The notes under the pieces are model-generated. The model ran no database searches. It had not been told where the DNA came from and was given only the letters and a program-made list of their open reading frames with translations. From a virus (taxonomy: Duplodnaviria > Caudoviricetes), in IMG/VR virus record IMGVR_UViG_3300017767_000012, positions 1 to 58,787 of that record: a DNA stretch of 58,787 bases. The stretch is one strand, 5' to 3'. Made by a program: the position numbers and the translations under genes. Position 1 is the first letter of the stretch, and each line of letters starts with the position of its first letter. This document shows positions 1 to 58,787 of this stretch, in pieces.

Positions 1-715
1 CAAAGTGTGCTCCTTTATATGGTTTGTTAGTTATTGACCAAACAGACCGCTTATTTTTTGTAGGGTAAGACTTTGCCAACCCACTATGGGGAACCAAGCC
101 AGTGCCAGGATTATGATACTTACCTTTAGTACGATCTCTTGTACCCCAATCTTTTGCTGGTTCTTTAATTGCTTCATTGTCATAAAAATACTTTTTGTTT
201 TTGCTTAAAAGGAAAATGTATTCATGTGATTTTGTACATCTATCCTTCATACTTTCTGGCATTGGATTAGGTTTGTGCCAAATGATGTCTTGTCTAAGAT
301 ACCATCCATCTGCTCTTAATGCAAATGCAAGCATCCAAGGAATGCCAATAAGATCTTTCTCTTTTAGTCCTTCTAGTTTATTTGCTCTTCTATTACAATT
401 CTCTGGTAAATCTTGATTAGTTCTACTAACAGTTTGTTTAGGTAATCCTCCAGTACCAGGTCTGTAGTTGTAGTATGAATCTCCTATGTTCAACCACAGT
501 GTACCGTCATCTGTTAAAATATTTCTTACCTCTCGAAATATCTCTACTAGTTTTTGAATGTACTCTTCTGGAGTTGATTCCAATCCTATCTGATCGCCCT
601 CGCCACCATAGTCTCTTAGACCATAGTAAGGAGGAGATGTAACACACATCCTAGGTTTCTCATCAAATTCTTTTAGGGTATCTAAACAATCCCCAAACAA
701 AACTAAGTCTCTCAT
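1..715 (-). CDS. DNA methyltransferase, N4-C/N6-A beta class (3' end runs off the window)
   Basis: Not in ORF track; manual translation MRDLVLFGDCLDTLKEFDEKPRMCVTSPPYYGLRDYG...LWLNIGDSY...DIIWHKPNPMPES...KSHEYIFLLSK...KRSVWSI...YKGAHF. Has the SPPY catalytic motif; ATG overlaps the g55 stop (ATGA). Confidence 0.9.
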   Translation of the reverse strand, partial: MRDLVLFGDCLDTLKEFDEKPRMCVTSPPYYGLRDYGGEGDQIGLESTPEEYIQKLVEIFREVRNILTDDGTLWLNIGDSYYNYRPGTGGLPKQTVSRTNQDLPENCNRRANKLEGLKEKDLIGIPWMLAFALRADGWYLRQDIIWHKPNPMPESMKDRCTKSHEYIFLLSKNKKYFYDNEAIKEPAKDWGTRDRTKGKYHNPGTGLVPHSGLAKSYPTKNKRSVWSITNKPYKGAHF

Positions 716-1188
716 CTATTGTTATTTCTATACTGGATGTTATCTTTAATAGTATTATAGTCTGAAGCACTACCTCCTGCACCCTCTTCTACAACCATGA
801 CCTGATCGTACCCAGTCCTTTCTATAATCTTAGTCTTTATCTCCAACTGCTTCTTCTCCTTCTGTATGCGTCTCAGGAAAGCGTAATAGATAATCTGTGT
901 AAAGTATGCAAAAGGATTCTTTGACTTCTCTGGATTGAAATTATGGATGTATTGGACACAATTCTCTATACCGTCACCAATCATGTCTTCTCTAAACATA
1001 TAGTTTACAAAGTTCGGTTTATACGACAAATGAGTTGCGATCTTTAAAAAACAATCACCCAAGTAATTACTAATCAATGGTGGATCTATACCTTTCTCTT
1101 TTGCAATAGCACACTTATTTCTATAGACTACCATTGCCTCTAGAAGTTCTTTATTATTGACATAATGATCCGATCTTTTGCGTGGCAT
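712..1188 (-). CDS. g55: T4-like late transcription sigma factor gp55
   Basis: HYVNNKELL, YMFREDMIGDGIENC, NPFAYFTQIIYYAFLRRIQKEK motifs. Confidence 0.95.
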   Translation of the reverse strand: MPRKRSDHYVNNKELLEAMVVYRNKCAIAKEKGIDPPLISNYLGDCFLKIATHLSYKPNFVNYMFREDMIGDGIENCVQYIHNFNPEKSKNPFAYFTQIIYYAFLRRIQKEKKQLEIKTKIIERTGYDQVMVVEEGAGGSASDYNTIKDNIQYRNNNR

Positions 1189-1209
1189 AGTTCTTATCTG
1201 TATAAGGAT

Positions 1210-1218
1210 ATTATAGCA
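1210..1218 (-). promoter_or_regulatory. Extended -10 promoter (TGnTATAAT) for g55
   Basis: Minus strand TGCTATAAT about 20 nt upstream of the g55 ATG. Confidence 0.6.
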
Positions 1219-1222
1219 CAGC

Positions 1223-1251
1223 TTGACAAAAGTTCAAATACCGTTTACAAT
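1223..1251 (+). promoter_or_regulatory. sigma70-type promoter antisense to the late operon
   Basis: TTGACA-17 nt-TACAAT on the plus strand. Confidence 0.55.
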
Positions 1252-1280
1252 AACTTTGTCAAAGTTCAGAAGGATTGTAT

Positions 1281-1736
1281 TTAAGTATCTGTTGCTATTC
1301 CTACTGACTTATTTTCTTGAGCATCTAGAGCAAATATATTTTCTAATTTTTTCTTAGCATCTTTAACAGTTCCTTTGTACCCCATTTTTTCCGAGGGACG
1401 AATTTTTTTACCATTTTTAAATATAGGACCATACTTCTGTTCTAATTTCTCTGCCAAATAGTTTAAATAGTATTCGATCATATCGTGATCTTCATCTATC
1501 TCAGTCATTGTAACAACTTTGTTGAAATTTATAAAATAAAAATCATCATTAGGTATGTGTAACCAAGGTTCTACTCTTACAAACGAACCTCTTGCTCCGT
1601 GAATAACTTGTATTACAACTGGGTCTTGAAGGATTAATGTCTCAGGAGTTTCAGGATCAGTACTTACTATGGCAAATACTTCTTCCCCAGTAACTAGTTT
1701 AATAGTGCTATAAAAGTCTTCTTCGGTTTCTATCAT
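1281..1736 (-). CDS. Conserved cyanophage protein between uvsW and g55 (possible Sm-like fold)
   Basis: 151 aa; IKLVTGEE...LILQDPV...EPW pattern; syntenic position. Confidence 0.7.
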   Translation of the reverse strand: MIETEEDFYSTIKLVTGEEVFAIVSTDPETPETLILQDPVVIQVIHGARGSFVRVEPWLHIPNDDFYFINFNKVVTMTEIDEDHDMIEYYLNYLAEKLEQKYGPIFKNGKKIRPSEKMGYKGTVKDAKKKLENIFALDAQENKSVGIATDT

Positions 1737-3202
1737 GACTTACTCCTAAAGTTAATAGTTATCATATCATAGTTAAAATTTTCTTCTTTATAGATTTTGA
1801 TTCTTTCGATGAGATGATTCAATGTGTAATTTCTATTTGATAAATGAGTGCAATCATCTGCTATATCATATAGAGTTGCACTAAATTTGTTTTGTCCTTT
1901 ACGGAGAACCCTACCAATTGATTGTAGGTTTCTTATCCTTGATTTTGACGGTGAGGCAAAGATAACATTGTGAAGGTTCCTAATGTTAATTCCAGTTGAG
2001 AAGGTGCCGTAAGAGGCAACGATGACTGCATTGCTTTCCGTCTCTGCAATTTCACGAACTTCTTCCCTTTCTTCAACATCTACACCTCCGTGTATGAAAA
2101 AAACTTTTTGGTTTTCTTCCTTGTCATTATTTATCTTATCAAAAAGTATTTGTCCGTGGTTTTCTACCCTAGCAAAAAGAATTAAAGTGTTTCCTTTTAG
2201 ATCTAATGCTAGATTTTTAATGAAATTATTTCTACGATCATTACTAATCAAATAATCTATCTCATCTTGATAGTTAGAAAATTTTATCTCATCATGTTTT
2301 AACAAAAGAATTTTTGCTTGTAATCTTGCAAGATAACCTTTGTCCATTAACTCATCAGTACGGACTACCTTGTAAGAAGGACCAAACAAGCCTTCAAGTA
2401 CCCACTTATGTGTTTGTGTACCACTAAGTGTTCCAGTGAAACCAAATCTATATTTCGCTAAATGAAGTTTTGTCATGATTTGTGTCAATGATTTTGCCTT
2501 GAACAAATGTGCTTCATCTCCTATCACAACTTCAAACCTTTCAAAGTACTTTTTCTCTAGTTTATAGATAGATTGCCAGGTAGTAATAACAACTGGAGCA
2601 CTAGGTTCTTTATCTCTTCCTGCGTATATCCTTTGACAATATGAATCAGCATCCCATCCATATTCCGAGAAGTCTTTATGCATCTGCTCTACCAGAGATG
2701 TCGTTGGAACAACTATCAGAATATTTTTCTTTCGTTCTGCAAAGTAACGAACTACTGAGTAAATCATCAAAGACTTGCCAGAGGCAGTGGGCGATATCAC
2801 TAACCTTCTATTGTGTCTTAGAGCATCGTATACTCCCTCCACTTGGTATTTCCTTGGGCGATGACTTGATATCCGAGTAATATATTCTTTAACACCTTCC
2901 ATTGATATTAGTTCATTCTCTTCATAAGGAGTACCAAAAAATTTACTATCAATAAATTCATATTCATATCCATGTCTATCACAAAACGAAACTAATTTAT
3001 CTAACAACCCAACATACAACTCTCTAGTATGAGTTGAGAACAAACGAATTTTACCATCCCAATATCGTTTCCGATACTGCTTCATGTATTGTGCTCCTTC
3101 TATGTCAAATGAAAAATGATCTGACAGTTCTTGATACACATGTGGTTCAGACTGGATCTTTAGGAAGACCTCATTCTTTTTGGAGATAACAAGTTTGCTC
3201 AT
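1733..3202 (-). CDS. uvsW: UvsW RNA-DNA/DNA-DNA helicase
   Basis: SF2 motifs PTASGKS, DEAH, FTGT, QSIGRVLR; start moved to MSKLV just after the uvsY stop. Confidence 0.95.
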   Translation of the reverse strand: MSKLVISKKNEVFLKIQSEPHVYQELSDHFSFDIEGAQYMKQYRKRYWDGKIRLFSTHTRELYVGLLDKLVSFCDRHGYEYEFIDSKFFGTPYEENELISMEGVKEYITRISSHRPRKYQVEGVYDALRHNRRLVISPTASGKSLMIYSVVRYFAERKKNILIVVPTTSLVEQMHKDFSEYGWDADSYCQRIYAGRDKEPSAPVVITTWQSIYKLEKKYFERFEVVIGDEAHLFKAKSLTQIMTKLHLAKYRFGFTGTLSGTQTHKWVLEGLFGPSYKVVRTDELMDKGYLARLQAKILLLKHDEIKFSNYQDEIDYLISNDRRNNFIKNLALDLKGNTLILFARVENHGQILFDKINNDKEENQKVFFIHGGVDVEEREEVREIAETESNAVIVASYGTFSTGINIRNLHNVIFASPSKSRIRNLQSIGRVLRKGQNKFSATLYDIADDCTHLSNRNYTLNHLIERIKIYKEENFNYDMITINFRSKS

Positions 3203-3204
3203 GA

Positions 3205-3630
3205 TTATCCAGATCGGAAGTTGTGCCAATCAATAATATTTTTTAACTGATAACTTCTGTTCCCTACCTGTTTAATTATATCCTCAAGATAGGTAAGCAT
3301 TACATCATAGTATCTAATTTTTAAAGTAGACTGCTGTACCTTCTCATCAGCATCCATATATCTTTTTATTGCATCTTTCTCTCTAACTTTATACGGAAAT
3401 GGTTCGGCCTGATACACTTCAGGGTCGGATTTTCCTGAGTAATAATTCCATCTTTCTAAACGAACCTTATTATCTACCGTTAAAGATCTTTCTCTAAGTA
3501 ATTTTATATTATTATACAGGTCAAAATACTTTGCATGAAGAGATGGTATCTTTGCTGCCTCGTCATGTAAATTGTCTTGATCAATCTGTGCGTCTTTCGA
3601 CCACATACTTTGTATAGTTTCAAGATTCAT
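3205..3630 (-). CDS. uvsY: UvsY recombination mediator
   Basis: IPSLHAKY, YYSGK, KNIIDW motifs; adjacent to uvsW. Confidence 0.9.
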   Translation of the reverse strand: MNLETIQSMWSKDAQIDQDNLHDEAAKIPSLHAKYFDLYNNIKLLRERSLTVDNKVRLERWNYYSGKSDPEVYQAEPFPYKVREKDAIKRYMDADEKVQQSTLKIRYYDVMLTYLEDIIKQVGNRSYQLKNIIDWHNFRSG

Positions 3631-3633
3631 AAA

Positions 3634-4170
3634 TTAATTGTCAACTTCAATCGTATAGAACAGATACTTAAATGTTGCAGTAGCTGTAAAGTATGTATAA
3701 TCGTTTTCGGTGGCAGTAAATTCTAGTGATGACAATGATATTGGGAATAAATCTCTAAATTTTACACGAGTGCTTACATTAAAATTGCTATTCAAAATTG
3801 ATAATGTACCATCACTAAATTGCTGTTTAACATCTCTAGATCCATCTGGCATCGTAATCAACTCTTGAAACTCATCAATACTTTCTGGATAACCTAAACC
3901 ATAGATCCAGTTATGTACTTCCAAATAATTTTCTAAGTTTTCATCTACAATAAAATCTAAAGTTAAATCTTCAAATTGTATGTTGTCGCCAGGCAACTCA
4001 ATCTTTTTTAGATAGTTTCCGATCTCAGGTGTAGGTAAAGTTATACCAGGTATCTTCGCACTATTAGAAAAGAAATCAACCTTAGGGGTTTTAACTATAT
4101 TAAATTTAAAACCAACAGGAGACAAATAGTTCTTATTTGTAACTTGTTTGGCAAAAAACGAATTGGACAT
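3634..4170 (-). CDS. g3: Tail completion / tail tube terminator gp3
   Basis: NYLSPVGFKF, IPGITL, FIVDENLENYLEVHNW; lies downstream of g23. Confidence 0.85.
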   Translation of the reverse strand: MSNSFFAKQVTNKNYLSPVGFKFNIVKTPKVDFFSNSAKIPGITLPTPEIGNYLKKIELPGDNIQFEDLTLDFIVDENLENYLEVHNWIYGLGYPESIDEFQELITMPDGSRDVKQQFSDGTLSILNSNFNVSTRVKFRDLFPISLSSLEFTATENDYTYFTATATFKYLFYTIEVDN

Positions 4171-4196
4171 TAGTTCAGACAGGTCTCCATATTACA

Positions 4197-4203
4197 TATT
4201 TAG
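4197..4203 (-). promoter_or_regulatory. T4-type late promoter core for g3
   Basis: CTAAATA on the minus strand just after the g23 terminator. Confidence 0.6.
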
Positions 4204-4205
4204 AT

Positions 4206-4234
4206 AAAAAAAGAGACCCCCGAAGGAGTCTCTT
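4206..4234 (-). terminator. Rho-independent terminator after g23 with a C(UUCG)G tetraloop
   Basis: AAGAGACTCC-TTCG-GGGGTCTCTT followed by a T run. Confidence 0.9.
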
Positions 4235-4256
4235 GAGAAATATATAAGCGTCTCGC

Positions 4257-5702
4257 TTACATAAGGTTCTTAACAACTGTTCTCTGATAGTAACGGTTGC
4301 TGTTAGATGTGATTCTACCGAGACCTTGAGCAGTTCCTTCAGCAAATGGGTTTGAAACAAGACCGTATCTTGTCTTAAATCCAATTTTTGGTTGGAAGGT
4401 TCCGTCGTTCACGGCTCTGACCATCTGTAGAGGTACATATGGGCAGTAGAATAATCCAGCGTCATAAGGAGATGTTCCTTTATAACCAACAACATAGTAC
4501 TGGTTCTGAGCACTGTTTGCTGAGAATGGATCGATATAAACTCTGTACTTACCGTTGATAGTACCAGCAAATGTATTACCAGTATCGTCAACCTGTAGGT
4601 TAGCGTTAAGAGCAGGAGTGTAATCAAGTACACCAGCCATGGTTAGAGCAGATGCTACATCAGCACTTGTCATGATGATGTTGCCCTTTCCACGACGAGT
4701 CCTTTGTGCGATTCTGTTAGCGTCTCTTTCGATATTAAACAGAAGACCCTTGAACTTCTCAACTGACCATCTACCATTGGAGTCAACATCTAGATCAAAG
4801 AATCCAGCGTTGGCAACATTGACTTGTGATCCTGCTTCAGCAGTCTTATAGATTGTTCTAATAACTTCTCTGTTAATCTCTGCAAGAATTTCAGAAGAAA
4901 GTATGTTTGCTAACTCAGCCTCAGCGTTCAATCCGTGGATTGCACGAAGGTCTTGAGCAAGTTCCATGCTGTACTCTGCCTTTAGTGCTCTAGACTTAGC
5001 AGTAACAGTTACCTTCTCGATGGAGAATGCCATCTCGTTGAAGTCACCGTTAGCACCGTCACCTAATGCTTCAGAGTCTCCAGTCGCCATACCTTGACCG
5101 ATTGAATACTGTGACTGAACTGCATCAGATGCTGTTCCTTCAAGTATCGCAGGGTTAGTTCCACGCTGTGTTGCAGTTGAACCGAAACCAACAGTACCGT
5201 CGTCGTCAGTAGCATCAGTGTAATTACCCTGAGTTGACTGACCGATGTTAGTTCCTGCTTTGTTTGCAGAGAATGCAGAATCTGGTTCGTTGAAGAATGA
5301 TTCTGTTCCAGACTGATCTGTGTATCTGGATCTCATTGCAAAGATTAGTCCAGTAGGACCGTTCATTGGTTGAACACCTGCTAACTCGTATGCAACGAGG
5401 TTAGGCATTGATCTTCTAATCAATGAAATTAGTACTGGGTCGAAACCTGCAGTAGGACCTGCGTCTGCTGATCCTGCACCGAATGCACCAGAGCCACCTA
5501 CAGCGTTACCACTGTTTGTAGGAGCTGCTTCAGTAAGCATTCCGTTGCCAGTTTCAAATGCTTGTTGTTCTTTTAGAAAACGCTCTTGGTTTTCAAGGAG
5601 AACCGCCGTTGTTGATCGTCTGTGGGAATCCTTAATAGGATCGACCCCATCAGCATCGAGAAGTGGACCCCACTTCTCCATTAATTGTTCTGCGTTGTAC
5701 AT
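4257..5702 (-). CDS. g23: Major capsid protein gp23
   Basis: GVQPMNGPTGLIFAMRS, KSRALKAEYSMELAQDL, YCPYVPLQM, FQPKIGFKTRYG. Confidence 0.99.
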   Translation of the reverse strand: MYNAEQLMEKWGPLLDADGVDPIKDSHRRSTTAVLLENQERFLKEQQAFETGNGMLTEAAPTNSGNAVGGSGAFGAGSADAGPTAGFDPVLISLIRRSMPNLVAYELAGVQPMNGPTGLIFAMRSRYTDQSGTESFFNEPDSAFSANKAGTNIGQSTQGNYTDATDDDGTVGFGSTATQRGTNPAILEGTASDAVQSQYSIGQGMATGDSEALGDGANGDFNEMAFSIEKVTVTAKSRALKAEYSMELAQDLRAIHGLNAEAELANILSSEILAEINREVIRTIYKTAEAGSQVNVANAGFFDLDVDSNGRWSVEKFKGLLFNIERDANRIAQRTRRGKGNIIMTSADVASALTMAGVLDYTPALNANLQVDDTGNTFAGTINGKYRVYIDPFSANSAQNQYYVVGYKGTSPYDAGLFYCPYVPLQMVRAVNDGTFQPKIGFKTRYGLVSNPFAEGTAQGLGRITSNSNRYYQRTVVKNLM

Positions 5703-5733
5703 TGTACGGGGGGATAGTGTTTAAATTTGCGAG

Positions 5734-6804
5734 TTATTTTGCCATTCCAAGGGCTTTAAGATAGTTGCTCATAGAATCAGAAGTTGCTGATCCAGCACCC
5801 TCGGCAGTCACACCCTCTGAGAGAGTTTCGACTTTATTGGTAGAACTTTTGGTTTCACTAGGGAAATAAGATTCTCTAAGTGTAACTAGTTTCTCACGGT
5901 ATGCGTTTTCACTCTCAAACTCAACACCTTCAGATAACGATCCTAACTTTTCTTTTTGTGTTTCAGCAAGTCCTTCGGCTACTTCACGGAAAATTCCATC
6001 TGCTGTAGATTCACCTAGGCGTTTGTTGAGAGAAATGTTTGTTTCGATCTGTTCGTTAAGTCTGGATTCCATTTCATCTAATTTGGAGACCATACTCTCC
6101 AATACATCATATTTGTCGTCAGGGATTGATACATAATGATCTTCAAAAAGACTCTTCATTCCATTAAGGAATGATTCTGTCATTTCAGTTTTGAGTCCAT
6201 GCTCTACTTCAATCTTGTTCTCAGACATCCACTCAGAGGAGACATACTCCAAATAAGCATCTGTTCTTTCGATCAAGTCTGTCTTAGTAGACTCAAGTTG
6301 TTCAGACATTGTTTTTTCAAACTCAGCTGTCATCTCTTCTTTAACAGCATTAACCTTTTCAGTTACTGCTGCTTCAAAAATTGTTTTAGCTTTTGCTTGA
6401 AACTCTTCTGATAGCTCTTCGCCACCAAATAGAGCAGCAAGATCTTCTTCGACATCCACAGTTGGAGTAGTCTCCTCTTCGGATGGTGCTTCAGCAACTA
6501 CTTCTGCTGAATCTTCTTTAGCTGGCTCGTCACCTTGCTTAAGAACTTCTGTGCCGATAGACTGCATTGAGTCTGCTTTACCAGCACCTTTGTTTACGAT
6601 ATCAGATACCGTTTTGATTTTGGGTTCTTTAAGCTTGGCTGAGTCGTTATCTGACTTATAATTCTCAGGAGTAGGTCCTCCTAGATCTTCATAAGATGCA
6701 GATGCTCCTGGAGAAGTTGAGTCATCAACTTTCTTCATACCGTCGCCAGCCTTCGCACCCCTTGTTACAGGATTTTCCATTTCTTGTAATTCCTTAGCGG
6801 ACAT
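5734..6804 (-). CDS. g22: Prohead core scaffold gp22
   Basis: Acidic coiled coil; LSEEFQAKAKTIFEAAV, YLEYVSSEWM; between g21 and g23. Confidence 0.93.
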   Translation of the reverse strand: MSAKELQEMENPVTRGAKAGDGMKKVDDSTSPGASASYEDLGGPTPENYKSDNDSAKLKEPKIKTVSDIVNKGAGKADSMQSIGTEVLKQGDEPAKEDSAEVVAEAPSEEETTPTVDVEEDLAALFGGEELSEEFQAKAKTIFEAAVTEKVNAVKEEMTAEFEKTMSEQLESTKTDLIERTDAYLEYVSSEWMSENKIEVEHGLKTEMTESFLNGMKSLFEDHYVSIPDDKYDVLESMVSKLDEMESRLNEQIETNISLNKRLGESTADGIFREVAEGLAETQKEKLGSLSEGVEFESENAYREKLVTLRESYFPSETKSSTNKVETLSEGVTAEGAGSATSDSMSNYLKALGMAK

Positions 6805-6843
6805 TTGTGAACTCTCCGATTAGATCTTGATATAATCTATGTT

Positions 6844-6851
6844 TATTTATA
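6844..6851 (-). promoter_or_regulatory. Late promoter TATAAATA (g22)
   Basis: Exact T4 late consensus in the intergenic gap. Confidence 0.8.
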
Positions 6852-6856
6852 AAATG

Positions 6857-7507
6857 TTAGAGATTTGATAGGAAGTTTTGGAACAATCCTAGCTTATTCT
6901 CCTCCAGTTGTTTTTGGTCAACCATAGTATTGACCGCTTTATATGTCTTAGCTGCAAACCTTTCTCTTACTATACCACCGTCCCATACCCAATCCTTTCC
7001 TTCCATAATACCTTGTACAAAGGCATCAGGTGCGGATGGATCAGCTACGATATCAGCAGCAGTTGCAAGATGGAAATCATCAGAGACAATTTTTACACCT
7101 TCGTTATTAGTAGTAAGTGTACCAAGACCACGAGATGAAACTCCTAGTTTGACACCCTCATCGATTAGATTCTTAGCAATCCTTCCCATTGGTGTATCAA
7201 GGATTTTCGCCTTGCCAATAAAGTTGGAACCGTTTTCTCTAAGAGAAGTTATTTTATGTGAGACCCTATCTAGATTTACTGTTGGACCTTCGGGATGACC
7301 CAATTCGCCAAGAGCACGACCACCAGCTATGAAACTTTCATTATATCTACCGACTTCTCTGCGAAGAGTGTCCATTGGATACATGCGTCCATTACGATTC
7401 TTCAAGTCACCTTGAAGGAAGATACCCTCAATAAACATAGATTTTTTACCGCCTCGCTCTTCGACGATAATTTCTACATTTTCTAGTTCTTCTGTAATGA
7501 GTTTCAT
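6857..7507 (-). CDS. g21: Prohead protease gp21
   Basis: NRNGRMYP, ALGELGHP, GVSSRGLG, DIVADPSAPDA. Confidence 0.97.
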   Translation of the reverse strand: MKLITEELENVEIIVEERGGKKSMFIEGIFLQGDLKNRNGRMYPMDTLRREVGRYNESFIAGGRALGELGHPEGPTVNLDRVSHKITSLRENGSNFIGKAKILDTPMGRIAKNLIDEGVKLGVSSRGLGTLTTNNEGVKIVSDDFHLATAADIVADPSAPDAFVQGIMEGKDWVWDGGIVRERFAAKTYKAVNTMVDQKQLEENKLGLFQNFLSNL

Positions 7508-7511
7508 GGGG

Positions 7512-7787
7512 TTAATTAGTAAATCCTACTTTTACACCTTTAACATCAGCACCACTAGCAAATACTGTGAATGCTGGTTTCTTCTCAAGAATTGCGTCAG
7601 TACCTGCTTTGAGTGTGAATGATCCCACTCCAGTACCGCCTCTAGTTTCTTGAACGGTGATTACTCTGTCTGCAGCATTAGCATTGTAAAGACGAACACA
7701 AGTTGCTTGGGTAAAGCTTACCCCTGTACCAGCTGTAACTGGTACACTTATCTCGTCTGAACCGAGTAGTAATAGTCTATTCGACAT
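7512..7787 (-). CDS. Hypothetical virion protein (91 aa, beta-rich)
   Basis: ORF within the head operon between g20 and g21. Confidence 0.65.
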   Translation of the reverse strand: MSNRLLLLGSDEISVPVTAGTGVSFTQATCVRLYNANAADRVITVQETRGGTGVGSFTLKAGTDAILEKKPAFTVFASGADVKGVKVGFTN

Positions 7788-7977
7788 TAGGTTCCTCTTC
7801 TGCTGTTGCTACTTCAGGGGACTCTCCACTTTCAACGCTTCCGAAAAGACTAGCTGCTGCAGCAGGACGAGTATCGTCTACTTTACCAGCGGCTTTTGCA
7901 TATAAAAGGTCTTTGATCTGGTCGCTAATATCTGCTGCGGAATTACCCGAAGCTATCATATTGACTAGTTCTTCCAT
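7777..7977 (-). CDS. Small acidic prohead-core-like protein (g67/g68 position)
   Basis: 66 aa; preceded by late promoter AATAAATA at 8002-8009; synteny. Confidence 0.6.
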   Translation of the reverse strand: MEELVNMIASGNSAADISDQIKDLLYAKAAGKVDDTRPAAAASLFGSVESGESPEVATAEEEPNVE

Positions 7978-8014
7978 AATAAAACATTAGAGTTATAAAC
8001 TTATTTATTAGTGT

Positions 8015-9718
8015 TTATATTTCCCCTTCTCCAGATTTAGGTAATTTTGCAGGTGTTTGTATTCCAGGTGGTTGCTCTGGTGTACCTGGCATGCCAGGAC
8101 CGAAACCTTGTTCCGCACCACCTTCAGCACCAGGTTCCATACCCATAGCAGCTTGTTGTTCAAATTCCATCATCTGCTGATTGGGATCAGGTAAGACACC
8201 CTTAGCAATTTCTTCTTCTATTTGCTCATCTATTTCTACGATCTCTTGATCTCTTTGACGGAGTACTTGTCTTCTAATATACTCTGTAGAATAGTAACGA
8301 CCAGCATAAGGTTCGATCATTCCTAGAAGTCCTAAACGACCTTCTAATAATTCCTTATCTTTAAGTTCCGCAAAATGATTGTCATATAAGAAGTCAAACT
8401 GTATATGCTCATTCATTACTTCCCAATCTGAAGGAGTAACAATATTTTTTAGAAGTAGTTGAGTTCTTAGTAGATCTAATAATAAGTTACTAAAACGCTT
8501 ACGCAATCTACCAACAAACTTACTAAACTTAAGTTCGTCTCTCGCTATCTCTGATGATCTACCTAGATTAAATCCATCTCCAGAACCAGCAATTCTAGAC
8601 TCAGGAATTGCTAATGATCTATACAGTTTCTTCTGGAAGTATTCTATGTCTGCTAGTTCACCTAAGTTTTGTCCACCAGGTAATGTAGTAATCTCAGTTC
8701 CTCTACCACCTTCACGACGAGGCAACCAGAAATCTTCTAGCATACTCATCATTCTCTTGTCGTCTCTTATCTCACCACTATTAGAATCATATACTAACTT
8801 GTTACGATAACGCATCATAACTTCACGGAGATATTGTTCCGCTTTTACTTTAGGTAGATTACCAACATCAATATAAAATATTCTTCTTTCTGGAGCACGA
8901 CTCAATCTATAGATTACAAGAGAGTCTTCAATCATTCTAAGTTGATTGAGTGCTTTGATTGCCTTATGAAGATAGGATAATCCAGTTCCTTTATTTCTAT
9001 CTACTAATCCAGCAGTACAATATGCTACGGAATCCTTTGCAAGTTTAACTCCTTTCAATGCAGATCCAGCACCTGCTACACCAATGTTAGTTGGATACTG
9101 TGCTTTTGGTGTGTATAGAAAATACTCTTCTATTTCTGGAAAGTATACTTTGTCATTCTCATGCACATTCTGCATGTTAAACAAGTCACTCTTATCATTC
9201 TTTTTCTTTTCCTTACGAATATAACGCATCTTAAGAGGATCGATATATCGTAATTCCTGTAAACCTTCAGTAGGATTTTTTATGTCTATTACTTTATTGT
9301 AATATAATCTTCCATCAACATACCAGTTTCTAAAAATTTCATGACTCTTTGTGTCGAAGTCAAGAAGATCTTTAATATGTTTAAATTCTTTGCGGATAAT
9401 ATTTTTAATGCCATCGCTTGCATTTAGATTCTCTAGATCTATTTCTACAGGAGAATCATTTGTATCAGATACTATTGCTTCGTTCACAACATCTTCTACC
9501 GCATTATCCACCTCTGGGTGTAATGCCATCTCACGATACTTTCTTATAAGTTCATGCTCTGTCTTATAGATTCCCTCAAGATCTACAACCTGACTAGAAA
9601 AACCACCTTGAACAAAATAATCAACCCCAGCCTCACCTGTCGGTGGAATGGGGCTGACTATACCCTTGGCGTTCTGTTCGTCTTTATCCTCAATTGAGAA
9701 ACCAAATAGTTTCGCCAT
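8015..9718 (-). CDS. g20: Portal protein gp20
   Basis: IYRLSRAPERRIFYIDVGNLPK, MLEDFWLPRREGGRGTEITTLPGG; late promoter GATAAATA at 9745-9752. Confidence 0.99.
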   Translation of the reverse strand: MAKLFGFSIEDKDEQNAKGIVSPIPPTGEAGVDYFVQGGFSSQVVDLEGIYKTEHELIRKYREMALHPEVDNAVEDVVNEAIVSDTNDSPVEIDLENLNASDGIKNIIRKEFKHIKDLLDFDTKSHEIFRNWYVDGRLYYNKVIDIKNPTEGLQELRYIDPLKMRYIRKEKKKNDKSDLFNMQNVHENDKVYFPEIEEYFLYTPKAQYPTNIGVAGAGSALKGVKLAKDSVAYCTAGLVDRNKGTGLSYLHKAIKALNQLRMIEDSLVIYRLSRAPERRIFYIDVGNLPKVKAEQYLREVMMRYRNKLVYDSNSGEIRDDKRMMSMLEDFWLPRREGGRGTEITTLPGGQNLGELADIEYFQKKLYRSLAIPESRIAGSGDGFNLGRSSEIARDELKFSKFVGRLRKRFSNLLLDLLRTQLLLKNIVTPSDWEVMNEHIQFDFLYDNHFAELKDKELLEGRLGLLGMIEPYAGRYYSTEYIRRQVLRQRDQEIVEIDEQIEEEIAKGVLPDPNQQMMEFEQQAAMGMEPGAEGGAEQGFGPGMPGTPEQPPGIQTPAKLPKSGEGEI

Positions 9719-9750
9719 TACTAGTTTTTACTAACTTATATTCTTATTTA

Positions 9751-10371
9751 TCAGGCCACATCTCCACCATTTCCAGCAGCTTCCCACCACTGTACTTGGA
9801 GATTAACTGTAAATTCCTCAACAGCATCCGAGTTATCGTATGAAAGATCCAACTGAGATACCTGTGTTGGGAACACACTATAGAATTTATATGTTCTAAG
9901 AATAGGCATGTTCTGTGCAGACTCCTGTGAGTTTGGAGTAACAGCAGATCTACCTAACTGATAGACATAAGCATCTCTAGTATAATCTTCTGGGTTAGTA
10001 TTACCAGATGTATCTGAGACTTTTGCCATTGAGTTCATCCATCTCTCGAAAGAAGAACGAAGAGCAAAATCTGAATCGTTAATTACAGTGATCTGCCATT
10101 CATCGAATGTTCTGTCACCTGCAATTTTTAACTGTCTACCTCTGAAAGGTACGACGATTGGAGCAATGTTAGATGCTGGAAGTGCAGCAGACTTAACTAA
10201 GAATCTAGCTTTTGAATCTAGATCGTTGACACTAGCATCAACTACTCCATCTGGGAATGCAAGAACAACCTCAAACAGGTTAGGTCTTGCGATACCACCT
10301 GACAACCTTGACTTAAACTTGTCAATTGTCCTATCGGCGGTCTTTGGTGGGTTTTGGTTGTTAATGGCCAT
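9751..10371 (-). CDS. g19: Tail tube protein gp19
   Basis: ARPNLFEV, PFRGRQLKIAGDRTFDEW, EEFTV. Confidence 0.96.
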   Translation of the reverse strand: MAINNQNPPKTADRTIDKFKSRLSGGIARPNLFEVVLAFPDGVVDASVNDLDSKARFLVKSAALPASNIAPIVVPFRGRQLKIAGDRTFDEWQITVINDSDFALRSSFERWMNSMAKVSDTSGNTNPEDYTRDAYVYQLGRSAVTPNSQESAQNMPILRTYKFYSVFPTQVSQLDLSYDNSDAVEEFTVNLQVQWWEAAGNGGDVA

Positions 10372-10406
10372 TGAATGTTTACCTCTGGGATTTTAATAAA
10401 GTTAGA

Positions 10407-12788
10407 TCAAACTCGACCAATAACTTCTTCAAAGCTAACACCTGTTCGTGTAGCAACGAATGTAAGACCGATGAAGTTGATAGATCTTGCTGGTTTCACA
10501 TAAATGTCAGCAACGAATTCGTTACTGTCAATGATTGCAGCAGTGTTATTTGTTTCATCACAAACTAGGATGAAGTCTGTAATACCTCTCTTGGATTGTA
10601 CATCTCTTAAGAAAGGTTCAACGATATTGATGAAGTTGATCCTTGTGATCTCATCGTTGAATTCAAATAGTTGATCTTTTGCAGCAGCAGCGATTGCTTT
10701 TTCTAAGAAGATAAACAGACGACGAACATTAATTCTATCGAATGCTGATGCTCTACCAAGACCTGTTTTATCACCGAATAGGATGATACCAGCACCAGGT
10801 GAGAAGATGACTGGGTTTACTCTAGAAGAGTAAAGTTTGTCTCTTTCAACTTGACTTGGATTGTATGCTAACTTAACAGCATTGAGGATTGATCCTCTTT
10901 GTGTTCCGCCTGGTGAGAACCAAGGGAAGTTGTTAATATCATTTCTAGCACATAGTCCTGCAATGTCACCGTTTAGAGGTACATATCGGAATTGCTTACT
11001 AAAGCGATCATACATGTACTTGTAACCACTATCAAATATGGCATAAGAAGATGATGTAATTGCTGAATAGAAACTGATAATTGCAGATGTAACCGTATCT
11101 GACTTAAGTGTCAAATCTTCTCCATCTCCAGACGAAGCTAAGAATGCTTGTCTATGAGGTGAGATGCATGCTACGCAATCCTTTCTAACTTCGGCAACAG
11201 CAATTAACTTATTAGCAAGTGCTTGAGTTTCTTCTTTGCCATGAGCACCAGATCCCATGATAAGGAAATCTAATGGGTAAGCATCTTTATTTGCTAGAAG
11301 ATCATATCCTGTAGAAAGATCTCCAACTGTTACGCTAAGAGCACCTGTACTGTTGATTCCAGTCTTTCCACCGTAATCTTTACCACCTGAAAGAGTTGCG
11401 ACATAATTTCCAATAGCAGCGAAGGATATATTTTCAGTATCCTGATCCCATGCTACATCAGATACAGGATTGAAATCTGCATCAAGGTCAGTTGTAATAA
11501 CTCCTGATGGAGCACCACCAGCAAATATATTTGGACTACCTATTTCAATAACCTTTCTATAGTATTGTGCATTACCTACTGAGTAGATGGCATCTTTTGC
11601 TTTAGAGGTAGTAGTAAACTTGTCGAGAAGAGTACCTGCATTACCAGTAATCTTACCTGAGTCGTCATAGACAACTACATGAACTTCATCGTTCTTAGAG
11701 TTTCTATCTTTTGCATAGTTAGAAGTTCCTGGTCTTTCAGCTAAGTTGTTCCAGTAAATTTTCTCCCCATCTTTTAATGTTATCCATTGGTTATCAAACC
11801 AATCTTTTTCTCCAGTATAATCTAAAGTACCAGGAGCAAATTCTTGTGCAGCAAGGTAACGATTATCACCAACAGTTACACCAGCACCTGTTAAAGCACT
11901 TAAGAAGTTAGCAGTACCAAAACTAGATCCGTATGAAACTGTACTTGCTACCCAACCATGTTTGCCACTACCGATAGCAGATTGAACATGAAGGTGAATA
12001 CCACCACTTGCATTACCTGTTTCTGAAAATGCGTAAACTCCACCAGGTGTGTAGTCTACTGAAGTTTCAGTACCAGCAGCACTAACATGAGATACTACTT
12101 TAACTGAGACTTGACCTGTTCCAACTTCAGTGATTACCCCTTTAAGGTATCCATCGAGAACTGATGTTGAACCAGCACCTGCTATTACAGTATTAGCAGG
12201 GATTGATTGTGTTACACCGAGACCAACTGTAAGATCTATTGGACTTAAACCGTCTTCGTATCCAGCGACAGCAGCAAGACCACCATTAGCAGTTGATGAA
12301 AAACCTAAAACAGAGACAGTAGCAATACCAGTTAGTATTTGATCAGCAAGACCATCTATCATTCCTACTTTAAGACCGTTACCCCATGAACCAGGATTCT
12401 TAGCAGCAAACACAACATTAGAAATGTTGTTCTCTGCATATCCTTTAGTTATGTAATCGTCGCCACTTTTAATGACTACGCTTGAAGCACTACCAACAAA
12501 GGCATTCTTCAAACCAGATTCATTTGAACGAACAACCTGTAGTACACCACCATATGCAAGATATGATGAGGCAGTCAACCAGTATTCGTAGTGATTGCTA
12601 TCCCTATATGGTGAACCGAAGGTATCGAGAAGATCCGCTTCTGTTTCTACAAGGGTTGGTTTTTCTACAGGTCCTTTTGCAAAAGGAGCAACTAAACCAC
12701 CAGACTTTGTAGATGTAGGATCTACTCTACCATTGGTTAGGTCAACTTCTTTAACAATTATTCCTGGAGATGCTAAATTCAGGGGCAT
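10407..12788 (-). CDS. g18: Tail sheath protein gp18
   Basis: SPGIIVKEVDLT N-terminus, PWFSPGG, AFDRINVRRLF, KPARSINFI. Confidence 0.97.
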   Translation of the reverse strand: MPLNLASPGIIVKEVDLTNGRVDPTSTKSGGLVAPFAKGPVEKPTLVETEADLLDTFGSPYRDSNHYEYWLTASSYLAYGGVLQVVRSNESGLKNAFVGSASSVVIKSGDDYITKGYAENNISNVVFAAKNPGSWGNGLKVGMIDGLADQILTGIATVSVLGFSSTANGGLAAVAGYEDGLSPIDLTVGLGVTQSIPANTVIAGAGSTSVLDGYLKGVITEVGTGQVSVKVVSHVSAAGTETSVDYTPGGVYAFSETGNASGGIHLHVQSAIGSGKHGWVASTVSYGSSFGTANFLSALTGAGVTVGDNRYLAAQEFAPGTLDYTGEKDWFDNQWITLKDGEKIYWNNLAERPGTSNYAKDRNSKNDEVHVVVYDDSGKITGNAGTLLDKFTTTSKAKDAIYSVGNAQYYRKVIEIGSPNIFAGGAPSGVITTDLDADFNPVSDVAWDQDTENISFAAIGNYVATLSGGKDYGGKTGINSTGALSVTVGDLSTGYDLLANKDAYPLDFLIMGSGAHGKEETQALANKLIAVAEVRKDCVACISPHRQAFLASSGDGEDLTLKSDTVTSAIISFYSAITSSSYAIFDSGYKYMYDRFSKQFRYVPLNGDIAGLCARNDINNFPWFSPGGTQRGSILNAVKLAYNPSQVERDKLYSSRVNPVIFSPGAGIILFGDKTGLGRASAFDRINVRRLFIFLEKAIAAAAKDQLFEFNDEITRINFINIVEPFLRDVQSKRGITDFILVCDETNNTAAIIDSNEFVADIYVKPARSINFIGLTFVATRTGVSFEEVIGRV

Positions 12789-12823
12789 CTTTTTCTCCTC
12801 GGTGAATTCTAAATTCCTGTAAT

Positions 12824-12831
12824 TATTTATT
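12824..12831 (-). promoter_or_regulatory. Late promoter (g18)
   Basis: AATAAATA upstream of a GAGGAG Shine-Dalgarno. Confidence 0.7.
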
Positions 12832-12869
12832 GTTTAGGGTGTTTTCATCGGGGAAACACTGGGTGAACA

Positions 12870-13094
12870 TTACCAGTCAGGGTAAATCCAATTAGGGATA
12901 TCTTTCTTTCTTTTTAATTTTATTCTTATCTTTGTGCATTCTTTACATTCATATGAGTAAGAGGATGCCACACTTCCTCTATCTTTATGGGTCTTATAAT
13001 ATTCAGTTAGTAAATCTTTTATTTTTTTACAAGTCCTACACTTTCGTTCTTGGAGTACTAGATGACCTAGATCAAATTCTTCTGTGAAGTCCAT
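12870..13094 (-). CDS. Small zinc-finger protein (CxxC...CKEC)
   Basis: RKCRTC...YECKEC; start taken at MDFTEE. Confidence 0.65.
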   Translation of the reverse strand: MDFTEEFDLGHLVLQERKCRTCKKIKDLLTEYYKTHKDRGSVASSYSYECKECTKIRIKLKRKKDIPNWIYPDW

Positions 13095-13507
13095 TCTTTT
13101 AAGATCCAACTACTAGAGTTTTGTTTGTGTGTACCACCAACCCCAAATGCAAATTGCACCCTAGGATCTTTATCAAATGCATCTATCTCAGGTATGTTAT
13201 CCTGTGTCCTATCTCCACCATTAGCAAACAGTACATCATCAAATAATACTAATGCTTGTCTGATAAGAGATATAGAACTGTTATCATCATCATTAAATGC
13301 TACAGCACTATCTACCATTCTCATTGATTTGACAACTGCCAATCTTTCATCTATAGGAAGGAATGGTTTACCTTTCTTTCTAGTTAGCCATTCATCAGAG
13401 TTTAATCCTACAATAAGAATATCTCCCAATTTCCTTGCTTCTATAAAATGATTAATATGTCCACTGTGAATAGGGTCAAATCCACCACTAACAATAACAA
13501 CTCTCAT
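13067..13507 (-). CDS. Cytidylyltransferase-like (HIGH-motif nucleotidyltransferase)
   Basis: SGGFDPIHSGH, VGLNSDEWL, FANGGDR, NSSS; start by TAATG coupling to the upstream ORF. Confidence 0.9.
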   Translation of the reverse strand: MRVVIVSGGFDPIHSGHINHFIEARKLGDILIVGLNSDEWLTRKKGKPFLPIDERLAVVKSMRMVDSAVAFNDDDNSSISLIRQALVLFDDVLFANGGDRTQDNIPEIDAFDKDPRVQFAFGVGGTHKQNSSSWILKEWTSQKNLI

Positions 13508-13665
13508 TACCAAATCCTAGTTAATTGACGAACATCAGATACACCAAACAATGCTTTGCAAGTTTGTTCTGCATCTTCTCTTAAATTAGATGGTGATGTA
13601 AACTCCACCTTCTTAAGTCTATTACTCTCTAATAGTACTTGAGCAGACCATTTAACCGTTTTCAT
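13507..13665 (-). CDS. Hypothetical 52-aa protein
   Basis: Manual: MKTVKWSAQVLLESNRLKKVEFTSPSNLREDAEQTCKALFGVSDVRQLTRIW; stop overlaps the next ATG. Confidence 0.65.
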   Translation of the reverse strand: MKTVKWSAQVLLESNRLKKVEFTSPSNLREDAEQTCKALFGVSDVRQLTRIW

Positions 13666-13930
13666 TTTGCTCCTGTAGTTTTTCCATTACAGTTGTCTTT
13701 CCTATTGGTGCTATATCATTAAGACCATTCGCATCAAACCAAGGTGCTTCTTCCCAATCAAATCCTTCGCCAAATGTATTGTCGGGTGACATAACATACC
13801 AATGACACTGAGCGTCAGGTATATCTACAGCACAAACTGCCCAGTCATCTGCCCATTGTGGTACTTGTACCCACATGACTGCCACTATTAACATAGAGGA
13901 TAATAATCCCCATTCTCTCCAATCGTTCAT
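13652..13930 (-). CDS. Hypothetical protein with N-terminal hydrophobic segment, Trp-rich
   Basis: 92-aa ORF coupled to its neighbours. Confidence 0.65.
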   Translation of the reverse strand: MNDWREWGLLSSMLIVAVMWVQVPQWADDWAVCAVDIPDAQCHWYVMSPDNTFGEGFDWEEAPWFDANGLNDIAPIGKTTVMEKLQEQNENG

Positions 13931-14034
13931 AATATTAAAATTGTTTGTGATCCGTCCTTATTATCTATTATAGTTATTTTCTTCTTTGGAAATGATTTTT
14001 GTAATAAATTTTTTAATTTCCTATTCTTAAACAT
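13927..14034 (-). CDS. Hypothetical 35-aa basic microprotein
   Basis: Manual: MFKNRKLKNLLQKSFPKKKITIIDNKDGSQTILIL; TAATG overlap with g17 and ATGA overlap with the next ORF. Confidence 0.55.
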   Translation of the reverse strand: MFKNRKLKNLLQKSFPKKKITIIDNKDGSQTILIL

Positions 14035-15710
14035 TAATAATAATCCCACATATAAGACATGTCACCATATGTCGATGACAACTCTTTGTCTACTGTCCAC
14101 TTAGTTCCATCGTCATCTACAAACTCACCTTCATCAGTTAGTCCGTCACTAATGAATCCAAATGGAGCCATGTCTTGCTCAATCTGATCTTTTTGTTCTT
14201 CATAGATTCTCTTACGAACATCATTGTCCGTCATTTCTCTGAAGTAATCTTGAGCAACCAACCATGCAAAAATAACTAAGCACATTGCTAAGTCATCGTG
14301 GCAACCTTCTTCTGCCTCCCATGATTGTTTCTTTTGAATGAAGGTAGTTAACTCTGATATTATATCATAGTCTTTTGTTTCTAGTTTATCTTCTTCTACC
14401 AGTGCCTTTAAATTAGAGCATCCAGTTTTCTTAACTGCTGCTGTCATTCTAACACCCATCTGAGTTTTCTTACCAGAGAATCCTGATCCTACTACCTGAC
14501 CTGCTCTACCTCTCATAGAACACATAAGAACATTTTCATATTCCAAATCATATTGAAGTATAGTTGCAACTTGCTCTCCAATATCATTTACTTCTATCAA
14601 AGCATAAGCATAATTATATGCTTTAAGAACATCTTCAATAATAGAAGGAAATAGCATAGGTTTTATTTCATTATTCTTATATCTTGCTACAGTTTTATAT
14701 GGAAAGTTTGTTATATCAAACACAACAAAGGCAGAATAATCGTGATCAATACCTCTAGCAGTGTCAACTGTTACAATATAATTATGATCCTTTATAGGGT
14801 TTTCGTATACAACTAATCCTTTGCCATTGTCTTTTATAGGATCTTCAAAAACTAATGTTCTTAATTTTGCTACTCCTATAAGAGTATCAACAGATCCTAA
14901 GAACTCACATTCAAACTCAACTTTAAACTGTTGTTCTGATGTGTTTGATATGGTTTGTGCTTTCCATGCAGCATCTCTACCTGGCACTTCAGACCAGTGA
15001 ACTTCGGTGGGAGTATATTCATTCTTTCCTCTTTCTGCATTATGCCAATACCTATAAAAATGGTTCATTCCGTGAGGAGTAGAAACCATTATGACTTTGG
15101 TTGTTTTACCAGAAGTGATAGTAGGATATACTGAGCTGAAGAATGAGTCAGCAATATGATTAGGAACAAAGGCAAACTCATCCAAAAATAGAATGTTGAA
15201 AGACATACCTCGAACTGCAGAGGCAGAGGTAGATGCTGCAAGTATTTTAGATCCATTTTCTAACTCCAGTGATCCTTTGTTCCAAGATATGATACCCTGT
15301 TGCATCCATTTAGGTAAATTCTCATATGCAGTCTGCAATCTACCAAGTAGTTCTCTGGCAGTTGCTGCTTTGTTAGCAAGTATGCCAATGTTTACGCTAT
15401 CATTGAATACAGCATAATGTAGTAAATATGAAACGCATGTAGTAGACTTACCAGTCTGCCGAGGCATCTTGCATATATTAAATCTTTTCTCGTGGAAGTT
15501 CATGATTAACTTCTCTTGGAAGTCCCACATTTTAAATGGCACAAGACCTTCATCCAAAGAAACTATTTTTACATAGTTCTTTGTGAAATAGATAGGATCG
15601 CTTTTGCATTTGATCCATTCTTTTATTTGTTCTTGTGTAAATTGTATCTCAGTATTCGCCTTTTTTAAATTGGGATTACCTAGATAAATCTCTTCCGTTT
15701 TTCCTGCCAT
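14034..15710 (-). CDS. g17: Terminase large subunit gp17
   Basis: YLGNPNLK, Walker A PRQTGKS, Walker B FLDEFAF, HDDLAMC. Confidence 0.98.
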   Translation of the reverse strand: MAGKTEEIYLGNPNLKKANTEIQFTQEQIKEWIKCKSDPIYFTKNYVKIVSLDEGLVPFKMWDFQEKLIMNFHEKRFNICKMPRQTGKSTTCVSYLLHYAVFNDSVNIGILANKAATARELLGRLQTAYENLPKWMQQGIISWNKGSLELENGSKILAASTSASAVRGMSFNILFLDEFAFVPNHIADSFFSSVYPTITSGKTTKVIMVSTPHGMNHFYRYWHNAERGKNEYTPTEVHWSEVPGRDAAWKAQTISNTSEQQFKVEFECEFLGSVDTLIGVAKLRTLVFEDPIKDNGKGLVVYENPIKDHNYIVTVDTARGIDHDYSAFVVFDITNFPYKTVARYKNNEIKPMLFPSIIEDVLKAYNYAYALIEVNDIGEQVATILQYDLEYENVLMCSMRGRAGQVVGSGFSGKKTQMGVRMTAAVKKTGCSNLKALVEEDKLETKDYDIISELTTFIQKKQSWEAEEGCHDDLAMCLVIFAWLVAQDYFREMTDNDVRKRIYEEQKDQIEQDMAPFGFISDGLTDEGEFVDDDGTKWTVDKELSSTYGDMSYMWDYY

Positions 15711-16174
15711 TATCCTGCGTCTAGAGTACCATGTGCCCTACGAATTTCTCTTAGTTCCTCAAAGTTCTTTTGCTTCGTGCCACCATCATATGCCCAAGCA
15801 TATCCTTCAGTAATCATAATTTCATTTAAGGATAAATCGCTCTCGCCAACATATAACCAACCAAGAAGCCTACCGTACTTACCCATACCACCAACAAGTT
15901 CTGTTCTAATAGTGAGTTCGTCGTCTCCTGCAATGGTGTCCTCCAAATTCTTTTTCATCCAATTGGTAGCATCAATACCAAGTGCTTTCTCTTCTAAGTT
16001 TCTAGTCCTCTTCTCAGGAGTATCAATACCAGCTATCCTTACTCTTTCCTTTTTTATAAGATCAAAACCCAAGTCTATTGATACATCGATTGTATCACCA
16101 TCAACTACCCTGTCTATCGACACTACTCGGAAGTTGTAGCAACTCTTCCGACTCGGTGGAACCATCGCTCCCAT
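15710..16174 (-). CDS. Thermonuclease (staphylococcal nuclease-like)
   Basis: VVDGDTIDV, VRIAGIDTPE, GKYGRLLG, MITEGYAWAY. Confidence 0.88.
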   Translation of the reverse strand: MGAMVPPSRKSCYNFRVVSIDRVVDGDTIDVSIDLGFDLIKKERVRIAGIDTPEKRTRNLEEKALGIDATNWMKKNLEDTIAGDDELTIRTELVGGMGKYGRLLGWLYVGESDLSLNEIMITEGYAWAYDGGTKQKNFEELREIRRAHGTLDAG

Positions 16175-16274
16175 CGTCCATCTCCTTATAGGCCATACGA
16201 AGTATATAGTAAATATACCAAGATACCACTACGATTAATATTGCAATCATCCAGATAACTCCCCAGACAACCAT
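16101..16274 (-). CDS. Single-pass membrane microprotein (57 aa)
   Basis: Manual: MVVWGVIWMIAILIVVVSWYIYYILRMAYKEMDDGSDG... Confidence 0.55.
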   Translation of the reverse strand: MVVWGVIWMIAILIVVVSWYIYYILRMAYKEMDDGSDGSTESEELLQLPSSVDRQGS

Positions 16275-16280
16275 TTGTTT

Positions 16281-16385
16281 TTATACCATTATAGGAATTG
16301 CCCATGCATTTGGTACTAGGAACCATGCTGTAGCAATGATGGATCCAAATATAACACAAGAAGATGTGATTGGTAAATTATTCAT
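16281..16385 (-). CDS. Hydrophobic microprotein (34 aa)
   Basis: Manual: MNNLPITSSCVIFGSIIATAWFLVPNAWAIPIMV; AAGGAG SD upstream. Confidence 0.55.
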   Translation of the reverse strand: MNNLPITSSCVIFGSIIATAWFLVPNAWAIPIMV

Positions 16386-16386
16386 A

Positions 16387-16554
16387 TCAATTCTCCTTAA
16401 TGCAATACTCTGCTGCATGAGGATTGTCGAAACCTCTTAGATCTTCACTCGCTTGCTTTATAGCATTGTATGCATCTTCTGCATACTCGCAAATTTCAGA
16501 TGTGTGATTTTGATTATCGTGATAACCAACCGTGTAATGTCCAGTGAGGGGCAT
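16387..16554 (-). CDS. Small His/Cys-containing protein (55 aa), resembles picocyanobacterial small proteins
   Basis: Manual: MPLTGHYTVGYHDNQNHTSEICEYAEDAYNAIKQASEDLRGFDNPHAAEYCIKEN; TATAAATA upstream. Confidence 0.7.
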   Translation of the reverse strand: MPLTGHYTVGYHDNQNHTSEICEYAEDAYNAIKQASEDLRGFDNPHAAEYCIKEN

Positions 16555-16580
16555 GATTGTTTCAATCCCATACTACACCA

Positions 16581-16588
16581 TATTTATA
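16581..16588 (-). promoter_or_regulatory. Late promoter TATAAATA
   Basis: Exact consensus. Confidence 0.75.
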
Positions 16589-16637
16589 GCACGAACTGAG
16601 TAATTCTGCTTATTTTAGTGTGGGAATCACCACTAGG

Positions 16638-16802
16638 TCAGAGTATCAAAGCACCAATAATAAATCCTTTACCAAATGCAATACAAAGCATCTGATAGTC
16701 TGTTAAATTAAATTTTTCCTGTATCTTTTTTGCCAACTTCTTATCGAGTTCTTTTACCTTTGTAGCGAAACTAGTAATTTTTTTAATATTAAAATTCCAC
16801 AT
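16638..16802 (-). CDS. C-terminally anchored membrane microprotein (54 aa)
   Basis: Manual: MWNFNIKK...KIQEKFNLTDYQMLCIAFGKGFIIGALIL; TAATG coupling. Confidence 0.7.
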   Translation of the reverse strand: MWNFNIKKITSFATKVKELDKKLAKKIQEKFNLTDYQMLCIAFGKGFIIGALIL

Positions 16803-17026
16803 TAGGTAAGAACCTCCCTTTTTGATGTTTTAAAGTACTTGTTTATTACATCTATTTGATCTTGATACTTAGCAATGATATTCAATTCAGTTTCTATTGC
16901 CTCTGTAATATCGGAGTGTTCTCCAATACCTGCAGGGTTAGTTAGATAGACTTCTACATTAGCAACATGCTTTTGGATGTCTCCTTGTGCATGTGCTAGT
17001 AAAGCTTTAATTAATGTCTCTCTCAT
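16802..17026 (-). CDS. Conserved cyanophage hypothetical (74 aa, helical)
   Basis: ANVEVYLTNPAGIGEHSDI motif. Confidence 0.75.
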   Translation of the reverse strand: MRETLIKALLAHAQGDIQKHVANVEVYLTNPAGIGEHSDITEAIETELNIIAKYQDQIDVINKYFKTSKREVLT

Positions 17027-17056
17027 ATACAGTGTGATTCTACTGTATATATTATA

Positions 17057-17452
17057 CTACATCTTGTAATTTTCTGTCTTCTTAGGTGACTCAGCAATAA
17101 TTTTTAATGGTGCTTGTTCTATGATAATAGTCTGTGTAGGACCACCAGTCTTACCACCACCATTACCGTTACCGTTCATTTTCATGGTACCGTCACCCTT
17201 TTTAGATGCTGTCTGAATCCCAAAACTCGCCAAAACTCCTGTGAAGACAGAAGCTATGAAAGTTGGATCAATTTTCTGTTGTGGTACACCTGGTATAGCA
17301 ACATAATTTAGTGTTAATATTCCACCACTCCAAACCAACACACCAAGTCTCACAAAAGTAGATATGATTGCGGCTTGTTCGTCTTCATCTGGTAATATTT
17401 TATCCTTTATCTTACCAATAATACCTTTAGGTGCTTCTTTCTTTTCTGTCAT
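17057..17452 (-). CDS. Membrane protein with two hydrophobic segments (131 aa)
   Basis: VRLGVLVWSGGILTLNYV and FIASVFTGVLASFGI; late promoter TCTAAATA at 17475-17482. Confidence 0.75.
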   Translation of the reverse strand: MTEKKEAPKGIIGKIKDKILPDEDEQAAIISTFVRLGVLVWSGGILTLNYVAIPGVPQQKIDPTFIASVFTGVLASFGIQTASKKGDGTMKMNGNGNGGGKTGGPTQTIIIEQAPLKIIAESPKKTENYKM

Positions 17453-17473
17453 GTTTCTCTCTAGAAGGCACTT

Positions 17474-17896
17474 TTATTTAGAACTTCCCATATCTTTAAG
17501 CATTTTTTGCAACTCTGCAGTGCTACCAACGAACATAGCATTGTTTGTCACATTAGTTGTTGATGAAGATTTTGTTTCGTCAATATCTTTTAATTTCTTT
17601 TGTAAGTCTAATAGTTTGTCAGTGGTATCAGCAACACTCTTAATAACCTGTCCAGCAACTTCATACGCTCTTGGAGATTGTGTTTCGTCTGCCAACTCCA
17701 TAATTCCATTAAGAGTCTCCTGTCCCTTCTCAATTAGAGAATAGAGATTTCCTCTAGTATATTCGTAATCCTTATCTAGTTCTTTACTAATATCTCTTGT
17801 TGGAGGTTCTGGTTTCACTTCAGGTGTAGCAGTAACTTCAACATCAATACTATTAGTATTTAATGCTTTGTCTATAGATCCAAAATCTTTTTTCAT
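17474..17896 (-). CDS. g16: Terminase small subunit gp16
   Basis: DYEYTRGNLYSLIEKG, PRAYEVAGQ, FVGSTAELQKML. Confidence 0.93.
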   Translation of the reverse strand: MKKDFGSIDKALNTNSIDVEVTATPEVKPEPPTRDISKELDKDYEYTRGNLYSLIEKGQETLNGIMELADETQSPRAYEVAGQVIKSVADTTDKLLDLQKKLKDIDETKSSSTTNVTNNAMFVGSTAELQKMLKDMGSSK

Positions 17897-17897
17897 G

Positions 17898-18161
17898 TCA
17901 ACACTTCCACTTTCTAAGTGCTAATGCCTTACGAGTTGGTTTACCGTTAGGTTTTTTCATTGGTCCTTTCACACCTCCCATACGAGCACAGAAAGATCTC
18001 TTTCTAGGTCCGCCTTCAGGTTGTGGTGCTTTTAAATCAGAACCAGGATTTTCTCTTTCATATGATTTTCTACCTTTTTCATTTAAACCACCTTCTTTGT
18101 TCTTACCTTCTTTCCTCTGCCATGCAGCAGATGCTTCAGTAACAAATTGGTCGAAAGTCAT
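17898..18161 (-). CDS. Conserved basic hypothetical protein
   Basis: GGLNEKGRKSY, RKRSFCARM, ALRKWKC. Confidence 0.8.
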   Translation of the reverse strand: MTFDQFVTEASAAWQRKEGKNKEGGLNEKGRKSYERENPGSDLKAPQPEGGPRKRSFCARMGGVKGPMKKPNGKPTRKALALRKWKC

Positions 18162-18352
18162 TTCTTTTCTCCAAGGGATTCTGATCCACCAACAGCAAAA
18201 GGATTGTATTTTGCTCTGGCTAACCTATACATCTTCTCATGTATAGTTATATCATCTTCTTCGTCTACACCAGGAGGTTGATAATCACATGGCATAGTAT
18301 CGATGGGGTCATCAGTTGCAATAGGCATAAGATCTAATGGGTTAATTGTCAT
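18158..18352 (-). CDS. Hypothetical 64-aa protein
   Basis: ATGA-coupled on both sides. Confidence 0.6.
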   Translation of the reverse strand: MTINPLDLMPIATDDPIDTMPCDYQPPGVDEEDDITIHEKMYRLARAKYNPFAVGGSESLGEKK

Positions 18353-19149
18353 ACATCTTCTCTTCTTGTTGGACTATACTGTTTACCATCAAAGAACATA
18401 GTAGAATTTTCACTAAATCCAAAGTCATCATCTGGTTCTGCGTTAACAGGATCTGGAGTAGCAGTGTACCTCATTTCACGCTTCGCATTTTGTTTGTCAG
18501 TATTTGTATAGTAATCAACTTGAACCTTACGGATGATTCCATCTGTAGATTCTGCAATAGGACCAAATAGATAGGTCTTTGCATTAAATGTCATAGTATA
18601 CATCAATACTCTACGAGTACTGAAATCTCCCTCATATTCATCACTAAAAGTAATGTTCTCTAGAACAACTGGTATATCTCGTTTCTCACCAATAGATGAT
18701 ATCAAATCTACTGTGATATTAAAAGATGGTTGAAAGAAAGGAAGAATTTGTTCTACGATCTGCAATGCATCATCATTCAACTTAGTCATAATATTAAGTT
18801 CAAAACCTATGTTATATGGAACAGGAAGATAAACTTTCTTTACCTTATCATTGCTATCAATTGCTTTATAAGTTTTGGTAACAGAAGTTTTTCTTGTTGC
18901 ATCATATTGTAAGTTTGTCATTTCAAATGACATTCTTGGTAATGATATTGCAGTTGGTTTGTTTAATTCCTGTAACTGTTCTAATCGTGCAAGAAACTTT
19001 CCTCTAGGACCATATGCTAAAGGTACATTAATATCACTAATTACTTTACCATCCTTGTCCTGTTTTTGAACATGAATTTCATTAAAAAGTGTTCCAAAGG
19101 ACACTACAGTCCTTCTTAATATTTCGTGATAAAAGTAAGTACCTAACAT
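18349..19149 (-). CDS. g15: Tail sheath stabilizer / completion protein gp15
   Basis: YFYHEILR, FGTLFN, LPRMSFE, LQIVEQILPFFQP. Confidence 0.95.
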   Translation of the reverse strand: MLGTYFYHEILRRTVVSFGTLFNEIHVQKQDKDGKVISDINVPLAYGPRGKFLARLEQLQELNKPTAISLPRMSFEMTNLQYDATRKTSVTKTYKAIDSNDKVKKVYLPVPYNIGFELNIMTKLNDDALQIVEQILPFFQPSFNITVDLISSIGEKRDIPVVLENITFSDEYEGDFSTRRVLMYTMTFNAKTYLFGPIAESTDGIIRKVQVDYYTNTDKQNAKREMRYTATPDPVNAEPDDDFGFSENSTMFFDGKQYSPTRREDV

Positions 19150-20576
19150 TAATAATTACCAAATGGATTAGTCTCTGCAAAATCAATGATAGAATCTGCC
19201 TCAAATTCAAACTCATCATTAGATGTATAAGCACTAGTGGTATCAACACCAGTGTGGGATAGAACTTGATATCTAGCGGAAGAAGCAGTTCCAGTTATGT
19301 ACTCACCAGGAGTGAATACACCATTATTTATTGACAACTTCAATTTTCTCTCTAATGAATTCCATTCTTTAACATATGCTTCAGTTCCAGAAATAGATCC
19401 AAGAACTCTTTCGTTATAGAAATATGTTCCAATACCAGTAGAAACTGGAGCACCAATTGTGATGATAGGAGTACCTTCATAACCACTACCAGCATTGCTA
19501 AGATATATTCTACTTAACTTATCATTTTCAAGAGTAGCAACTGCTGTTGCCTGTACTTGACCAACTTTACTACCTACAGTTCCTGTAGTTCCAATAGCAA
19601 CATTTTCTGGATGCTGAATGCTAATAATAGGAGGTTGAATATAATTATTACCAATAGAAGTAATACGAATAGAAGTTATACCACTGCTTGTAAGAGATGC
19701 AGTTGCAGCAGCACCTACGCCAGGAGTACCAAATCCAATAGCTGGTGCTTCAGTATATGCAAAACCTGGGTTTTGTATTACTACAGAATCCACAGAATAG
19801 AGACCTGACCTTGATGTGGTGAATGCAAACGCACCAGCTCTACTTGAAGTAACACCAGCAGGAGAGGGTGCGATTGTGACAGGGGGTGTGGAAGTATAGT
19901 TATATCCGTCATCATTCAGCGTGATAAATTGTAGGGCACCTTGAGATGCAAATGAGTCAACTATTGCAACAGCAGTTGAACCAATACCTGCCAAAGCAAC
20001 TGTAGTTACTTCTCCTTCATCATCAACTCTTTGATCTATTACAGCAACATTAGTATCAATGTACTCATCCTCATAACGGAATAATTCACAGTTAAGTTCG
20101 TAGATATAATTCTTACCAAGTTGATAGAATGGATTCTCAAACTCTACATGTTTGATTTCAAAAAGTCTTTCTCCCAATGGAAAATATATTAAATCACCTT
20201 CTTTAGGTCTCTCACCAAACATGATCTCAGTTCCAGCATTCTTTGGATCATGAGTAACAACAAAGGGTGCTATAAAATCTTCATATCTTTCTCTTGATAC
20301 TGTTAGTGTAATTTCATTTTCTAAATTAACACCAAACTTAGTCATGATATCACTACCTTTAGCATACCCTTCGTATTTGTTTAAGTATGCCTCAAGAACA
20401 TATGCATCATTAAATTTAGATGATTGCACTTCTCCAAGTACATCATCAGTTTCTATCATTTTTCTGGGTAGATAATAAACATCTATCCCGAATATTTTTA
20501 AGTGTTCGTCAATTAATTCTTGAACAAGTCTTTGTTCACTTGGCGAACCTTGAAGAAAGAATGGATTAAGTGCCAT
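19149..20576 (-). CDS. g14: Neck protein gp14 with Gly/Thr-rich C-terminal extension
   Basis: RPKEGDLIYFP, FYQLGKNY, ETNPFG; GxGY repeats. Confidence 0.93.
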   Translation of the reverse strand: MALNPFFLQGSPSEQRLVQELIDEHLKIFGIDVYYLPRKMIETDDVLGEVQSSKFNDAYVLEAYLNKYEGYAKGSDIMTKFGVNLENEITLTVSRERYEDFIAPFVVTHDPKNAGTEIMFGERPKEGDLIYFPLGERLFEIKHVEFENPFYQLGKNYIYELNCELFRYEDEYIDTNVAVIDQRVDDEGEVTTVALAGIGSTAVAIVDSFASQGALQFITLNDDGYNYTSTPPVTIAPSPAGVTSSRAGAFAFTTSRSGLYSVDSVVIQNPGFAYTEAPAIGFGTPGVGAAATASLTSSGITSIRITSIGNNYIQPPIISIQHPENVAIGTTGTVGSKVGQVQATAVATLENDKLSRIYLSNAGSGYEGTPIITIGAPVSTGIGTYFYNERVLGSISGTEAYVKEWNSLERKLKLSINNGVFTPGEYITGTASSARYQVLSHTGVDTTSAYTSNDEFEFEADSIIDFAETNPFGNY

Positions 20577-20577
20577 A

Positions 20578-21429
20578 TCATCCTATCATATCAAGTGGAG
20601 GCATTTCGTAATCTGTCATCATTTTGTCTTCTATTCTTTGTATTTCCATAACAGCATCTTCGTATATTTGTCTACCATTTAATTCAATTCCACCTGGAAG
20701 TTTAACTCCTTGAAATTTGGTTAAATTAGTACCCCATTGCTTTTTGACTGCTTGGGTAAAATATCTTTTGATGAAGTAATCATTATAGACTCCACTATAA
20801 TTAGCAGGATCCATAATTCTATAACAATTTAAAATTATGTATGTACCTTCCGTCATTGATCCCCAATCAATATCAAGATATAACTTTCCATTTCTCTTAT
20901 TAAATCTAGTTGGTTTTTCTGTAGACAGTAAAAAATCAATGTCCTCTAGATAGGTCTTAGTCATTGCATAACTTAAAAGTCCACTGTATCCAAGATTAAA
21001 TGCAACATCATTTAGGAACAATTGATATTTGAAACTGAACATATTGTTTGATATAAAACTTGCATCAAAAACAAATACTCTTTCTATACCAATAATTGAA
21101 TCTGGTAATGGAAATTCACTTTGGTTTTCTTCCCAATTAAAAGTAGTTGTAGTAGCAGCACCTACAATATTAGTAGTTGTACTTGTTGTAGTAATACCCA
21201 AAGTATTTGAAGCACCTCTTGCTCTACCACGCTTTATGTCATCAGCAGTAATTTTATATTTTAAATAAACCCTCTCTACACCATCAAAGTGGCGTTCATA
21301 AAAGAGTTGTAAAGTATCGTCAAGTGCGTCTTCAACTTGCTCATCAGCGACATTAATTTCTAATACAGGAGCACCAAGTTGTCTGAGAGCATAGTCTTTC
21401 AACTGCTCTCTTGTGGTTGGTTTTGCCAT
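20578..21429 (-). CDS. g13: Neck protein gp13
   Basis: LRQLGAPVLEINV, QWGTNLTKFQGVKLPGG. Confidence 0.95.
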   Translation of the reverse strand: MAKPTTREQLKDYALRQLGAPVLEINVADEQVEDALDDTLQLFYERHFDGVERVYLKYKITADDIKRGRARGASNTLGITTTSTTTNIVGAATTTTFNWEENQSEFPLPDSIIGIERVFVFDASFISNNMFSFKYQLFLNDVAFNLGYSGLLSYAMTKTYLEDIDFLLSTEKPTRFNKRNGKLYLDIDWGSMTEGTYIILNCYRIMDPANYSGVYNDYFIKRYFTQAVKKQWGTNLTKFQGVKLPGGIELNGRQIYEDAVMEIQRIEDKMMTDYEMPPLDMIG

Positions 21430-24400
21430 CAGAATGTTCCTCCATCAATCGAATTAGACCATATTGGATTTCCAGAAGCATTCGTGGTAAGAACATACTC
21501 GGAAACAGTCAAGAATCCAACAGTACTTAGGCCACTAACAATCTTACCTGTTGCGTCAAAGTATGCGATTCCATTAGGACCACTATATCCAATACCATTT
21601 GCGGAATCTGGATAATATAAACCATCTCTAAATGTACCATATCCTACGACCTGTAGGTTATCATTAACATCTACTTGATCCTCAAAAGATTCAAGAACTA
21701 ATTTTCCACTTGTAGTAGTAATCTTAGTAGTAGAAGTAGCAGTACCAATCTGAATATTCTTGGAAGTTGTTACTCCAGTGATGATCATAGCAGCAATTGT
21801 TGCTATACCACTAACATTAAGATTTCTAGAATTTGTTTCATCGTATATAAGATCACCGATGACATTTAAGTTTCCTGCAATGAATACATCATCGTTGAAA
21901 GTTGTGATTCCAACAACAGTCATTCCTGCACTAACAACAGCATCAGTAGAAACTAATAATGTTCCAGTTTGTAATTCACCACTAACACTAACACCAGCAC
22001 CTAAAGTTTCTAGTCTAGGACCGTTATTATGGAATAATTTAACTGAACCATCAGCAGTGAAGTTGGCGAGAGTTTCACCAGTATACTTCTGTAACTGAAT
22101 CTCATTAGAACGAATTGCAAGAGCACCAGTTCCCGAATCGTCAATGTAAGATCCGAAAGATGGATTATGATAGATCTTAAGATCTCCACCATCTCCAAAG
22201 TGTGCAGCAGCATTATCTGCATAAGTTACAATACCACTAACCTGACTGTCTGTTAGAGTAAGAGAAGTTATAACACCAGCATTTATTTTGGCGTTAAGTA
22301 TGTCACCCTCTGTAACATCAATAGTGGTAATAGTTGCAGCAGTACCAACTAAGTCGGTTGCAATACCAGATGTTATCTTAACAGTTTTAAGATCCGCAGT
22401 CTCTGTATCGAAAGTTGCAATAGTACCAACACCTGATACATTAAGATCATCTAATTCTGTATGTCCATCTACATCAACATCACCATTAAAGTCAGCAGCA
22501 CCAGCAAAGGTTGAAACTCCAGTAACATTAATTCTTTCAAATCTAGCAGTGTCTAGAACATCTAACCTATCTCTAACTGCAGCAGTACCAATACCAATCT
22601 TCTGATTAGCATCAACACGCATTGCTTCTACATTGTCTGTAGAAAGACGGATTGTTCCATCACTACCACTGTCGGAAAGAGCAACAGATGTATCACCTTT
22701 TTGGAATGCATCCAACTGAATAGTTGTAGCAGTTAAGATACCTAAGACATTGACATCACCAGTAATGTTGATGTCTCCTGAACCAGCAGGATCAATGTTA
22801 ATATCTCCTGAAGTTGATTCAATGTTATTTCCAGCTATCTGGATATTACCAAATGTACCACTTGTAGGTGTTACTGTACTACTATCAGTGCCATCAGTTA
22901 TGACTAGTGAAGATAGTGCCTGAAGACTGGTTACTTGTTGTGAGAATGATACTGTACCATTTTCTTGGTCAACATAGAACGCTTCACCAACTCTGAAGTC
23001 TCCTTTTTGGTCAATACTTACATAAGAAACATCACCGCCATTAACTTCAGTAACTTCGTTTGCTTGTATCGCTAAGTTAGGATCGTTAGTAATATCACTA
23101 CCAGCACCAACATGGTTGAAGTTGAGTGCGAACATTCTTAGTGAAACACCGTCACCATCAGCAACTACACCTTTCTGTCCATACTCAACAGCACAACCAA
23201 CTGAACGCATGTCAGCACCAAACTGACTGTAATCAGCAAGGATGACCTTTGTTGCAGTTCCTACTCCACTATTAGGTTGAGTAATTCTGATGTCCTGATT
23301 ACGAATTACATCATCAGTTGTAGTTTTAATACCAGTAGAACCATCAAAGTGAAGAAGTAGAACTGTGTCCTTATCTCCTGTTGGTGCAGTAGTAGGAGCA
23401 GTAAAGTTTGCTGTATACTTAGCAACACCTCTTTCGATTCTTACTTCATCAATCCAACCTGTTACATTATTGCTTGCTCCATCAAAATCAGCACCAAATA
23501 CAATACCCTTAGATGCACCGTAATCGGTAGTATCAGAAGTCTTGATACCTCTCTGTGTACCATCAACAAATAGTCTTGTGTTTGTACCACCTCTTGCAAC
23601 TGCATAGTGTTTCCAAACTCCAGTAGCAATACCAGCACCAGATCCAGTGATAGCAGTAGTTGTACCAACTCTTAGATCAACTTCACCAGCAGCACGATAT
23701 GCAAGACTTAGACCGTTAGTATCAGATCCATTATCTCTTAAGTCAAAGAGAGTTGCACTAGAGAGTCCAGTTGTATTTGAGTATGCCCAGAATTCAATTG
23801 TGAAGTCTGTGTTAGTTCCAAATCCAATATCTCCACTAGAAGGAACACTAATAGAATCATTACTACCATCTAACTTAAGTGCAGCACTACCAAATTTCTT
23901 AACAGTAGTATCTAACTGAGCACCATCATTAAATGTTATCGACTTAGCAGTCCTAGCATTAAGAACTTCAAATCCAGTTTGCTTGCCAGTTACGCCTAAG
24001 TAAGTTCCATCATAAGATGCAACAACAGCAGTACCTAATCCAGTAGATCCATCAGTGTCAAAGACGGTGATTGTATTACCAACACCAACTGTTGTGATGC
24101 CCGACAATCTCAATCTAGTCTGACCAGTAGATGAAATACCAGCAGTTCCAGATATACCCTTAATCGCTTCGGATGAGAAATATGTAAATGCGTTTAGATA
24201 CTCAACACGAGCACCGTTGGTCATTACAACACCTTGACTGTTAGGAACAATGAATGTACATTCATTGAACAACATTGCTGCTTCTAGAGATCCTGACTGT
24301 ACTTCAGATCCATCAATAAACGCACCACCACCAGAGATATATGATGAAGGTGGTGAATCAGCAGATGCATAACCATATGGGTCAGTTGCAGTTACATTAC

Positions 24401-27400
24401 TACCTTTGTTTAATACCGTTACACGCTGTACATATGGTGATCTTGATGTAATAGCAATACCAGGTTCATACTTGAACGCAAATCCTTCATTAGTTGCTGT
24501 ATTGAAGAACATATCAGCGATAGTCATGTCTTCAACGACTGATCTATCATTCAATAAGAATGCGTCTTTTTGTTTAGTAGCAGTTGTCGGTACAACCTTA
24601 GTAGCACGAAGACCGTTACCTTTAACTGTAACACCTGCAGGAACATATAATGGGAATGTTTCTTCATAGACACCACCACCAATATTCAATGTCTCATTTT
24701 CTCCTGTAACTAATGGAGAAACACCTACATTTAAACTAAATGATGTGGAATTTATTACAGTAACAGCAGTTGTTACTCCTGCAATAGGATCACCTACACG
24801 AGGGTAAGTATGCGAAGTTGCATTATTATCCTTTGTACATGTAAATGATATTGAATTGTTATCAAGAGTGATAGTATCAGCAGTTGATAATCCATGAGCA
24901 CTACCAAATGATAATATTAATTCTCCAGTATGCTCGTTATAAGTTGCTCCGTTGGGAGACTTTTGATTACCAGACTCAGCACCACTCTGAACATTAACTG
25001 CATCAGTAGCAGTACCTCCATTGTAAGTATGTGGATACTTATTAGAAATTCTTGATAGAGCATACTTGATAGATTTGAATGGTCTATCATCTGTACGACC
25101 ACGAGAAGGTTCGTTATCATCAACACCATGTGTGTCAACAAACCATACATCAGCACCAGGATTGACAGTAGCAATACCAATCTGTGCAGGTTCACGCCAA
25201 GTGATAGTTCCATCAGGATTGGTGCTCAGAATGTGCTGAGTATTGATACCAACAACTCCTGTGGAATCATATAGTGAAGTTACATAACCAGCATTTATTT
25301 TTGCATTAACTGCATCAAAGTTAGCAGCATCAATCGTAGTGATTGTAGCAGCAGTACCAACAATGTCTGTGATAATACCAGAGGTAATCTTGACATCTTT
25401 AAGATCAGCAGTCTCTGTGTCAAAGACTGTAATGGTTGCATAAGTACCAACTATTGATGTTACAACACCTGCTGTTATCTTAGCATTTACAATGTCACCT
25501 TCTGTGGCATCTATTATTGTAATTGTAGCAGCAGTACCAACAATATCGGTAACTGCTAATCCAGTAATATTTGTATTCTTAGCATCAAGAGTCTCTGTGT
25601 CAAAGACTGTAATGGTTGCATAAGTACCAACCAATGATGTGACAACACCAGCAGTAATCTTAGCATTTACTATATCTCCTTCAGTTGCATCAATCGTTGC
25701 GATTGTAGCAGCAGTACCAACAATGTCAGTAATGATACCAACAGTAATCTTGGCATTAACTGCATCAAGATTCTGTGCATCGATAGTAGTTATAGTCGCT
25801 GCAGTACCAACAATGTCAGTTACAGCAACTCCAGTAATGCTTATATTCTGAGCATCTAATGTCTCTACATCAAGAGTAGTGATTGTACCATAAGTACCAA
25901 CCAATGATGTGATAATACCAGAAGTAATCTTAGCATTTCTAATATCCGCATTAAAGAGATCAGAAGTTAATATCGTAGCAGCAGCAGAAACATTAATATC
26001 GGTTACAATACCAGATTGAATCGTAGCAGTAACTATATCTGCTTGTTCAAAATCAGCAACAGTAATAGTTGCATGAGTACCAACAAGATCAGTTACAACA
26101 CCAGCAGTGATCTTAGCATCTAAAATGTCTGCAGCATCTAAATGTGCAGTGCCATCAATGTAAATATCTCTCCACTGTACAGTAGGTTCACCTATATCAA
26201 GAGTATCATCAACAGTAGGATTCCACTTAAGATTAGACTCCCATGCCTCTCTTGATGTATTGTATTGAATAGTTTTGTCGGTAGTACCCTTAAGAATAAT
26301 ACCCCCATTATCGGCAGTCGCATCTGCATGGTTGCCAGTGGAACTAAAACCAAGTTCAATATTCTTATCAGTAACTTGAATTACAGAACTCTGAACAAAA
26401 CTTGTATTACCCTGAACTGTAAGATCGCCAACAACAGTAAGAGCACCACCAACACGAACATCGTCTTGGAAGTCAGCATCTTGGAAGGTTACATATGTAC
26501 CAACTAAAGATGTTACTAAACCAGTTGTAATCTTGATATCAGAAGCATCAACAAACTCAAAGTCTGCTGTATTATAAGTTACACCAAAACCAGTAATCGA
26601 TGTTACAACACCAGTTACAGTCTTTAGTACATTAATATCTGCATCATCAGCATCGAATGTAGTGATAGTTGCATATGTACCAACTATAGATGTGATAACA
26701 CCAGAAGTTATTTTTACATCAGAAAGATCAGCAGTCTCAGTATCAAGTATCGCTATTGTAGCACCAGTACCAACAAGATCCGTTACGATACCTGCTGTTA
26801 TCTTAGCTGCTAAAATATCTGCATTTACAAAATCTACATTAGTAATCGTTGCAGCAGTACCAACAGTATCTGTGATAATACCAGACTGAATCTTAGCATT
26901 TGTAATTGCAAAATCAGTTGCTAAACCAGCAGTTACTTTGATGTCTTCTATACCAAGATTATCTACATCAAGAGTTGGTACAGTTGTAACACCAGAAATA
27001 ACTGTATTACCAGTACCCTTATCGACAATCAATACACCACCGACATCGAGCAATCCGAATGGTCGAGTAGTTCCTATTCCAACATAACCTAATTGATTTC
27101 CATCAATCCAGTTTCCAAGTGAACTACCGATAGTAAGTTGATTATCACTCTTAGCAATTGCAACATCTCTTTCATATCCAATTATGACATTACCACTACC
27201 AGTTGTTACATCACCAGCAGAATAACCAATCGCAATATTTCTACTACCATCTACACTGAATAATGAATATGGACCTATGGCAATGTTTTTGCTTTGTTGC
27301 CTTGCACCAGTACCACCACTTAGGAAACGACCATTGATACTACTTACAGTACCAGTAAGAGTTTGGAATCCAAATGGTATAGTAAATGTGTCATTTAAAA

Positions 27401-28550
27401 CATATCCGTCACCTGGAGATATTACATCAATTCCTGTGACCAGACCAGTAGCACCAGTCTGAAGTCTTACTATTAAACCTTCACCAGATCCACTTGTTTC
27501 TGTTACATCAGTAGATTCATCATGATTAGCAATAGCAGTTTGCTGACCAATTGAAATGCTTAAAGTAACACCATCCACAACAGGGAAAGTGTCACCATAC
27601 ATTGCTTGATTACCAAGAGCAATGTTTTCATCGTTACCACTAGATGATAAAGCAAAACCTACCTTATCACCAACCATTAAGTTCTTGGTACCTTGTAGTC
27701 TATAACCTGCAAAGTTACCAACAACAATATTAGATTCTAATTCATCAGCGTTATTCCCAGTACCTGCATTTTGTAATGCACTGGCACCAATCGCTATATT
27801 TCGTCTGTTAGCAGTCGATTGACCCATACCAGTGGCAGCATAGTCACCGATGAATATTGATCCATCAGCACTACTAATACCAGATGCAGTCTCACGACCA
27901 ATCTTAATTAAATTTCTAGAGAAGTCAAGATTATTGGTAAGCGTAGTTATACCAGTAATCTCTACATTATTAGCAGTAAGAGCATGTCCTACATTGACCT
28001 GAACATAGTTAGCACTTGTTCCTGTTAAGGTAGTAACAAGTCCTGATACTGTATACAGATTATCAATCGCACCATCAACAATGGTTGCTTTAGTATTGAA
28101 GATGGTGGCAATTGTACCAACACCTGTTATATTAATATTTCTACCAGTTACTTCATCATATACTAAATCTCCAGTAACATTTAAGTTACCACCAACATAA
28201 AAATCTCCTTGGTTAGTACCAACTCCAGCGTTATGGAAATCAGTTATTACAGACCAAGATTTTACCTTAGCATTAGCATCTAAGATAAGTGCTTTAGATG
28301 CTTCCCTGTTACCGTAGTTAGCAGGACTTTCTGGTATTAGACTAGTATAATATTCACCACCGATTACAATCGGAGCTGCTGTAGGACCTGCAGGGTTACC
28401 AATATATAATTTCTTATAGGATTTACCAGCACCAACATCACTGGTATCGTAAGTATAAACAAGTTCACCAAAAGATACACCAGTACCGACTGGTGCAATA
28501 TTAGGAGGCGAAGTTCCTAGAGTTCTTTTTAATAGTAGGGTAGCTGACAC
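21429..28550 (-). CDS. Giant tail-fibre-like structural protein (2373 aa) with beta-repeat shaft, pectin-lyase-like region and LamG-like lectin domain
   Basis: 30-aa repeats; NxAIG YadA-like repeats; RPFKSIKYAL...GVYEETFP; DFTIEFW...WKHYAVAR...GWIDEVRI. Confidence 0.85.
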   Translation of the reverse strand: MSATLLLKRTLGTSPPNIAPVGTGVSFGELVYTYDTSDVGAGKSYKKLYIGNPAGPTAAPIVIGGEYYTSLIPESPANYGNREASKALILDANAKVKSWSVITDFHNAGVGTNQGDFYVGGNLNVTGDLVYDEVTGRNINITGVGTIATIFNTKATIVDGAIDNLYTVSGLVTTLTGTSANYVQVNVGHALTANNVEITGITTLTNNLDFSRNLIKIGRETASGISSADGSIFIGDYAATGMGQSTANRRNIAIGASALQNAGTGNNADELESNIVVGNFAGYRLQGTKNLMVGDKVGFALSSSGNDENIALGNQAMYGDTFPVVDGVTLSISIGQQTAIANHDESTDVTETSGSGEGLIVRLQTGATGLVTGIDVISPGDGYVLNDTFTIPFGFQTLTGTVSSINGRFLSGGTGARQQSKNIAIGPYSLFSVDGSRNIAIGYSAGDVTTGSGNVIIGYERDVAIAKSDNQLTIGSSLGNWIDGNQLGYVGIGTTRPFGLLDVGGVLIVDKGTGNTVISGVTTVPTLDVDNLGIEDIKVTAGLATDFAITNAKIQSGIITDTVGTAATITNVDFVNADILAAKITAGIVTDLVGTGATIAILDTETADLSDVKITSGVITSIVGTYATITTFDADDADINVLKTVTGVVTSITGFGVTYNTADFEFVDASDIKITTGLVTSLVGTYVTFQDADFQDDVRVGGALTVVGDLTVQGNTSFVQSSVIQVTDKNIELGFSSTGNHADATADNGGIILKGTTDKTIQYNTSREAWESNLKWNPTVDDTLDIGEPTVQWRDIYIDGTAHLDAADILDAKITAGVVTDLVGTHATITVADFEQADIVTATIQSGIVTDINVSAAATILTSDLFNADIRNAKITSGIITSLVGTYGTITTLDVETLDAQNISITGVAVTDIVGTAATITTIDAQNLDAVNAKITVGIITDIVGTAATIATIDATEGDIVNAKITAGVVTSLVGTYATITVFDTETLDAKNTNITGLAVTDIVGTAATITIIDATEGDIVNAKITAGVVTSIVGTYATITVFDTETADLKDVKITSGIITDIVGTAATITTIDAANFDAVNAKINAGYVTSLYDSTGVVGINTQHILSTNPDGTITWREPAQIGIATVNPGADVWFVDTHGVDDNEPSRGRTDDRPFKSIKYALSRISNKYPHTYNGGTATDAVNVQSGAESGNQKSPNGATYNEHTGELILSFGSAHGLSTADTITLDNNSISFTCTKDNNATSHTYPRVGDPIAGVTTAVTVINSTSFSLNVGVSPLVTGENETLNIGGGVYEETFPLYVPAGVTVKGNGLRATKVVPTTATKQKDAFLLNDRSVVEDMTIADMFFNTATNEGFAFKYEPGIAITSRSPYVQRVTVLNKGSNVTATDPYGYASADSPPSSYISGGGAFIDGSEVQSGSLEAAMLFNECTFIVPNSQGVVMTNGARVEYLNAFTYFSSEAIKGISGTAGISSTGQTRLRLSGITTVGVGNTITVFDTDGSTGLGTAVVASYDGTYLGVTGKQTGFEVLNARTAKSITFNDGAQLDTTVKKFGSAALKLDGSNDSISVPSSGDIGFGTNTDFTIEFWAYSNTTGLSSATLFDLRDNGSDTNGLSLAYRAAGEVDLRVGTTTAITGSGAGIATGVWKHYAVARGGTNTRLFVDGTQRGIKTSDTTDYGASKGIVFGADFDGASNNVTGWIDEVRIERGVAKYTANFTAPTTAPTGDKDTVLLLHFDGSTGIKTTTDDVIRNQDIRITQPNSGVGTATKVILADYSQFGADMRSVGCAVEYGQKGVVADGDGVSLRMFALNFNHVGAGSDITNDPNLAIQANEVTEVNGGDVSYVSIDQKGDFRVGEAFYVDQENGTVSFSQQVTSLQALSSLVITDGTDSSTVTPTSGTFGNIQIAGNNIESTSGDINIDPAGSGDINITGDVNVLGILTATTIQLDAFQKGDTSVALSDSGSDGTIRLSTDNVEAMRVDANQKIGIGTAAVRDRLDVLDTARFERINVTGVSTFAGAADFNGDVDVDGHTELDDLNVSGVGTIATFDTETADLKTVKITSGIATDLVGTAATITTIDVTEGDILNAKINAGVITSLTLTDSQVSGIVTYADNAAAHFGDGGDLKIYHNPSFGSYIDDSGTGALAIRSNEIQLQKYTGETLANFTADGSVKLFHNNGPRLETLGAGVSVSGELQTGTLLVSTDAVVSAGMTVVGITTFNDDVFIAGNLNVIGDLIYDETNSRNLNVSGIATIAAMIITGVTTSKNIQIGTATSTTKITTTSGKLVLESFEDQVDVNDNLQVVGYGTFRDGLYYPDSANGIGYSGPNGIAYFDATGKIVSGLSTVGFLTVSEYVLTTNASGNPIWSNSIDGGTF
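25275..26960 (-). repeat. Tandem about 90-nt (30-aa) coding repeats in the fibre, interrupted at about 26150-26460
   Basis: Unit like IVGTAATITTIDATEGDIVNAKITAGVVTS; 42 nt identical at 25410-25451 and 25590-25631. Confidence 0.9.
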
Positions 28551-28762
28551 TAGTAGATACCCCCATCAATGATTGCTGCAGGGAAACTTTTCGTAGTGAT
28601 AAAGTTGCTTGTTGCAGCATCGTATACAAGCAAACTTCCGTCTTCGAGATTGCTTGAGTTAACATCAGACAGCAAAGATAATCGTCCACCTGAACCTCCA
28701 CCAAGAGATCCACTGGCGATTACTTTTACCTGATTGCCTGTACCTATTCTGAGAGATGGCAT
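28550..28762 (-). CDS. Small fibre-associated protein (70 aa)
   Basis: LSLLSDV...DGSLLVYD, C-terminal IDGGIY resembling the fibre C-terminus IDGGTF. Confidence 0.7.
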   Translation of the reverse strand: MPSLRIGTGNQVKVIASGSLGGGSGGRLSLLSDVNSSNLEDGSLLVYDAATSNFITTKSFPAAIIDGGIY

Positions 28763-28764
28763 GG

Positions 28765-29103
28765 TTACCTTGTGACTCCTACTCTAACTAGGATCATACC
28801 CTCAACGACCTTATATTTGTAACCAGATGCGTCGCTCAAAAGAACATCATATACATAACGGCCAGGTTTTATTTCAACTGTTTCAGTCGAACCCAAAGAA
28901 ATTTGAATTTGACCTTCATCAGGGTCGGTAATTGTAGATGCAAAGGAAACAGATGTGGTTGATCCAGCCCACTTTCTCATTTGGGATGTACAAGTGTAGT
29001 TATTCAGGTTCAAAAATGTTCCTGTGTCACTATCACCCAAGCTAAAACCGTGCTGAAAATCTACACCAGCTTCTATTTGAAGATTTGCAATGTAGACGGC
29101 CAT
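28765..29103 (-). CDS. Conserved Ig-like/BppU-like virion protein
   Basis: GRYVYDVLL...KVVEG motif; late promoter ACTAAATA at 29138-29145. Confidence 0.75.
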   Translation of the reverse strand: MAVYIANLQIEAGVDFQHGFSLGDSDTGTFLNLNNYTCTSQMRKWAGSTTSVSFASTITDPDEGQIQISLGSTETVEIKPGRYVYDVLLSDASGYKYKVVEGMILVRVGVTR

Positions 29104-29132
29104 CTGTTAACAACATTCGAGATTATCCTATA

Positions 29133-29300
29133 CTATGTATTTAGTTTCCTCAATTCCTGCAGCACCTGAAGTAGCGTCATTTTTATCTCTGCCATTTCAG
29201 ATTTTAATGATTGCATGTCACTTTCCTGTTTAGTTGGGGTATCAACCTCAGTGAAACCGTGGTATTTCAGGAATTCAGAATGCGGACTTCTACCATTCAT
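29133..29300 (-). CDS. Hypothetical 55-aa coiled-coil protein
   Basis: Manual: MNGRSPHSEFLKYHGF...SLKSEMAEIKMTLLQVLQELRKLNT; ATGA coupling. Confidence 0.6.
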   Translation of the reverse strand: MNGRSPHSEFLKYHGFTEVDTPTKQESDMQSLKSEMAEIKMTLLQVLQELRKLNT

Positions 29301-29509
29301 AATTTACTTGCTATTTTTGATAACATATCTTTTATGTCAGATATGTCTTTCTTCATATTATCTATCTCTAATCTTTCCATCTTTTTTTGGGAGTTTCTTT
29401 GCTGGTAAGCAGCGAAAGAGGAACTATCAGTATTAATGATAGCTCCTGTGTTTTTATCTCGACAAAAATTAGGATGTCCTTCAACTGGGATTAACGATGA
29501 TTTGGTCAT
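29297..29509 (-). CDS. Conserved 70-aa protein downstream of the VrlC-like gene
   Basis: IPVEGHPNFCRDKNTGAIINTD plus C-terminal coiled coil. Confidence 0.8.
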   Translation of the reverse strand: MTKSSLIPVEGHPNFCRDKNTGAIINTDSSSFAAYQQRNSQKKMERLEIDNMKKDISDIKDMLSKIASKL

Positions 29510-32500
29510 GCTACTGCGATCACTCTTAGGTTTTTAATCACAGGATATTTAGATTGGTTAGTCCCTGTAAAGACTATCTTAATCTGGAATCCAGTGAAAC
29601 TAGGGAGATTGTCTACTGTATACTGATATTCACGATAAACAGTATCATCAGGTGGAATAAAGAGATCTGGTAGACCGCTATTATTCTTGGGATCAATAAT
29701 TTGATCACCAACACCATCTCCATCTATATCTACGAGGTTTAAGAAGCCAGGAAATAATTCAAATCCTGGTGTAACTTCGCTAGAATCTGCTCTTAGAGTA
29801 CTATGTAGAACTCTGAAATCAGTTGTTGGTGGTCTACGACTATCGAAGATCACTTTTAATGATGTAGCAGGATTCTTAATGTAGATAGGATTAGACATGT
29901 AGTAAGAAGCATGTGGATCGTTAAATCTTTGCTTCGCTCTAGGGTCAGTTAGATAATCTGTTATTGGGGCATTTAGTCTGTTCTCATAGAATAGAGAAGA
30001 GGCACCCTCAAGATCAACAGTAGGTGAGTTGTAATCATCTCCACCGTTATCTAATTCAACAGTAATTGTATGCGATTTAGATCTAGTAATAGAACCTAAT
30101 TTATTAGATTCATTAACTCTAGCAGCAATAATTCTTGTTGATTCTAACTGATTAATTCTATTCAGTCCTATGTTTTCAAAACCAGCATCTACAAATGATG
30201 CTTCACCACCATCAACAGATGTACCCGAAATACTCCTCAATTGGAGCGAAAGGAAATCTGTAGATCCAAAGGTGGTTGCTTGTAATAAAGGTCTTACAGC
30301 GTCATACTGAATGTTCTTAGAAGCATAAACAGAGTTACCACCACCAGATGCTTCTTCAGCAACCGAGAGTTGTGGAATATTGTTAGTATTGTCATCAGTG
30401 CCTCTGCTAGTTCCTCTATCGATTTTGATGTAATATTCATCAATACCAACTTGAGAAGTTTCGACACTATGCTCTGTATTAATTCTTGTTAAAGAAATAC
30501 CATTTAACTCATACTTGGTGACAACATCACCTTTAATATGATTTAAAGCATTGGTTCCATTAGAACCTCTGACTACACCACCAAGACTAGAAATACCAAC
30601 ACTAGTGTAAGATATAATCTCACTATTCATGAAAGCATACCCAGTATTAGCAGCACTAACTACAGCACCTTCAAACTCAGCAAACTGACTTGTTGATGCA
30701 ATAGAAATACTAGTTTCATTAGAAGCAACATCTACACTCAATTCTGTAGGAAGAACATCAGATTTGGCATCAGAAATGATAACCTTATTACCTGTTCCAT
30801 ACATTCCATGATTTCTATGATCTACCTTAAGGTACTCACCTGTGTAGTTTCCTCCTTGCTCGTCATATTGCCATATGTCAAGTCCAGAATCTATAACTGA
30901 ACCAGTGCTATGAACATAAGTTAAATCATTAGAAGTTACATCGAATTCCTGTGCCTGAACATTTGTTAGATACAGAGTATCAACTCCCGATATAGAACTA
31001 ATAGCAACACGAGCACCAGAACCAGCATTACCTGTACCTGCAGTTGCAAGTCCAATAATATCACCAACTTTGTAACCATTACCATCATTTACTACAGTAG
31101 CAGCAGTGATAGCAGATAGTCCAGCTGAAACAGTGACATTTAAAGTTAGTCCAGAACCATCTCCAGTAATATTGTAAGTACTGACTGGGTTTGTAGGAGT
31201 TCCATGTCCTGTACCACCAGTTAGAATACCAATAGTACCATCAACTGGTCCTCCTTGATCATCAACAAATGCATAGCGATGAGACTGATTACTCTCACTA
31301 ATCTTTCTTCCCTGAGTAAATACAGTTCCAATTAATCCAGCATTAGTTGTGGTAGTAATACCAATCTTAGCTTTCTTAGGAAGACCTGTAATAGGGTTGA
31401 AGTTTAGAGGAGGAACTTGACTATTATTTGGTTCAATAGGTGGATTAAAGAATGTTAATAATCCTCTATTTGCTGTATACTTTGCTCTATAAAGTTTGAA
31501 TGTCAAATCTTCAAACTGAGATGGAGTCCAAGTAGATCCGTTCTGAGATTTAAAGAGTGAACCCATAGCAAATTGCTGTGAGTAAATCTTACCTTGAGCA
31601 GAAGGAAGAGTCTGTTGGTTCAGAGCTTTCTGACCCATTTCACCACAGAATACTTCATACTCATCACTATCTGATAATAGAACAATAGCAAATTGTGAAC
31701 TAGGTTCTAAGTAAACAGGCGATGGGAAAACAATAGTTGTTGCTACACTACCATCAGTAGATGTTGTTATGTCAGATGGACGCAATGTTACCATTGCATT
31801 TCTATGAATAATATTAAGTGTAGGTAAACCTAACTCAACTGTTCTAATCTGAATATTTACTGGAGTTGTACCAGAAGTAACTTGGGAAAAGAAAACATCA
31901 AGTTTAGTAATCCATGCACCTTCAGGTCCAGTGATAATAGATTGTGCAAGAGGGTCTCTATCTCTCTCACGAATAATTGTATTAGTACGCTGAATAACCC
32001 TTGTTATGTTATTAACAACAGTTCTAGTTCTGTCAATAACTCTAGTGTTATTGATAATAACAGGGGGTGGTGGAGGTGGAGGTGGTGGGGGTAAGGGGTC
32101 GGATCTTTGTATATCAATCGTCGATAGATTAGTTACTGTGGTAGTTTCTAGAGTTGTAATTCTAACATCAGTCTGAACAAGTCGTGTAGTACCAGTTGCT
32201 AAGAATCTACCAATACCACTAGAAATTAATGTGCTGCCTGGTAAAGGAGTGGCATTTGTTTCACTGGAAGTTAATTTAAAGTCTCTGTTACCAGATCTAA
32301 TTCTTACCTGAGGTATAGGAGTTGCATTGGGATCTCTAATCCACATTGCACCAATTAAATCACCAAAGTTATCAGAAACTAATCTTACTCTTGCTACACT
32401 TGCTTGAGCACCACTGGTCAATCCTCTAAGAACCATATTAGTTGGTGCAAATCCAAAGAACGCTCCTTGTGCTTGCTCACAGAGTCCAACAGTATCAATA

Positions 32501-35500
32501 TTTAAAACTGTTGATGCTTGTGAATATCCATTTGGTAATGTAGAACTTGGGTCATATGGATTAATGTCATATGTTTCTGTAGGATTAGAGAATGGTCCTT
32601 TCTTATGATTTGGAGCAGCTAGTCTAAATTCAAAGGCAGTTGCACCAATAGTTCCTCTAATCGTTTCTCCAATCTGGAATGATCCTGTAACATTAAATAC
32701 TTCTAAAAGTTTAGGTATAACATCTATACCGCCAATGTTGTCAAAGAATGGATAGAAATTAGTAAGTGCTTTAAGACCTACTGCAGAAAACTCTACATTT
32801 CTAGAACGACAGAATGGATCAAAATTTTCTTCTGCAATAAATGTATTTTCAGAACGAATATCATCTCTTTGTACAGTTCTACCAACTTCAGCAGTTGTTA
32901 CCGTTGCAGATCCACCACCATTACCTTCACGAGTTACTGTAAAGTTAGCAGCAACTTGGTTGTTAAAGACAGTAATACCAATAGTATTTCTGATAACATT
33001 TTGTGTTCTTCTAGTATTGATCCAATTATCAACAGATGGAGTTAAACGAACTTCTCCAGTGTATGCAACAACATGGAATGGGTTGATGTTGTTTGTTTTA
33101 GTAGCAAAATTCTGCTCAATATAAACTTCATCCTCATATTTTAGAGTAAGAAGATTACCAGTTTTTTGTGTATTTGTGTCATCAAGTAAATCAAAATCAG
33201 TACTGTAATCTAATTGCTGCACTGATACATCTGTCTTAGGAGCAACTTGTAAGTTAACAGACTCAAATTCTCTCATTGGTCTAAGTTCTTTGAGATCTAC
33301 ATCAATCTCAGCAGGAGAACTTGCTGACATGAAATCGTAACTACTAAATGAATCTACAAAAAATCCTGATTTGAATCTATCAAAACCTTGAGCATCTCTA
33401 ATTTGGAGAGCTTCTGCACTCTTTTCCAAAAGATTCAATGTAGTTATCTCTTCTAAATTCTTAACCCTATCAGCAATTTTGCCGATATCTTTCATAGTAT
33501 ATCTACGATTCTGTTTTAAAAATACTCTTGCATCTTCTATATTCTTAAGATATGCAGGAAGAAGAAGCGTAGCAATTTCAATACATTTATCTTGTGATTC
33601 TGGGGGTAATGGTTGTCTAGAAGGTGTACCTCTCAACAATAAGAACTCACCGTTTTGATGTAAAACTAATTTGTCTATTCTAGGAAGATAATAATTATAG
33701 TCAAATACAACTGACTCATTAGGTGTTAAAAGTCTATCTGGTTTTCCAGTAAAATCTCTAGAAGTATAGAAGAATGGAGATACTGTAGCAGACGCTGGAT
33801 CGTATACGGAAACCTGTGGTCTAAAATCTAATACATCATGTGCAGGAGTTCTTGATGGTCCTATTGATGGAATATCATTTTTATATCTTTCTGCACCGTA
33901 ACTATTAACAGTAAATATATCTCCAGTATCACCACTAGGAACATCATATCTGTTGTATATGATTAATACTTTTCTATGAGGAACAAATGCTCCAGAGTTT
34001 CTAACAATTCTAGAATAATCATAGTACTGATTCTTTTGTCCTTTGTCTAGCATGTAACTGCTAGTAATATCATTATACTTACCAGGTGTTGTTGCTTGAA
34101 CTGTAGCAACAGCAGTTGATTCTTCAAATTCTAATAATTCTAATAATGTAAATTTGTTATCGGTAAGATATACAATATTAATCTGATTATTACCAGAATC
34201 AATAGAGACTACTCTAGCGATTGCTTTACTAACCTTTCCTGCAATTTTTTCACCAATAATTGCTTCAGTAAAAATATCATCAGTAGATGTGAATGTTATT
34301 TTATCAAGTACAGGTGTGTTAGTGTCTAAAGACTCATAGACTGCAACAATATCAGTAGCATCTGGATAGTTTAAACAAATTTCTTTATCTTGAACTCTAA
34401 CACCATATAGAGCACTATGATTCAATCCATCGTTAATACTAGTTCCAGCATTAGTTCCAGATCTTTTATTTGCAGATCTTGTAATTTCTGTTTGTTGACA
34501 TCTCTTAAATTCTTTAACTTTGTTTTTAATATTTGATTTTTGAACAGTAACATTTACTCTAATATTACTCTGACTTGGATTCAATCCATATAATGTAATA
34601 CTAGTTCCAGTTATTATGATTTGATCTTCAGTAATAGATTGTATAGTTCCATTTGAATATGCCACAGAATATCTTTCTTGATCAAAAGCAACAAAAGTTA
34701 CATCATCAAGATTGACTGAGGTTATTGGAAGAACTAATTGACCCAATGAATTACTACTTTCATTAGTTACTTGAGAACTAAGGAATAGAGTAGAATCACC
34801 AAAATCTACATTAGAAACTCCTATATCTGGAATTCTAGAAATTAAAGATGAATTCTGTAATGAAACATCCTGTACACCTCTATATCCAATACCATCAAAT
34901 GCTTTTACTCCACCATCAAACACATCGGTAACAGTTGTCATTGTACCGACTTTCATTGTTTGTCCATCAGCAGCAACTTCTAGAACAACATTACGAGTAG
35001 GAACATCCAGAGCAGCACCTGCTGTATTTGCAGCAGCACCGTAAGTAAATATATCACCTGGTTTCCATACTAGGAAACTGTCTGCCCTTGGAGAAGTAAC
35101 TGTACCATCAGAAGCAACATTAAATTGACCGTTTCCAAAACCAGTAGGAATTACTTGATTTAATTTTTTAGTAGCAGTGAAACTATTTCCGCTTTGAGCA
35201 AAATCATATACATCATTAATACCATAAGCAGTTATTTTCTCAATAGTTCTTGATACAGTTTCGTCACCATTAATACTAATTTTTTCACCTTGTCTAAAAG
35301 TTCCTGAAGTTTGAGTAACTTGTATGCTGCTAGATCCAGCACCTGCAATAACAGCATATCCTTCAGCACCACTTTCTTTACCAACAATATATCCAGATTG
35401 ATTAAGTTCTGATGCACTTACATTATCATTTAATTTTAATGATGTATATGTTTGGATATCATAAAGATATAAGTTCCAATCAGTTGAATTATTTTCATAT

Positions 35501-36837
35501 GCAGCATCTCTTAATGAGAATCCATATACCTTTGCATCACCAATTTTCTCAGCAGTACCAGCAGCAGTTGCACTCCCACCAAGAGGACCTCCCATTAATT
35601 CTATTCTATTGGTAAGTGTAGTAATACCACTTACATTGTTGACGAGGAACTTATTCCCCATTTCAAAATTAAATGATTGATTCTCAATTTTTTGAGTTTC
35701 TCTTGGTTTATCAAAATCAATTATACTAGGAGCAGTTTTATCAATATCATATCCATAAACATATGCTTTACCAGCAGTTACTTTTAAACACGCAAGATCA
35801 TCATCTGGTTCGTTGCCATCAAATGTAGTTTGTCCTTGATAGTATATACCATCATTACCAAGACGATCATTGAGACATTCAGCCATGTTAACCATGAATG
35901 GATTAACAACATAGTTTCCAGACTCATCATAAGTCCTTTTAGCAAAATAATCTCTGATCTTATTATATTCAGTATCTCTTTTTAGTGAATATATTGCACC
36001 TTCTTTAACTCTAAGTACCTCTACAAAATCAGTATCATCAAAATCTGTAATTGTTTTCTTGGCTAATGTAAGTTTTATTTGCAGTCTATCAGCACCTGGT
36101 GCTGCAAAGTTAGAAAATCCTTTTGCATTATCATATAAACTCTCATCTCCCTTCGCACTAACAGCAGTTTCTATAACCTGTAGACCAACCCTAAATGATG
36201 GAGACTGATTGTATTGATCTAATATAATTGTTTGCTTATTTACTTTTACAAATGATCCTCTAATAAAATAAACACCATCGTCAATAGAAGCTGCAGAACC
36301 TGTAGTACATGCATTTAATGCTATTGTAGATGCAAGAGTTCCACCAGCATTAATTGTTGTATTACCATAAGTTACTGATTCTTCTGCAACAAGAATTTCA
36401 CCATCTGTGAAGAATGAAAAATCTCCAGTAGAAGATGAATTAATATATTTTACATAAAAAGTATCGTAATCTCTATCTGATTGTGTAGCAGTAATATAAT
36501 TAATTACTTTTGCAGTAACTCCGCTATTTTGTCCCTTAAATCTTTTTCCTATTACATTATTAGCATAGACAGAAACATCAGTACCTAAATGTGTTGGATT
36601 AACTTGAACAGCATAATATTGTCCGTCAAATGTTGTTGAACCAGGAATGACTAATGCACCCTCTTTAAACATATGACTACCATAAGTCTCTATCTGATTT
36701 TGCAGAATAGATTGCAAAGTAGATAGTTCCCTAGCCTGAACTGGAAAACCAGGTTTGAATAGGACACGATGATAACCTTTACTAGGATCAAAATCGTCGT
36801 AATAGGGACTTACATTAAGATTAGTCTGTTGTGGCAT
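29506..36837 (-). CDS. VrlC-like large virion structural protein (2443 aa)
   Basis: TNLNVSPYYDDF, VQARELSTLQSILQNQ, APGADRL, RTYDESGNY, RFKSGFFVD, RDPLAQS, GSLFKSQNGSTW. Confidence 0.88.
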   Translation of the reverse strand: MPQQTNLNVSPYYDDFDPSKGYHRVLFKPGFPVQARELSTLQSILQNQIETYGSHMFKEGALVIPGSTTFDGQYYAVQVNPTHLGTDVSVYANNVIGKRFKGQNSGVTAKVINYITATQSDRDYDTFYVKYINSSSTGDFSFFTDGEILVAEESVTYGNTTINAGGTLASTIALNACTTGSAASIDDGVYFIRGSFVKVNKQTIILDQYNQSPSFRVGLQVIETAVSAKGDESLYDNAKGFSNFAAPGADRLQIKLTLAKKTITDFDDTDFVEVLRVKEGAIYSLKRDTEYNKIRDYFAKRTYDESGNYVVNPFMVNMAECLNDRLGNDGIYYQGQTTFDGNEPDDDLACLKVTAGKAYVYGYDIDKTAPSIIDFDKPRETQKIENQSFNFEMGNKFLVNNVSGITTLTNRIELMGGPLGGSATAAGTAEKIGDAKVYGFSLRDAAYENNSTDWNLYLYDIQTYTSLKLNDNVSASELNQSGYIVGKESGAEGYAVIAGAGSSSIQVTQTSGTFRQGEKISINGDETVSRTIEKITAYGINDVYDFAQSGNSFTATKKLNQVIPTGFGNGQFNVASDGTVTSPRADSFLVWKPGDIFTYGAAANTAGAALDVPTRNVVLEVAADGQTMKVGTMTTVTDVFDGGVKAFDGIGYRGVQDVSLQNSSLISRIPDIGVSNVDFGDSTLFLSSQVTNESSNSLGQLVLPITSVNLDDVTFVAFDQERYSVAYSNGTIQSITEDQIIITGTSITLYGLNPSQSNIRVNVTVQKSNIKNKVKEFKRCQQTEITRSANKRSGTNAGTSINDGLNHSALYGVRVQDKEICLNYPDATDIVAVYESLDTNTPVLDKITFTSTDDIFTEAIIGEKIAGKVSKAIARVVSIDSGNNQINIVYLTDNKFTLLELLEFEESTAVATVQATTPGKYNDITSSYMLDKGQKNQYYDYSRIVRNSGAFVPHRKVLIIYNRYDVPSGDTGDIFTVNSYGAERYKNDIPSIGPSRTPAHDVLDFRPQVSVYDPASATVSPFFYTSRDFTGKPDRLLTPNESVVFDYNYYLPRIDKLVLHQNGEFLLLRGTPSRQPLPPESQDKCIEIATLLLPAYLKNIEDARVFLKQNRRYTMKDIGKIADRVKNLEEITTLNLLEKSAEALQIRDAQGFDRFKSGFFVDSFSSYDFMSASSPAEIDVDLKELRPMREFESVNLQVAPKTDVSVQQLDYSTDFDLLDDTNTQKTGNLLTLKYEDEVYIEQNFATKTNNINPFHVVAYTGEVRLTPSVDNWINTRRTQNVIRNTIGITVFNNQVAANFTVTREGNGGGSATVTTAEVGRTVQRDDIRSENTFIAEENFDPFCRSRNVEFSAVGLKALTNFYPFFDNIGGIDVIPKLLEVFNVTGSFQIGETIRGTIGATAFEFRLAAPNHKKGPFSNPTETYDINPYDPSSTLPNGYSQASTVLNIDTVGLCEQAQGAFFGFAPTNMVLRGLTSGAQASVARVRLVSDNFGDLIGAMWIRDPNATPIPQVRIRSGNRDFKLTSSETNATPLPGSTLISSGIGRFLATGTTRLVQTDVRITTLETTTVTNLSTIDIQRSDPLPPPPPPPPPPVIINNTRVIDRTRTVVNNITRVIQRTNTIIRERDRDPLAQSIITGPEGAWITKLDVFFSQVTSGTTPVNIQIRTVELGLPTLNIIHRNAMVTLRPSDITTSTDGSVATTIVFPSPVYLEPSSQFAIVLLSDSDEYEVFCGEMGQKALNQQTLPSAQGKIYSQQFAMGSLFKSQNGSTWTPSQFEDLTFKLYRAKYTANRGLLTFFNPPIEPNNSQVPPLNFNPITGLPKKAKIGITTTTNAGLIGTVFTQGRKISESNQSHRYAFVDDQGGPVDGTIGILTGGTGHGTPTNPVSTYNITGDGSGLTLNVTVSAGLSAITAATVVNDGNGYKVGDIIGLATAGTGNAGSGARVAISSISGVDTLYLTNVQAQEFDVTSNDLTYVHSTGSVIDSGLDIWQYDEQGGNYTGEYLKVDHRNHGMYGTGNKVIISDAKSDVLPTELSVDVASNETSISIASTSQFAEFEGAVVSAANTGYAFMNSEIISYTSVGISSLGGVVRGSNGTNALNHIKGDVVTKYELNGISLTRINTEHSVETSQVGIDEYYIKIDRGTSRGTDDNTNNIPQLSVAEEASGGGNSVYASKNIQYDAVRPLLQATTFGSTDFLSLQLRSISGTSVDGGEASFVDAGFENIGLNRINQLESTRIIAARVNESNKLGSITRSKSHTITVELDNGGDDYNSPTVDLEGASSLFYENRLNAPITDYLTDPRAKQRFNDPHASYYMSNPIYIKNPATSLKVIFDSRRPPTTDFRVLHSTLRADSSEVTPGFELFPGFLNLVDIDGDGVGDQIIDPKNNSGLPDLFIPPDDTVYREYQYTVDNLPSFTGFQIKIVFTGTNQSKYPVIKNLRVIAVA

Positions 36838-36841
36838 CTTC

Positions 36842-38413
36842 TTAGAATTCTAATACGATTTTGATGTCTTCTTTTTGGCGTTCATTTCTTGTAATAGATG
36901 GTCTATTATCAAGGTAAATAATTTCACCTGTTCTTTTATTTATCTCAGGTCCAGCAAGACCACTTGTAAACTGTACGCCAAGGTCTACAACTTTACCAGA
37001 TGGTGTAGTTGTTGAGATTCCAGAGAAACCTCCATCTATGTTTACACTGAATCCACTAGAGATGACAGCATCACCAGCAGCAGTAAAATCAACAACTTTT
37101 GCATCTCCACCAACACCTATGTTATCAGTTTGATCATATAATGAAGGGTGAAGATAAAGATTCCTATCTTGGAAATACTTGATTACTGTTGTATTCACAT
37201 CATATGAAGCAACATAGCCTCTGGCAGTTCCAACACCAGGTATATTTTGTGTGATTTCTGAACCGACTGCAAGAGTCTGTGTAAGATCACCAGAAAATTT
37301 CAAAGCATTAGCTGCGGAATATTCTGATGTGTTAAGAACAGAAGTAGATCCAGCACCAGCAGCAACTGGATTCTTAACAACTCCTACTTGAGAGAATGTT
37401 GTGTCCGAAATAAAATCATATGTAGAATTATCAAACCTAGTATAAATCAAAACTTTATCAGTTCCTAATTCCTTATAAAGATCAAATCCATGACCATTAG
37501 AAGGAGGAATAATCGGTGTTAATTTAGCAAACTTTGTAGCACTACCATTAATAGAAGAAAGATCAACCCTACCATAACTGTAACCTTGTCCTCCTGCAGT
37601 CACTTTTGCATAAATTAATTGACCATTGGTATTGGTCTGAACTCGGACTTTACCCCCAGTTCCATCACCTAGTATATCAACTTCTATCGGAGATGCAAGG
37701 AAGGAATAACCCTCACCTTGAGCATCAATAGAAACAACTTTAATTTGATTGTTATTTACCGTAGAATCTCCGTTATCTCGAACCACTTTGACTTCATTCT
37801 CAGTGCTTGATGACCATTCATTAGGAACAGCAACATACTCAGTAGAGTCAAATTTTACAATATCAGCAGGAGGAACCGTAAATAGATACTTCCACAAATA
37901 ACCGTCGCCACTGACACCAGCAGCAGATGGTTCAAGATCAGTAAATGTAGGTTCATCAAGAGATGCACCAGCAGTAGATGTAATACCTGCAGATCCGTTA
38001 TCAATGCAAATATAGACTCTAAAGTCTTTATTGATTATGTAAAAGTTTGCAGAATAGAGTCTACTAGAGTTAGAAACTAGTGATCTATTAGTTACATCAT
38101 AATCATGACGGTACATATCATATGATGTACCTTTTGTCCATTGAACTTTTCTTACTAATCTACGAACATCACCTGGTAAAACTTTTCTACCAAACATCAT
38201 CGTATCGTATACATGGTTTATGTAACTAATACTATCTGTTGGTGATGGTGGTTGAACAGTTGTACTATTCCATGTACTTGTTCTTCCATATCCAGTTTCT
38301 GTTGGATTAGCCAGACCCAAAAAAGTATAATAGGAGTTATTACCACTAATTACCGATTCAACGAAATTATTAGCATTAATGATCCTAAACTGGTCTGTGA
38401 TAATTGCGGCCAT
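36842..38413 (-). CDS. g8: Baseplate wedge subunit gp8
   Basis: MAAIITDQFR, YDMYRHDY, VYICIDNG, DGYLWKYL, QKEDIKIVLEF. Confidence 0.92.
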   Translation of the reverse strand: MAAIITDQFRIINANNFVESVISGNNSYYTFLGLANPTETGYGRTSTWNSTTVQPPSPTDSISYINHVYDTMMFGRKVLPGDVRRLVRKVQWTKGTSYDMYRHDYDVTNRSLVSNSSRLYSANFYIINKDFRVYICIDNGSAGITSTAGASLDEPTFTDLEPSAAGVSGDGYLWKYLFTVPPADIVKFDSTEYVAVPNEWSSSTENEVKVVRDNGDSTVNNNQIKVVSIDAQGEGYSFLASPIEVDILGDGTGGKVRVQTNTNGQLIYAKVTAGGQGYSYGRVDLSSINGSATKFAKLTPIIPPSNGHGFDLYKELGTDKVLIYTRFDNSTYDFISDTTFSQVGVVKNPVAAGAGSTSVLNTSEYSAANALKFSGDLTQTLAVGSEITQNIPGVGTARGYVASYDVNTTVIKYFQDRNLYLHPSLYDQTDNIGVGGDAKVVDFTAAGDAVISSGFSVNIDGGFSGISTTTPSGKVVDLGVQFTSGLAGPEINKRTGEIIYLDNRPSITRNERQKEDIKIVLEF

Positions 38414-38446
38414 TACATCTGTAGAACTAAAGGTCTAACTTTTTTG

Positions 38447-38454
38447 TATTTATA
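38447..38454 (-). promoter_or_regulatory. Late promoter TATAAATA overlapping the g7 stop
   Basis: Exact consensus. Confidence 0.75.
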
Positions 38455-41400
38455 GAAGTTTGGGCAGAGCTCCTGTTCCCCTATGCCCAACACCCCTTCG
38501 TAAAACTAGAGGGAACTTGCTAAGTTCATTGTCATAAGACAATCCCTTGACATCAAGAGCAATAGGAGATCCTGCTCTGTTTACATCGCCAAATCTTCCC
38601 CAAGTGAAGTGAGCGTAAGCAAATCCAGTGGATCCTACGCCAACCATATCACTAGTGTCAGTGTATGATGCTATGTTAGCAGTAATGATGCCTTGACGAC
38701 CACCATTACGGTAACTAATTGCACTTGCATAGTAAATATTATCTCCATAATATGTGCTGATAGAAACTATATCAGTGTCATGCGTATCAATACTTGTTAT
38801 AGCAATTCCTGCTGTATTAATACCTGTTCCATATAATTTGAATGGATAGTTTGTTGAGAATCCTGTTGCATCATTACCATTGTTAACATAATCTTGATTA
38901 TCAATTAGAATCTCAAGTGCCAAATCAGTACCGATACCAGCAGTAGTTCCTATACCAGTAACCACACCTATGTATCCAGCAACATCAGCAACTAATGGTT
39001 CTATACCAGATAGATTTTCAAAATTAACACCAGTGGCAGCAGTTGTACCAAAACCAACAGGAGCAATAGCAAGTAAACCAAACGATTCTGTTAGTAAACC
39101 ATCAGTATCTTTAAAGTTGCCAACAGTATCTACAAAAACTGCAGTATCTGTTGTAGAAAGAACTCCAATAATATTTCCAATAGGATTGATTTGAGCTTCA
39201 TATGAATCTCTTGCTTTAGAAACTAAAGAACCATCAATAAACAAATCTCCCTTCTGCTTAATCCATGTCATAGGTTTGTAGTTATCGTTACTAACACCTG
39301 GACCTTGATAGAATGGAGTTTCTACCGTAGCAGCACTATCAATTCTCTTGATAATTCTATCTTCAATTTGTGCAAAGTTTGACTGATCTTTAGTAACTTT
39401 ATTGAACTGCATTTCAGCACTCTTATCTAATCTTAAAGCGTCACCTTTCTTGATATTTTCATTAATATCAAATATGAAACTATCTTGTCCTATTGTTCCT
39501 CTGTAGAAGAAGATAACAACATTATCATTTACAGTTGGAGCACTAGAGAATTCTATAATAGAACCACCAGTAAAGACATAGTTTAAATTTGGTTCTTGAA
39601 GTACTCCGTTAATGAATACTAATAGAACAGTAGATAAATCAATTTCAGTAGAGTCTTGATCGTTTCTGTCAATTTCAAAACTGACCAACTGTGACTGATA
39701 GAATAGTGGGAATCTCATCTGATTTCCATCTTGATTTGGTTTGATGTTATCAAGATAATCAATATTACCAAACTGCCAAGAAGCAACTGTATCAGTAAAG
39801 ACTTCTATTACTTCTAGTTCAAAGTTTCTAAAGTTATCACCTGCTTTAGGATCTGTAGAAAGACCAGCAACAGTAAATACATCTCCACGCTTAAATCCAT
39901 ATCCTTTCTTACTAAACTCCCAGTTAGAAACTTCAGCAAGAGTTGATCCAATACCAGTGGCAGTTTGAATACCAGATATTTGAACACTAACAGAACAACC
40001 AACACCAGTTTCTGTTCCACCACCAATTCTTGATAATCCAACAATAGGTAGATTTTCACCGTTTGGTTCAGGAGCAAAGACGGAATCATATTCACCAGTG
40101 TATCCAGTTCCACCAGCACCAATACTGAATATCAAAGATCCACCAGCACCAACAAGAGCATTAATTTCTGCATTGACTCCTTTAGTTGGAGATGACAATG
40201 CAATACCAATAGTTCCTAATCCAGTTTGATATCCAGAACCAAAGGATAGAGGATACCATTGAGCGACAGTACCACCTTGAACATAAGTATGCCCAATTGT
40301 GTTAGGTCCGACATTTACTTCAAATGTGCGAGCAGAAACAATACCAGAGATAGGATATGCCTCATCGAAACTTGGGAATAGATTGCTTGTAACACCAACT
40401 TGAACTACTCCACCACCAGTATAATCATGCTGTAAAGTAGAGACTCCAACGAATGTTTCAAATGATGTTGTTGTTCCAACAGATCTAACTTTAAAGTGAT
40501 AACCAAATTTTCCTGTTGGATATGTTTTAGTACCATATGCACAAGTAACACCTATACCTCTCAATTTTAAACTTTCGGGAGCAACTAATCCATGATTCTG
40601 AGCAGTAAATCTAACAATACCAGTCTCAGGATTATATACTGCATTTGATACAGTTAAAGCAGCACCTGCCCAAGAATCGATATAAAGTGTGCTAGAAGCA
40701 GCACTTACAAATCTGTGTTCAAATCCACCACCAGTTCTAATCGCTCCAGTTGATGCATTGGCAAAAGTATGAGCATAGTTTCCACCACTAATAACTGCGT
40801 TTGATGCTTCATGACCTGCCATGATATCATAACGATGCTCACTAGTATCAGTTGAAATACCTGCTTGGAAAGTAACAGTTCCATTTTGTTTTCTAATACC
40901 ATTTGCTACTGAACCAGCAAATCTATGAACATATTGATCACCAGTATTAGTCTTACCAACATCTATAGCAAATGAATTTACTGTTGTACTTGCAACCGCT
41001 ACCCAATCACCGCTAATTGGATCGGTAATTCTTGGATATAAATGAGGGGTAACATAGTTATCTTGTGAACACTCAAGTTTAATTGAATTATTCTCGATAA
41101 GAACATAATTGCCGTTCATCATTCCATGACCAGTAGCAGTTACTGTCATAATACCTGCAACAGGATCATAAACAATATCTTCTGCAGTATCTAAAGTATA
41201 TCCAGCAGTAATTTTAATTGGTTGGTCAAATGATCTATCACGCTTCTGATCCATACTACCAACACCAGCACTAACGAATGTATGGTTGTATGCACCGCCA
41301 CCAACAATTACTGATCTAGTAATACTATTAGGTGTTCCTGATACAAAAGTATGTGTGGCATTGTCATATGACTTCATGCCATTGGTTCTGAATGTATTAG

Positions 41401-44400
41401 TAGTTACATTAGAAACTTTAATCCATGTATTATGATAAGGATCTTTAGGTCTAGGATATCCACAAACTTTTTGATTATTATCTCTAGTACATGTGAAGTT
41501 AACTGATCCATCATCAAACTTGACATAATCACCATTTGAAAGTCCATGATTATTGACTGTAACAGTCATAATACCAACAACAGGATCATAAGATGCACTG
41601 ATTGGTGTTAACTTATCATTTGGAACATGATGATGAGTTGATACATTACTTGATGGTTGAGTTGGTAGTATCTGGAATGAAATAGTACCTACTGTAGTAG
41701 AAGCAATAGAGACTGCAGTATTATAACCAACAGTATCAGTTGACCTTGGATAATAATGTATACTCTGGAAAGTATCAAGACCACATCTAAATGCTAATGA
41801 TTCTGGAGATATTCTTATGCTAGTACCAGTCATGAATTCATGATCAGGTATACTAACTGTCACAATACCAGCAGTGGGGTCATAGACAGCACTAGAGATA
41901 GCAAAAGGTTGTATAGGTGACTTACCTACATTAACAGCAAATGATGTTGTTCCTATGCCTGTAATTGGTACCCACTTACCACTGTAAGGATCGGTTGATC
42001 TTGGATATGATTTGGTAGATGTTCCACCATCCATATCGCAAGTAAACCTTATAGAGTCGTTATCAAATTTTACAAAGTCTCCATCATGTATTAAACGACC
42101 ACCAGGAATTACAGTAACTGTCATGATACCAGCAGTAGCATCATACTGAGCACCATTAATAGTTTGTGTATCAATAATATTGCGTGGATATGTATGAGTT
42201 GAAATATAATTGTCTGTCTCACATCTAAAGATTAGAGAACCTTCTTTCAACTTAATAGAAGTTCCATCTTTAAGAGGATGTTGTCCGATAGTAGCAGTTA
42301 CAATACCTGTTGATGGATTGTAAGTTGCAGTAGTAATACTATAATTAACAATAGGAGAAGTTCCTACAGTTATGGCAATACCTGTTGCAGTAGTAGATGC
42401 AACGGAAATTGCTCTGTCAAAATATGGATCAGTTGTTCTAGGATATGACTTAGTAGTGGAAAGACCATCCATCGCACACTGGAAATTGATTGATTCTTGA
42501 TCAATCTTGATACTAGTTCCAGACATAATATTATGTGACCCAATAGTCACTGTCATGATACCAGCAACTGCGTCATAAACAGCATCTACTGGTGTATATC
42601 TTACCTGAGTTGATATACCAACATTTACATCAAATTCATCTCTGGTTACATTCCTAACTTCTAAGAACTTATTGTTTGCAGTATCAGTAGATCTTGGATA
42701 TGTATGATTGGTTCTATAACCATCCATATCACAAGTAAAGGTCAATCCATCAGTTACTATACCTACTAAATTTGGATCAGTAAATCCATGTGTAGAGTCT
42801 GTAATTATTGTAGCAATACCAACAAGATGATCATATACAAATGATGTTATACCGAGAGTTGTTATTCCTGAGATGTAGTCAGAACAAGTAAATTCTAAAC
42901 CAACTAACTTAGAAAAATCTTCAACTCCAAATCTATGTACTTTTGCAGTAGATACAGTTGCAAGTCCAGTTGTCTTATCATAATCCACACTTTCGATATC
43001 TATGAAATCACTAGTTGTTGGTATACCAGTAAAACCAGTGATAGCACCATCTTTACCAGTAGTTACTTGAATCTTAGCACCTTTAAATGGAGCATATCCT
43101 TGACCTGGTGTGGATGCAACAGAAATTATGATGCCACCTCTAGGTAGTTGATTCTGGTTAATATCACCTTCATCTATTATTAGATCAGTAAATCCAAACG
43201 AACTAATACCTGTATAGTTAACACTAGCAATACCTCCAAGACTTTGTTCAATAATCTCGAAGTTTGCAACACCTTCATTGTTCTCACCAAATGGTGCTTG
43301 GAACATACTGTTAATAAACAGAACTCCGTTACCACCAGTTGAACCAATACCAGTTACAGCAACACCTGTAGATGTTAGTGGGAATATATTTTCTAAACCA
43401 TCAAAACCATCTGAGTTGTCATCAAATACTTGGTTAGTTGCATAATCTTGTCTTAAGTAAGTTCTTCCACTAAATGTTGCTCTAGGAGTAAGAAGATTAC
43501 CAGCATCAATAATACCCAAGTCACCACCAAGAGGTGCTTCTGTAAAATAGATATCACTATCAACAATCTGGAAAGCACCTCTATAAATTCTTGCAGTTGA
43601 TCCAGCAGAATGCACTGTTGCTGCACTACCGACTGAACCTCTTTCTATTTCAACAAGACTCCAAGTTCCAATACCAGTAATAGGTCCTGTAGTTGTGCTA
43701 CCAAAACCAACTGTTTGAACAATATTATATTCATCATCTATTTTAAGTAAATCGCCAGATGTTATTGTACTTAATCCACTTAAAGCAAAGCAAGTAACAA
43801 AACCGTTAACAGCAACATCTAAGTCGTATGTTACTGATGTATGTGATAGAGGTTTCTGTACTAATCCATTAAGAGTAATCATGGATTTAGAATCTCTCTT
43901 ATCCATTGTAAACTTGTGAAGGTTACCTTGACCTTTATCTTGTGCAAAAGTAACTGCTTTACCAACTCTAGCATCAGTAATTGATGTGGAGATAAAGAAT
44001 TGATTATTATTAGATTTTACAATAAAACATTCACTTGGAAGTACAGTTGATCCATATCCAGTAGAATACTCTAAAGAACTGGCAGCAATTCCAATAATAT
44101 TAGAATCTGGTAGATATGATACTTTTTCTGTATTAGAGAAGAAATGTTTTAATGTAATAAGTCCTGTTTCTTTATTAATCTCATTAACATTTTGAGGGTT
44201 AAATGCTCTTTGGTAAATTGGAGTACTTTGATACTTTAATCCAAACTTTCTAAGGTTTCTATTGTTTATACCCAAGTAAGTATTTTGAGTTTGATTTTCA
44301 AATACTTGTCCATAGTTAAATGATCCAATACCAGCAAGAAGTCCATTAGGATCATTTTGTTGATATATTATCTCATTATAAGAGAAGATACTAACAATAC

Positions 44401-47400
44401 CTGTTACTCCTGCATCTGGATAGAATTCTAGATTAACTTGGTCACCACTAAACTCAGCACCAAATGTTCCAATACCAGTAGTCGTTCCAACTGCAGCAAT
44501 AGGTCCTTGAGATAAGAATGTATCTACTTTAACTGGATCTGATAAAACATATATTTGATGGAATGTTTGAGTACTTCCGTAACTTACAGAAACTGTAGAT
44601 TTGAAAGATAGATCAGTAAATGATGTAATTCCACATACAGTTGCAATTCCTGTTGTTGCAGAGGAACCTACAACTATTCTTCCACTTCTTTCCGATCCTT
44701 CGGGTGTAAATGGAATGTTAAAGTGCTTCACTGATGTAGTTCCATATCCAACAGGATTGAAATTTAAGAACTTACATCTAAGGTCTATGCTATTTGCCTC
44801 ACTGTGAACATATTTAAGTTTTACAACTCCACCTGCACCAGTATCAATAGAAGAAGTAAATGTTCCCATAAACTGTGGAGAAGATAATCCACCAAGACTT
44901 TGCCTATTATTAAATGCTCCTACCTCAGTCAAATAAGTATCAACACCATCATGTTGTAAGACTACCTCATGATAATCTACTTTATTAGAGTTTTTATTAA
45001 TGACTACGATATGTCCATGAACACCTGCCAAATTAACTGTATTGATTCCTACAATATCGGTTGTTGTGCCCGAACCTACTGAAATATTAACACTCCTAAC
45101 TTCTGCATTACCTAATTCAGTTTGACCAGTACCAACAGCATCAGCAAAACCTTGCTGGAATGCTTTAATATCATAGTTTGTATCAAATGGTTCGTAAGGT
45201 TTAATTCTTACCTGTGTTTGTCCATTATTAATATTATATTGAGCAAAGAACTCACCATATCCAGTTGCTAAACCAACTTGGTTTGTATTGTTGAGAGCAC
45301 TCTTTTGAACTAAGAAAGTATCATCATTACATGAAATAAGAATTAATTCATTTAATTGAAAATGATTCTTAGCTGGATCTTGTGCTTCGTGTATTGTTTG
45401 TACAAGATATCTTGAGAAATATCTACCAGCAATAGTAGCAGCAATAACTCTACTGTCACTTAAATCGTTTGATTCATTGCTAATGAATTGGGAACTAATG
45501 TCATCATGTAAGAGAACTCTATTTGTTTTACATAGAATAAAATCTGCAAGTCTTGTTTGCTGAAGTTCTATAAACTTAGATAGATTATCAGCAGAATTTG
45601 CATCTCTAGCAATATCAAAATTGTAAATAGAATCTACTCTAAGTGGATCACTAACAAAGTCAAGAACTAATCCACCAGCATCTGCAGCAGGAATAAATGT
45701 ATCACCAGCATTACCTTTTGCTAAAATTTGAGTGTTTGCAAAGTTTTTAAATCCTGCAGGGTGTACAATATCATTAACATATGTAATTAGTTCTTCATAT
45801 GTCTTTTCACTCTCAATAGCATAAGACATATTCTGATAGTAATCATTATCTGGTAAGAATTGATTATTATCACCAATTAGACCAATATTATCTGCCCAAC
45901 CTACATTCGTATCAATTGTTGATGCAATTTCAAAATAACCATCAAATTCTGTAATTGCTTGAACTTCGCATACATCACCACTATTAGTTCCTAGTAATTT
46001 ATCGTCAATTTGAAGATTTATAGATCCACTAACAACCATGATGCCTGTATTGACATCAATATCGGTCATTATCAAATCTGTGAATAAATCACTGTTTCTT
46101 CTTAATGGTTCATTAGTTCTAAATTCTGAGAATGTTTTAGTTGCATCAAATCTCGCAAGATCTCCAGATTTTACAATTTGACCAAAACCAGTAACCACAG
46201 TTGCACCAATACCAGGATTACTACTCAATCCAGTGTATGTAAATGTAACCTGTCTTGGGTTTACTGCACTATTATAATCTGCTATCTGAAAATCAATAAA
46301 TTTATAATCTCCAGAGTTGAATCCGTCTCCAGTACCAGCAGTAAAATCTATACCCTCAAGAAAAACAGATTCGCCAATAGTAAATGGTTCCGTGTCATAT
46401 CCAAGAATAGGCGTAGTAATTTTACAAGTAAGAACTCCTACATCTGAAAATGCCTCAATAATACTAATACCATTACTATTTCTTAAAGGTGCAATACCAT
46501 AATCGTTACCTGTTAAACCTCTAGGTTCAACAATAACATTGACTTTGTTTACAGCAGTATCACTCAATTCCGCAGTAAGAAGACCATTAGTAACTATTTC
46601 TCCAGTTGTCTTATCAAATACAGCAAGAGCAGGTGCATTAAGATATGATCTACCACCAAATAGAACTGATGCGGAGAGAACCTTACTCGCATTCTTAATT
46701 AGTAGAATTCTAGGCAAGAATGCATCTGGGTTCAATGTACCATCAGAAGGATATCCATAAACATCTGTAGGAACACTTACATCTCCTAGTAGGTTGATAT
46801 CTGTTCCAAATAATTCTAATTCTGCACTAATACCACTAGATCCAACAGAAGTTACAGCAGGAAGTCTCTGATATCCAAATCCACCGTTAATAATTCTTAT
46901 TTGCGATATACCGCCAGTTGCTGCAGCACCTGTATGACTATAATATAATTCAGCACAATCTTCTTGAGTGTAATGATCTTTTTCTGGTTCTGCACCAATG
47001 TTAGCAGTAAATACAGTTCCAGCTACTCCAGTTGCAATATACTGCTTTGCATTATACCCACTGTCAGCATATTTTATCTCATTTCCGTATAATACATCAG
47101 TTTCGCTAGTTGTAATATATCCACCTTTCTCTATTGCATAATAAAGAGTGTTTTTAAGACTATCACTATAATTAATCTGCTTATATGGTAGATCAGGAGG
47201 ATTTGTTGTTCCGATACCAACTGTACCCACTCCAACAACTTCTAGATTTGCAGTAGATCCTGTTCCGACATATTCGTTAAAATTATTTCTATCATAGAAG
47301 AATTTGAGTTTTGCTCCTAATAGACTAGGATCATTAAGGTCAAATACAATATTATTTTCACGGAATACTGTAACTGGTGGATTGATAGGATTGATAGTTT

Positions 47401-50400
47401 GTCCACTATATCCTACAGATGTAAATCCAACAACTTCAGGTGGATCCGCACGAAGTTGTTTTTCGGTATTTGCTAGTTGGAATTGATCTGCGTCAATCTT
47501 TAAAACATAATATGTTCTTTGTTCTAATCCAGCAGGAAGTTGAGATGGATCTCCACCAGAACCATACATTAAAACTTTAAATCCTGTATCTAAAGCATGA
47601 TCCTCAACAGTAAATATACTAGTTGTGGTATTAACTCCGCTTGTAGGAATATCTAAAGGATTAATAACTGTATAACCGTCAATCAGTTTAACCGTTGCTC
47701 TTGTAGAAGTACCAATACCAGTAGTCAATCCTGTTTTGACTATTAAATCAAATCTATCATTTTCTTCTAAACCATGATCTTCAGTTGTTTGAATAGTTAC
47801 CTGACTTCTTCTAACAGTTGCAGTTTCTTGTTTATAGTTAGTTACTACTGAATAATTTGCCTTATCATCACCTGTTGTAGTAAAGAACAGAGCAGGACCG
47901 TCTGTATTAGTTTTAAGACCAATAGTATCAGGTGATTTATTGATAACATAAAAATCACCACTCAAAGCACTTGGAGCAGTATACGGACTTATGGAATCAG
48001 TAGCAAAAAGGTCAGTATTACCTCGTTTGTCGAAGGTGACCTTAGCATTAGTTTTAAGACCATGATTAGGTAAATGTATAGTTTGTGCAAGAATAGATCT
48101 TTGTTTAGTAACTCCGTTAAGAGATACATCAACACTAGTCGAGATTCCAACCGTTGTTCCAACACCAACAGATTCTTTAGGGTTAAAATAGATTAAATTC
48201 TGAAAACTAGAGTCAAAAGGATTTGTCTCTACAGGAACTGTGAACTCACTAGTAAAGTATGTAACAGCAGATCCTACTGCAGCAGTAGTAAAACCAGCAT
48301 ATCTTTCTATTCTAACAATTTTTTCATTAGGGAAGAAACCAAGAATACGAGCAGTTTCTGTACCAATACCAATAGAGTCACCTACTGCAACATTATCAGG
48401 AACAAAGTCAACTCTTAGATCTGTGATAATACCAGTATAACCATTATCTGTCAAAGATGCGGAATAACTTGCAACTGCAATCTTTTTAAATCCTTCTAAT
48501 CCTTTAATATAAGTTGATATGCCAGTTACTCTTACAGTATCTGATCCTTTAAATTCATGATACGGAGTTGCTTTGAAAACAACACCCTGTCTGGTGTGTT
48601 TGATAGGAAGATTTGATAATGTAATTACAGAACTACTAATATTATCAATTGGTTTTCCGTGAAGTTTCTTAACTTCTGCATCTAGACCAACACCATTTGT
48701 GCCTGTATTATCAAAAATTACTTTCTCACCAATACTGTATCCAGAACCTCTACTTAAGATATCAATGGTTTCTACAGCACCTTGCAATAGATTGCTTGGA
48801 TTTGAAACCTGATTATTAGTTCTATATGGTTGGAACAGATAATCATAACTAACACCATCTCCAAATAAGTTATATGGTTGTGTATTTCTTACAAGTTCTG
48901 AATTATTAAAGTCAAAAGTAACTTGATCTAGTAATTTGCCTTTTACAGTATTTTCTTCAATAGCAAAAGATCTATATGTGTCACCAACAAAGAATGGGAA
49001 TTGGGGATCATTTAAAAGATCTACTGTGGCAAAATACGCATAGACTCCTTGAGGGAAATCGGGAGTTTTAGTAAACCTTCCATTATGTTCGTCTAAATCT
49101 CCGTTTCCAGTGTAGACATAATCGTCTATAAAATATCCATATGGGAATAATGATGAAGGAGGTCTATTTTCAATATTGGTCGCTGATATATCATAACTAG
49201 ATACCATCTTCTTAACATCAGACTGAACACTATCAACATCAACAGATCCATAAGCACCGTATATTGGATTTCCATCATATGCCCAACCAATGATAGGAGA
49301 ATGCCCTGTTCCATCATCTGCAAAGAAATTTCTAATAGTATTACCGTATCCAACAATGTTAAGTGCTAGACCGTCTCCAATTGGTTGTAGGAAGTCCATT
49401 TCGGACTGATTCAAGCGATATGCCTTATTAACAGTTAAACCCCTTACAGTCGCTTCTGCCTTAAACTCGGAACCAACAGGCACAACATTAACACTAGTAT
49501 TAGTTGCTGCATATCCAACACCGCCAGATATAACTTTAACATCTGTGATTGAACCACTATCATTTACAATAGCTCTTAAGATTGCACCTTGAGATGTAGT
49601 TGCTACACTAACCACATTGAGATCAGGAGGTCCTACATAACCACTTCCTCCATTCGCAACAAATGCATCAGTAACACTACCCTTTGCAACAACGATACCA
49701 ATCTGACCCAAATTTCCTGTAGGGACACTAATGATAGGTGGATTTGGGAAATTTAAAATTGTGGATCCATAGTTTGAACCTTGGTTATACACTAAAATAT
49801 CATCAATCTGTCCCTTAACAACTGGAGTCGCTGTAGGTTCTTTTTCTTGTTGATCTTTAGTTAATACTTTAACTTTACATACAATTGGCGGATATTTGAA
49901 AAGGTGATATCCAGAACCAGCACCCATAGAGTCTAGGTATACATTCTGACGATTAACATAATTTGTTTCCGTTGCCTCTCTATCGCCTTTGTTACCTGCT
50001 TCCGCAAGTCTAAACTTATCGTCGTCTATCTTTAGTACTTGATACTGTTTCGTTGTACTGAGACCTGTTATGACAGCGTTTGTGCCATTTTCATACTCAA
50101 CTACTTCTCCATCTGTAAGTCCATGATTAATAAACTCAACAGAATCATTAAAAGTATTAATTCCAACTGGTTTTACTAAAATATTTCTATTTGCGTAACC
50201 TGAACCAGTATCTTCTAAACTAATTCTACTAATAGTGCGTTTTTTATCAAAAGTACGGAAAATATGAAGACCTGCGTTACTTGCAGCAGCATTTTCTTCA
50301 ATTAATATTGTATTAATACCAATAATCGAATCTTGCTTATTATTATGAAGAGTAAAGTCTTTTGAGTTAATAACATTAATATAATAATCTTGACCACCAA

Positions 50401-53104
50401 ATAATGTTAAAGTATCATTAACTCCTCCTGTTGTAGCAACACCAATGTTGGTACCACCGTTATTATCGTATACAAGTCTATCTCCAGTTAAGAAGTTATG
50501 ATCTTTATTAAGATTGAATGAATTATAAGTTGAACTAACATCACCACCAAGATTAGTGCTAATACCATTAAAAAATACTTGTCTAAATCGTTCTTCAACT
50601 AATGCTCTACCAATAGCACCACTACCATTACCACCATAAATTTCTACGCTAATAACCTTATCAAGGTCATAGTCAAATGGGTCAATAAGAATACTTGATA
50701 CAATTCCGCTTAAAACTGGAACTGCACCTGCAGTATTTCCGATACTAACAGTTTCGTCAGTAATAGTGATGTTTGGAGGTGCCTGAACATCATAACCTGC
50801 ACCACTGTTTAAAACATTGAGTTTATTTACAGGACCGTAGAAGAGTGTATCCGCACCTTTATAGTTTAATATCTCAATACCATTCACAAGCATTCCTGTA
50901 TTACCATCTACGGTAATTTCGGAAGTAGTTTGACCTTCTTTACCGCTTTTGAGTTGCTGCTCTAAAACATATCTTTTTATAGGTCTTGCAGGGAAGATAT
51001 TCCTTTTTCCTTGACTAGCAAGTATAAAATCATGTCTACCTGTGGGTAAAGTTGGTGCAACAAAGAATGATGGTAAATTTGCTTTAATAAAAGAACGAGA
51101 TGGATATAATTTTATTTTATTTTTTGAACTTAGTACTTCTACAAAATAACTTGGAGAATCTAACGCACCAATAACCTGTGTTCCTGGTTCTGGTGCATAT
51201 ATGATTTCATCTCCAGTTTCAAATGGAACATCTGCTGCAAAAGAAATAATACTATATCTGTTTTCTACACTATCGTATCCTTCCCAGTTTCCAGAAGCAA
51301 TAGAAGGATTTATCAACTCCGCATGAATTCTATCAGAATCTATAGTGTAACTAGGAAGAGAACTAGAAGCAACATAACCTTCTCTCTTTGATGATGCTGA
51401 TTTAGACTCATCTACGATATATGCATTATTAATATCTGTTAATAACTGTTCTTGTCCACCTTTTACTGGAACAATTGAAGATTTTACTTTATTTTGCAAT
51501 CTTCGCACATCATATAATAAAAGAGGGTCAAGAGTAGGAATACTACCGTCAAGACTGATAGATGAAGCAGTTGTATCAATACTATCAACAATTAGAGAGC
51601 TAGCAACAAGAACTTCGCTGTTTCTACGCAAAATTTCAATTTTATCACCAACTTTTAAACTGCTTTTTTCAATAGTACCAACAAGGGTAAATATGGATCC
51701 AGCAAAACTTAAAATTTCGTATCTAGTAGATGTATTGTAAACCCAACTATTAAAAAACACCTCTTCATAGGATTTACTGATAACTGGGTTGGCAATATAG
51801 CGTCCTAAGTTCTTTACCTTGATAGCCGAGGTAGATTTTAAATTTCGGAGAGGTCTGCTAGTATTAAATTTAGAAAGTACACCAGTTAGACGCATTTCTA
51901 CCTTTTTAGTAGAATCTCCACCCTCATACCCATAAACAATGTTAAAAGTAGATACTGTACTGTTGTTTGGTATCTCTATACTAACTGGAGGAGCAACATC
52001 AAAGAATTGATTGATGCTTTTTGAGTCATATGTAAATGTCTGATAAAATGATGTGCCAATTTCACCAACTTTGATTGTACCAGTGCTAGAAAACCCAATT
52101 GTAGAATCTACGGTAATAACAGACGCACCAATACCAATTATTCCAATATTACTACTTCGTCCAGGTACTACGAAGGTACCATCAGTCAAACCTCGTTCAT
52201 CAAAACCTGTAAAGAGAGAAAGTTTGAAATAATCGTCTCTAATTAGCGATACTTCAGAAATAGGACCTGACGCTTCGTTTAATTGAGGGTTTGTTGGATC
52301 ATTATCTTGGAAAAGTGTCTGACCAACTAATTCTTGAGGATTACCAGATATTAATTGAACAGAAACAGTCTTTCTACGCAAATAATTCGCAAAAGATGGT
52401 TTTATTAGATATTTCTCTAAATCATTGATTTTTGGATCAACTCCAAACAGTGCTTTGAAAAGAATTTTAAAAGATGCACGAGTTCCCTTTGCTTCATATA
52501 AACTTCTTGCTTCTTTTATGAAATTATTAACATCTAACTGAGGTGAAAGCGTTACTCCCTCTAAACCAGGAGCATACATCGCTTTTAAATTCTTATAAAA
52601 TTCTTTTAAGAATAAAGAACTAAGATTTACTACATTTGCACCAGTAGTATGAATTCCAGCAATAGTTTGTTGCCATACTAATTCATCTGGGTCGTTTTGT
52701 TTGGAAAATGTAGAGATTCCACTAAAACCACGCCAAACACCAGTAAAACTATTTGTAGTTACGCCACTATAACTGCATATTTCATTATCGATCTGAAAAA
52801 GACCATATTTTTGAGGATATCCATCAGTACTATCTACTGTAACTGTAGTATCTGTTGATGAAATAGTACCAACAAGTGTAGTTGTACCTCTTATTACATC
52901 AGTAGTTAAATTATCAACTTTAATATACGCATCAATATTCTCCGCAATGTCTGCAGGTCCACCTTGGAAGTCTTGAGAGATATAATACTGTTCTAAGAAT
53001 TTGGAGAACAGAGGATTCTCTGACTTAGCAAATTCTGGTATAATTTCGCTAACGACTTGATAAGTTTTTACCCTAGGACTTAAGGGAGAATATGTTTCGA
53101 TCAT
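38450..53104 (-). CDS. g7: Giant baseplate wedge initiator gp7 (4884 aa)
   Basis: FLEQYY, YEAKGT..SFKILFKALFG, DNDYYQNMSY, VHPAGFKNF; between g6 and g8. Confidence 0.88.
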   Translation of the reverse strand: MIETYSPLSPRVKTYQVVSEIIPEFAKSENPLFSKFLEQYYISQDFQGGPADIAENIDAYIKVDNLTTDVIRGTTTLVGTISSTDTTVTVDSTDGYPQKYGLFQIDNEICSYSGVTTNSFTGVWRGFSGISTFSKQNDPDELVWQQTIAGIHTTGANVVNLSSLFLKEFYKNLKAMYAPGLEGVTLSPQLDVNNFIKEARSLYEAKGTRASFKILFKALFGVDPKINDLEKYLIKPSFANYLRRKTVSVQLISGNPQELVGQTLFQDNDPTNPQLNEASGPISEVSLIRDDYFKLSLFTGFDERGLTDGTFVVPGRSSNIGIIGIGASVITVDSTIGFSSTGTIKVGEIGTSFYQTFTYDSKSINQFFDVAPPVSIEIPNNSTVSTFNIVYGYEGGDSTKKVEMRLTGVLSKFNTSRPLRNLKSTSAIKVKNLGRYIANPVISKSYEEVFFNSWVYNTSTRYEILSFAGSIFTLVGTIEKSSLKVGDKIEILRRNSEVLVASSLIVDSIDTTASSISLDGSIPTLDPLLLYDVRRLQNKVKSSIVPVKGGQEQLLTDINNAYIVDESKSASSKREGYVASSSLPSYTIDSDRIHAELINPSIASGNWEGYDSVENRYSIISFAADVPFETGDEIIYAPEPGTQVIGALDSPSYFVEVLSSKNKIKLYPSRSFIKANLPSFFVAPTLPTGRHDFILASQGKRNIFPARPIKRYVLEQQLKSGKEGQTTSEITVDGNTGMLVNGIEILNYKGADTLFYGPVNKLNVLNSGAGYDVQAPPNITITDETVSIGNTAGAVPVLSGIVSSILIDPFDYDLDKVISVEIYGGNGSGAIGRALVEERFRQVFFNGISTNLGGDVSSTYNSFNLNKDHNFLTGDRLVYDNNGGTNIGVATTGGVNDTLTLFGGQDYYINVINSKDFTLHNNKQDSIIGINTILIEENAAASNAGLHIFRTFDKKRTISRISLEDTGSGYANRNILVKPVGINTFNDSVEFINHGLTDGEVVEYENGTNAVITGLSTTKQYQVLKIDDDKFRLAEAGNKGDREATETNYVNRQNVYLDSMGAGSGYHLFKYPPIVCKVKVLTKDQQEKEPTATPVVKGQIDDILVYNQGSNYGSTILNFPNPPIISVPTGNLGQIGIVVAKGSVTDAFVANGGSGYVGPPDLNVVSVATTSQGAILRAIVNDSGSITDVKVISGGVGYAATNTSVNVVPVGSEFKAEATVRGLTVNKAYRLNQSEMDFLQPIGDGLALNIVGYGNTIRNFFADDGTGHSPIIGWAYDGNPIYGAYGSVDVDSVQSDVKKMVSSYDISATNIENRPPSSLFPYGYFIDDYVYTGNGDLDEHNGRFTKTPDFPQGVYAYFATVDLLNDPQFPFFVGDTYRSFAIEENTVKGKLLDQVTFDFNNSELVRNTQPYNLFGDGVSYDYLFQPYRTNNQVSNPSNLLQGAVETIDILSRGSGYSIGEKVIFDNTGTNGVGLDAEVKKLHGKPIDNISSSVITLSNLPIKHTRQGVVFKATPYHEFKGSDTVRVTGISTYIKGLEGFKKIAVASYSASLTDNGYTGIITDLRVDFVPDNVAVGDSIGIGTETARILGFFPNEKIVRIERYAGFTTAAVGSAVTYFTSEFTVPVETNPFDSSFQNLIYFNPKESVGVGTTVGISTSVDVSLNGVTKQRSILAQTIHLPNHGLKTNAKVTFDKRGNTDLFATDSISPYTAPSALSGDFYVINKSPDTIGLKTNTDGPALFFTTTGDDKANYSVVTNYKQETATVRRSQVTIQTTEDHGLEENDRFDLIVKTGLTTGIGTSTRATVKLIDGYTVINPLDIPTSGVNTTTSIFTVEDHALDTGFKVLMYGSGGDPSQLPAGLEQRTYYVLKIDADQFQLANTEKQLRADPPEVVGFTSVGYSGQTINPINPPVTVFRENNIVFDLNDPSLLGAKLKFFYDRNNFNEYVGTGSTANLEVVGVGTVGIGTTNPPDLPYKQINYSDSLKNTLYYAIEKGGYITTSETDVLYGNEIKYADSGYNAKQYIATGVAGTVFTANIGAEPEKDHYTQEDCAELYYSHTGAAATGGISQIRIINGGFGYQRLPAVTSVGSSGISAELELFGTDINLLGDVSVPTDVYGYPSDGTLNPDAFLPRILLIKNASKVLSASVLFGGRSYLNAPALAVFDKTTGEIVTNGLLTAELSDTAVNKVNVIVEPRGLTGNDYGIAPLRNSNGISIIEAFSDVGVLTCKITTPILGYDTEPFTIGESVFLEGIDFTAGTGDGFNSGDYKFIDFQIADYNSAVNPRQVTFTYTGLSSNPGIGATVVTGFGQIVKSGDLARFDATKTFSEFRTNEPLRRNSDLFTDLIMTDIDVNTGIMVVSGSINLQIDDKLLGTNSGDVCEVQAITEFDGYFEIASTIDTNVGWADNIGLIGDNNQFLPDNDYYQNMSYAIESEKTYEELITYVNDIVHPAGFKNFANTQILAKGNAGDTFIPAADAGGLVLDFVSDPLRVDSIYNFDIARDANSADNLSKFIELQQTRLADFILCKTNRVLLHDDISSQFISNESNDLSDSRVIAATIAGRYFSRYLVQTIHEAQDPAKNHFQLNELILISCNDDTFLVQKSALNNTNQVGLATGYGEFFAQYNINNGQTQVRIKPYEPFDTNYDIKAFQQGFADAVGTGQTELGNAEVRSVNISVGSGTTTDIVGINTVNLAGVHGHIVVINKNSNKVDYHEVVLQHDGVDTYLTEVGAFNNRQSLGGLSSPQFMGTFTSSIDTGAGGVVKLKYVHSEANSIDLRCKFLNFNPVGYGTTSVKHFNIPFTPEGSERSGRIVVGSSATTGIATVCGITSFTDLSFKSTVSVSYGSTQTFHQIYVLSDPVKVDTFLSQGPIAAVGTTTGIGTFGAEFSGDQVNLEFYPDAGVTGIVSIFSYNEIIYQQNDPNGLLAGIGSFNYGQVFENQTQNTYLGINNRNLRKFGLKYQSTPIYQRAFNPQNVNEINKETGLITLKHFFSNTEKVSYLPDSNIIGIAASSLEYSTGYGSTVLPSECFIVKSNNNQFFISTSITDARVGKAVTFAQDKGQGNLHKFTMDKRDSKSMITLNGLVQKPLSHTSVTYDLDVAVNGFVTCFALSGLSTITSGDLLKIDDEYNIVQTVGFGSTTTGPITGIGTWSLVEIERGSVGSAATVHSAGSTARIYRGAFQIVDSDIYFTEAPLGGDLGIIDAGNLLTPRATFSGRTYLRQDYATNQVFDDNSDGFDGLENIFPLTSTGVAVTGIGSTGGNGVLFINSMFQAPFGENNEGVANFEIIEQSLGGIASVNYTGISSFGFTDLIIDEGDINQNQLPRGGIIISVASTPGQGYAPFKGAKIQVTTGKDGAITGFTGIPTTSDFIDIESVDYDKTTGLATVSTAKVHRFGVEDFSKLVGLEFTCSDYISGITTLGITSFVYDHLVGIATIITDSTHGFTDPNLVGIVTDGLTFTCDMDGYRTNHTYPRSTDTANNKFLEVRNVTRDEFDVNVGISTQVRYTPVDAVYDAVAGIMTVTIGSHNIMSGTSIKIDQESINFQCAMDGLSTTKSYPRTTDPYFDRAISVASTTATGIAITVGTSPIVNYSITTATYNPSTGIVTATIGQHPLKDGTSIKLKEGSLIFRCETDNYISTHTYPRNIIDTQTINGAQYDATAGIMTVTVIPGGRLIHDGDFVKFDNDSIRFTCDMDGGTSTKSYPRSTDPYSGKWVPITGIGTTSFAVNVGKSPIQPFAISSAVYDPTAGIVTVSIPDHEFMTGTSIRISPESLAFRCGLDTFQSIHYYPRSTDTVGYNTAVSIASTTVGTISFQILPTQPSSNVSTHHHVPNDKLTPISASYDPVVGIMTVTVNNHGLSNGDYVKFDDGSVNFTCTRDNNQKVCGYPRPKDPYHNTWIKVSNVTTNTFRTNGMKSYDNATHTFVSGTPNSITRSVIVGGGAYNHTFVSAGVGSMDQKRDRSFDQPIKITAGYTLDTAEDIVYDPVAGIMTVTATGHGMMNGNYVLIENNSIKLECSQDNYVTPHLYPRITDPISGDWVAVASTTVNSFAIDVGKTNTGDQYVHRFAGSVANGIRKQNGTVTFQAGISTDTSEHRYDIMAGHEASNAVISGGNYAHTFANASTGAIRTGGGFEHRFVSAASSTLYIDSWAGAALTVSNAVYNPETGIVRFTAQNHGLVAPESLKLRGIGVTCAYGTKTYPTGKFGYHFKVRSVGTTTSFETFVGVSTLQHDYTGGGVVQVGVTSNLFPSFDEAYPISGIVSARTFEVNVGPNTIGHTYVQGGTVAQWYPLSFGSGYQTGLGTIGIALSSPTKGVNAEINALVGAGGSLIFSIGAGGTGYTGEYDSVFAPEPNGENLPIVGLSRIGGGTETGVGCSVSVQISGIQTATGIGSTLAEVSNWEFSKKGYGFKRGDVFTVAGLSTDPKAGDNFRNFELEVIEVFTDTVASWQFGNIDYLDNIKPNQDGNQMRFPLFYQSQLVSFEIDRNDQDSTEIDLSTVLLVFINGVLQEPNLNYVFTGGSIIEFSSAPTVNDNVVIFFYRGTIGQDSFIFDINENIKKGDALRLDKSAEMQFNKVTKDQSNFAQIEDRIIKRIDSAATVETPFYQGPGVSNDNYKPMTWIKQKGDLFIDGSLVSKARDSYEAQINPIGNIIGVLSTTDTAVFVDTVGNFKDTDGLLTESFGLLAIAPVGFGTTAATGVNFENLSGIEPLVADVAGYIGVVTGIGTTAGIGTDLALEILIDNQDYVNNGNDATGFSTNYPFKLYGTGINTAGIAITSIDTHDTDIVSISTYYGDNIYYASAISYRNGGRQGIITANIASYTDTSDMVGVGSTGFAYAHFTWGRFGDVNRAGSPIALDVKGLSYDNELSKFPLVLRRGVGHRGTGALPKLL
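40256..43007 (-). repeat. Nine diverged beta-domain repeats within gp7
   Basis: Recurrent Y[DN]xxxG...H...C..D....YPR..D and H[TR][FY] motifs. Confidence 0.85.
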
Positions 53105-53105
53105 T

Positions 53106-55025
53106 CTACTGTCTGATTAGCGATCCGTTAGAGTAACTAGAGGTGACTTTATATCCTATGCCAGAAATTTGCTGACCAGATGATATTGTGTCTCTTACGA
53201 TATTTATCGTAGTATTTGACATGTCCAAACTTAAGTAAATGTCCTTTAATCCTATAACATCGTTAGATTCTGGATATGCCTGAATTTCAATGATGTCATT
53301 ATCCTTAACTGTTGATGAAATGTTGATAGTATTGAGTATTACTTCACCTTTTACATAATCTACAGTACCAGCATTAGGAACAACAACAACTGCATCCTCT
53401 GATGCGGAAGTAGCAGGTTTAAATACAGCAATATCACCCATAATACCATTAGATCTTGGTATATCAGTAAAATACACTTCACCTTCAACACCACTAATAC
53501 CAAATCCAGTAGATTTGATAGTTCCACCACCTGTTTTTACATTAAATTGATTACCAAAGCATAATTCATATTGAGCAGACTGATTTATGAGTGCTTTTAG
53601 GTCTCTACGAATAGTAACCTTCGTAATATTGGAAGTAATTGCTGAATCTGTCTGATCAATGATTCGTTGAGACTCAGAATACTTAAATCTACCACCAAAT
53701 GCGTTCAAATTAGCAGATCTTCCGTACTCAGTAAGAGATGTACTGACTTCTGCCTTAAGTTGGTCTTTATCATCCATAATACTGTTGTTATAATAGACGA
53801 AAGAGTCCAACTCTACATACAAAATCTTTAAATCTTCAATTCGTTGGTTAATTCCTGCAATTGCATACTGTTTTAAGTCATTCAGTATGTTCTGCTTAGT
53901 AAAGTCAGATAAGAATGTACCATTTTTAGGTTTTATACTTAAAACTACAGTTCCAAACTCAGGAGGATCCAATTCCTCACCACCAACAACAGAAACAGAC
54001 TCTGTATTTGGATAAACAGACTGAACTATTGCTTCATAATCCCTAGGTGTAACCGCCCTGTTCTGTGCGGAGTACATTCTAGGTGCAAAATATCGTATAG
54101 AGTCAATTGCTTCGATATCAGTACCGTTTCTAGCGGTCTGACTAGCAATTACTGTTACATTGTTTGTAGATGAGAGTGAATTTCCTGCATCATCTACTAT
54201 ATTTCCTGAGAAAGTAAAGAATTTACCTTCATTCCCATCCTTACCATCAGTTATAATGTAAGAAATATCAATTTCATCACCAATTTCTAGTTTTTTACCA
54301 AACAGACCATCTCCAAATAGTAATTCATAGGTCTCATTCTTAATTTCTTGTATTAGATATACATTTGAGACTGGAGTAACCTCAATAATATTGTCAATTC
54401 GTGAAAATGATAGTCCTGCAGACGATCCAGACTTCTTAACAGTTACTTTAAGTGAGTTTAAATCAATAAATGAGTTGTCGAGAATGAATCTTTGATCAGA
54501 ACTACCATTTACAGTAAATTTTTTAGTTAAAAGTGTACCTTGATAGACAGTTAATCCAGAAAATTTACCAGTTCTAGGAGAATTATTACCACCTATCCCT
54601 CCAGAGTCCAAAGGACTGGTTACAGTTACATCTTCTGGGACTGAAAAAGTATAACTTGTGTTGCTTACAGCACCAACTAGTGCCAAACCTTTCTTTAAAG
54701 TGACAGTATTACTATTTCCTGCAAATTTAAACTCAAAATCAACCACTGCTTCAGCAGATCTTCGTGATCTTGGTACATATCCTATGTTTCTAGCTAAAGA
54801 AACAACATTTTCTCGTAGTGTTGCTGAATCCAAGAAGGACTCATTAGCAACCATATTACTATTAAAGGCAGTTATATATGAATTATACGCTAATATATCG
54901 ACAATGATCGACATATTTGACCCTTCAAAGTCAAAATCCTTAAAATCAGAGTTAGCTCTCAGGTAATCCTTTACAGATTCCTTGATTTCAGCAAAATTTA
55001 AGTTAGTAAATTTAGTAAATGGCAT
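53106..55025 (-). CDS. g6: Baseplate wedge subunit gp6
   Basis: DFDFEGSN, ESFLDSATLRENVVSLARNIGYVP, QNRAVTPRDY. Confidence 0.96.
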   Translation of the reverse strand: MPFTKFTNLNFAEIKESVKDYLRANSDFKDFDFEGSNMSIIVDILAYNSYITAFNSNMVANESFLDSATLRENVVSLARNIGYVPRSRRSAEAVVDFEFKFAGNSNTVTLKKGLALVGAVSNTSYTFSVPEDVTVTSPLDSGGIGGNNSPRTGKFSGLTVYQGTLLTKKFTVNGSSDQRFILDNSFIDLNSLKVTVKKSGSSAGLSFSRIDNIIEVTPVSNVYLIQEIKNETYELLFGDGLFGKKLEIGDEIDISYIITDGKDGNEGKFFTFSGNIVDDAGNSLSSTNNVTVIASQTARNGTDIEAIDSIRYFAPRMYSAQNRAVTPRDYEAIVQSVYPNTESVSVVGGEELDPPEFGTVVLSIKPKNGTFLSDFTKQNILNDLKQYAIAGINQRIEDLKILYVELDSFVYYNNSIMDDKDQLKAEVSTSLTEYGRSANLNAFGGRFKYSESQRIIDQTDSAITSNITKVTIRRDLKALINQSAQYELCFGNQFNVKTGGGTIKSTGFGISGVEGEVYFTDIPRSNGIMGDIAVFKPATSASEDAVVVVPNAGTVDYVKGEVILNTINISSTVKDNDIIEIQAYPESNDVIGLKDIYLSLDMSNTTINIVRDTISSGQQISGIGYKVTSSYSNGSLIRQ

Positions 55026-55030
55026 TCCTA

Positions 55031-55429
55031 TTACCTAGATGATTCCAACATGAAGTCAAATTCTTGACTTGGGAAGTCCTGTCCTACAATATCATAAGCA
55101 ACAAATACTTCAAATGTATTATCGTTGGGTTTGGGTTCCACTCTCACTGCAGTATTTGCAATACGACCCTCGAACCCCTTTAAAACATCAAAAATTTGCT
55201 GAGTTATGACACTTGCTGTACCATAATCAACAAAATCAAATAAAGATCTAGTCACATCTGTACCAAGATTAGACTGAAAAGGTCTTTCGCCACCTATAGT
55301 CTGGATTAAATTCCTTACAGCTCTCTTGATCGCATCCTCATTTTTAAGGACTCGTACATCTCCAGAAACAGGGTGGGGCGAAAAAGAAAGATCTATATCT
55401 TTAAATGCCTTGGAATTAGATTCAGCCAT
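55031..55429 (-). CDS. g25: Baseplate wedge subunit gp25
   Basis: FKDIDLSF, AIKRAVRNL, GERPF. Confidence 0.93.
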   Translation of the reverse strand: MAESNSKAFKDIDLSFSPHPVSGDVRVLKNEDAIKRAVRNLIQTIGGERPFQSNLGTDVTRSLFDFVDYGTASVITQQIFDVLKGFEGRIANTAVRVEPKPNDNTFEVFVAYDIVGQDFPSQEFDFMLESSR

Positions 55430-55452
55430 ACAGCGGCTCTAGGTATCTCGAT

Positions 55453-55460
55453 TATTTATA
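55453..55460 (-). promoter_or_regulatory. Late promoter TATAAATA heading the baseplate operon
   Basis: Exact consensus upstream of g25. Confidence 0.8.
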
Positions 55461-55482
55461 CCAGTTTCCGTAAGATATAGAT

Positions 55483-55767
55483 TTAATCCCACTCCTTAGG
55501 ATTATAAGCAGGGTCAGGTTCGTTAAAATTATTATCTTTTGTTATCTCTCCTTCTAATAAATCTGACAACTTCTTACATCTATCTGCTGCTAATTGGTGA
55601 TGTGAACCTCTACTTCTAATAGCATTCATTATACAGTTGTATATGTCATACTCATCTGCGTCTGAAATGATAGCATCATAAATTGCGTCATCCAATACAG
55701 ATAACGCATAGTCCTTATATTCAGTATCATCACTCACTAGGTGTAGATGATTTCTTTTCTCAGTCAT
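55483..55767 (-). CDS. Hypothetical acidic protein
   Basis: ORF track; start moved to MTEKRNH, overlapping the upstream stop. Confidence 0.6.
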   Translation of the reverse strand: MTEKRNHLHLVSDDTEYKDYALSVLDDAIYDAIISDADEYDIYNCIMNAIRSRGSHHQLAADRCKKLSDLLEGEITKDNNFNEPDPAYNPKEWD

Positions 55768-55942
55768 TGTTTGCCTCAATGATTGCTTCTTTAATGACAC
55801 TCTTAAGTTGCCTTAGTTTCTTTTTACCAAGACCTGCTCTAGTATCGATCTTTACCTTTACCCAGTATACTCCTGCTAATACTAACAGGAAAGGAACTGC
55901 TTCTGCCCAAGAGATGTTGTTCCATGCTTCGACTACATTCAT
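55760..55942 (-). CDS. Single-pass membrane microprotein (60 aa)
   Basis: WAEAVPFLLVLAGVYWV followed by a basic tail. Confidence 0.65.
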   Translation of the reverse strand: MNVVEAWNNISWAEAVPFLLVLAGVYWVKVKIDTRAGLGKKKLRQLKSVIKEAIIEANND

Positions 55943-56085
55943 TTGCCTTGCCCCCTGTATGCCTTACGAGCAGCGTTTCGGGCGGTGCTAGAAAATTTGG
56001 AGTGCTTACCTTGTCCTTGTCGAGTCTTTTTGGGTGTCTTTTCAATCCAACTGCCACCTGATAAGTTTGTGAATACTTTAGCCAT
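55939..56085 (-). CDS. Highly basic 48-aa protein
   Basis: Manual: MAKVFTNLSGGSWIEKTPKKTRQGQGKHSKFSSTARNAARKAYRGQGK; ATGA coupling. Confidence 0.75.
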   Translation of the reverse strand: MAKVFTNLSGGSWIEKTPKKTRQGQGKHSKFSSTARNAARKAYRGQGK

Positions 56086-56245
56086 TAATTTCTTTCATAG
56101 TATGTGATATTGTTGATGGATCTGGGTAGGAAATCTCATAGAAAGATTGAGCATAGTCGCTCATCAGATCCAGAAAGTCAGTCTCACTTATATCGGTGTG
56201 CTTCTCAACTCCACCGATATAGATTGTGTAAACTGTCTTTGACAT
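56078..56245 (-). CDS. Hypothetical 55-aa protein
   Basis: MSKTVYTIYIGG...; TAATG coupling to the glycosyltransferase stop. Confidence 0.7.
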   Translation of the reverse strand: MSKTVYTIYIGGVEKHTDISETDFLDLMSDYAQSFYEISYPDPSTISHTMKEING

Positions 56246-57000
56246 TAGATAACTCTCATCTTCTCGTGACCTACTCTCACACGAGGATCGCACCATATCT
56301 CGAACCCTGCTTCTATAGCATCGAGACAGAAACTCACATCTTCTCCACACATATCTTGAACATCGCCTGATTCAAAGACTTGCATCTTAGGAGCAAACCA
56401 AGGATACTTAATGCCTTCGTTCTCAAATACTCCTTTCTTAATCAGTGTCCATCCGAAACCTGTATAGTCTACAGTGAATGGTTTCTTTCTCTTAGTCATT
56501 GTCTCACCTGTTTCGTGATTCATGACTCCACCATTGTTACGGAAGTCGCCCTCATCTAACCAATGAGCAACACTAGTAGTACGACCATCTTCAGTCATAT
56601 ACCAACCAGCAGCAATATCTTTGTCCATAAGAACAAGTTGTAAGAACTTCTCAGTTCCGTAGACGATATCACTATCAATCCATAGTTGGTAGTCGTAGTT
56701 TAACTTACCATCCCAAGGAATCTGATCTGGTCCTCTTAAGACATTTGCCCCAAGACACTTACATCTAGCAAAGTTAACCATACTAGAATAGTCTTGAGAT
56801 ATTTGAATACTCGCCCCATGCTGTACTAAGTCAAAGCAGAGTTGAACGAAACTCTTCAAGAACTGGAATGAACATCCTCTACCAGGCATACAGAATACTA
56901 TTGCCTTTCCTTTTAACATCTCCCATGCCTTGTCGTAGTCCCATTCGGGTTCGGCAGTTTTCTTTGGTGTTTTCGCCTTTACAGTAAATCCTTTAGCCAT
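56245..57000 (-). CDS. GT-A fold glycosyltransferase (family 2-like)
   Basis: VNFARC, DxD motif WIDSDI, TGFGWTLIK, GEDVSFC, RVGH. Confidence 0.85.
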   Translation of the reverse strand: MAKGFTVKAKTPKKTAEPEWDYDKAWEMLKGKAIVFCMPGRGCSFQFLKSFVQLCFDLVQHGASIQISQDYSSMVNFARCKCLGANVLRGPDQIPWDGKLNYDYQLWIDSDIVYGTEKFLQLVLMDKDIAAGWYMTEDGRTTSVAHWLDEGDFRNNGGVMNHETGETMTKRKKPFTVDYTGFGWTLIKKGVFENEGIKYPWFAPKMQVFESGDVQDMCGEDVSFCLDAIEAGFEIWCDPRVRVGHEKMRVI

Positions 57001-57021
57001 AATGAATAATGTACTTCATAT

Positions 57022-57050
57022 ATTATAACAGATTATATAGTCACAGTCAA
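57022..57050 (-). promoter_or_regulatory. sigma70-type promoter for the glycosyltransferase operon
   Basis: TTGACT-17 nt-TATAAT. Confidence 0.75.
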
Positions 57051-57061
57051 CGACTCTTGTT

Positions 57062-57223
57062 TTAATCTAGAAACACTCCGTCACTTTCTACAGTCATAGT
57101 TATTTCCCCATCCTCATACCAATCAAACTGGTTGCATACGCTCTCAGGCAGATCTAATACCAACTTATCCTCTGCATGGTCGTACCTTATGGCGATTTTT
57201 ATTTTTTCAATATTTTTTTTCAC
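57062..57223 (-). CDS. AbrB/MazE-like small DNA-binding protein (53 aa, GTG start)
   Basis: Manual: (V)KKNIEKIKIAIRYDHAEDKLVLDLPESVCNQFDWYEDGEITMTVESDGVFLD; LxLPxx...W pattern. Confidence 0.6.
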   Translation of the reverse strand: MKKNIEKIKIAIRYDHAEDKLVLDLPESVCNQFDWYEDGEITMTVESDGVFLD

Positions 57224-57397
57224 TAACGAATCCTGTGGTTCGCTTTTATATATTGGATTATTTTTTTATAGAGAGATATAGCAAGGTCGATCTGGGTCGT
57301 TTATAGCTTACAAAGGTTCCTTCGATTTAAACGCATCACAAGGGGGCACGATAACATATAACAACGAAACAACTGTGATTTTCGATGTTACTTAGTG

Positions 57398-57535
57398 TCA
57401 GTAATTACAATAGTAGTTATTACTTAGTGTCTCATAATAGCCTGTCCGTGGGTAATAATCAAGGTCATCATTATACTCTGAGTTGTTGTTAGTTTCTGCC
57501 TGGTAATCTTCATGCTCAAAGTAATAACCTGCCAT
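57398..57535 (-). CDS. Tyr/Asn/acidic-rich 45-aa early peptide
   Basis: Manual: MAGYYFEHEDYQAETNNNSEYNDDLDYYPRTGYYETLSNNYYCNY; AAGGA SD and a perfect promoter upstream. Confidence 0.55.
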   Translation of the reverse strand: MAGYYFEHEDYQAETNNNSEYNDDLDYYPRTGYYETLSNNYYCNY

Positions 57536-57566
57536 GTGATTGCAGTCCTTCAGTGTTAATAACTGT

Positions 57567-57595
57567 ATTATAGCAAAGTATCAGGCAGTTGTCAA
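57567..57595 (-). promoter_or_regulatory. Consensus sigma70 early promoter
   Basis: TTGACA-17 nt-TATAAT with extended TG. Confidence 0.85.
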
Positions 57596-57645
57596 ATGTT
57601 CCTCTGTTAATTAATAAGAACTGTGAGCATATTGTGACCTGATAG

Positions 57646-57674
57646 TTGACATTTTGTTCCATCCATAGTACACT
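57646..57674 (+). promoter_or_regulatory. Divergent sigma70-type promoter with no obvious downstream ORF
   Basis: TTGACA-17 nt-TACACT. Confidence 0.6.
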
Positions 57675-57858
57675 CGCTTACCTAACAACAACTCCGCACT
57701 ATTAATAGGTCTTAAATAACACTTAGTGAACACACAGTTATTAACATATATTGAGAGAAAGATAAAACACACAGGTATATTTAAAAAGGTATTTAATAAC
57801 TTTCCGTGTATACTTACTAACCCCTATGTAACCCCTCTAAATGACACTCAGAGAGGTG

Positions 57859-58098
57859 TTAATCTGTATTAGGTTTGTATATGTCTGCGAGGGTACTTGT
57901 CTCTCTAATTAACACTAACTGTTCTTGTTCTCTGGGATACACTAACAGGCAACATTTACTCATTGGTTGTAAAGAATGACCACACACATTTTTCTTTACA
58001 CTAACACAAACTGTTATGTAAGTATCATCAACAAAATCTACTATTCCTCGCATATTGTCGGGGAATTGTACATAGTTTCCTTTGGTGAATTTGTGCAT
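57859..58098 (-). CDS. Hypothetical 79-aa protein
   Basis: GIVDFVDDTYITVC...CLLVYP pattern. Confidence 0.65.
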   Translation of the reverse strand: MHKFTKGNYVQFPDNMRGIVDFVDDTYITVCVSVKKNVCGHSLQPMSKCCLLVYPREQEQLVLIRETSTLADIYKPNTD

Positions 58099-58244
58099 CT
58101 TAATTGATAATCAGTACTGTCTAATAAGTCTACTATATGTAAAGGAAGGGATGTATTATTTTTTGCCCACTTTACTCGATAGTTCATAATAAACACCCTA
58201 AGTAAACTTAACTGTTCATGACTAAGTTGTACATTGTGTATCAT
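58041..58244 (-). CDS. Hypothetical 67-aa protein
   Basis: ORF track only; overlaps the downstream ORF by 58 nt. Confidence 0.45.
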   Translation of the reverse strand: MIHNVQLSHEQLSLLRVFIMNYRVKWAKNNTSLPLHIVDLLDSTDYQLRCTNSPKETMYNSPTICEE

Positions 58245-58252
58245 ATTAATAT

Positions 58253-58564
58253 TTAATTGTTGTTAGTTAGTGATTGAACATAGCACTCGTCAATGTCTAT
58301 ATCCTCCTCTATTATAGCACATATTCTATCAATATCCTTTGATGAACTTGCTTCTACTGATAACAACCAACCATCCAAGTCTTCTTGATATGTATCATTT
58401 TTTAGGGCGATTCCCAACTCATCTTGATATTTAGTGAGAAAATTAACAACTGAATAGTTATTATAACTGTCAGCAAATACGACCACTAAAGTAGCACTAA
58501 CCCCTGTGAAATATGCTATCCCTGATGATAACTTATCCATAGACAATTTAGTCTTCCTCGGCAT
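58253..58564 (-). CDS. Hypothetical protein
   Basis: Start moved to MPRKTK (TAATG coupling). Confidence 0.55.
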   Translation of the reverse strand: MPRKTKLSMDKLSSGIAYFTGVSATLVVVFADSYNNYSVVNFLTKYQDELGIALKNDTYQEDLDGWLLSVEASSSKDIDRICAIIEEDIDIDECYVQSLTNNN

Positions 58565-58787
58565 TACTTTAACCCCCATCTTATTTGTAGATAGTTACTA
58601 TCATGATACCTTTCTAACTCATCTGGTTCACTCATAAATATGAATTCTTCACAAAAGTATTGAACAGATATCATACCTAAATCTTCACATGCTCTAAGCA
58701 TTTCACCTATCTGATTGTTACTTAGTTCGAGAAAGTCTATGCAGTAAGCAATATCTTTTTCTAATTGTGATGTGTGTTTCTTGTTAA
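58564..58787 (-). CDS. Partial hypothetical protein (start outside the window)
   Basis: Manual open frame ...SQLEKDIAYCIDFLEL...VQYFCEEFIF...WGLK*. Confidence 0.55.
   Translation of the reverse strand, partial: NKKHTSQLEKDIAYCIDFLELSNNQIGEMLRACEDLGMISVQYFCEEFIFMSEPDELERYHDSNYLQIRWGLK

What the first reader, a model, noticed from the sequence alone, without database searches (positions are those of the whole stretch)
40256..43007. Russian-doll (nested) domain architecture in gp7: nine repeats that open and close like balanced parentheses
Seen: nine 'opening' segments with a Y[DN]xxxG...C pattern (YDKTTG, YDHLVG, YDAVAG, YNPSTG, YDATAG, YDPTAG, YDPVVG, YDPVAG, YNPETG) and nine His-containing 'closing' strands (THHHV, THTFV, NHTFV, VHRFA, EHRY, AHTFA, EHRFV, QHDY, GHTY). 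The first five openings have no closer directly after them, and the closers pile up later. Repeat 1 stops at EFTCSDY and its missing half (NLFPSFDEAYPI...TFEVNVG...HTY) appears about 800 aa later. Repeat 4 stops at HTYPR and resumes at RDRSFDQPIKITA and then NGTVTFQAGIS...EHRY. Inference: each domain was inserted into a loop of the previous one, so the chain runs out and back and builds a rigid or branched stalk on the baseplate instead of beads on a string. The unit resembles E1-FCCH-like beta-barrels seen in phage proteins. This would be a recursive route for extending a virion appendage.
Basis: partly seen in the sequence, partly recalled or inferred. Interest (0 to 1): 0.8.

Follow-up and report, generated by a model that had tools for sequence, protein, structure and literature searches.

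The report
Nested beta-barrels in cyanophage baseplate protein
A giant baseplate protein of a marine T4-like phage carries nine small beta-barrel domains plugged into one another's loops like Russian dolls, a rare way to build and vary a virus appendage.

Summary
All nine Y[DN]xxxG openers and nine His strands sit at aa 3366-4283 of a 4884-aa ORF (window 38450-53104, minus strand). The ORF lies between gp6 and gp8.

The nested reading is supported. A profile of the ~90-aa unit finds seven units with a continuous core. It finds two truncated units, u1 (profile columns 2-42) and u4 (2-55), whose missing parts lie 800 and 310-430 aa downstream. Three orthologues lack exactly unit u8 and carry an uninterrupted u4 C-part.

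In relatives, split units have complementary profile coordinates in last-in-first-out order. The number of displaced His strands tracks the number of units that lack one.

AlphaFold2 models give discontinuous domains. In the window model (pLDDT 67.7), 56-88 aligned residues span model positions 1..930, 49..785 and 225..747. In a homologous four-barrel module (pLDDT 91.9, pTM 0.83) they span 91..405 and 1..430.

The unit has the E1-FCCH / FNR / EF-Tu-domain-2 barrel fold (Z 9.2) and resembles the endosialidase barrel (Z 10.1).

My parse is u1(u2(u3(u4(u5(u6 u7) u8))) u9), six levels deep. No coordinates or experiment were available. The strand assignments for u3 and u5, and the function, are inferred.

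The parts
38450..53104 (-). Giant ORF of 4884 aa at the gp7 position of a T4-like baseplate gene block
   Evidence: Searches give the ORF. Its neighbours are gp25 and gp6 upstream and gp8 downstream by Pfam. The protein has a YHYH domain at aa 1265-1362 and a weak Baseplate_wedge match at aa 189-225.
42875..43009 (-). u1 N-part (aa 3366-3410): strands b1-b4 only, ending at 'F.C'
   Evidence: It matches profile columns 2-42 only. All 19 orthologues have the same truncated piece. Its pLDDT is 75-84 in the full model.
42608..42853 (-). u2 core (aa 3418-3499): b1-b7, with no His strand of its own
   Evidence: define it. It abuts u3. In the model, alignments of 66-88 residues span 49/53..782-785.
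42353..42607 (-). u3 core (aa 3500-3584): b1-b7, with no His strand of its own
   Evidence: define it. It abuts u4.
42179..42352 (-). u4 N-part (aa 3585-3642): b1-b5, ending after 'YPR'
   Evidence: It matches profile columns 2-55 only, iE 1.7e-20. The same holds in all 19 orthologues.
41915..42163 (-). u5 core (aa 3648-3730): b1-b7, with no His strand of its own
   Evidence: define it. It abuts u6.
41615..41914 (-). u6 (aa 3731-3830): complete unit with its own His strand
   Evidence: It matches profile columns 2-91, iE 3e-29.
41333..41614 (-). u7 (aa 3831-3924): complete unit with its own His strand
   Evidence: It matches profile columns 2-91, iE 1e-35. The His-strand matrix scores it 20.2.
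41255..41332 (-). Displaced His hairpin (aa 3925-3950), assigned to u5
   Evidence: The matrix scores it 19.4. The assignment rests on last-in-first-out order and on the strand counts, so it is inferred.
41198..41254 (-). u4 middle part (aa 3951-3969): strand b6
   Evidence: In orthologues P0007, P0175 and P0177 this piece and the next u4 piece are continuous and match profile columns 55-88.
40907..41188 (-). u8 (aa 3973-4066): complete unit inserted in the b6-b7 turn of u4
   Evidence: It matches profile columns 2-89, iE 6e-33. It is absent as one block from 3 of 19 orthologues.
40823..40888 (-). u4 C-part (aa 4073-4094): b7 and the His strand
   Evidence: The profile match is weak: columns 71-88, iE 4.9. 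It aligns with the continuous C-part of P0007. Model alignments of 65-87 residues span 225..747.
40751..40807 (-). Displaced His hairpin (aa 4100-4118), assigned to u3
   Evidence: The matrix scores it 15.6. The assignment rests on order and counts, so it is inferred.
40694..40750 (-). Displaced His hairpin (aa 4119-4137), assigned to u2
   Evidence: The matrix scores it 17.0. Model alignment ranges that start in u2 end at model residues 782-785, just past this hairpin.
40409..40654 (-). u9 (aa 4151-4232): complete unit of the 'FP/YP-type', sibling of the u2 nest inside u1
   Evidence: It matches profile columns 2-89, iE 1.7e-17. Its best structural matches are E1 FCCH 4p22_B at Z 9.2 and phi92 endosialidase 4hiz_C at Z 10.1.
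40274..40384 (-). u1 C-part (aa 4241-4277): b5-b8, about 830 aa after the u1 N-part
   Evidence: The profile match is weak: columns 58-87, iE 0.058. It is found in all 19 orthologues at iE <= 1. Model alignments of 56-81 residues span 1..922-930 at Z up to 7.0. The two-chain test gave weak support.

Best explanation
Residues 3366-4283 of the gp7-position baseplate protein are a recursive, same-family domain insertion.

**The unit.** It is a ~90-aa eight-stranded barrel (b1-b8) with the E1-FCCH / FNR / EF-Tu-domain-2 fold. Its last strand is the conserved 'xYxHTFVSA' His strand. Whole units are plugged into loops of other units, so a host's sequence is interrupted and resumes after its guests.

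**Parse of the window protein.**
- u1 = b1-b4 | guests | b5-b8. Its b4-b5 loop holds the u2 nest and u9.
- u2 = b1-b7 | u3 nest | b8.
- u3 = b1-b7 | u4 nest | b8.
- u4 = b1-b5 | u5 nest | b6 | u8 | b7-b8.
- u5 = b1-b7 | u6, u7 | b8.
- u6, u7, u8 and u9 are continuous.
- The depth is six.

**Consequences.** The chain leaves and re-enters at the same point, u1. The 900-aa array is therefore a side branch, and its units can be gained or lost without moving the flanking parts of the wedge protein. Orthologues do differ by whole units.

**Status of each step.**
- Shown by sequence: the complementary pieces, the orthologue indels and the strand counts.
- Predicted by AlphaFold2: the reunion of the pieces of u1, u2 and u4.
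- Inferred: which displaced His hairpin closes u3 and which closes u5; rigidity; and function. I take the function to be a peripheral baseplate decoration that spaces or binds the cell surface, by likeness to the polysialic-acid-binding barrel of endosialidase tailspikes.
For: **1. Profile coordinates in the window protein.**
- Seven units have a continuous core.
- u1 matches columns 2-42 only, and an orphan piece matching columns 58-87 lies at aa 4244-4274.
- u4 matches columns 2-55 only, and a piece matching columns 71-88 lies at aa 4074-4091.

**2. Orthologue indels.**
- P0007 is 65% identical (535 of 822 aligned positions). It lacks exactly u8 and has an uninterrupted u4 C-part (columns 55-88, iE 0.005).
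- 3 of 19 orthologues are like this.
- Between the u1 N-part and u2, the number of His-like motifs equals the number of extra units in 17 of 19 orthologues by regex: 0/0 seven times, 1/1 three times, 2/2 six times and 3/3 once. The other two agree by eye.
- In the alignment the two losses are separate gaps.

**3. Relatives.**
- S-SSM7 gp7 has three split units with matching coordinates around one to three complete units: 2-27 | 27-82, 3-26 | 24-88 and 2-25 | 25-88.
- S-P4, P0008, P0032 and P0059 show two to three typed levels closing in reverse order.
- Over 150 representatives, 38 continuations fit the top of the stack. 2000 shuffles gave a mean of 16.1 and a maximum of 27.

**4. Strand bookkeeping in 40 simple nests.**
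- For breaks at columns 19-32 or 55-57 (30 nests), His strands after the guests equal 1 plus the number of abutting junctions in 26 of 30. None precedes the guests in 29 of 30.
- For breaks at columns 43-52 (10 nests), no His strand follows the guest in 10 of 10. One precedes it instead: 6 of 10 by matrix, 10 of 10 by eye.

**5. Order of closers in the window.** The order is hairpin, u4 C-part, hairpin, hairpin, u1 C-part. That is the exact reverse of the openers, 1 of 20 possible orders.

**6. Structure predictions.**
- The window segment gave mean pLDDT 67.7 and pTM 0.45.
- Single-domain PDB chains align to it with wide ranges. 56-81 residues span 1..922-930: 4 of 50 rows; 3 of 50, best 6efv_A at Z 7.0, rmsd 2.9, 78 aligned.
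- 66-88 residues span 49/53..782-785: 4 rows; 9lc0_I at Z 7.9.
- 65-87 residues span 225-228..747-748: 8 rows.
- The u1 N-part has only about 45 residues and the u4 N-part 58, so part of each alignment must come from the far piece.
- The homologous four-barrel module of L008 gave pLDDT 91.9 and pTM 0.83.
- Of its 50 alignment rows, 22 span 91-95..405-407 and 10 span 1-5..425-437, with 66-96 residues aligned. These are the two abutting units, closed by the first and second trailing His strand in last-in-first-out order. A further 14 rows are the continuous guest.

**7. Insertion sites.** All five fall in loops of the DSSP map.

**8. Two-chain test of the u1 N-part with the u1 C-part: weak support.**
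- Score 0.32; best of 3 controls 0.00.
- The mark was reached by 58 of 80 solved complexes and 2 of 110 mismatched pairs. At 0.60 or under it was reached by only 7 of those 80 and by both mismatches that passed.
- The runs agree in at least 82% of contacts, and the partner's pLDDT is at least 57.
- My own alignment was used, so the counts hold only roughly.
Against: - No coordinates were available. Domain reunion is read only from the first and last aligned residues of structural alignments to predicted models.
- The window model is of middling confidence: 125 residues are below pLDDT 50 and pTM is 0.45.
- The far pieces of u1 and u4 score weakly against the profile. The u1 piece has iE 0.058 and 1.8. 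The u4 piece has iE 4.9.
- No listed alignment row spans u3 plus its proposed hairpin (about 140..758) or u5 plus its hairpin (about 288..590). None spans the split host H (179..382) of the L008 module. Those assignments rest on counting and analogy.
- The automated family-wide parses are noisy. One search gave 17 misfits and 67 continuations without a detected opener. One search gave 103 fits, 59 misfits, 150 closers without an opener and 181 openers left open; the nulls were 86.3 +/- 4.3 (max 99) and 70.0 +/- 5.8 (max 90).
- Abutting units and extra closers are equal in only 70 of 155 proteins. Many of these proteins are fragments.
- The two-chain test gave only weak support.
- Function and rigidity are untested.
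Confidence: 0.8

Rival explanations
1. Only the multi-strand splits are true nests: u1 around everything, and u4 around u5-u7 and u8. The 'abutting' units u2, u3 and u5 are complete without an eighth strand. The three extra His hairpins form their own small sheet or pair in some other order, not last-in-first-out.
For: - The listed rows include no alignment that joins u3 or u5 to a distant hairpin.
- All His strands look alike, so sequence alone cannot say which barrel each one enters.
- Abutting and extra-closer counts match in only 70 of 155 proteins.
Against: - In the high-confidence L008 model the two abutting units align as 91-95..405-407 (22 rows) and 1-5..425-437 (10 rows). Each reaches a different trailing His strand, in last-in-first-out order.
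- In the window model u2 reaches residue 782-785.
- Trailing strands equal 1 plus the number of abutting junctions in 26 of 30 nests.
- P0002 repeats the pattern '()' six times.
Confidence: 0.12
2. This is an ordinary tandem array, beads on a string. The truncated pieces u1 and u4 and the orphan C-parts are decayed repeat remnants and do not reunite. The His hairpins are degenerate fragments.
For: - Seven of nine units have a continuous core.
- The orphan pieces score weakly (iE 0.058 and 4.9).
- The two-chain test is only weak support.
Against: - Remnants would not have complementary profile coordinates in reverse order across many proteins.
- Remnants would not be conserved in all 19 orthologues.
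- Remnants would not be restored to a continuous half-domain exactly where a whole unit is missing.
- Remnants would not give barrel-sized alignments spanning both ends of the model at Z 6-7.
- In the two-chain runs each half's pLDDT fell from 58-63 to 36-39 when the other half was replaced.
Confidence: 0.05
3. The pattern comes from intermolecular strand or half-domain swapping between the copies of the protein in the baseplate. Incomplete units would be completed by pieces from a neighbouring chain, not by distal pieces of the same chain.
For: - Baseplate wedge proteins are present in several copies. This is general knowledge of T4-like baseplates and was not tested here.
- Sequence counts cannot tell cis completion from trans completion.
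Against: - Monomer models close the units in cis with high confidence: pLDDT 91.9 and pTM 0.83.
- The reverse order of closers is what cis nesting requires. Trans swapping has no reason to produce it.
Confidence: 0.03

Closest known systems
Si3 insertion of cyanobacterial RNA polymerase beta' (nested sandwich-barrel hybrid motifs)
   Same: [quoted passage not shown]
- A survey of 2.7 million domains names its six-level nest as the extreme case (passages of PMC13114784).
- The depth here, six, is the same.
   Different: - The protein and its context differ: a virion baseplate here, a polymerase trigger loop there.
- There is no sequence link. The unit profile against all PDB sequences gave only two weak, unrelated hits.
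- Structural likeness to Si3 is not shown. 8emb_C reached only Foldseek rank 14 with TM 0.05-0.07.
- Here there are five distinct insertion sites and circularly permuted guests, and whole units are gained and lost between close orthologues.
E1 FCCH domain / FAD-binding barrel of ferredoxin-reductase-type enzymes / EF-Tu domain 2 (one barrel fold)
   Same: - The fold of the unit matches.
- u9 against E1 fragment 4p22_B: Z 9.2, rmsd 2.3, 79 aligned.
- u9 against human UBA1 9mc4_A: Z 8.9. Against mouse FCCH 2v31: Z 7.8.
- FNR-type barrels give Z 6-7.8 and EF-Tu/SelB domain 2 gives Z 6.5-6.7. One search gives similar values for the L008 guest.
   Different: - Sequence identity is 13-20%.
- Pfam E1_FCCH matches only 18 residues at 17.4 bits, below the 29.5 cut-off.
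- There is no enzyme context. Nothing suggests shared function.
Beta-barrel domain of phage endosialidase tailspikes (phi92 4hiz, K1F 3gvk)
   Same: - It is the best structural match in the second-look search: Z 10.1, rmsd 1.7, 77 aligned for u9. 3gvk_A gives Z 9.2. The L008 guest gives Z 8.2.
- It is also a phage tail protein domain.
- In K1F this barrel holds a polysialic-acid binding site and is a host-discrimination hotspot (passages of bioRxiv 10.1101/2025.10.06.680778).
   Different: - It is a single copy there.
- Identity is 11-20%.
- The binding residues were not compared, so a sugar-binding role here is only a lead.
T4 gp7 baseplate wedge protein
   Same: - The gene sits between gp6 and gp8, with gp25 upstream.
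- There is a weak N-terminal Baseplate_wedge match.
- Relatives are annotated gp7 in S-SSM7.
   Different: - This protein has 4884 aa, a YHYH domain and the nested barrel array.
- The Pfam wedge match is below threshold: 20.7 bits against 27.
Tandem Ig-like / FN3 arrays of phage fibres and adhesins (beads on a string)
   Same: Both are repeated small beta domains in a virion appendage. Whole-model Foldseek hits are to such arrays at TM <= 0.16.
   Different: There the domains are continuous in sequence and the chain runs one way. Here the chain runs out and back, and both ends of the array meet in one barrel.

Membership tests
Nested (recursive) domain insertion, as in cyanobacterial Si3 | The host domain's sequence is interrupted, and the two parts are complementary parts of one domain | tested here: met
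   u1 matches columns 2-42 plus 58-87, and u4 matches columns 2-55 plus 71-88, or a continuous 55-88 in P0007. Relatives have 2-27 | 27-82 and similar pairs.
Nested (recursive) domain insertion, as in cyanobacterial Si3 | The inserted piece is itself a whole domain that can be present or absent | tested here: met
   u8 matches profile columns 2-89 and is missing as one block in 3 of 19 orthologues. Extra units vary from 0 to 3.
Nested (recursive) domain insertion, as in cyanobacterial Si3 | The host parts reunite in three dimensions | tested here: inconclusive
   Only predictions were available. Alignment ranges 1..922-930, 49/53..782-785 and 225..747 have 56-88 residues aligned. In the L008 module the ranges are 91..405 and 1..430. 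The two-chain test gave weak support: 0.32 against a best control of 0.00. No coordinates and no experiment.
Nested (recursive) domain insertion, as in cyanobacterial Si3 | A guest is itself a host (two or more levels) | tested here: met
   u1 contains u4, which contains u8 and u5-u7. Typed multi-level examples are P0008, P0032 and P0059.
E1_FCCH (Pfam PF16190) | Score at or above Pfam's gathering cut-off | tested here: not met
   17.4 bits against a 29.5 cut-off, on 18 residues. One relative, P0176, reaches 31.8 bits on 20 residues.
E1_FCCH (Pfam PF16190) | The same barrel fold | tested here: met
   4p22_B gives Z 9.2, rmsd 2.3 and 79 aligned. 9mc4_A gives Z 8.9 and 2v31 gives Z 7.8. These are on predicted models.
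T4-type gp7 baseplate wedge protein | Gene order gp25-gp6-gp7-gp8 | tested here: met
   Pfam hits GPW_gp25, Gp6-like_1st and Phage-Gp8 lie on the flanking ORFs.
T4-type gp7 baseplate wedge protein | Baseplate_wedge domain (PF23786) above threshold | tested here: not met
   20.7 bits against a cut-off of 27, at aa 189-225. Several relatives carry a precomputed PF23786 hit.
Endosialidase beta-barrel (sialic-acid-binding) domain | Structural likeness of the barrel | tested here: met
   4hiz_C gives Z 10.1, rmsd 1.7 and 77 aligned. 3gvk_A gives Z 9.2.
Endosialidase beta-barrel (sialic-acid-binding) domain | Conserved sugar-binding residues or sugar binding | not tested
   No residue-level comparison or assay was done.
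Sandwich-barrel hybrid motif (SBHM) | Fold or sequence likeness to Si3 SBHMs | tested here: inconclusive
   8emb_C appears only at Foldseek rank 14 with TM 0.05-0.07. It is not among the listed VIA rows. The sequence profile gave no Si3 hit.

The most novel reading that the evidence does not exclude
The unit is a self-inserting barrel that follows a small grammar.
- It has five permitted loop sites.
- Each barrel has one His strand, which may be displaced.
- Guests at the b4-b5 loop are circularly permuted.

Cyanomyoviruses use this recursion to grow and prune return-to-origin branches on baseplate and fibre proteins. It reaches six levels in this window. It may reach seven or eight in relatives such as P0011, which would be deeper than any nest reported so far.
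Probability: 0.55. Interest if true: 0.85.

Novelty: new variant of a known kind. Interest (0 to 1): 0.72.

Why it matters
- **Rarity.** Multi-level nesting of one domain family is rare. A 2026 survey of 2.7 million domains singles out one six-level case, cyanobacterial RNA polymerase Si3 (passages of PMC13114784). This would be a second, unrelated case of equal depth, in a virion protein.
- **Live evolution.** Orthologues at 65-83% identity differ by whole guests, and the bookkeeping (one His strand per barrel) stays intact.
- **A possible design rule.** The branch starts and ends in one barrel, so units can be added or lost without shifting the parts of the wedge protein needed for assembly. 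If true, this explains how these giant cyanophage baseplate proteins vary so much in length.
- **Annotation.** Domain callers will report 'partial' domains and miss the orphan halves.
- **Protein engineering.** The family offers natural examples of which loops of a small barrel tolerate a whole inserted domain.
- **Literature.** My four searches found no paper describing this in cyanophage proteins. The library is limited to open-access papers and preprints, and supplements were closed.

Tried and rejected
- **Sequence search of the 930-aa segment against PDB.** No hit at E <= 1. The unit profile gave only two weak hits: 8bke at E 0.34 and 4he5 at E 1.7. I did not pursue them.
- **The search for related loci with the unit alignment.** It failed because no stretch was conserved enough.
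- **Whole-model Foldseek searches.** Both were uninformative. TM was at or below 0.09 for the window model and at or below 0.16 for the L008 module.
- **NCBIfam.** No family matched. PHROGs gave only 'tail fiber', 'virion structural protein' or unknown families.
- **Automated typed-stack parsing of 155 proteins.** It beats both shuffles but is noisy. Weak pieces are missed, and strands that precede permuted guests are counted as closers. I rely on the 40 cleanly delimited nests instead.
- **One His strand per barrel over 165 long proteins.** The correlation is r 0.76-0.85 with slope 0.96-1.27. This is expected anyway, because most units carry their own strand, so I give it no weight.
- **BLAST of the L008 module against the window protein.** It only aligns units in tandem register. 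It cannot show that the two nests are orthologous.
- **Depth estimates from the automated parse.** They are inflated by unmatched openers and are not used.
- **Regex tokens for the 'FP-type' halves.** 41 matched pairs, 2 closers without an opener and 24 openers left open, in 11 of 155 proteins. Only 3 strings are fully balanced, against a shuffle maximum of 3. This supports P0011 but is not a test.
- **The search of earlier findings.** It was closed.
- **Supplements.** They were closed. SI Appendix Fig. S3 of PMC10895346 (Si3 domain boundaries) and the dataset of PMC13114784 (whether any phage protein is in it) could bear on the comparison and on novelty.

Full report
**What is there.** The window carries a 4884-aa ORF on the minus strand (38450-53104). 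Pfam places gp25 and gp6 just upstream. Downstream it places gp8, a DUF4815 giant and a Laminin_G_3 giant. The ORF therefore sits at the gp7 position of a T4-like baseplate block. Its gp6 is 55-57% identical to that of Synechococcus myoviruses. The 930-aa segment finds 349 phage records, all of them cyanophage or marine-virus records, at under 60% identity. The finding covers aa 3366-4283. 10 of the protein's 12 Y[DN]xxxG matches fall in this stretch.

**The unit.** I built a profile from seven window units. I rebuilt it from 32 complete units taken from the window protein, an IMG/VR relative (L008), S-SSM7 gp7, Sf-FS3 and S-P4. It has 93 columns. On the high-confidence model of a relative, the strands fall at these columns:

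| Strand | Columns |
|---|---|
| b1 | 5-9 |
| b2 | 14-18 |
| b3 | 29-32 |
| b4 | 37-41 |
| b5 | 49-52 |
| b6 | 63-69 |
| b7 | 73-77 |
| b8 (conserved His strand) | 86-92 |

The profile finds 742 of 1.84 billion representative proteins at E <= 0.001. Pfam has no family for the unit. The only match is E1_FCCH on 18 residues at 17.4 bits, below the cut-off.

**Sequence evidence in the window protein.**
- Seven units have a continuous core: u2, u3, u5, u6, u7, u8 and u9.
- u1 matches columns 2-42 only.
- u4 matches columns 2-55 only.
- An orphan piece matching columns 58-87 lies at aa 4244-4274.
- A weak piece matching columns 71-88 lies at aa 4074-4091.
- u2, u3 and u5 have no His strand. After b7 the chain runs straight into b1 of the next unit.
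- Across the family this 'abutting' junction is stereotyped. 99 junctions have a spacing of 14 residues and 41 have 15.
- Three extra His hairpins lie later, with matrix scores of 15.6-19.4.
- The order of closers is hairpin, u4 C-part, hairpin, hairpin, u1 C-part. This is the exact reverse of the openers, one of 20 possible orders.

- P0007 is 65% identical over the segment. It lacks u8 as a single block. At that place its sequence is a continuous half-domain matching columns 55-88.
- 3 of the 19 orthologues examined are like this. So u8 sits in the b6-b7 turn of u4.
- Between the u1 N-part and u2, orthologues carry 0 to 3 extra units. They carry the same number of His-like motifs in the linker that precedes those units.
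- The two counts are equal in 17 of 19 by regex, and the other two agree by eye.
- In the alignment, the loss of a unit and the loss of a motif are separate gaps.

**Relatives.**
- S-SSM7 gp7 has three split units. Their halves meet at the same profile column (27, 24-26 and 25), and they enclose three, one and two complete units.
- S-P4, P0008, P0032 and P0059 show two or three typed levels that close in reverse order.
- Over 150 representatives, 38 continuations fit the top of a stack. 2000 shuffles gave a mean of 16.1 and a maximum of 27. There were also 17 misfits and 67 continuations without a detected opener.
- A fuller typed parse is significant but noisy.

**The 40 cleanly delimited nests** give a sharper rule.

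| Break in host (columns) | Nests | His strands after the guests | His strands before the guests |
|---|---|---|---|
| 19-32 or 55-57 | 30 | 1 plus the number of abutting junctions, in 26 of 30 | none, in 29 of 30 |
| 43-52 | 10 | none, in 10 of 10 | one precedes (6 of 10 by matrix, 10 of 10 by eye) |

Every barrel therefore seems to own exactly one His strand. The strand may be displaced behind its guests. For guests in the b4-b5 loop it is placed ahead of them, so those guests are circularly permuted.

**Predicted structures.**

The tool returns no coordinates. I therefore read domain continuity from the model ranges of alignments to single-domain PDB chains.

*The window segment.*
- I folded it with a 20-row orthologue alignment. 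It gave mean pLDDT 67.7, pTM 0.45 and an all-beta model.
- Continuous units match well. u9 gives Z 10.1 to the phi92 endosialidase barrel. It gives Z 9.2 to an E1 FCCH fragment.

Split ranges in the window model:

| Model range | Aligned residues | Rows | Unit implied |
|---|---|---|---|
| 1..922-930 | 56-81 | 4 of 50; 3 of 50, best Z 7.0 | u1 |
| 49/53..782-785 | 66-88 | 4 rows; one at Z 7.9 | u2 |
| 225-228..747-748 | 65-87 | 8 rows | u4 |

The near pieces of u1 and u4 have only 45 and 58 residues. Part of each alignment must therefore come from the far piece.

*The four-barrel module of L008.*
- Its layout is F1(F2(H(G))), the same as u2(u3(u4(u8))).
- It is conserved at 50-67% identity in many proteins.
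- It folded at pLDDT 91.9 and pTM 0.83.
- 14 of its 50 alignment rows are the continuous guest.
- 22 rows span 91-95..405-407.
- 10 rows span 1-5..425-437.
- So the inner abutting unit takes the first trailing His strand and the outer unit takes the second.
- None of the 50 listed rows joins the pieces of H, of u3 or of u5.

*The two-chain run.* The u1 N-part with the u1 C-part gave weak support.
- Score 0.32; best of 3 controls 0.00.
- The mark was reached by 58 of 80 solved complexes and 2 of 110 mismatches. At 0.60 or under it was reached by only 7 of those 80 and by both mismatches that passed.
- The runs agree in at least 82% of contacts, and the partner's pLDDT is at least 57.
- My own alignment was used, so the counts hold only roughly.

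**Parse and mechanism.** The parse is u1(u2(u3(u4(u5(u6 u7) u8))) u9), six levels deep. The five insertion sites all lie in loops:

| Site | Location |
|---|---|
| 1 | b2-b3 loop |
| 2 | b4-b5 loop |
| 3 | after 'YPR' |
| 4 | b6-b7 turn |
| 5 | b7-b8 loop |

The array begins and ends in one barrel. I infer that it is a side branch of the wedge protein that can grow or shrink by whole units without displacing the flanks. I also infer that it is compact rather than a flexible string. Its function is not shown. The likeness to the endosialidase barrel, which binds polysialic acid in K1F (passages), makes a surface-binding or spacing role at the baseplate rim my best guess.

**Comparison with the known.**
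- Nested insertion of small beta domains is established for the Si3 insertion of cyanobacterial RNA polymerase (passages of PMC10895346).
- A 2026 survey quotes Si3 as a six-level extreme (passages of PMC13114784).
- I found no sequence link to Si3 and no clear structural link.
- My searches found no description of this architecture in phage proteins.
- I therefore rate it a new variant of a known kind: the same principle, in a new family and setting, with its own rules.

**Limits.**
- All three-dimensional evidence is prediction, read indirectly.
- The assignments of two hairpins are inferred.
- The family-wide statistics are noisy.

Noticed in passing
P0011 (unnamed representative, 4057 aa), aa ~300-1100 and beyond: P0011 has runs of N-halves of the u1-type unit (profile columns 2-42, ending 'F.C') followed by the same number of C-halves. 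The first group of the token string has 7 openers and 7 closers, balanced around interspersed complete units. If real, that is up to eight levels, deeper than the window protein. P0043, P0049, P0055 and P0068 look similar but truncated.
   Followed up: partly
window 21429-28550 (-), about aa 1204-1284 of the stop-to-stop frame: One copy of the same barrel unit (profile columns 3-82, iE 6e-26) sits in the neighbouring 2373-aa Laminin_G_3 protein.
   Followed up: no
L008:3004-4314 (+): A four-barrel nested supermodule of about 420 aa is conserved as a block at 50-67% identity in many unnamed giant proteins. P0002 appears to carry six copies: its pattern is '()' six times.
   Followed up: partly
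window 49019-49312 (-), aa 1265-1362 of the giant ORF: A YHYH domain (Pfam PF14240, E 1.1e-23) sits inside the baseplate protein. Its role there is unexplained.
   Followed up: no
L010 (S-SSM7 gp7, ADO98169), aa 1179-1228: In S-SSM7 and P0003 the displaced closing strands carry Tyr where other family members have His ('GGDY.Y' type). My His-strand matrix misses them.
   Followed up: no
P0059 (701 aa): A compact four-unit nest (aa 43-460) is followed by a collagen-like Gly-X-Y tail (Pfam Collagen, E 3e-9). This suggests a fibre with a nested-barrel head.
   Followed up: no
window aa 3411-3417 and orthologues (linker after 'F.C' of u1): The short linker 'GYGNT[LI]' of orthologues without extra units looks like a decayed His strand. 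The insertion that brought in extra units seems to have split it ('GY|KH..' ... '..GLGY|G.T'). This may be a footprint of the insertion event.
   Followed up: partly
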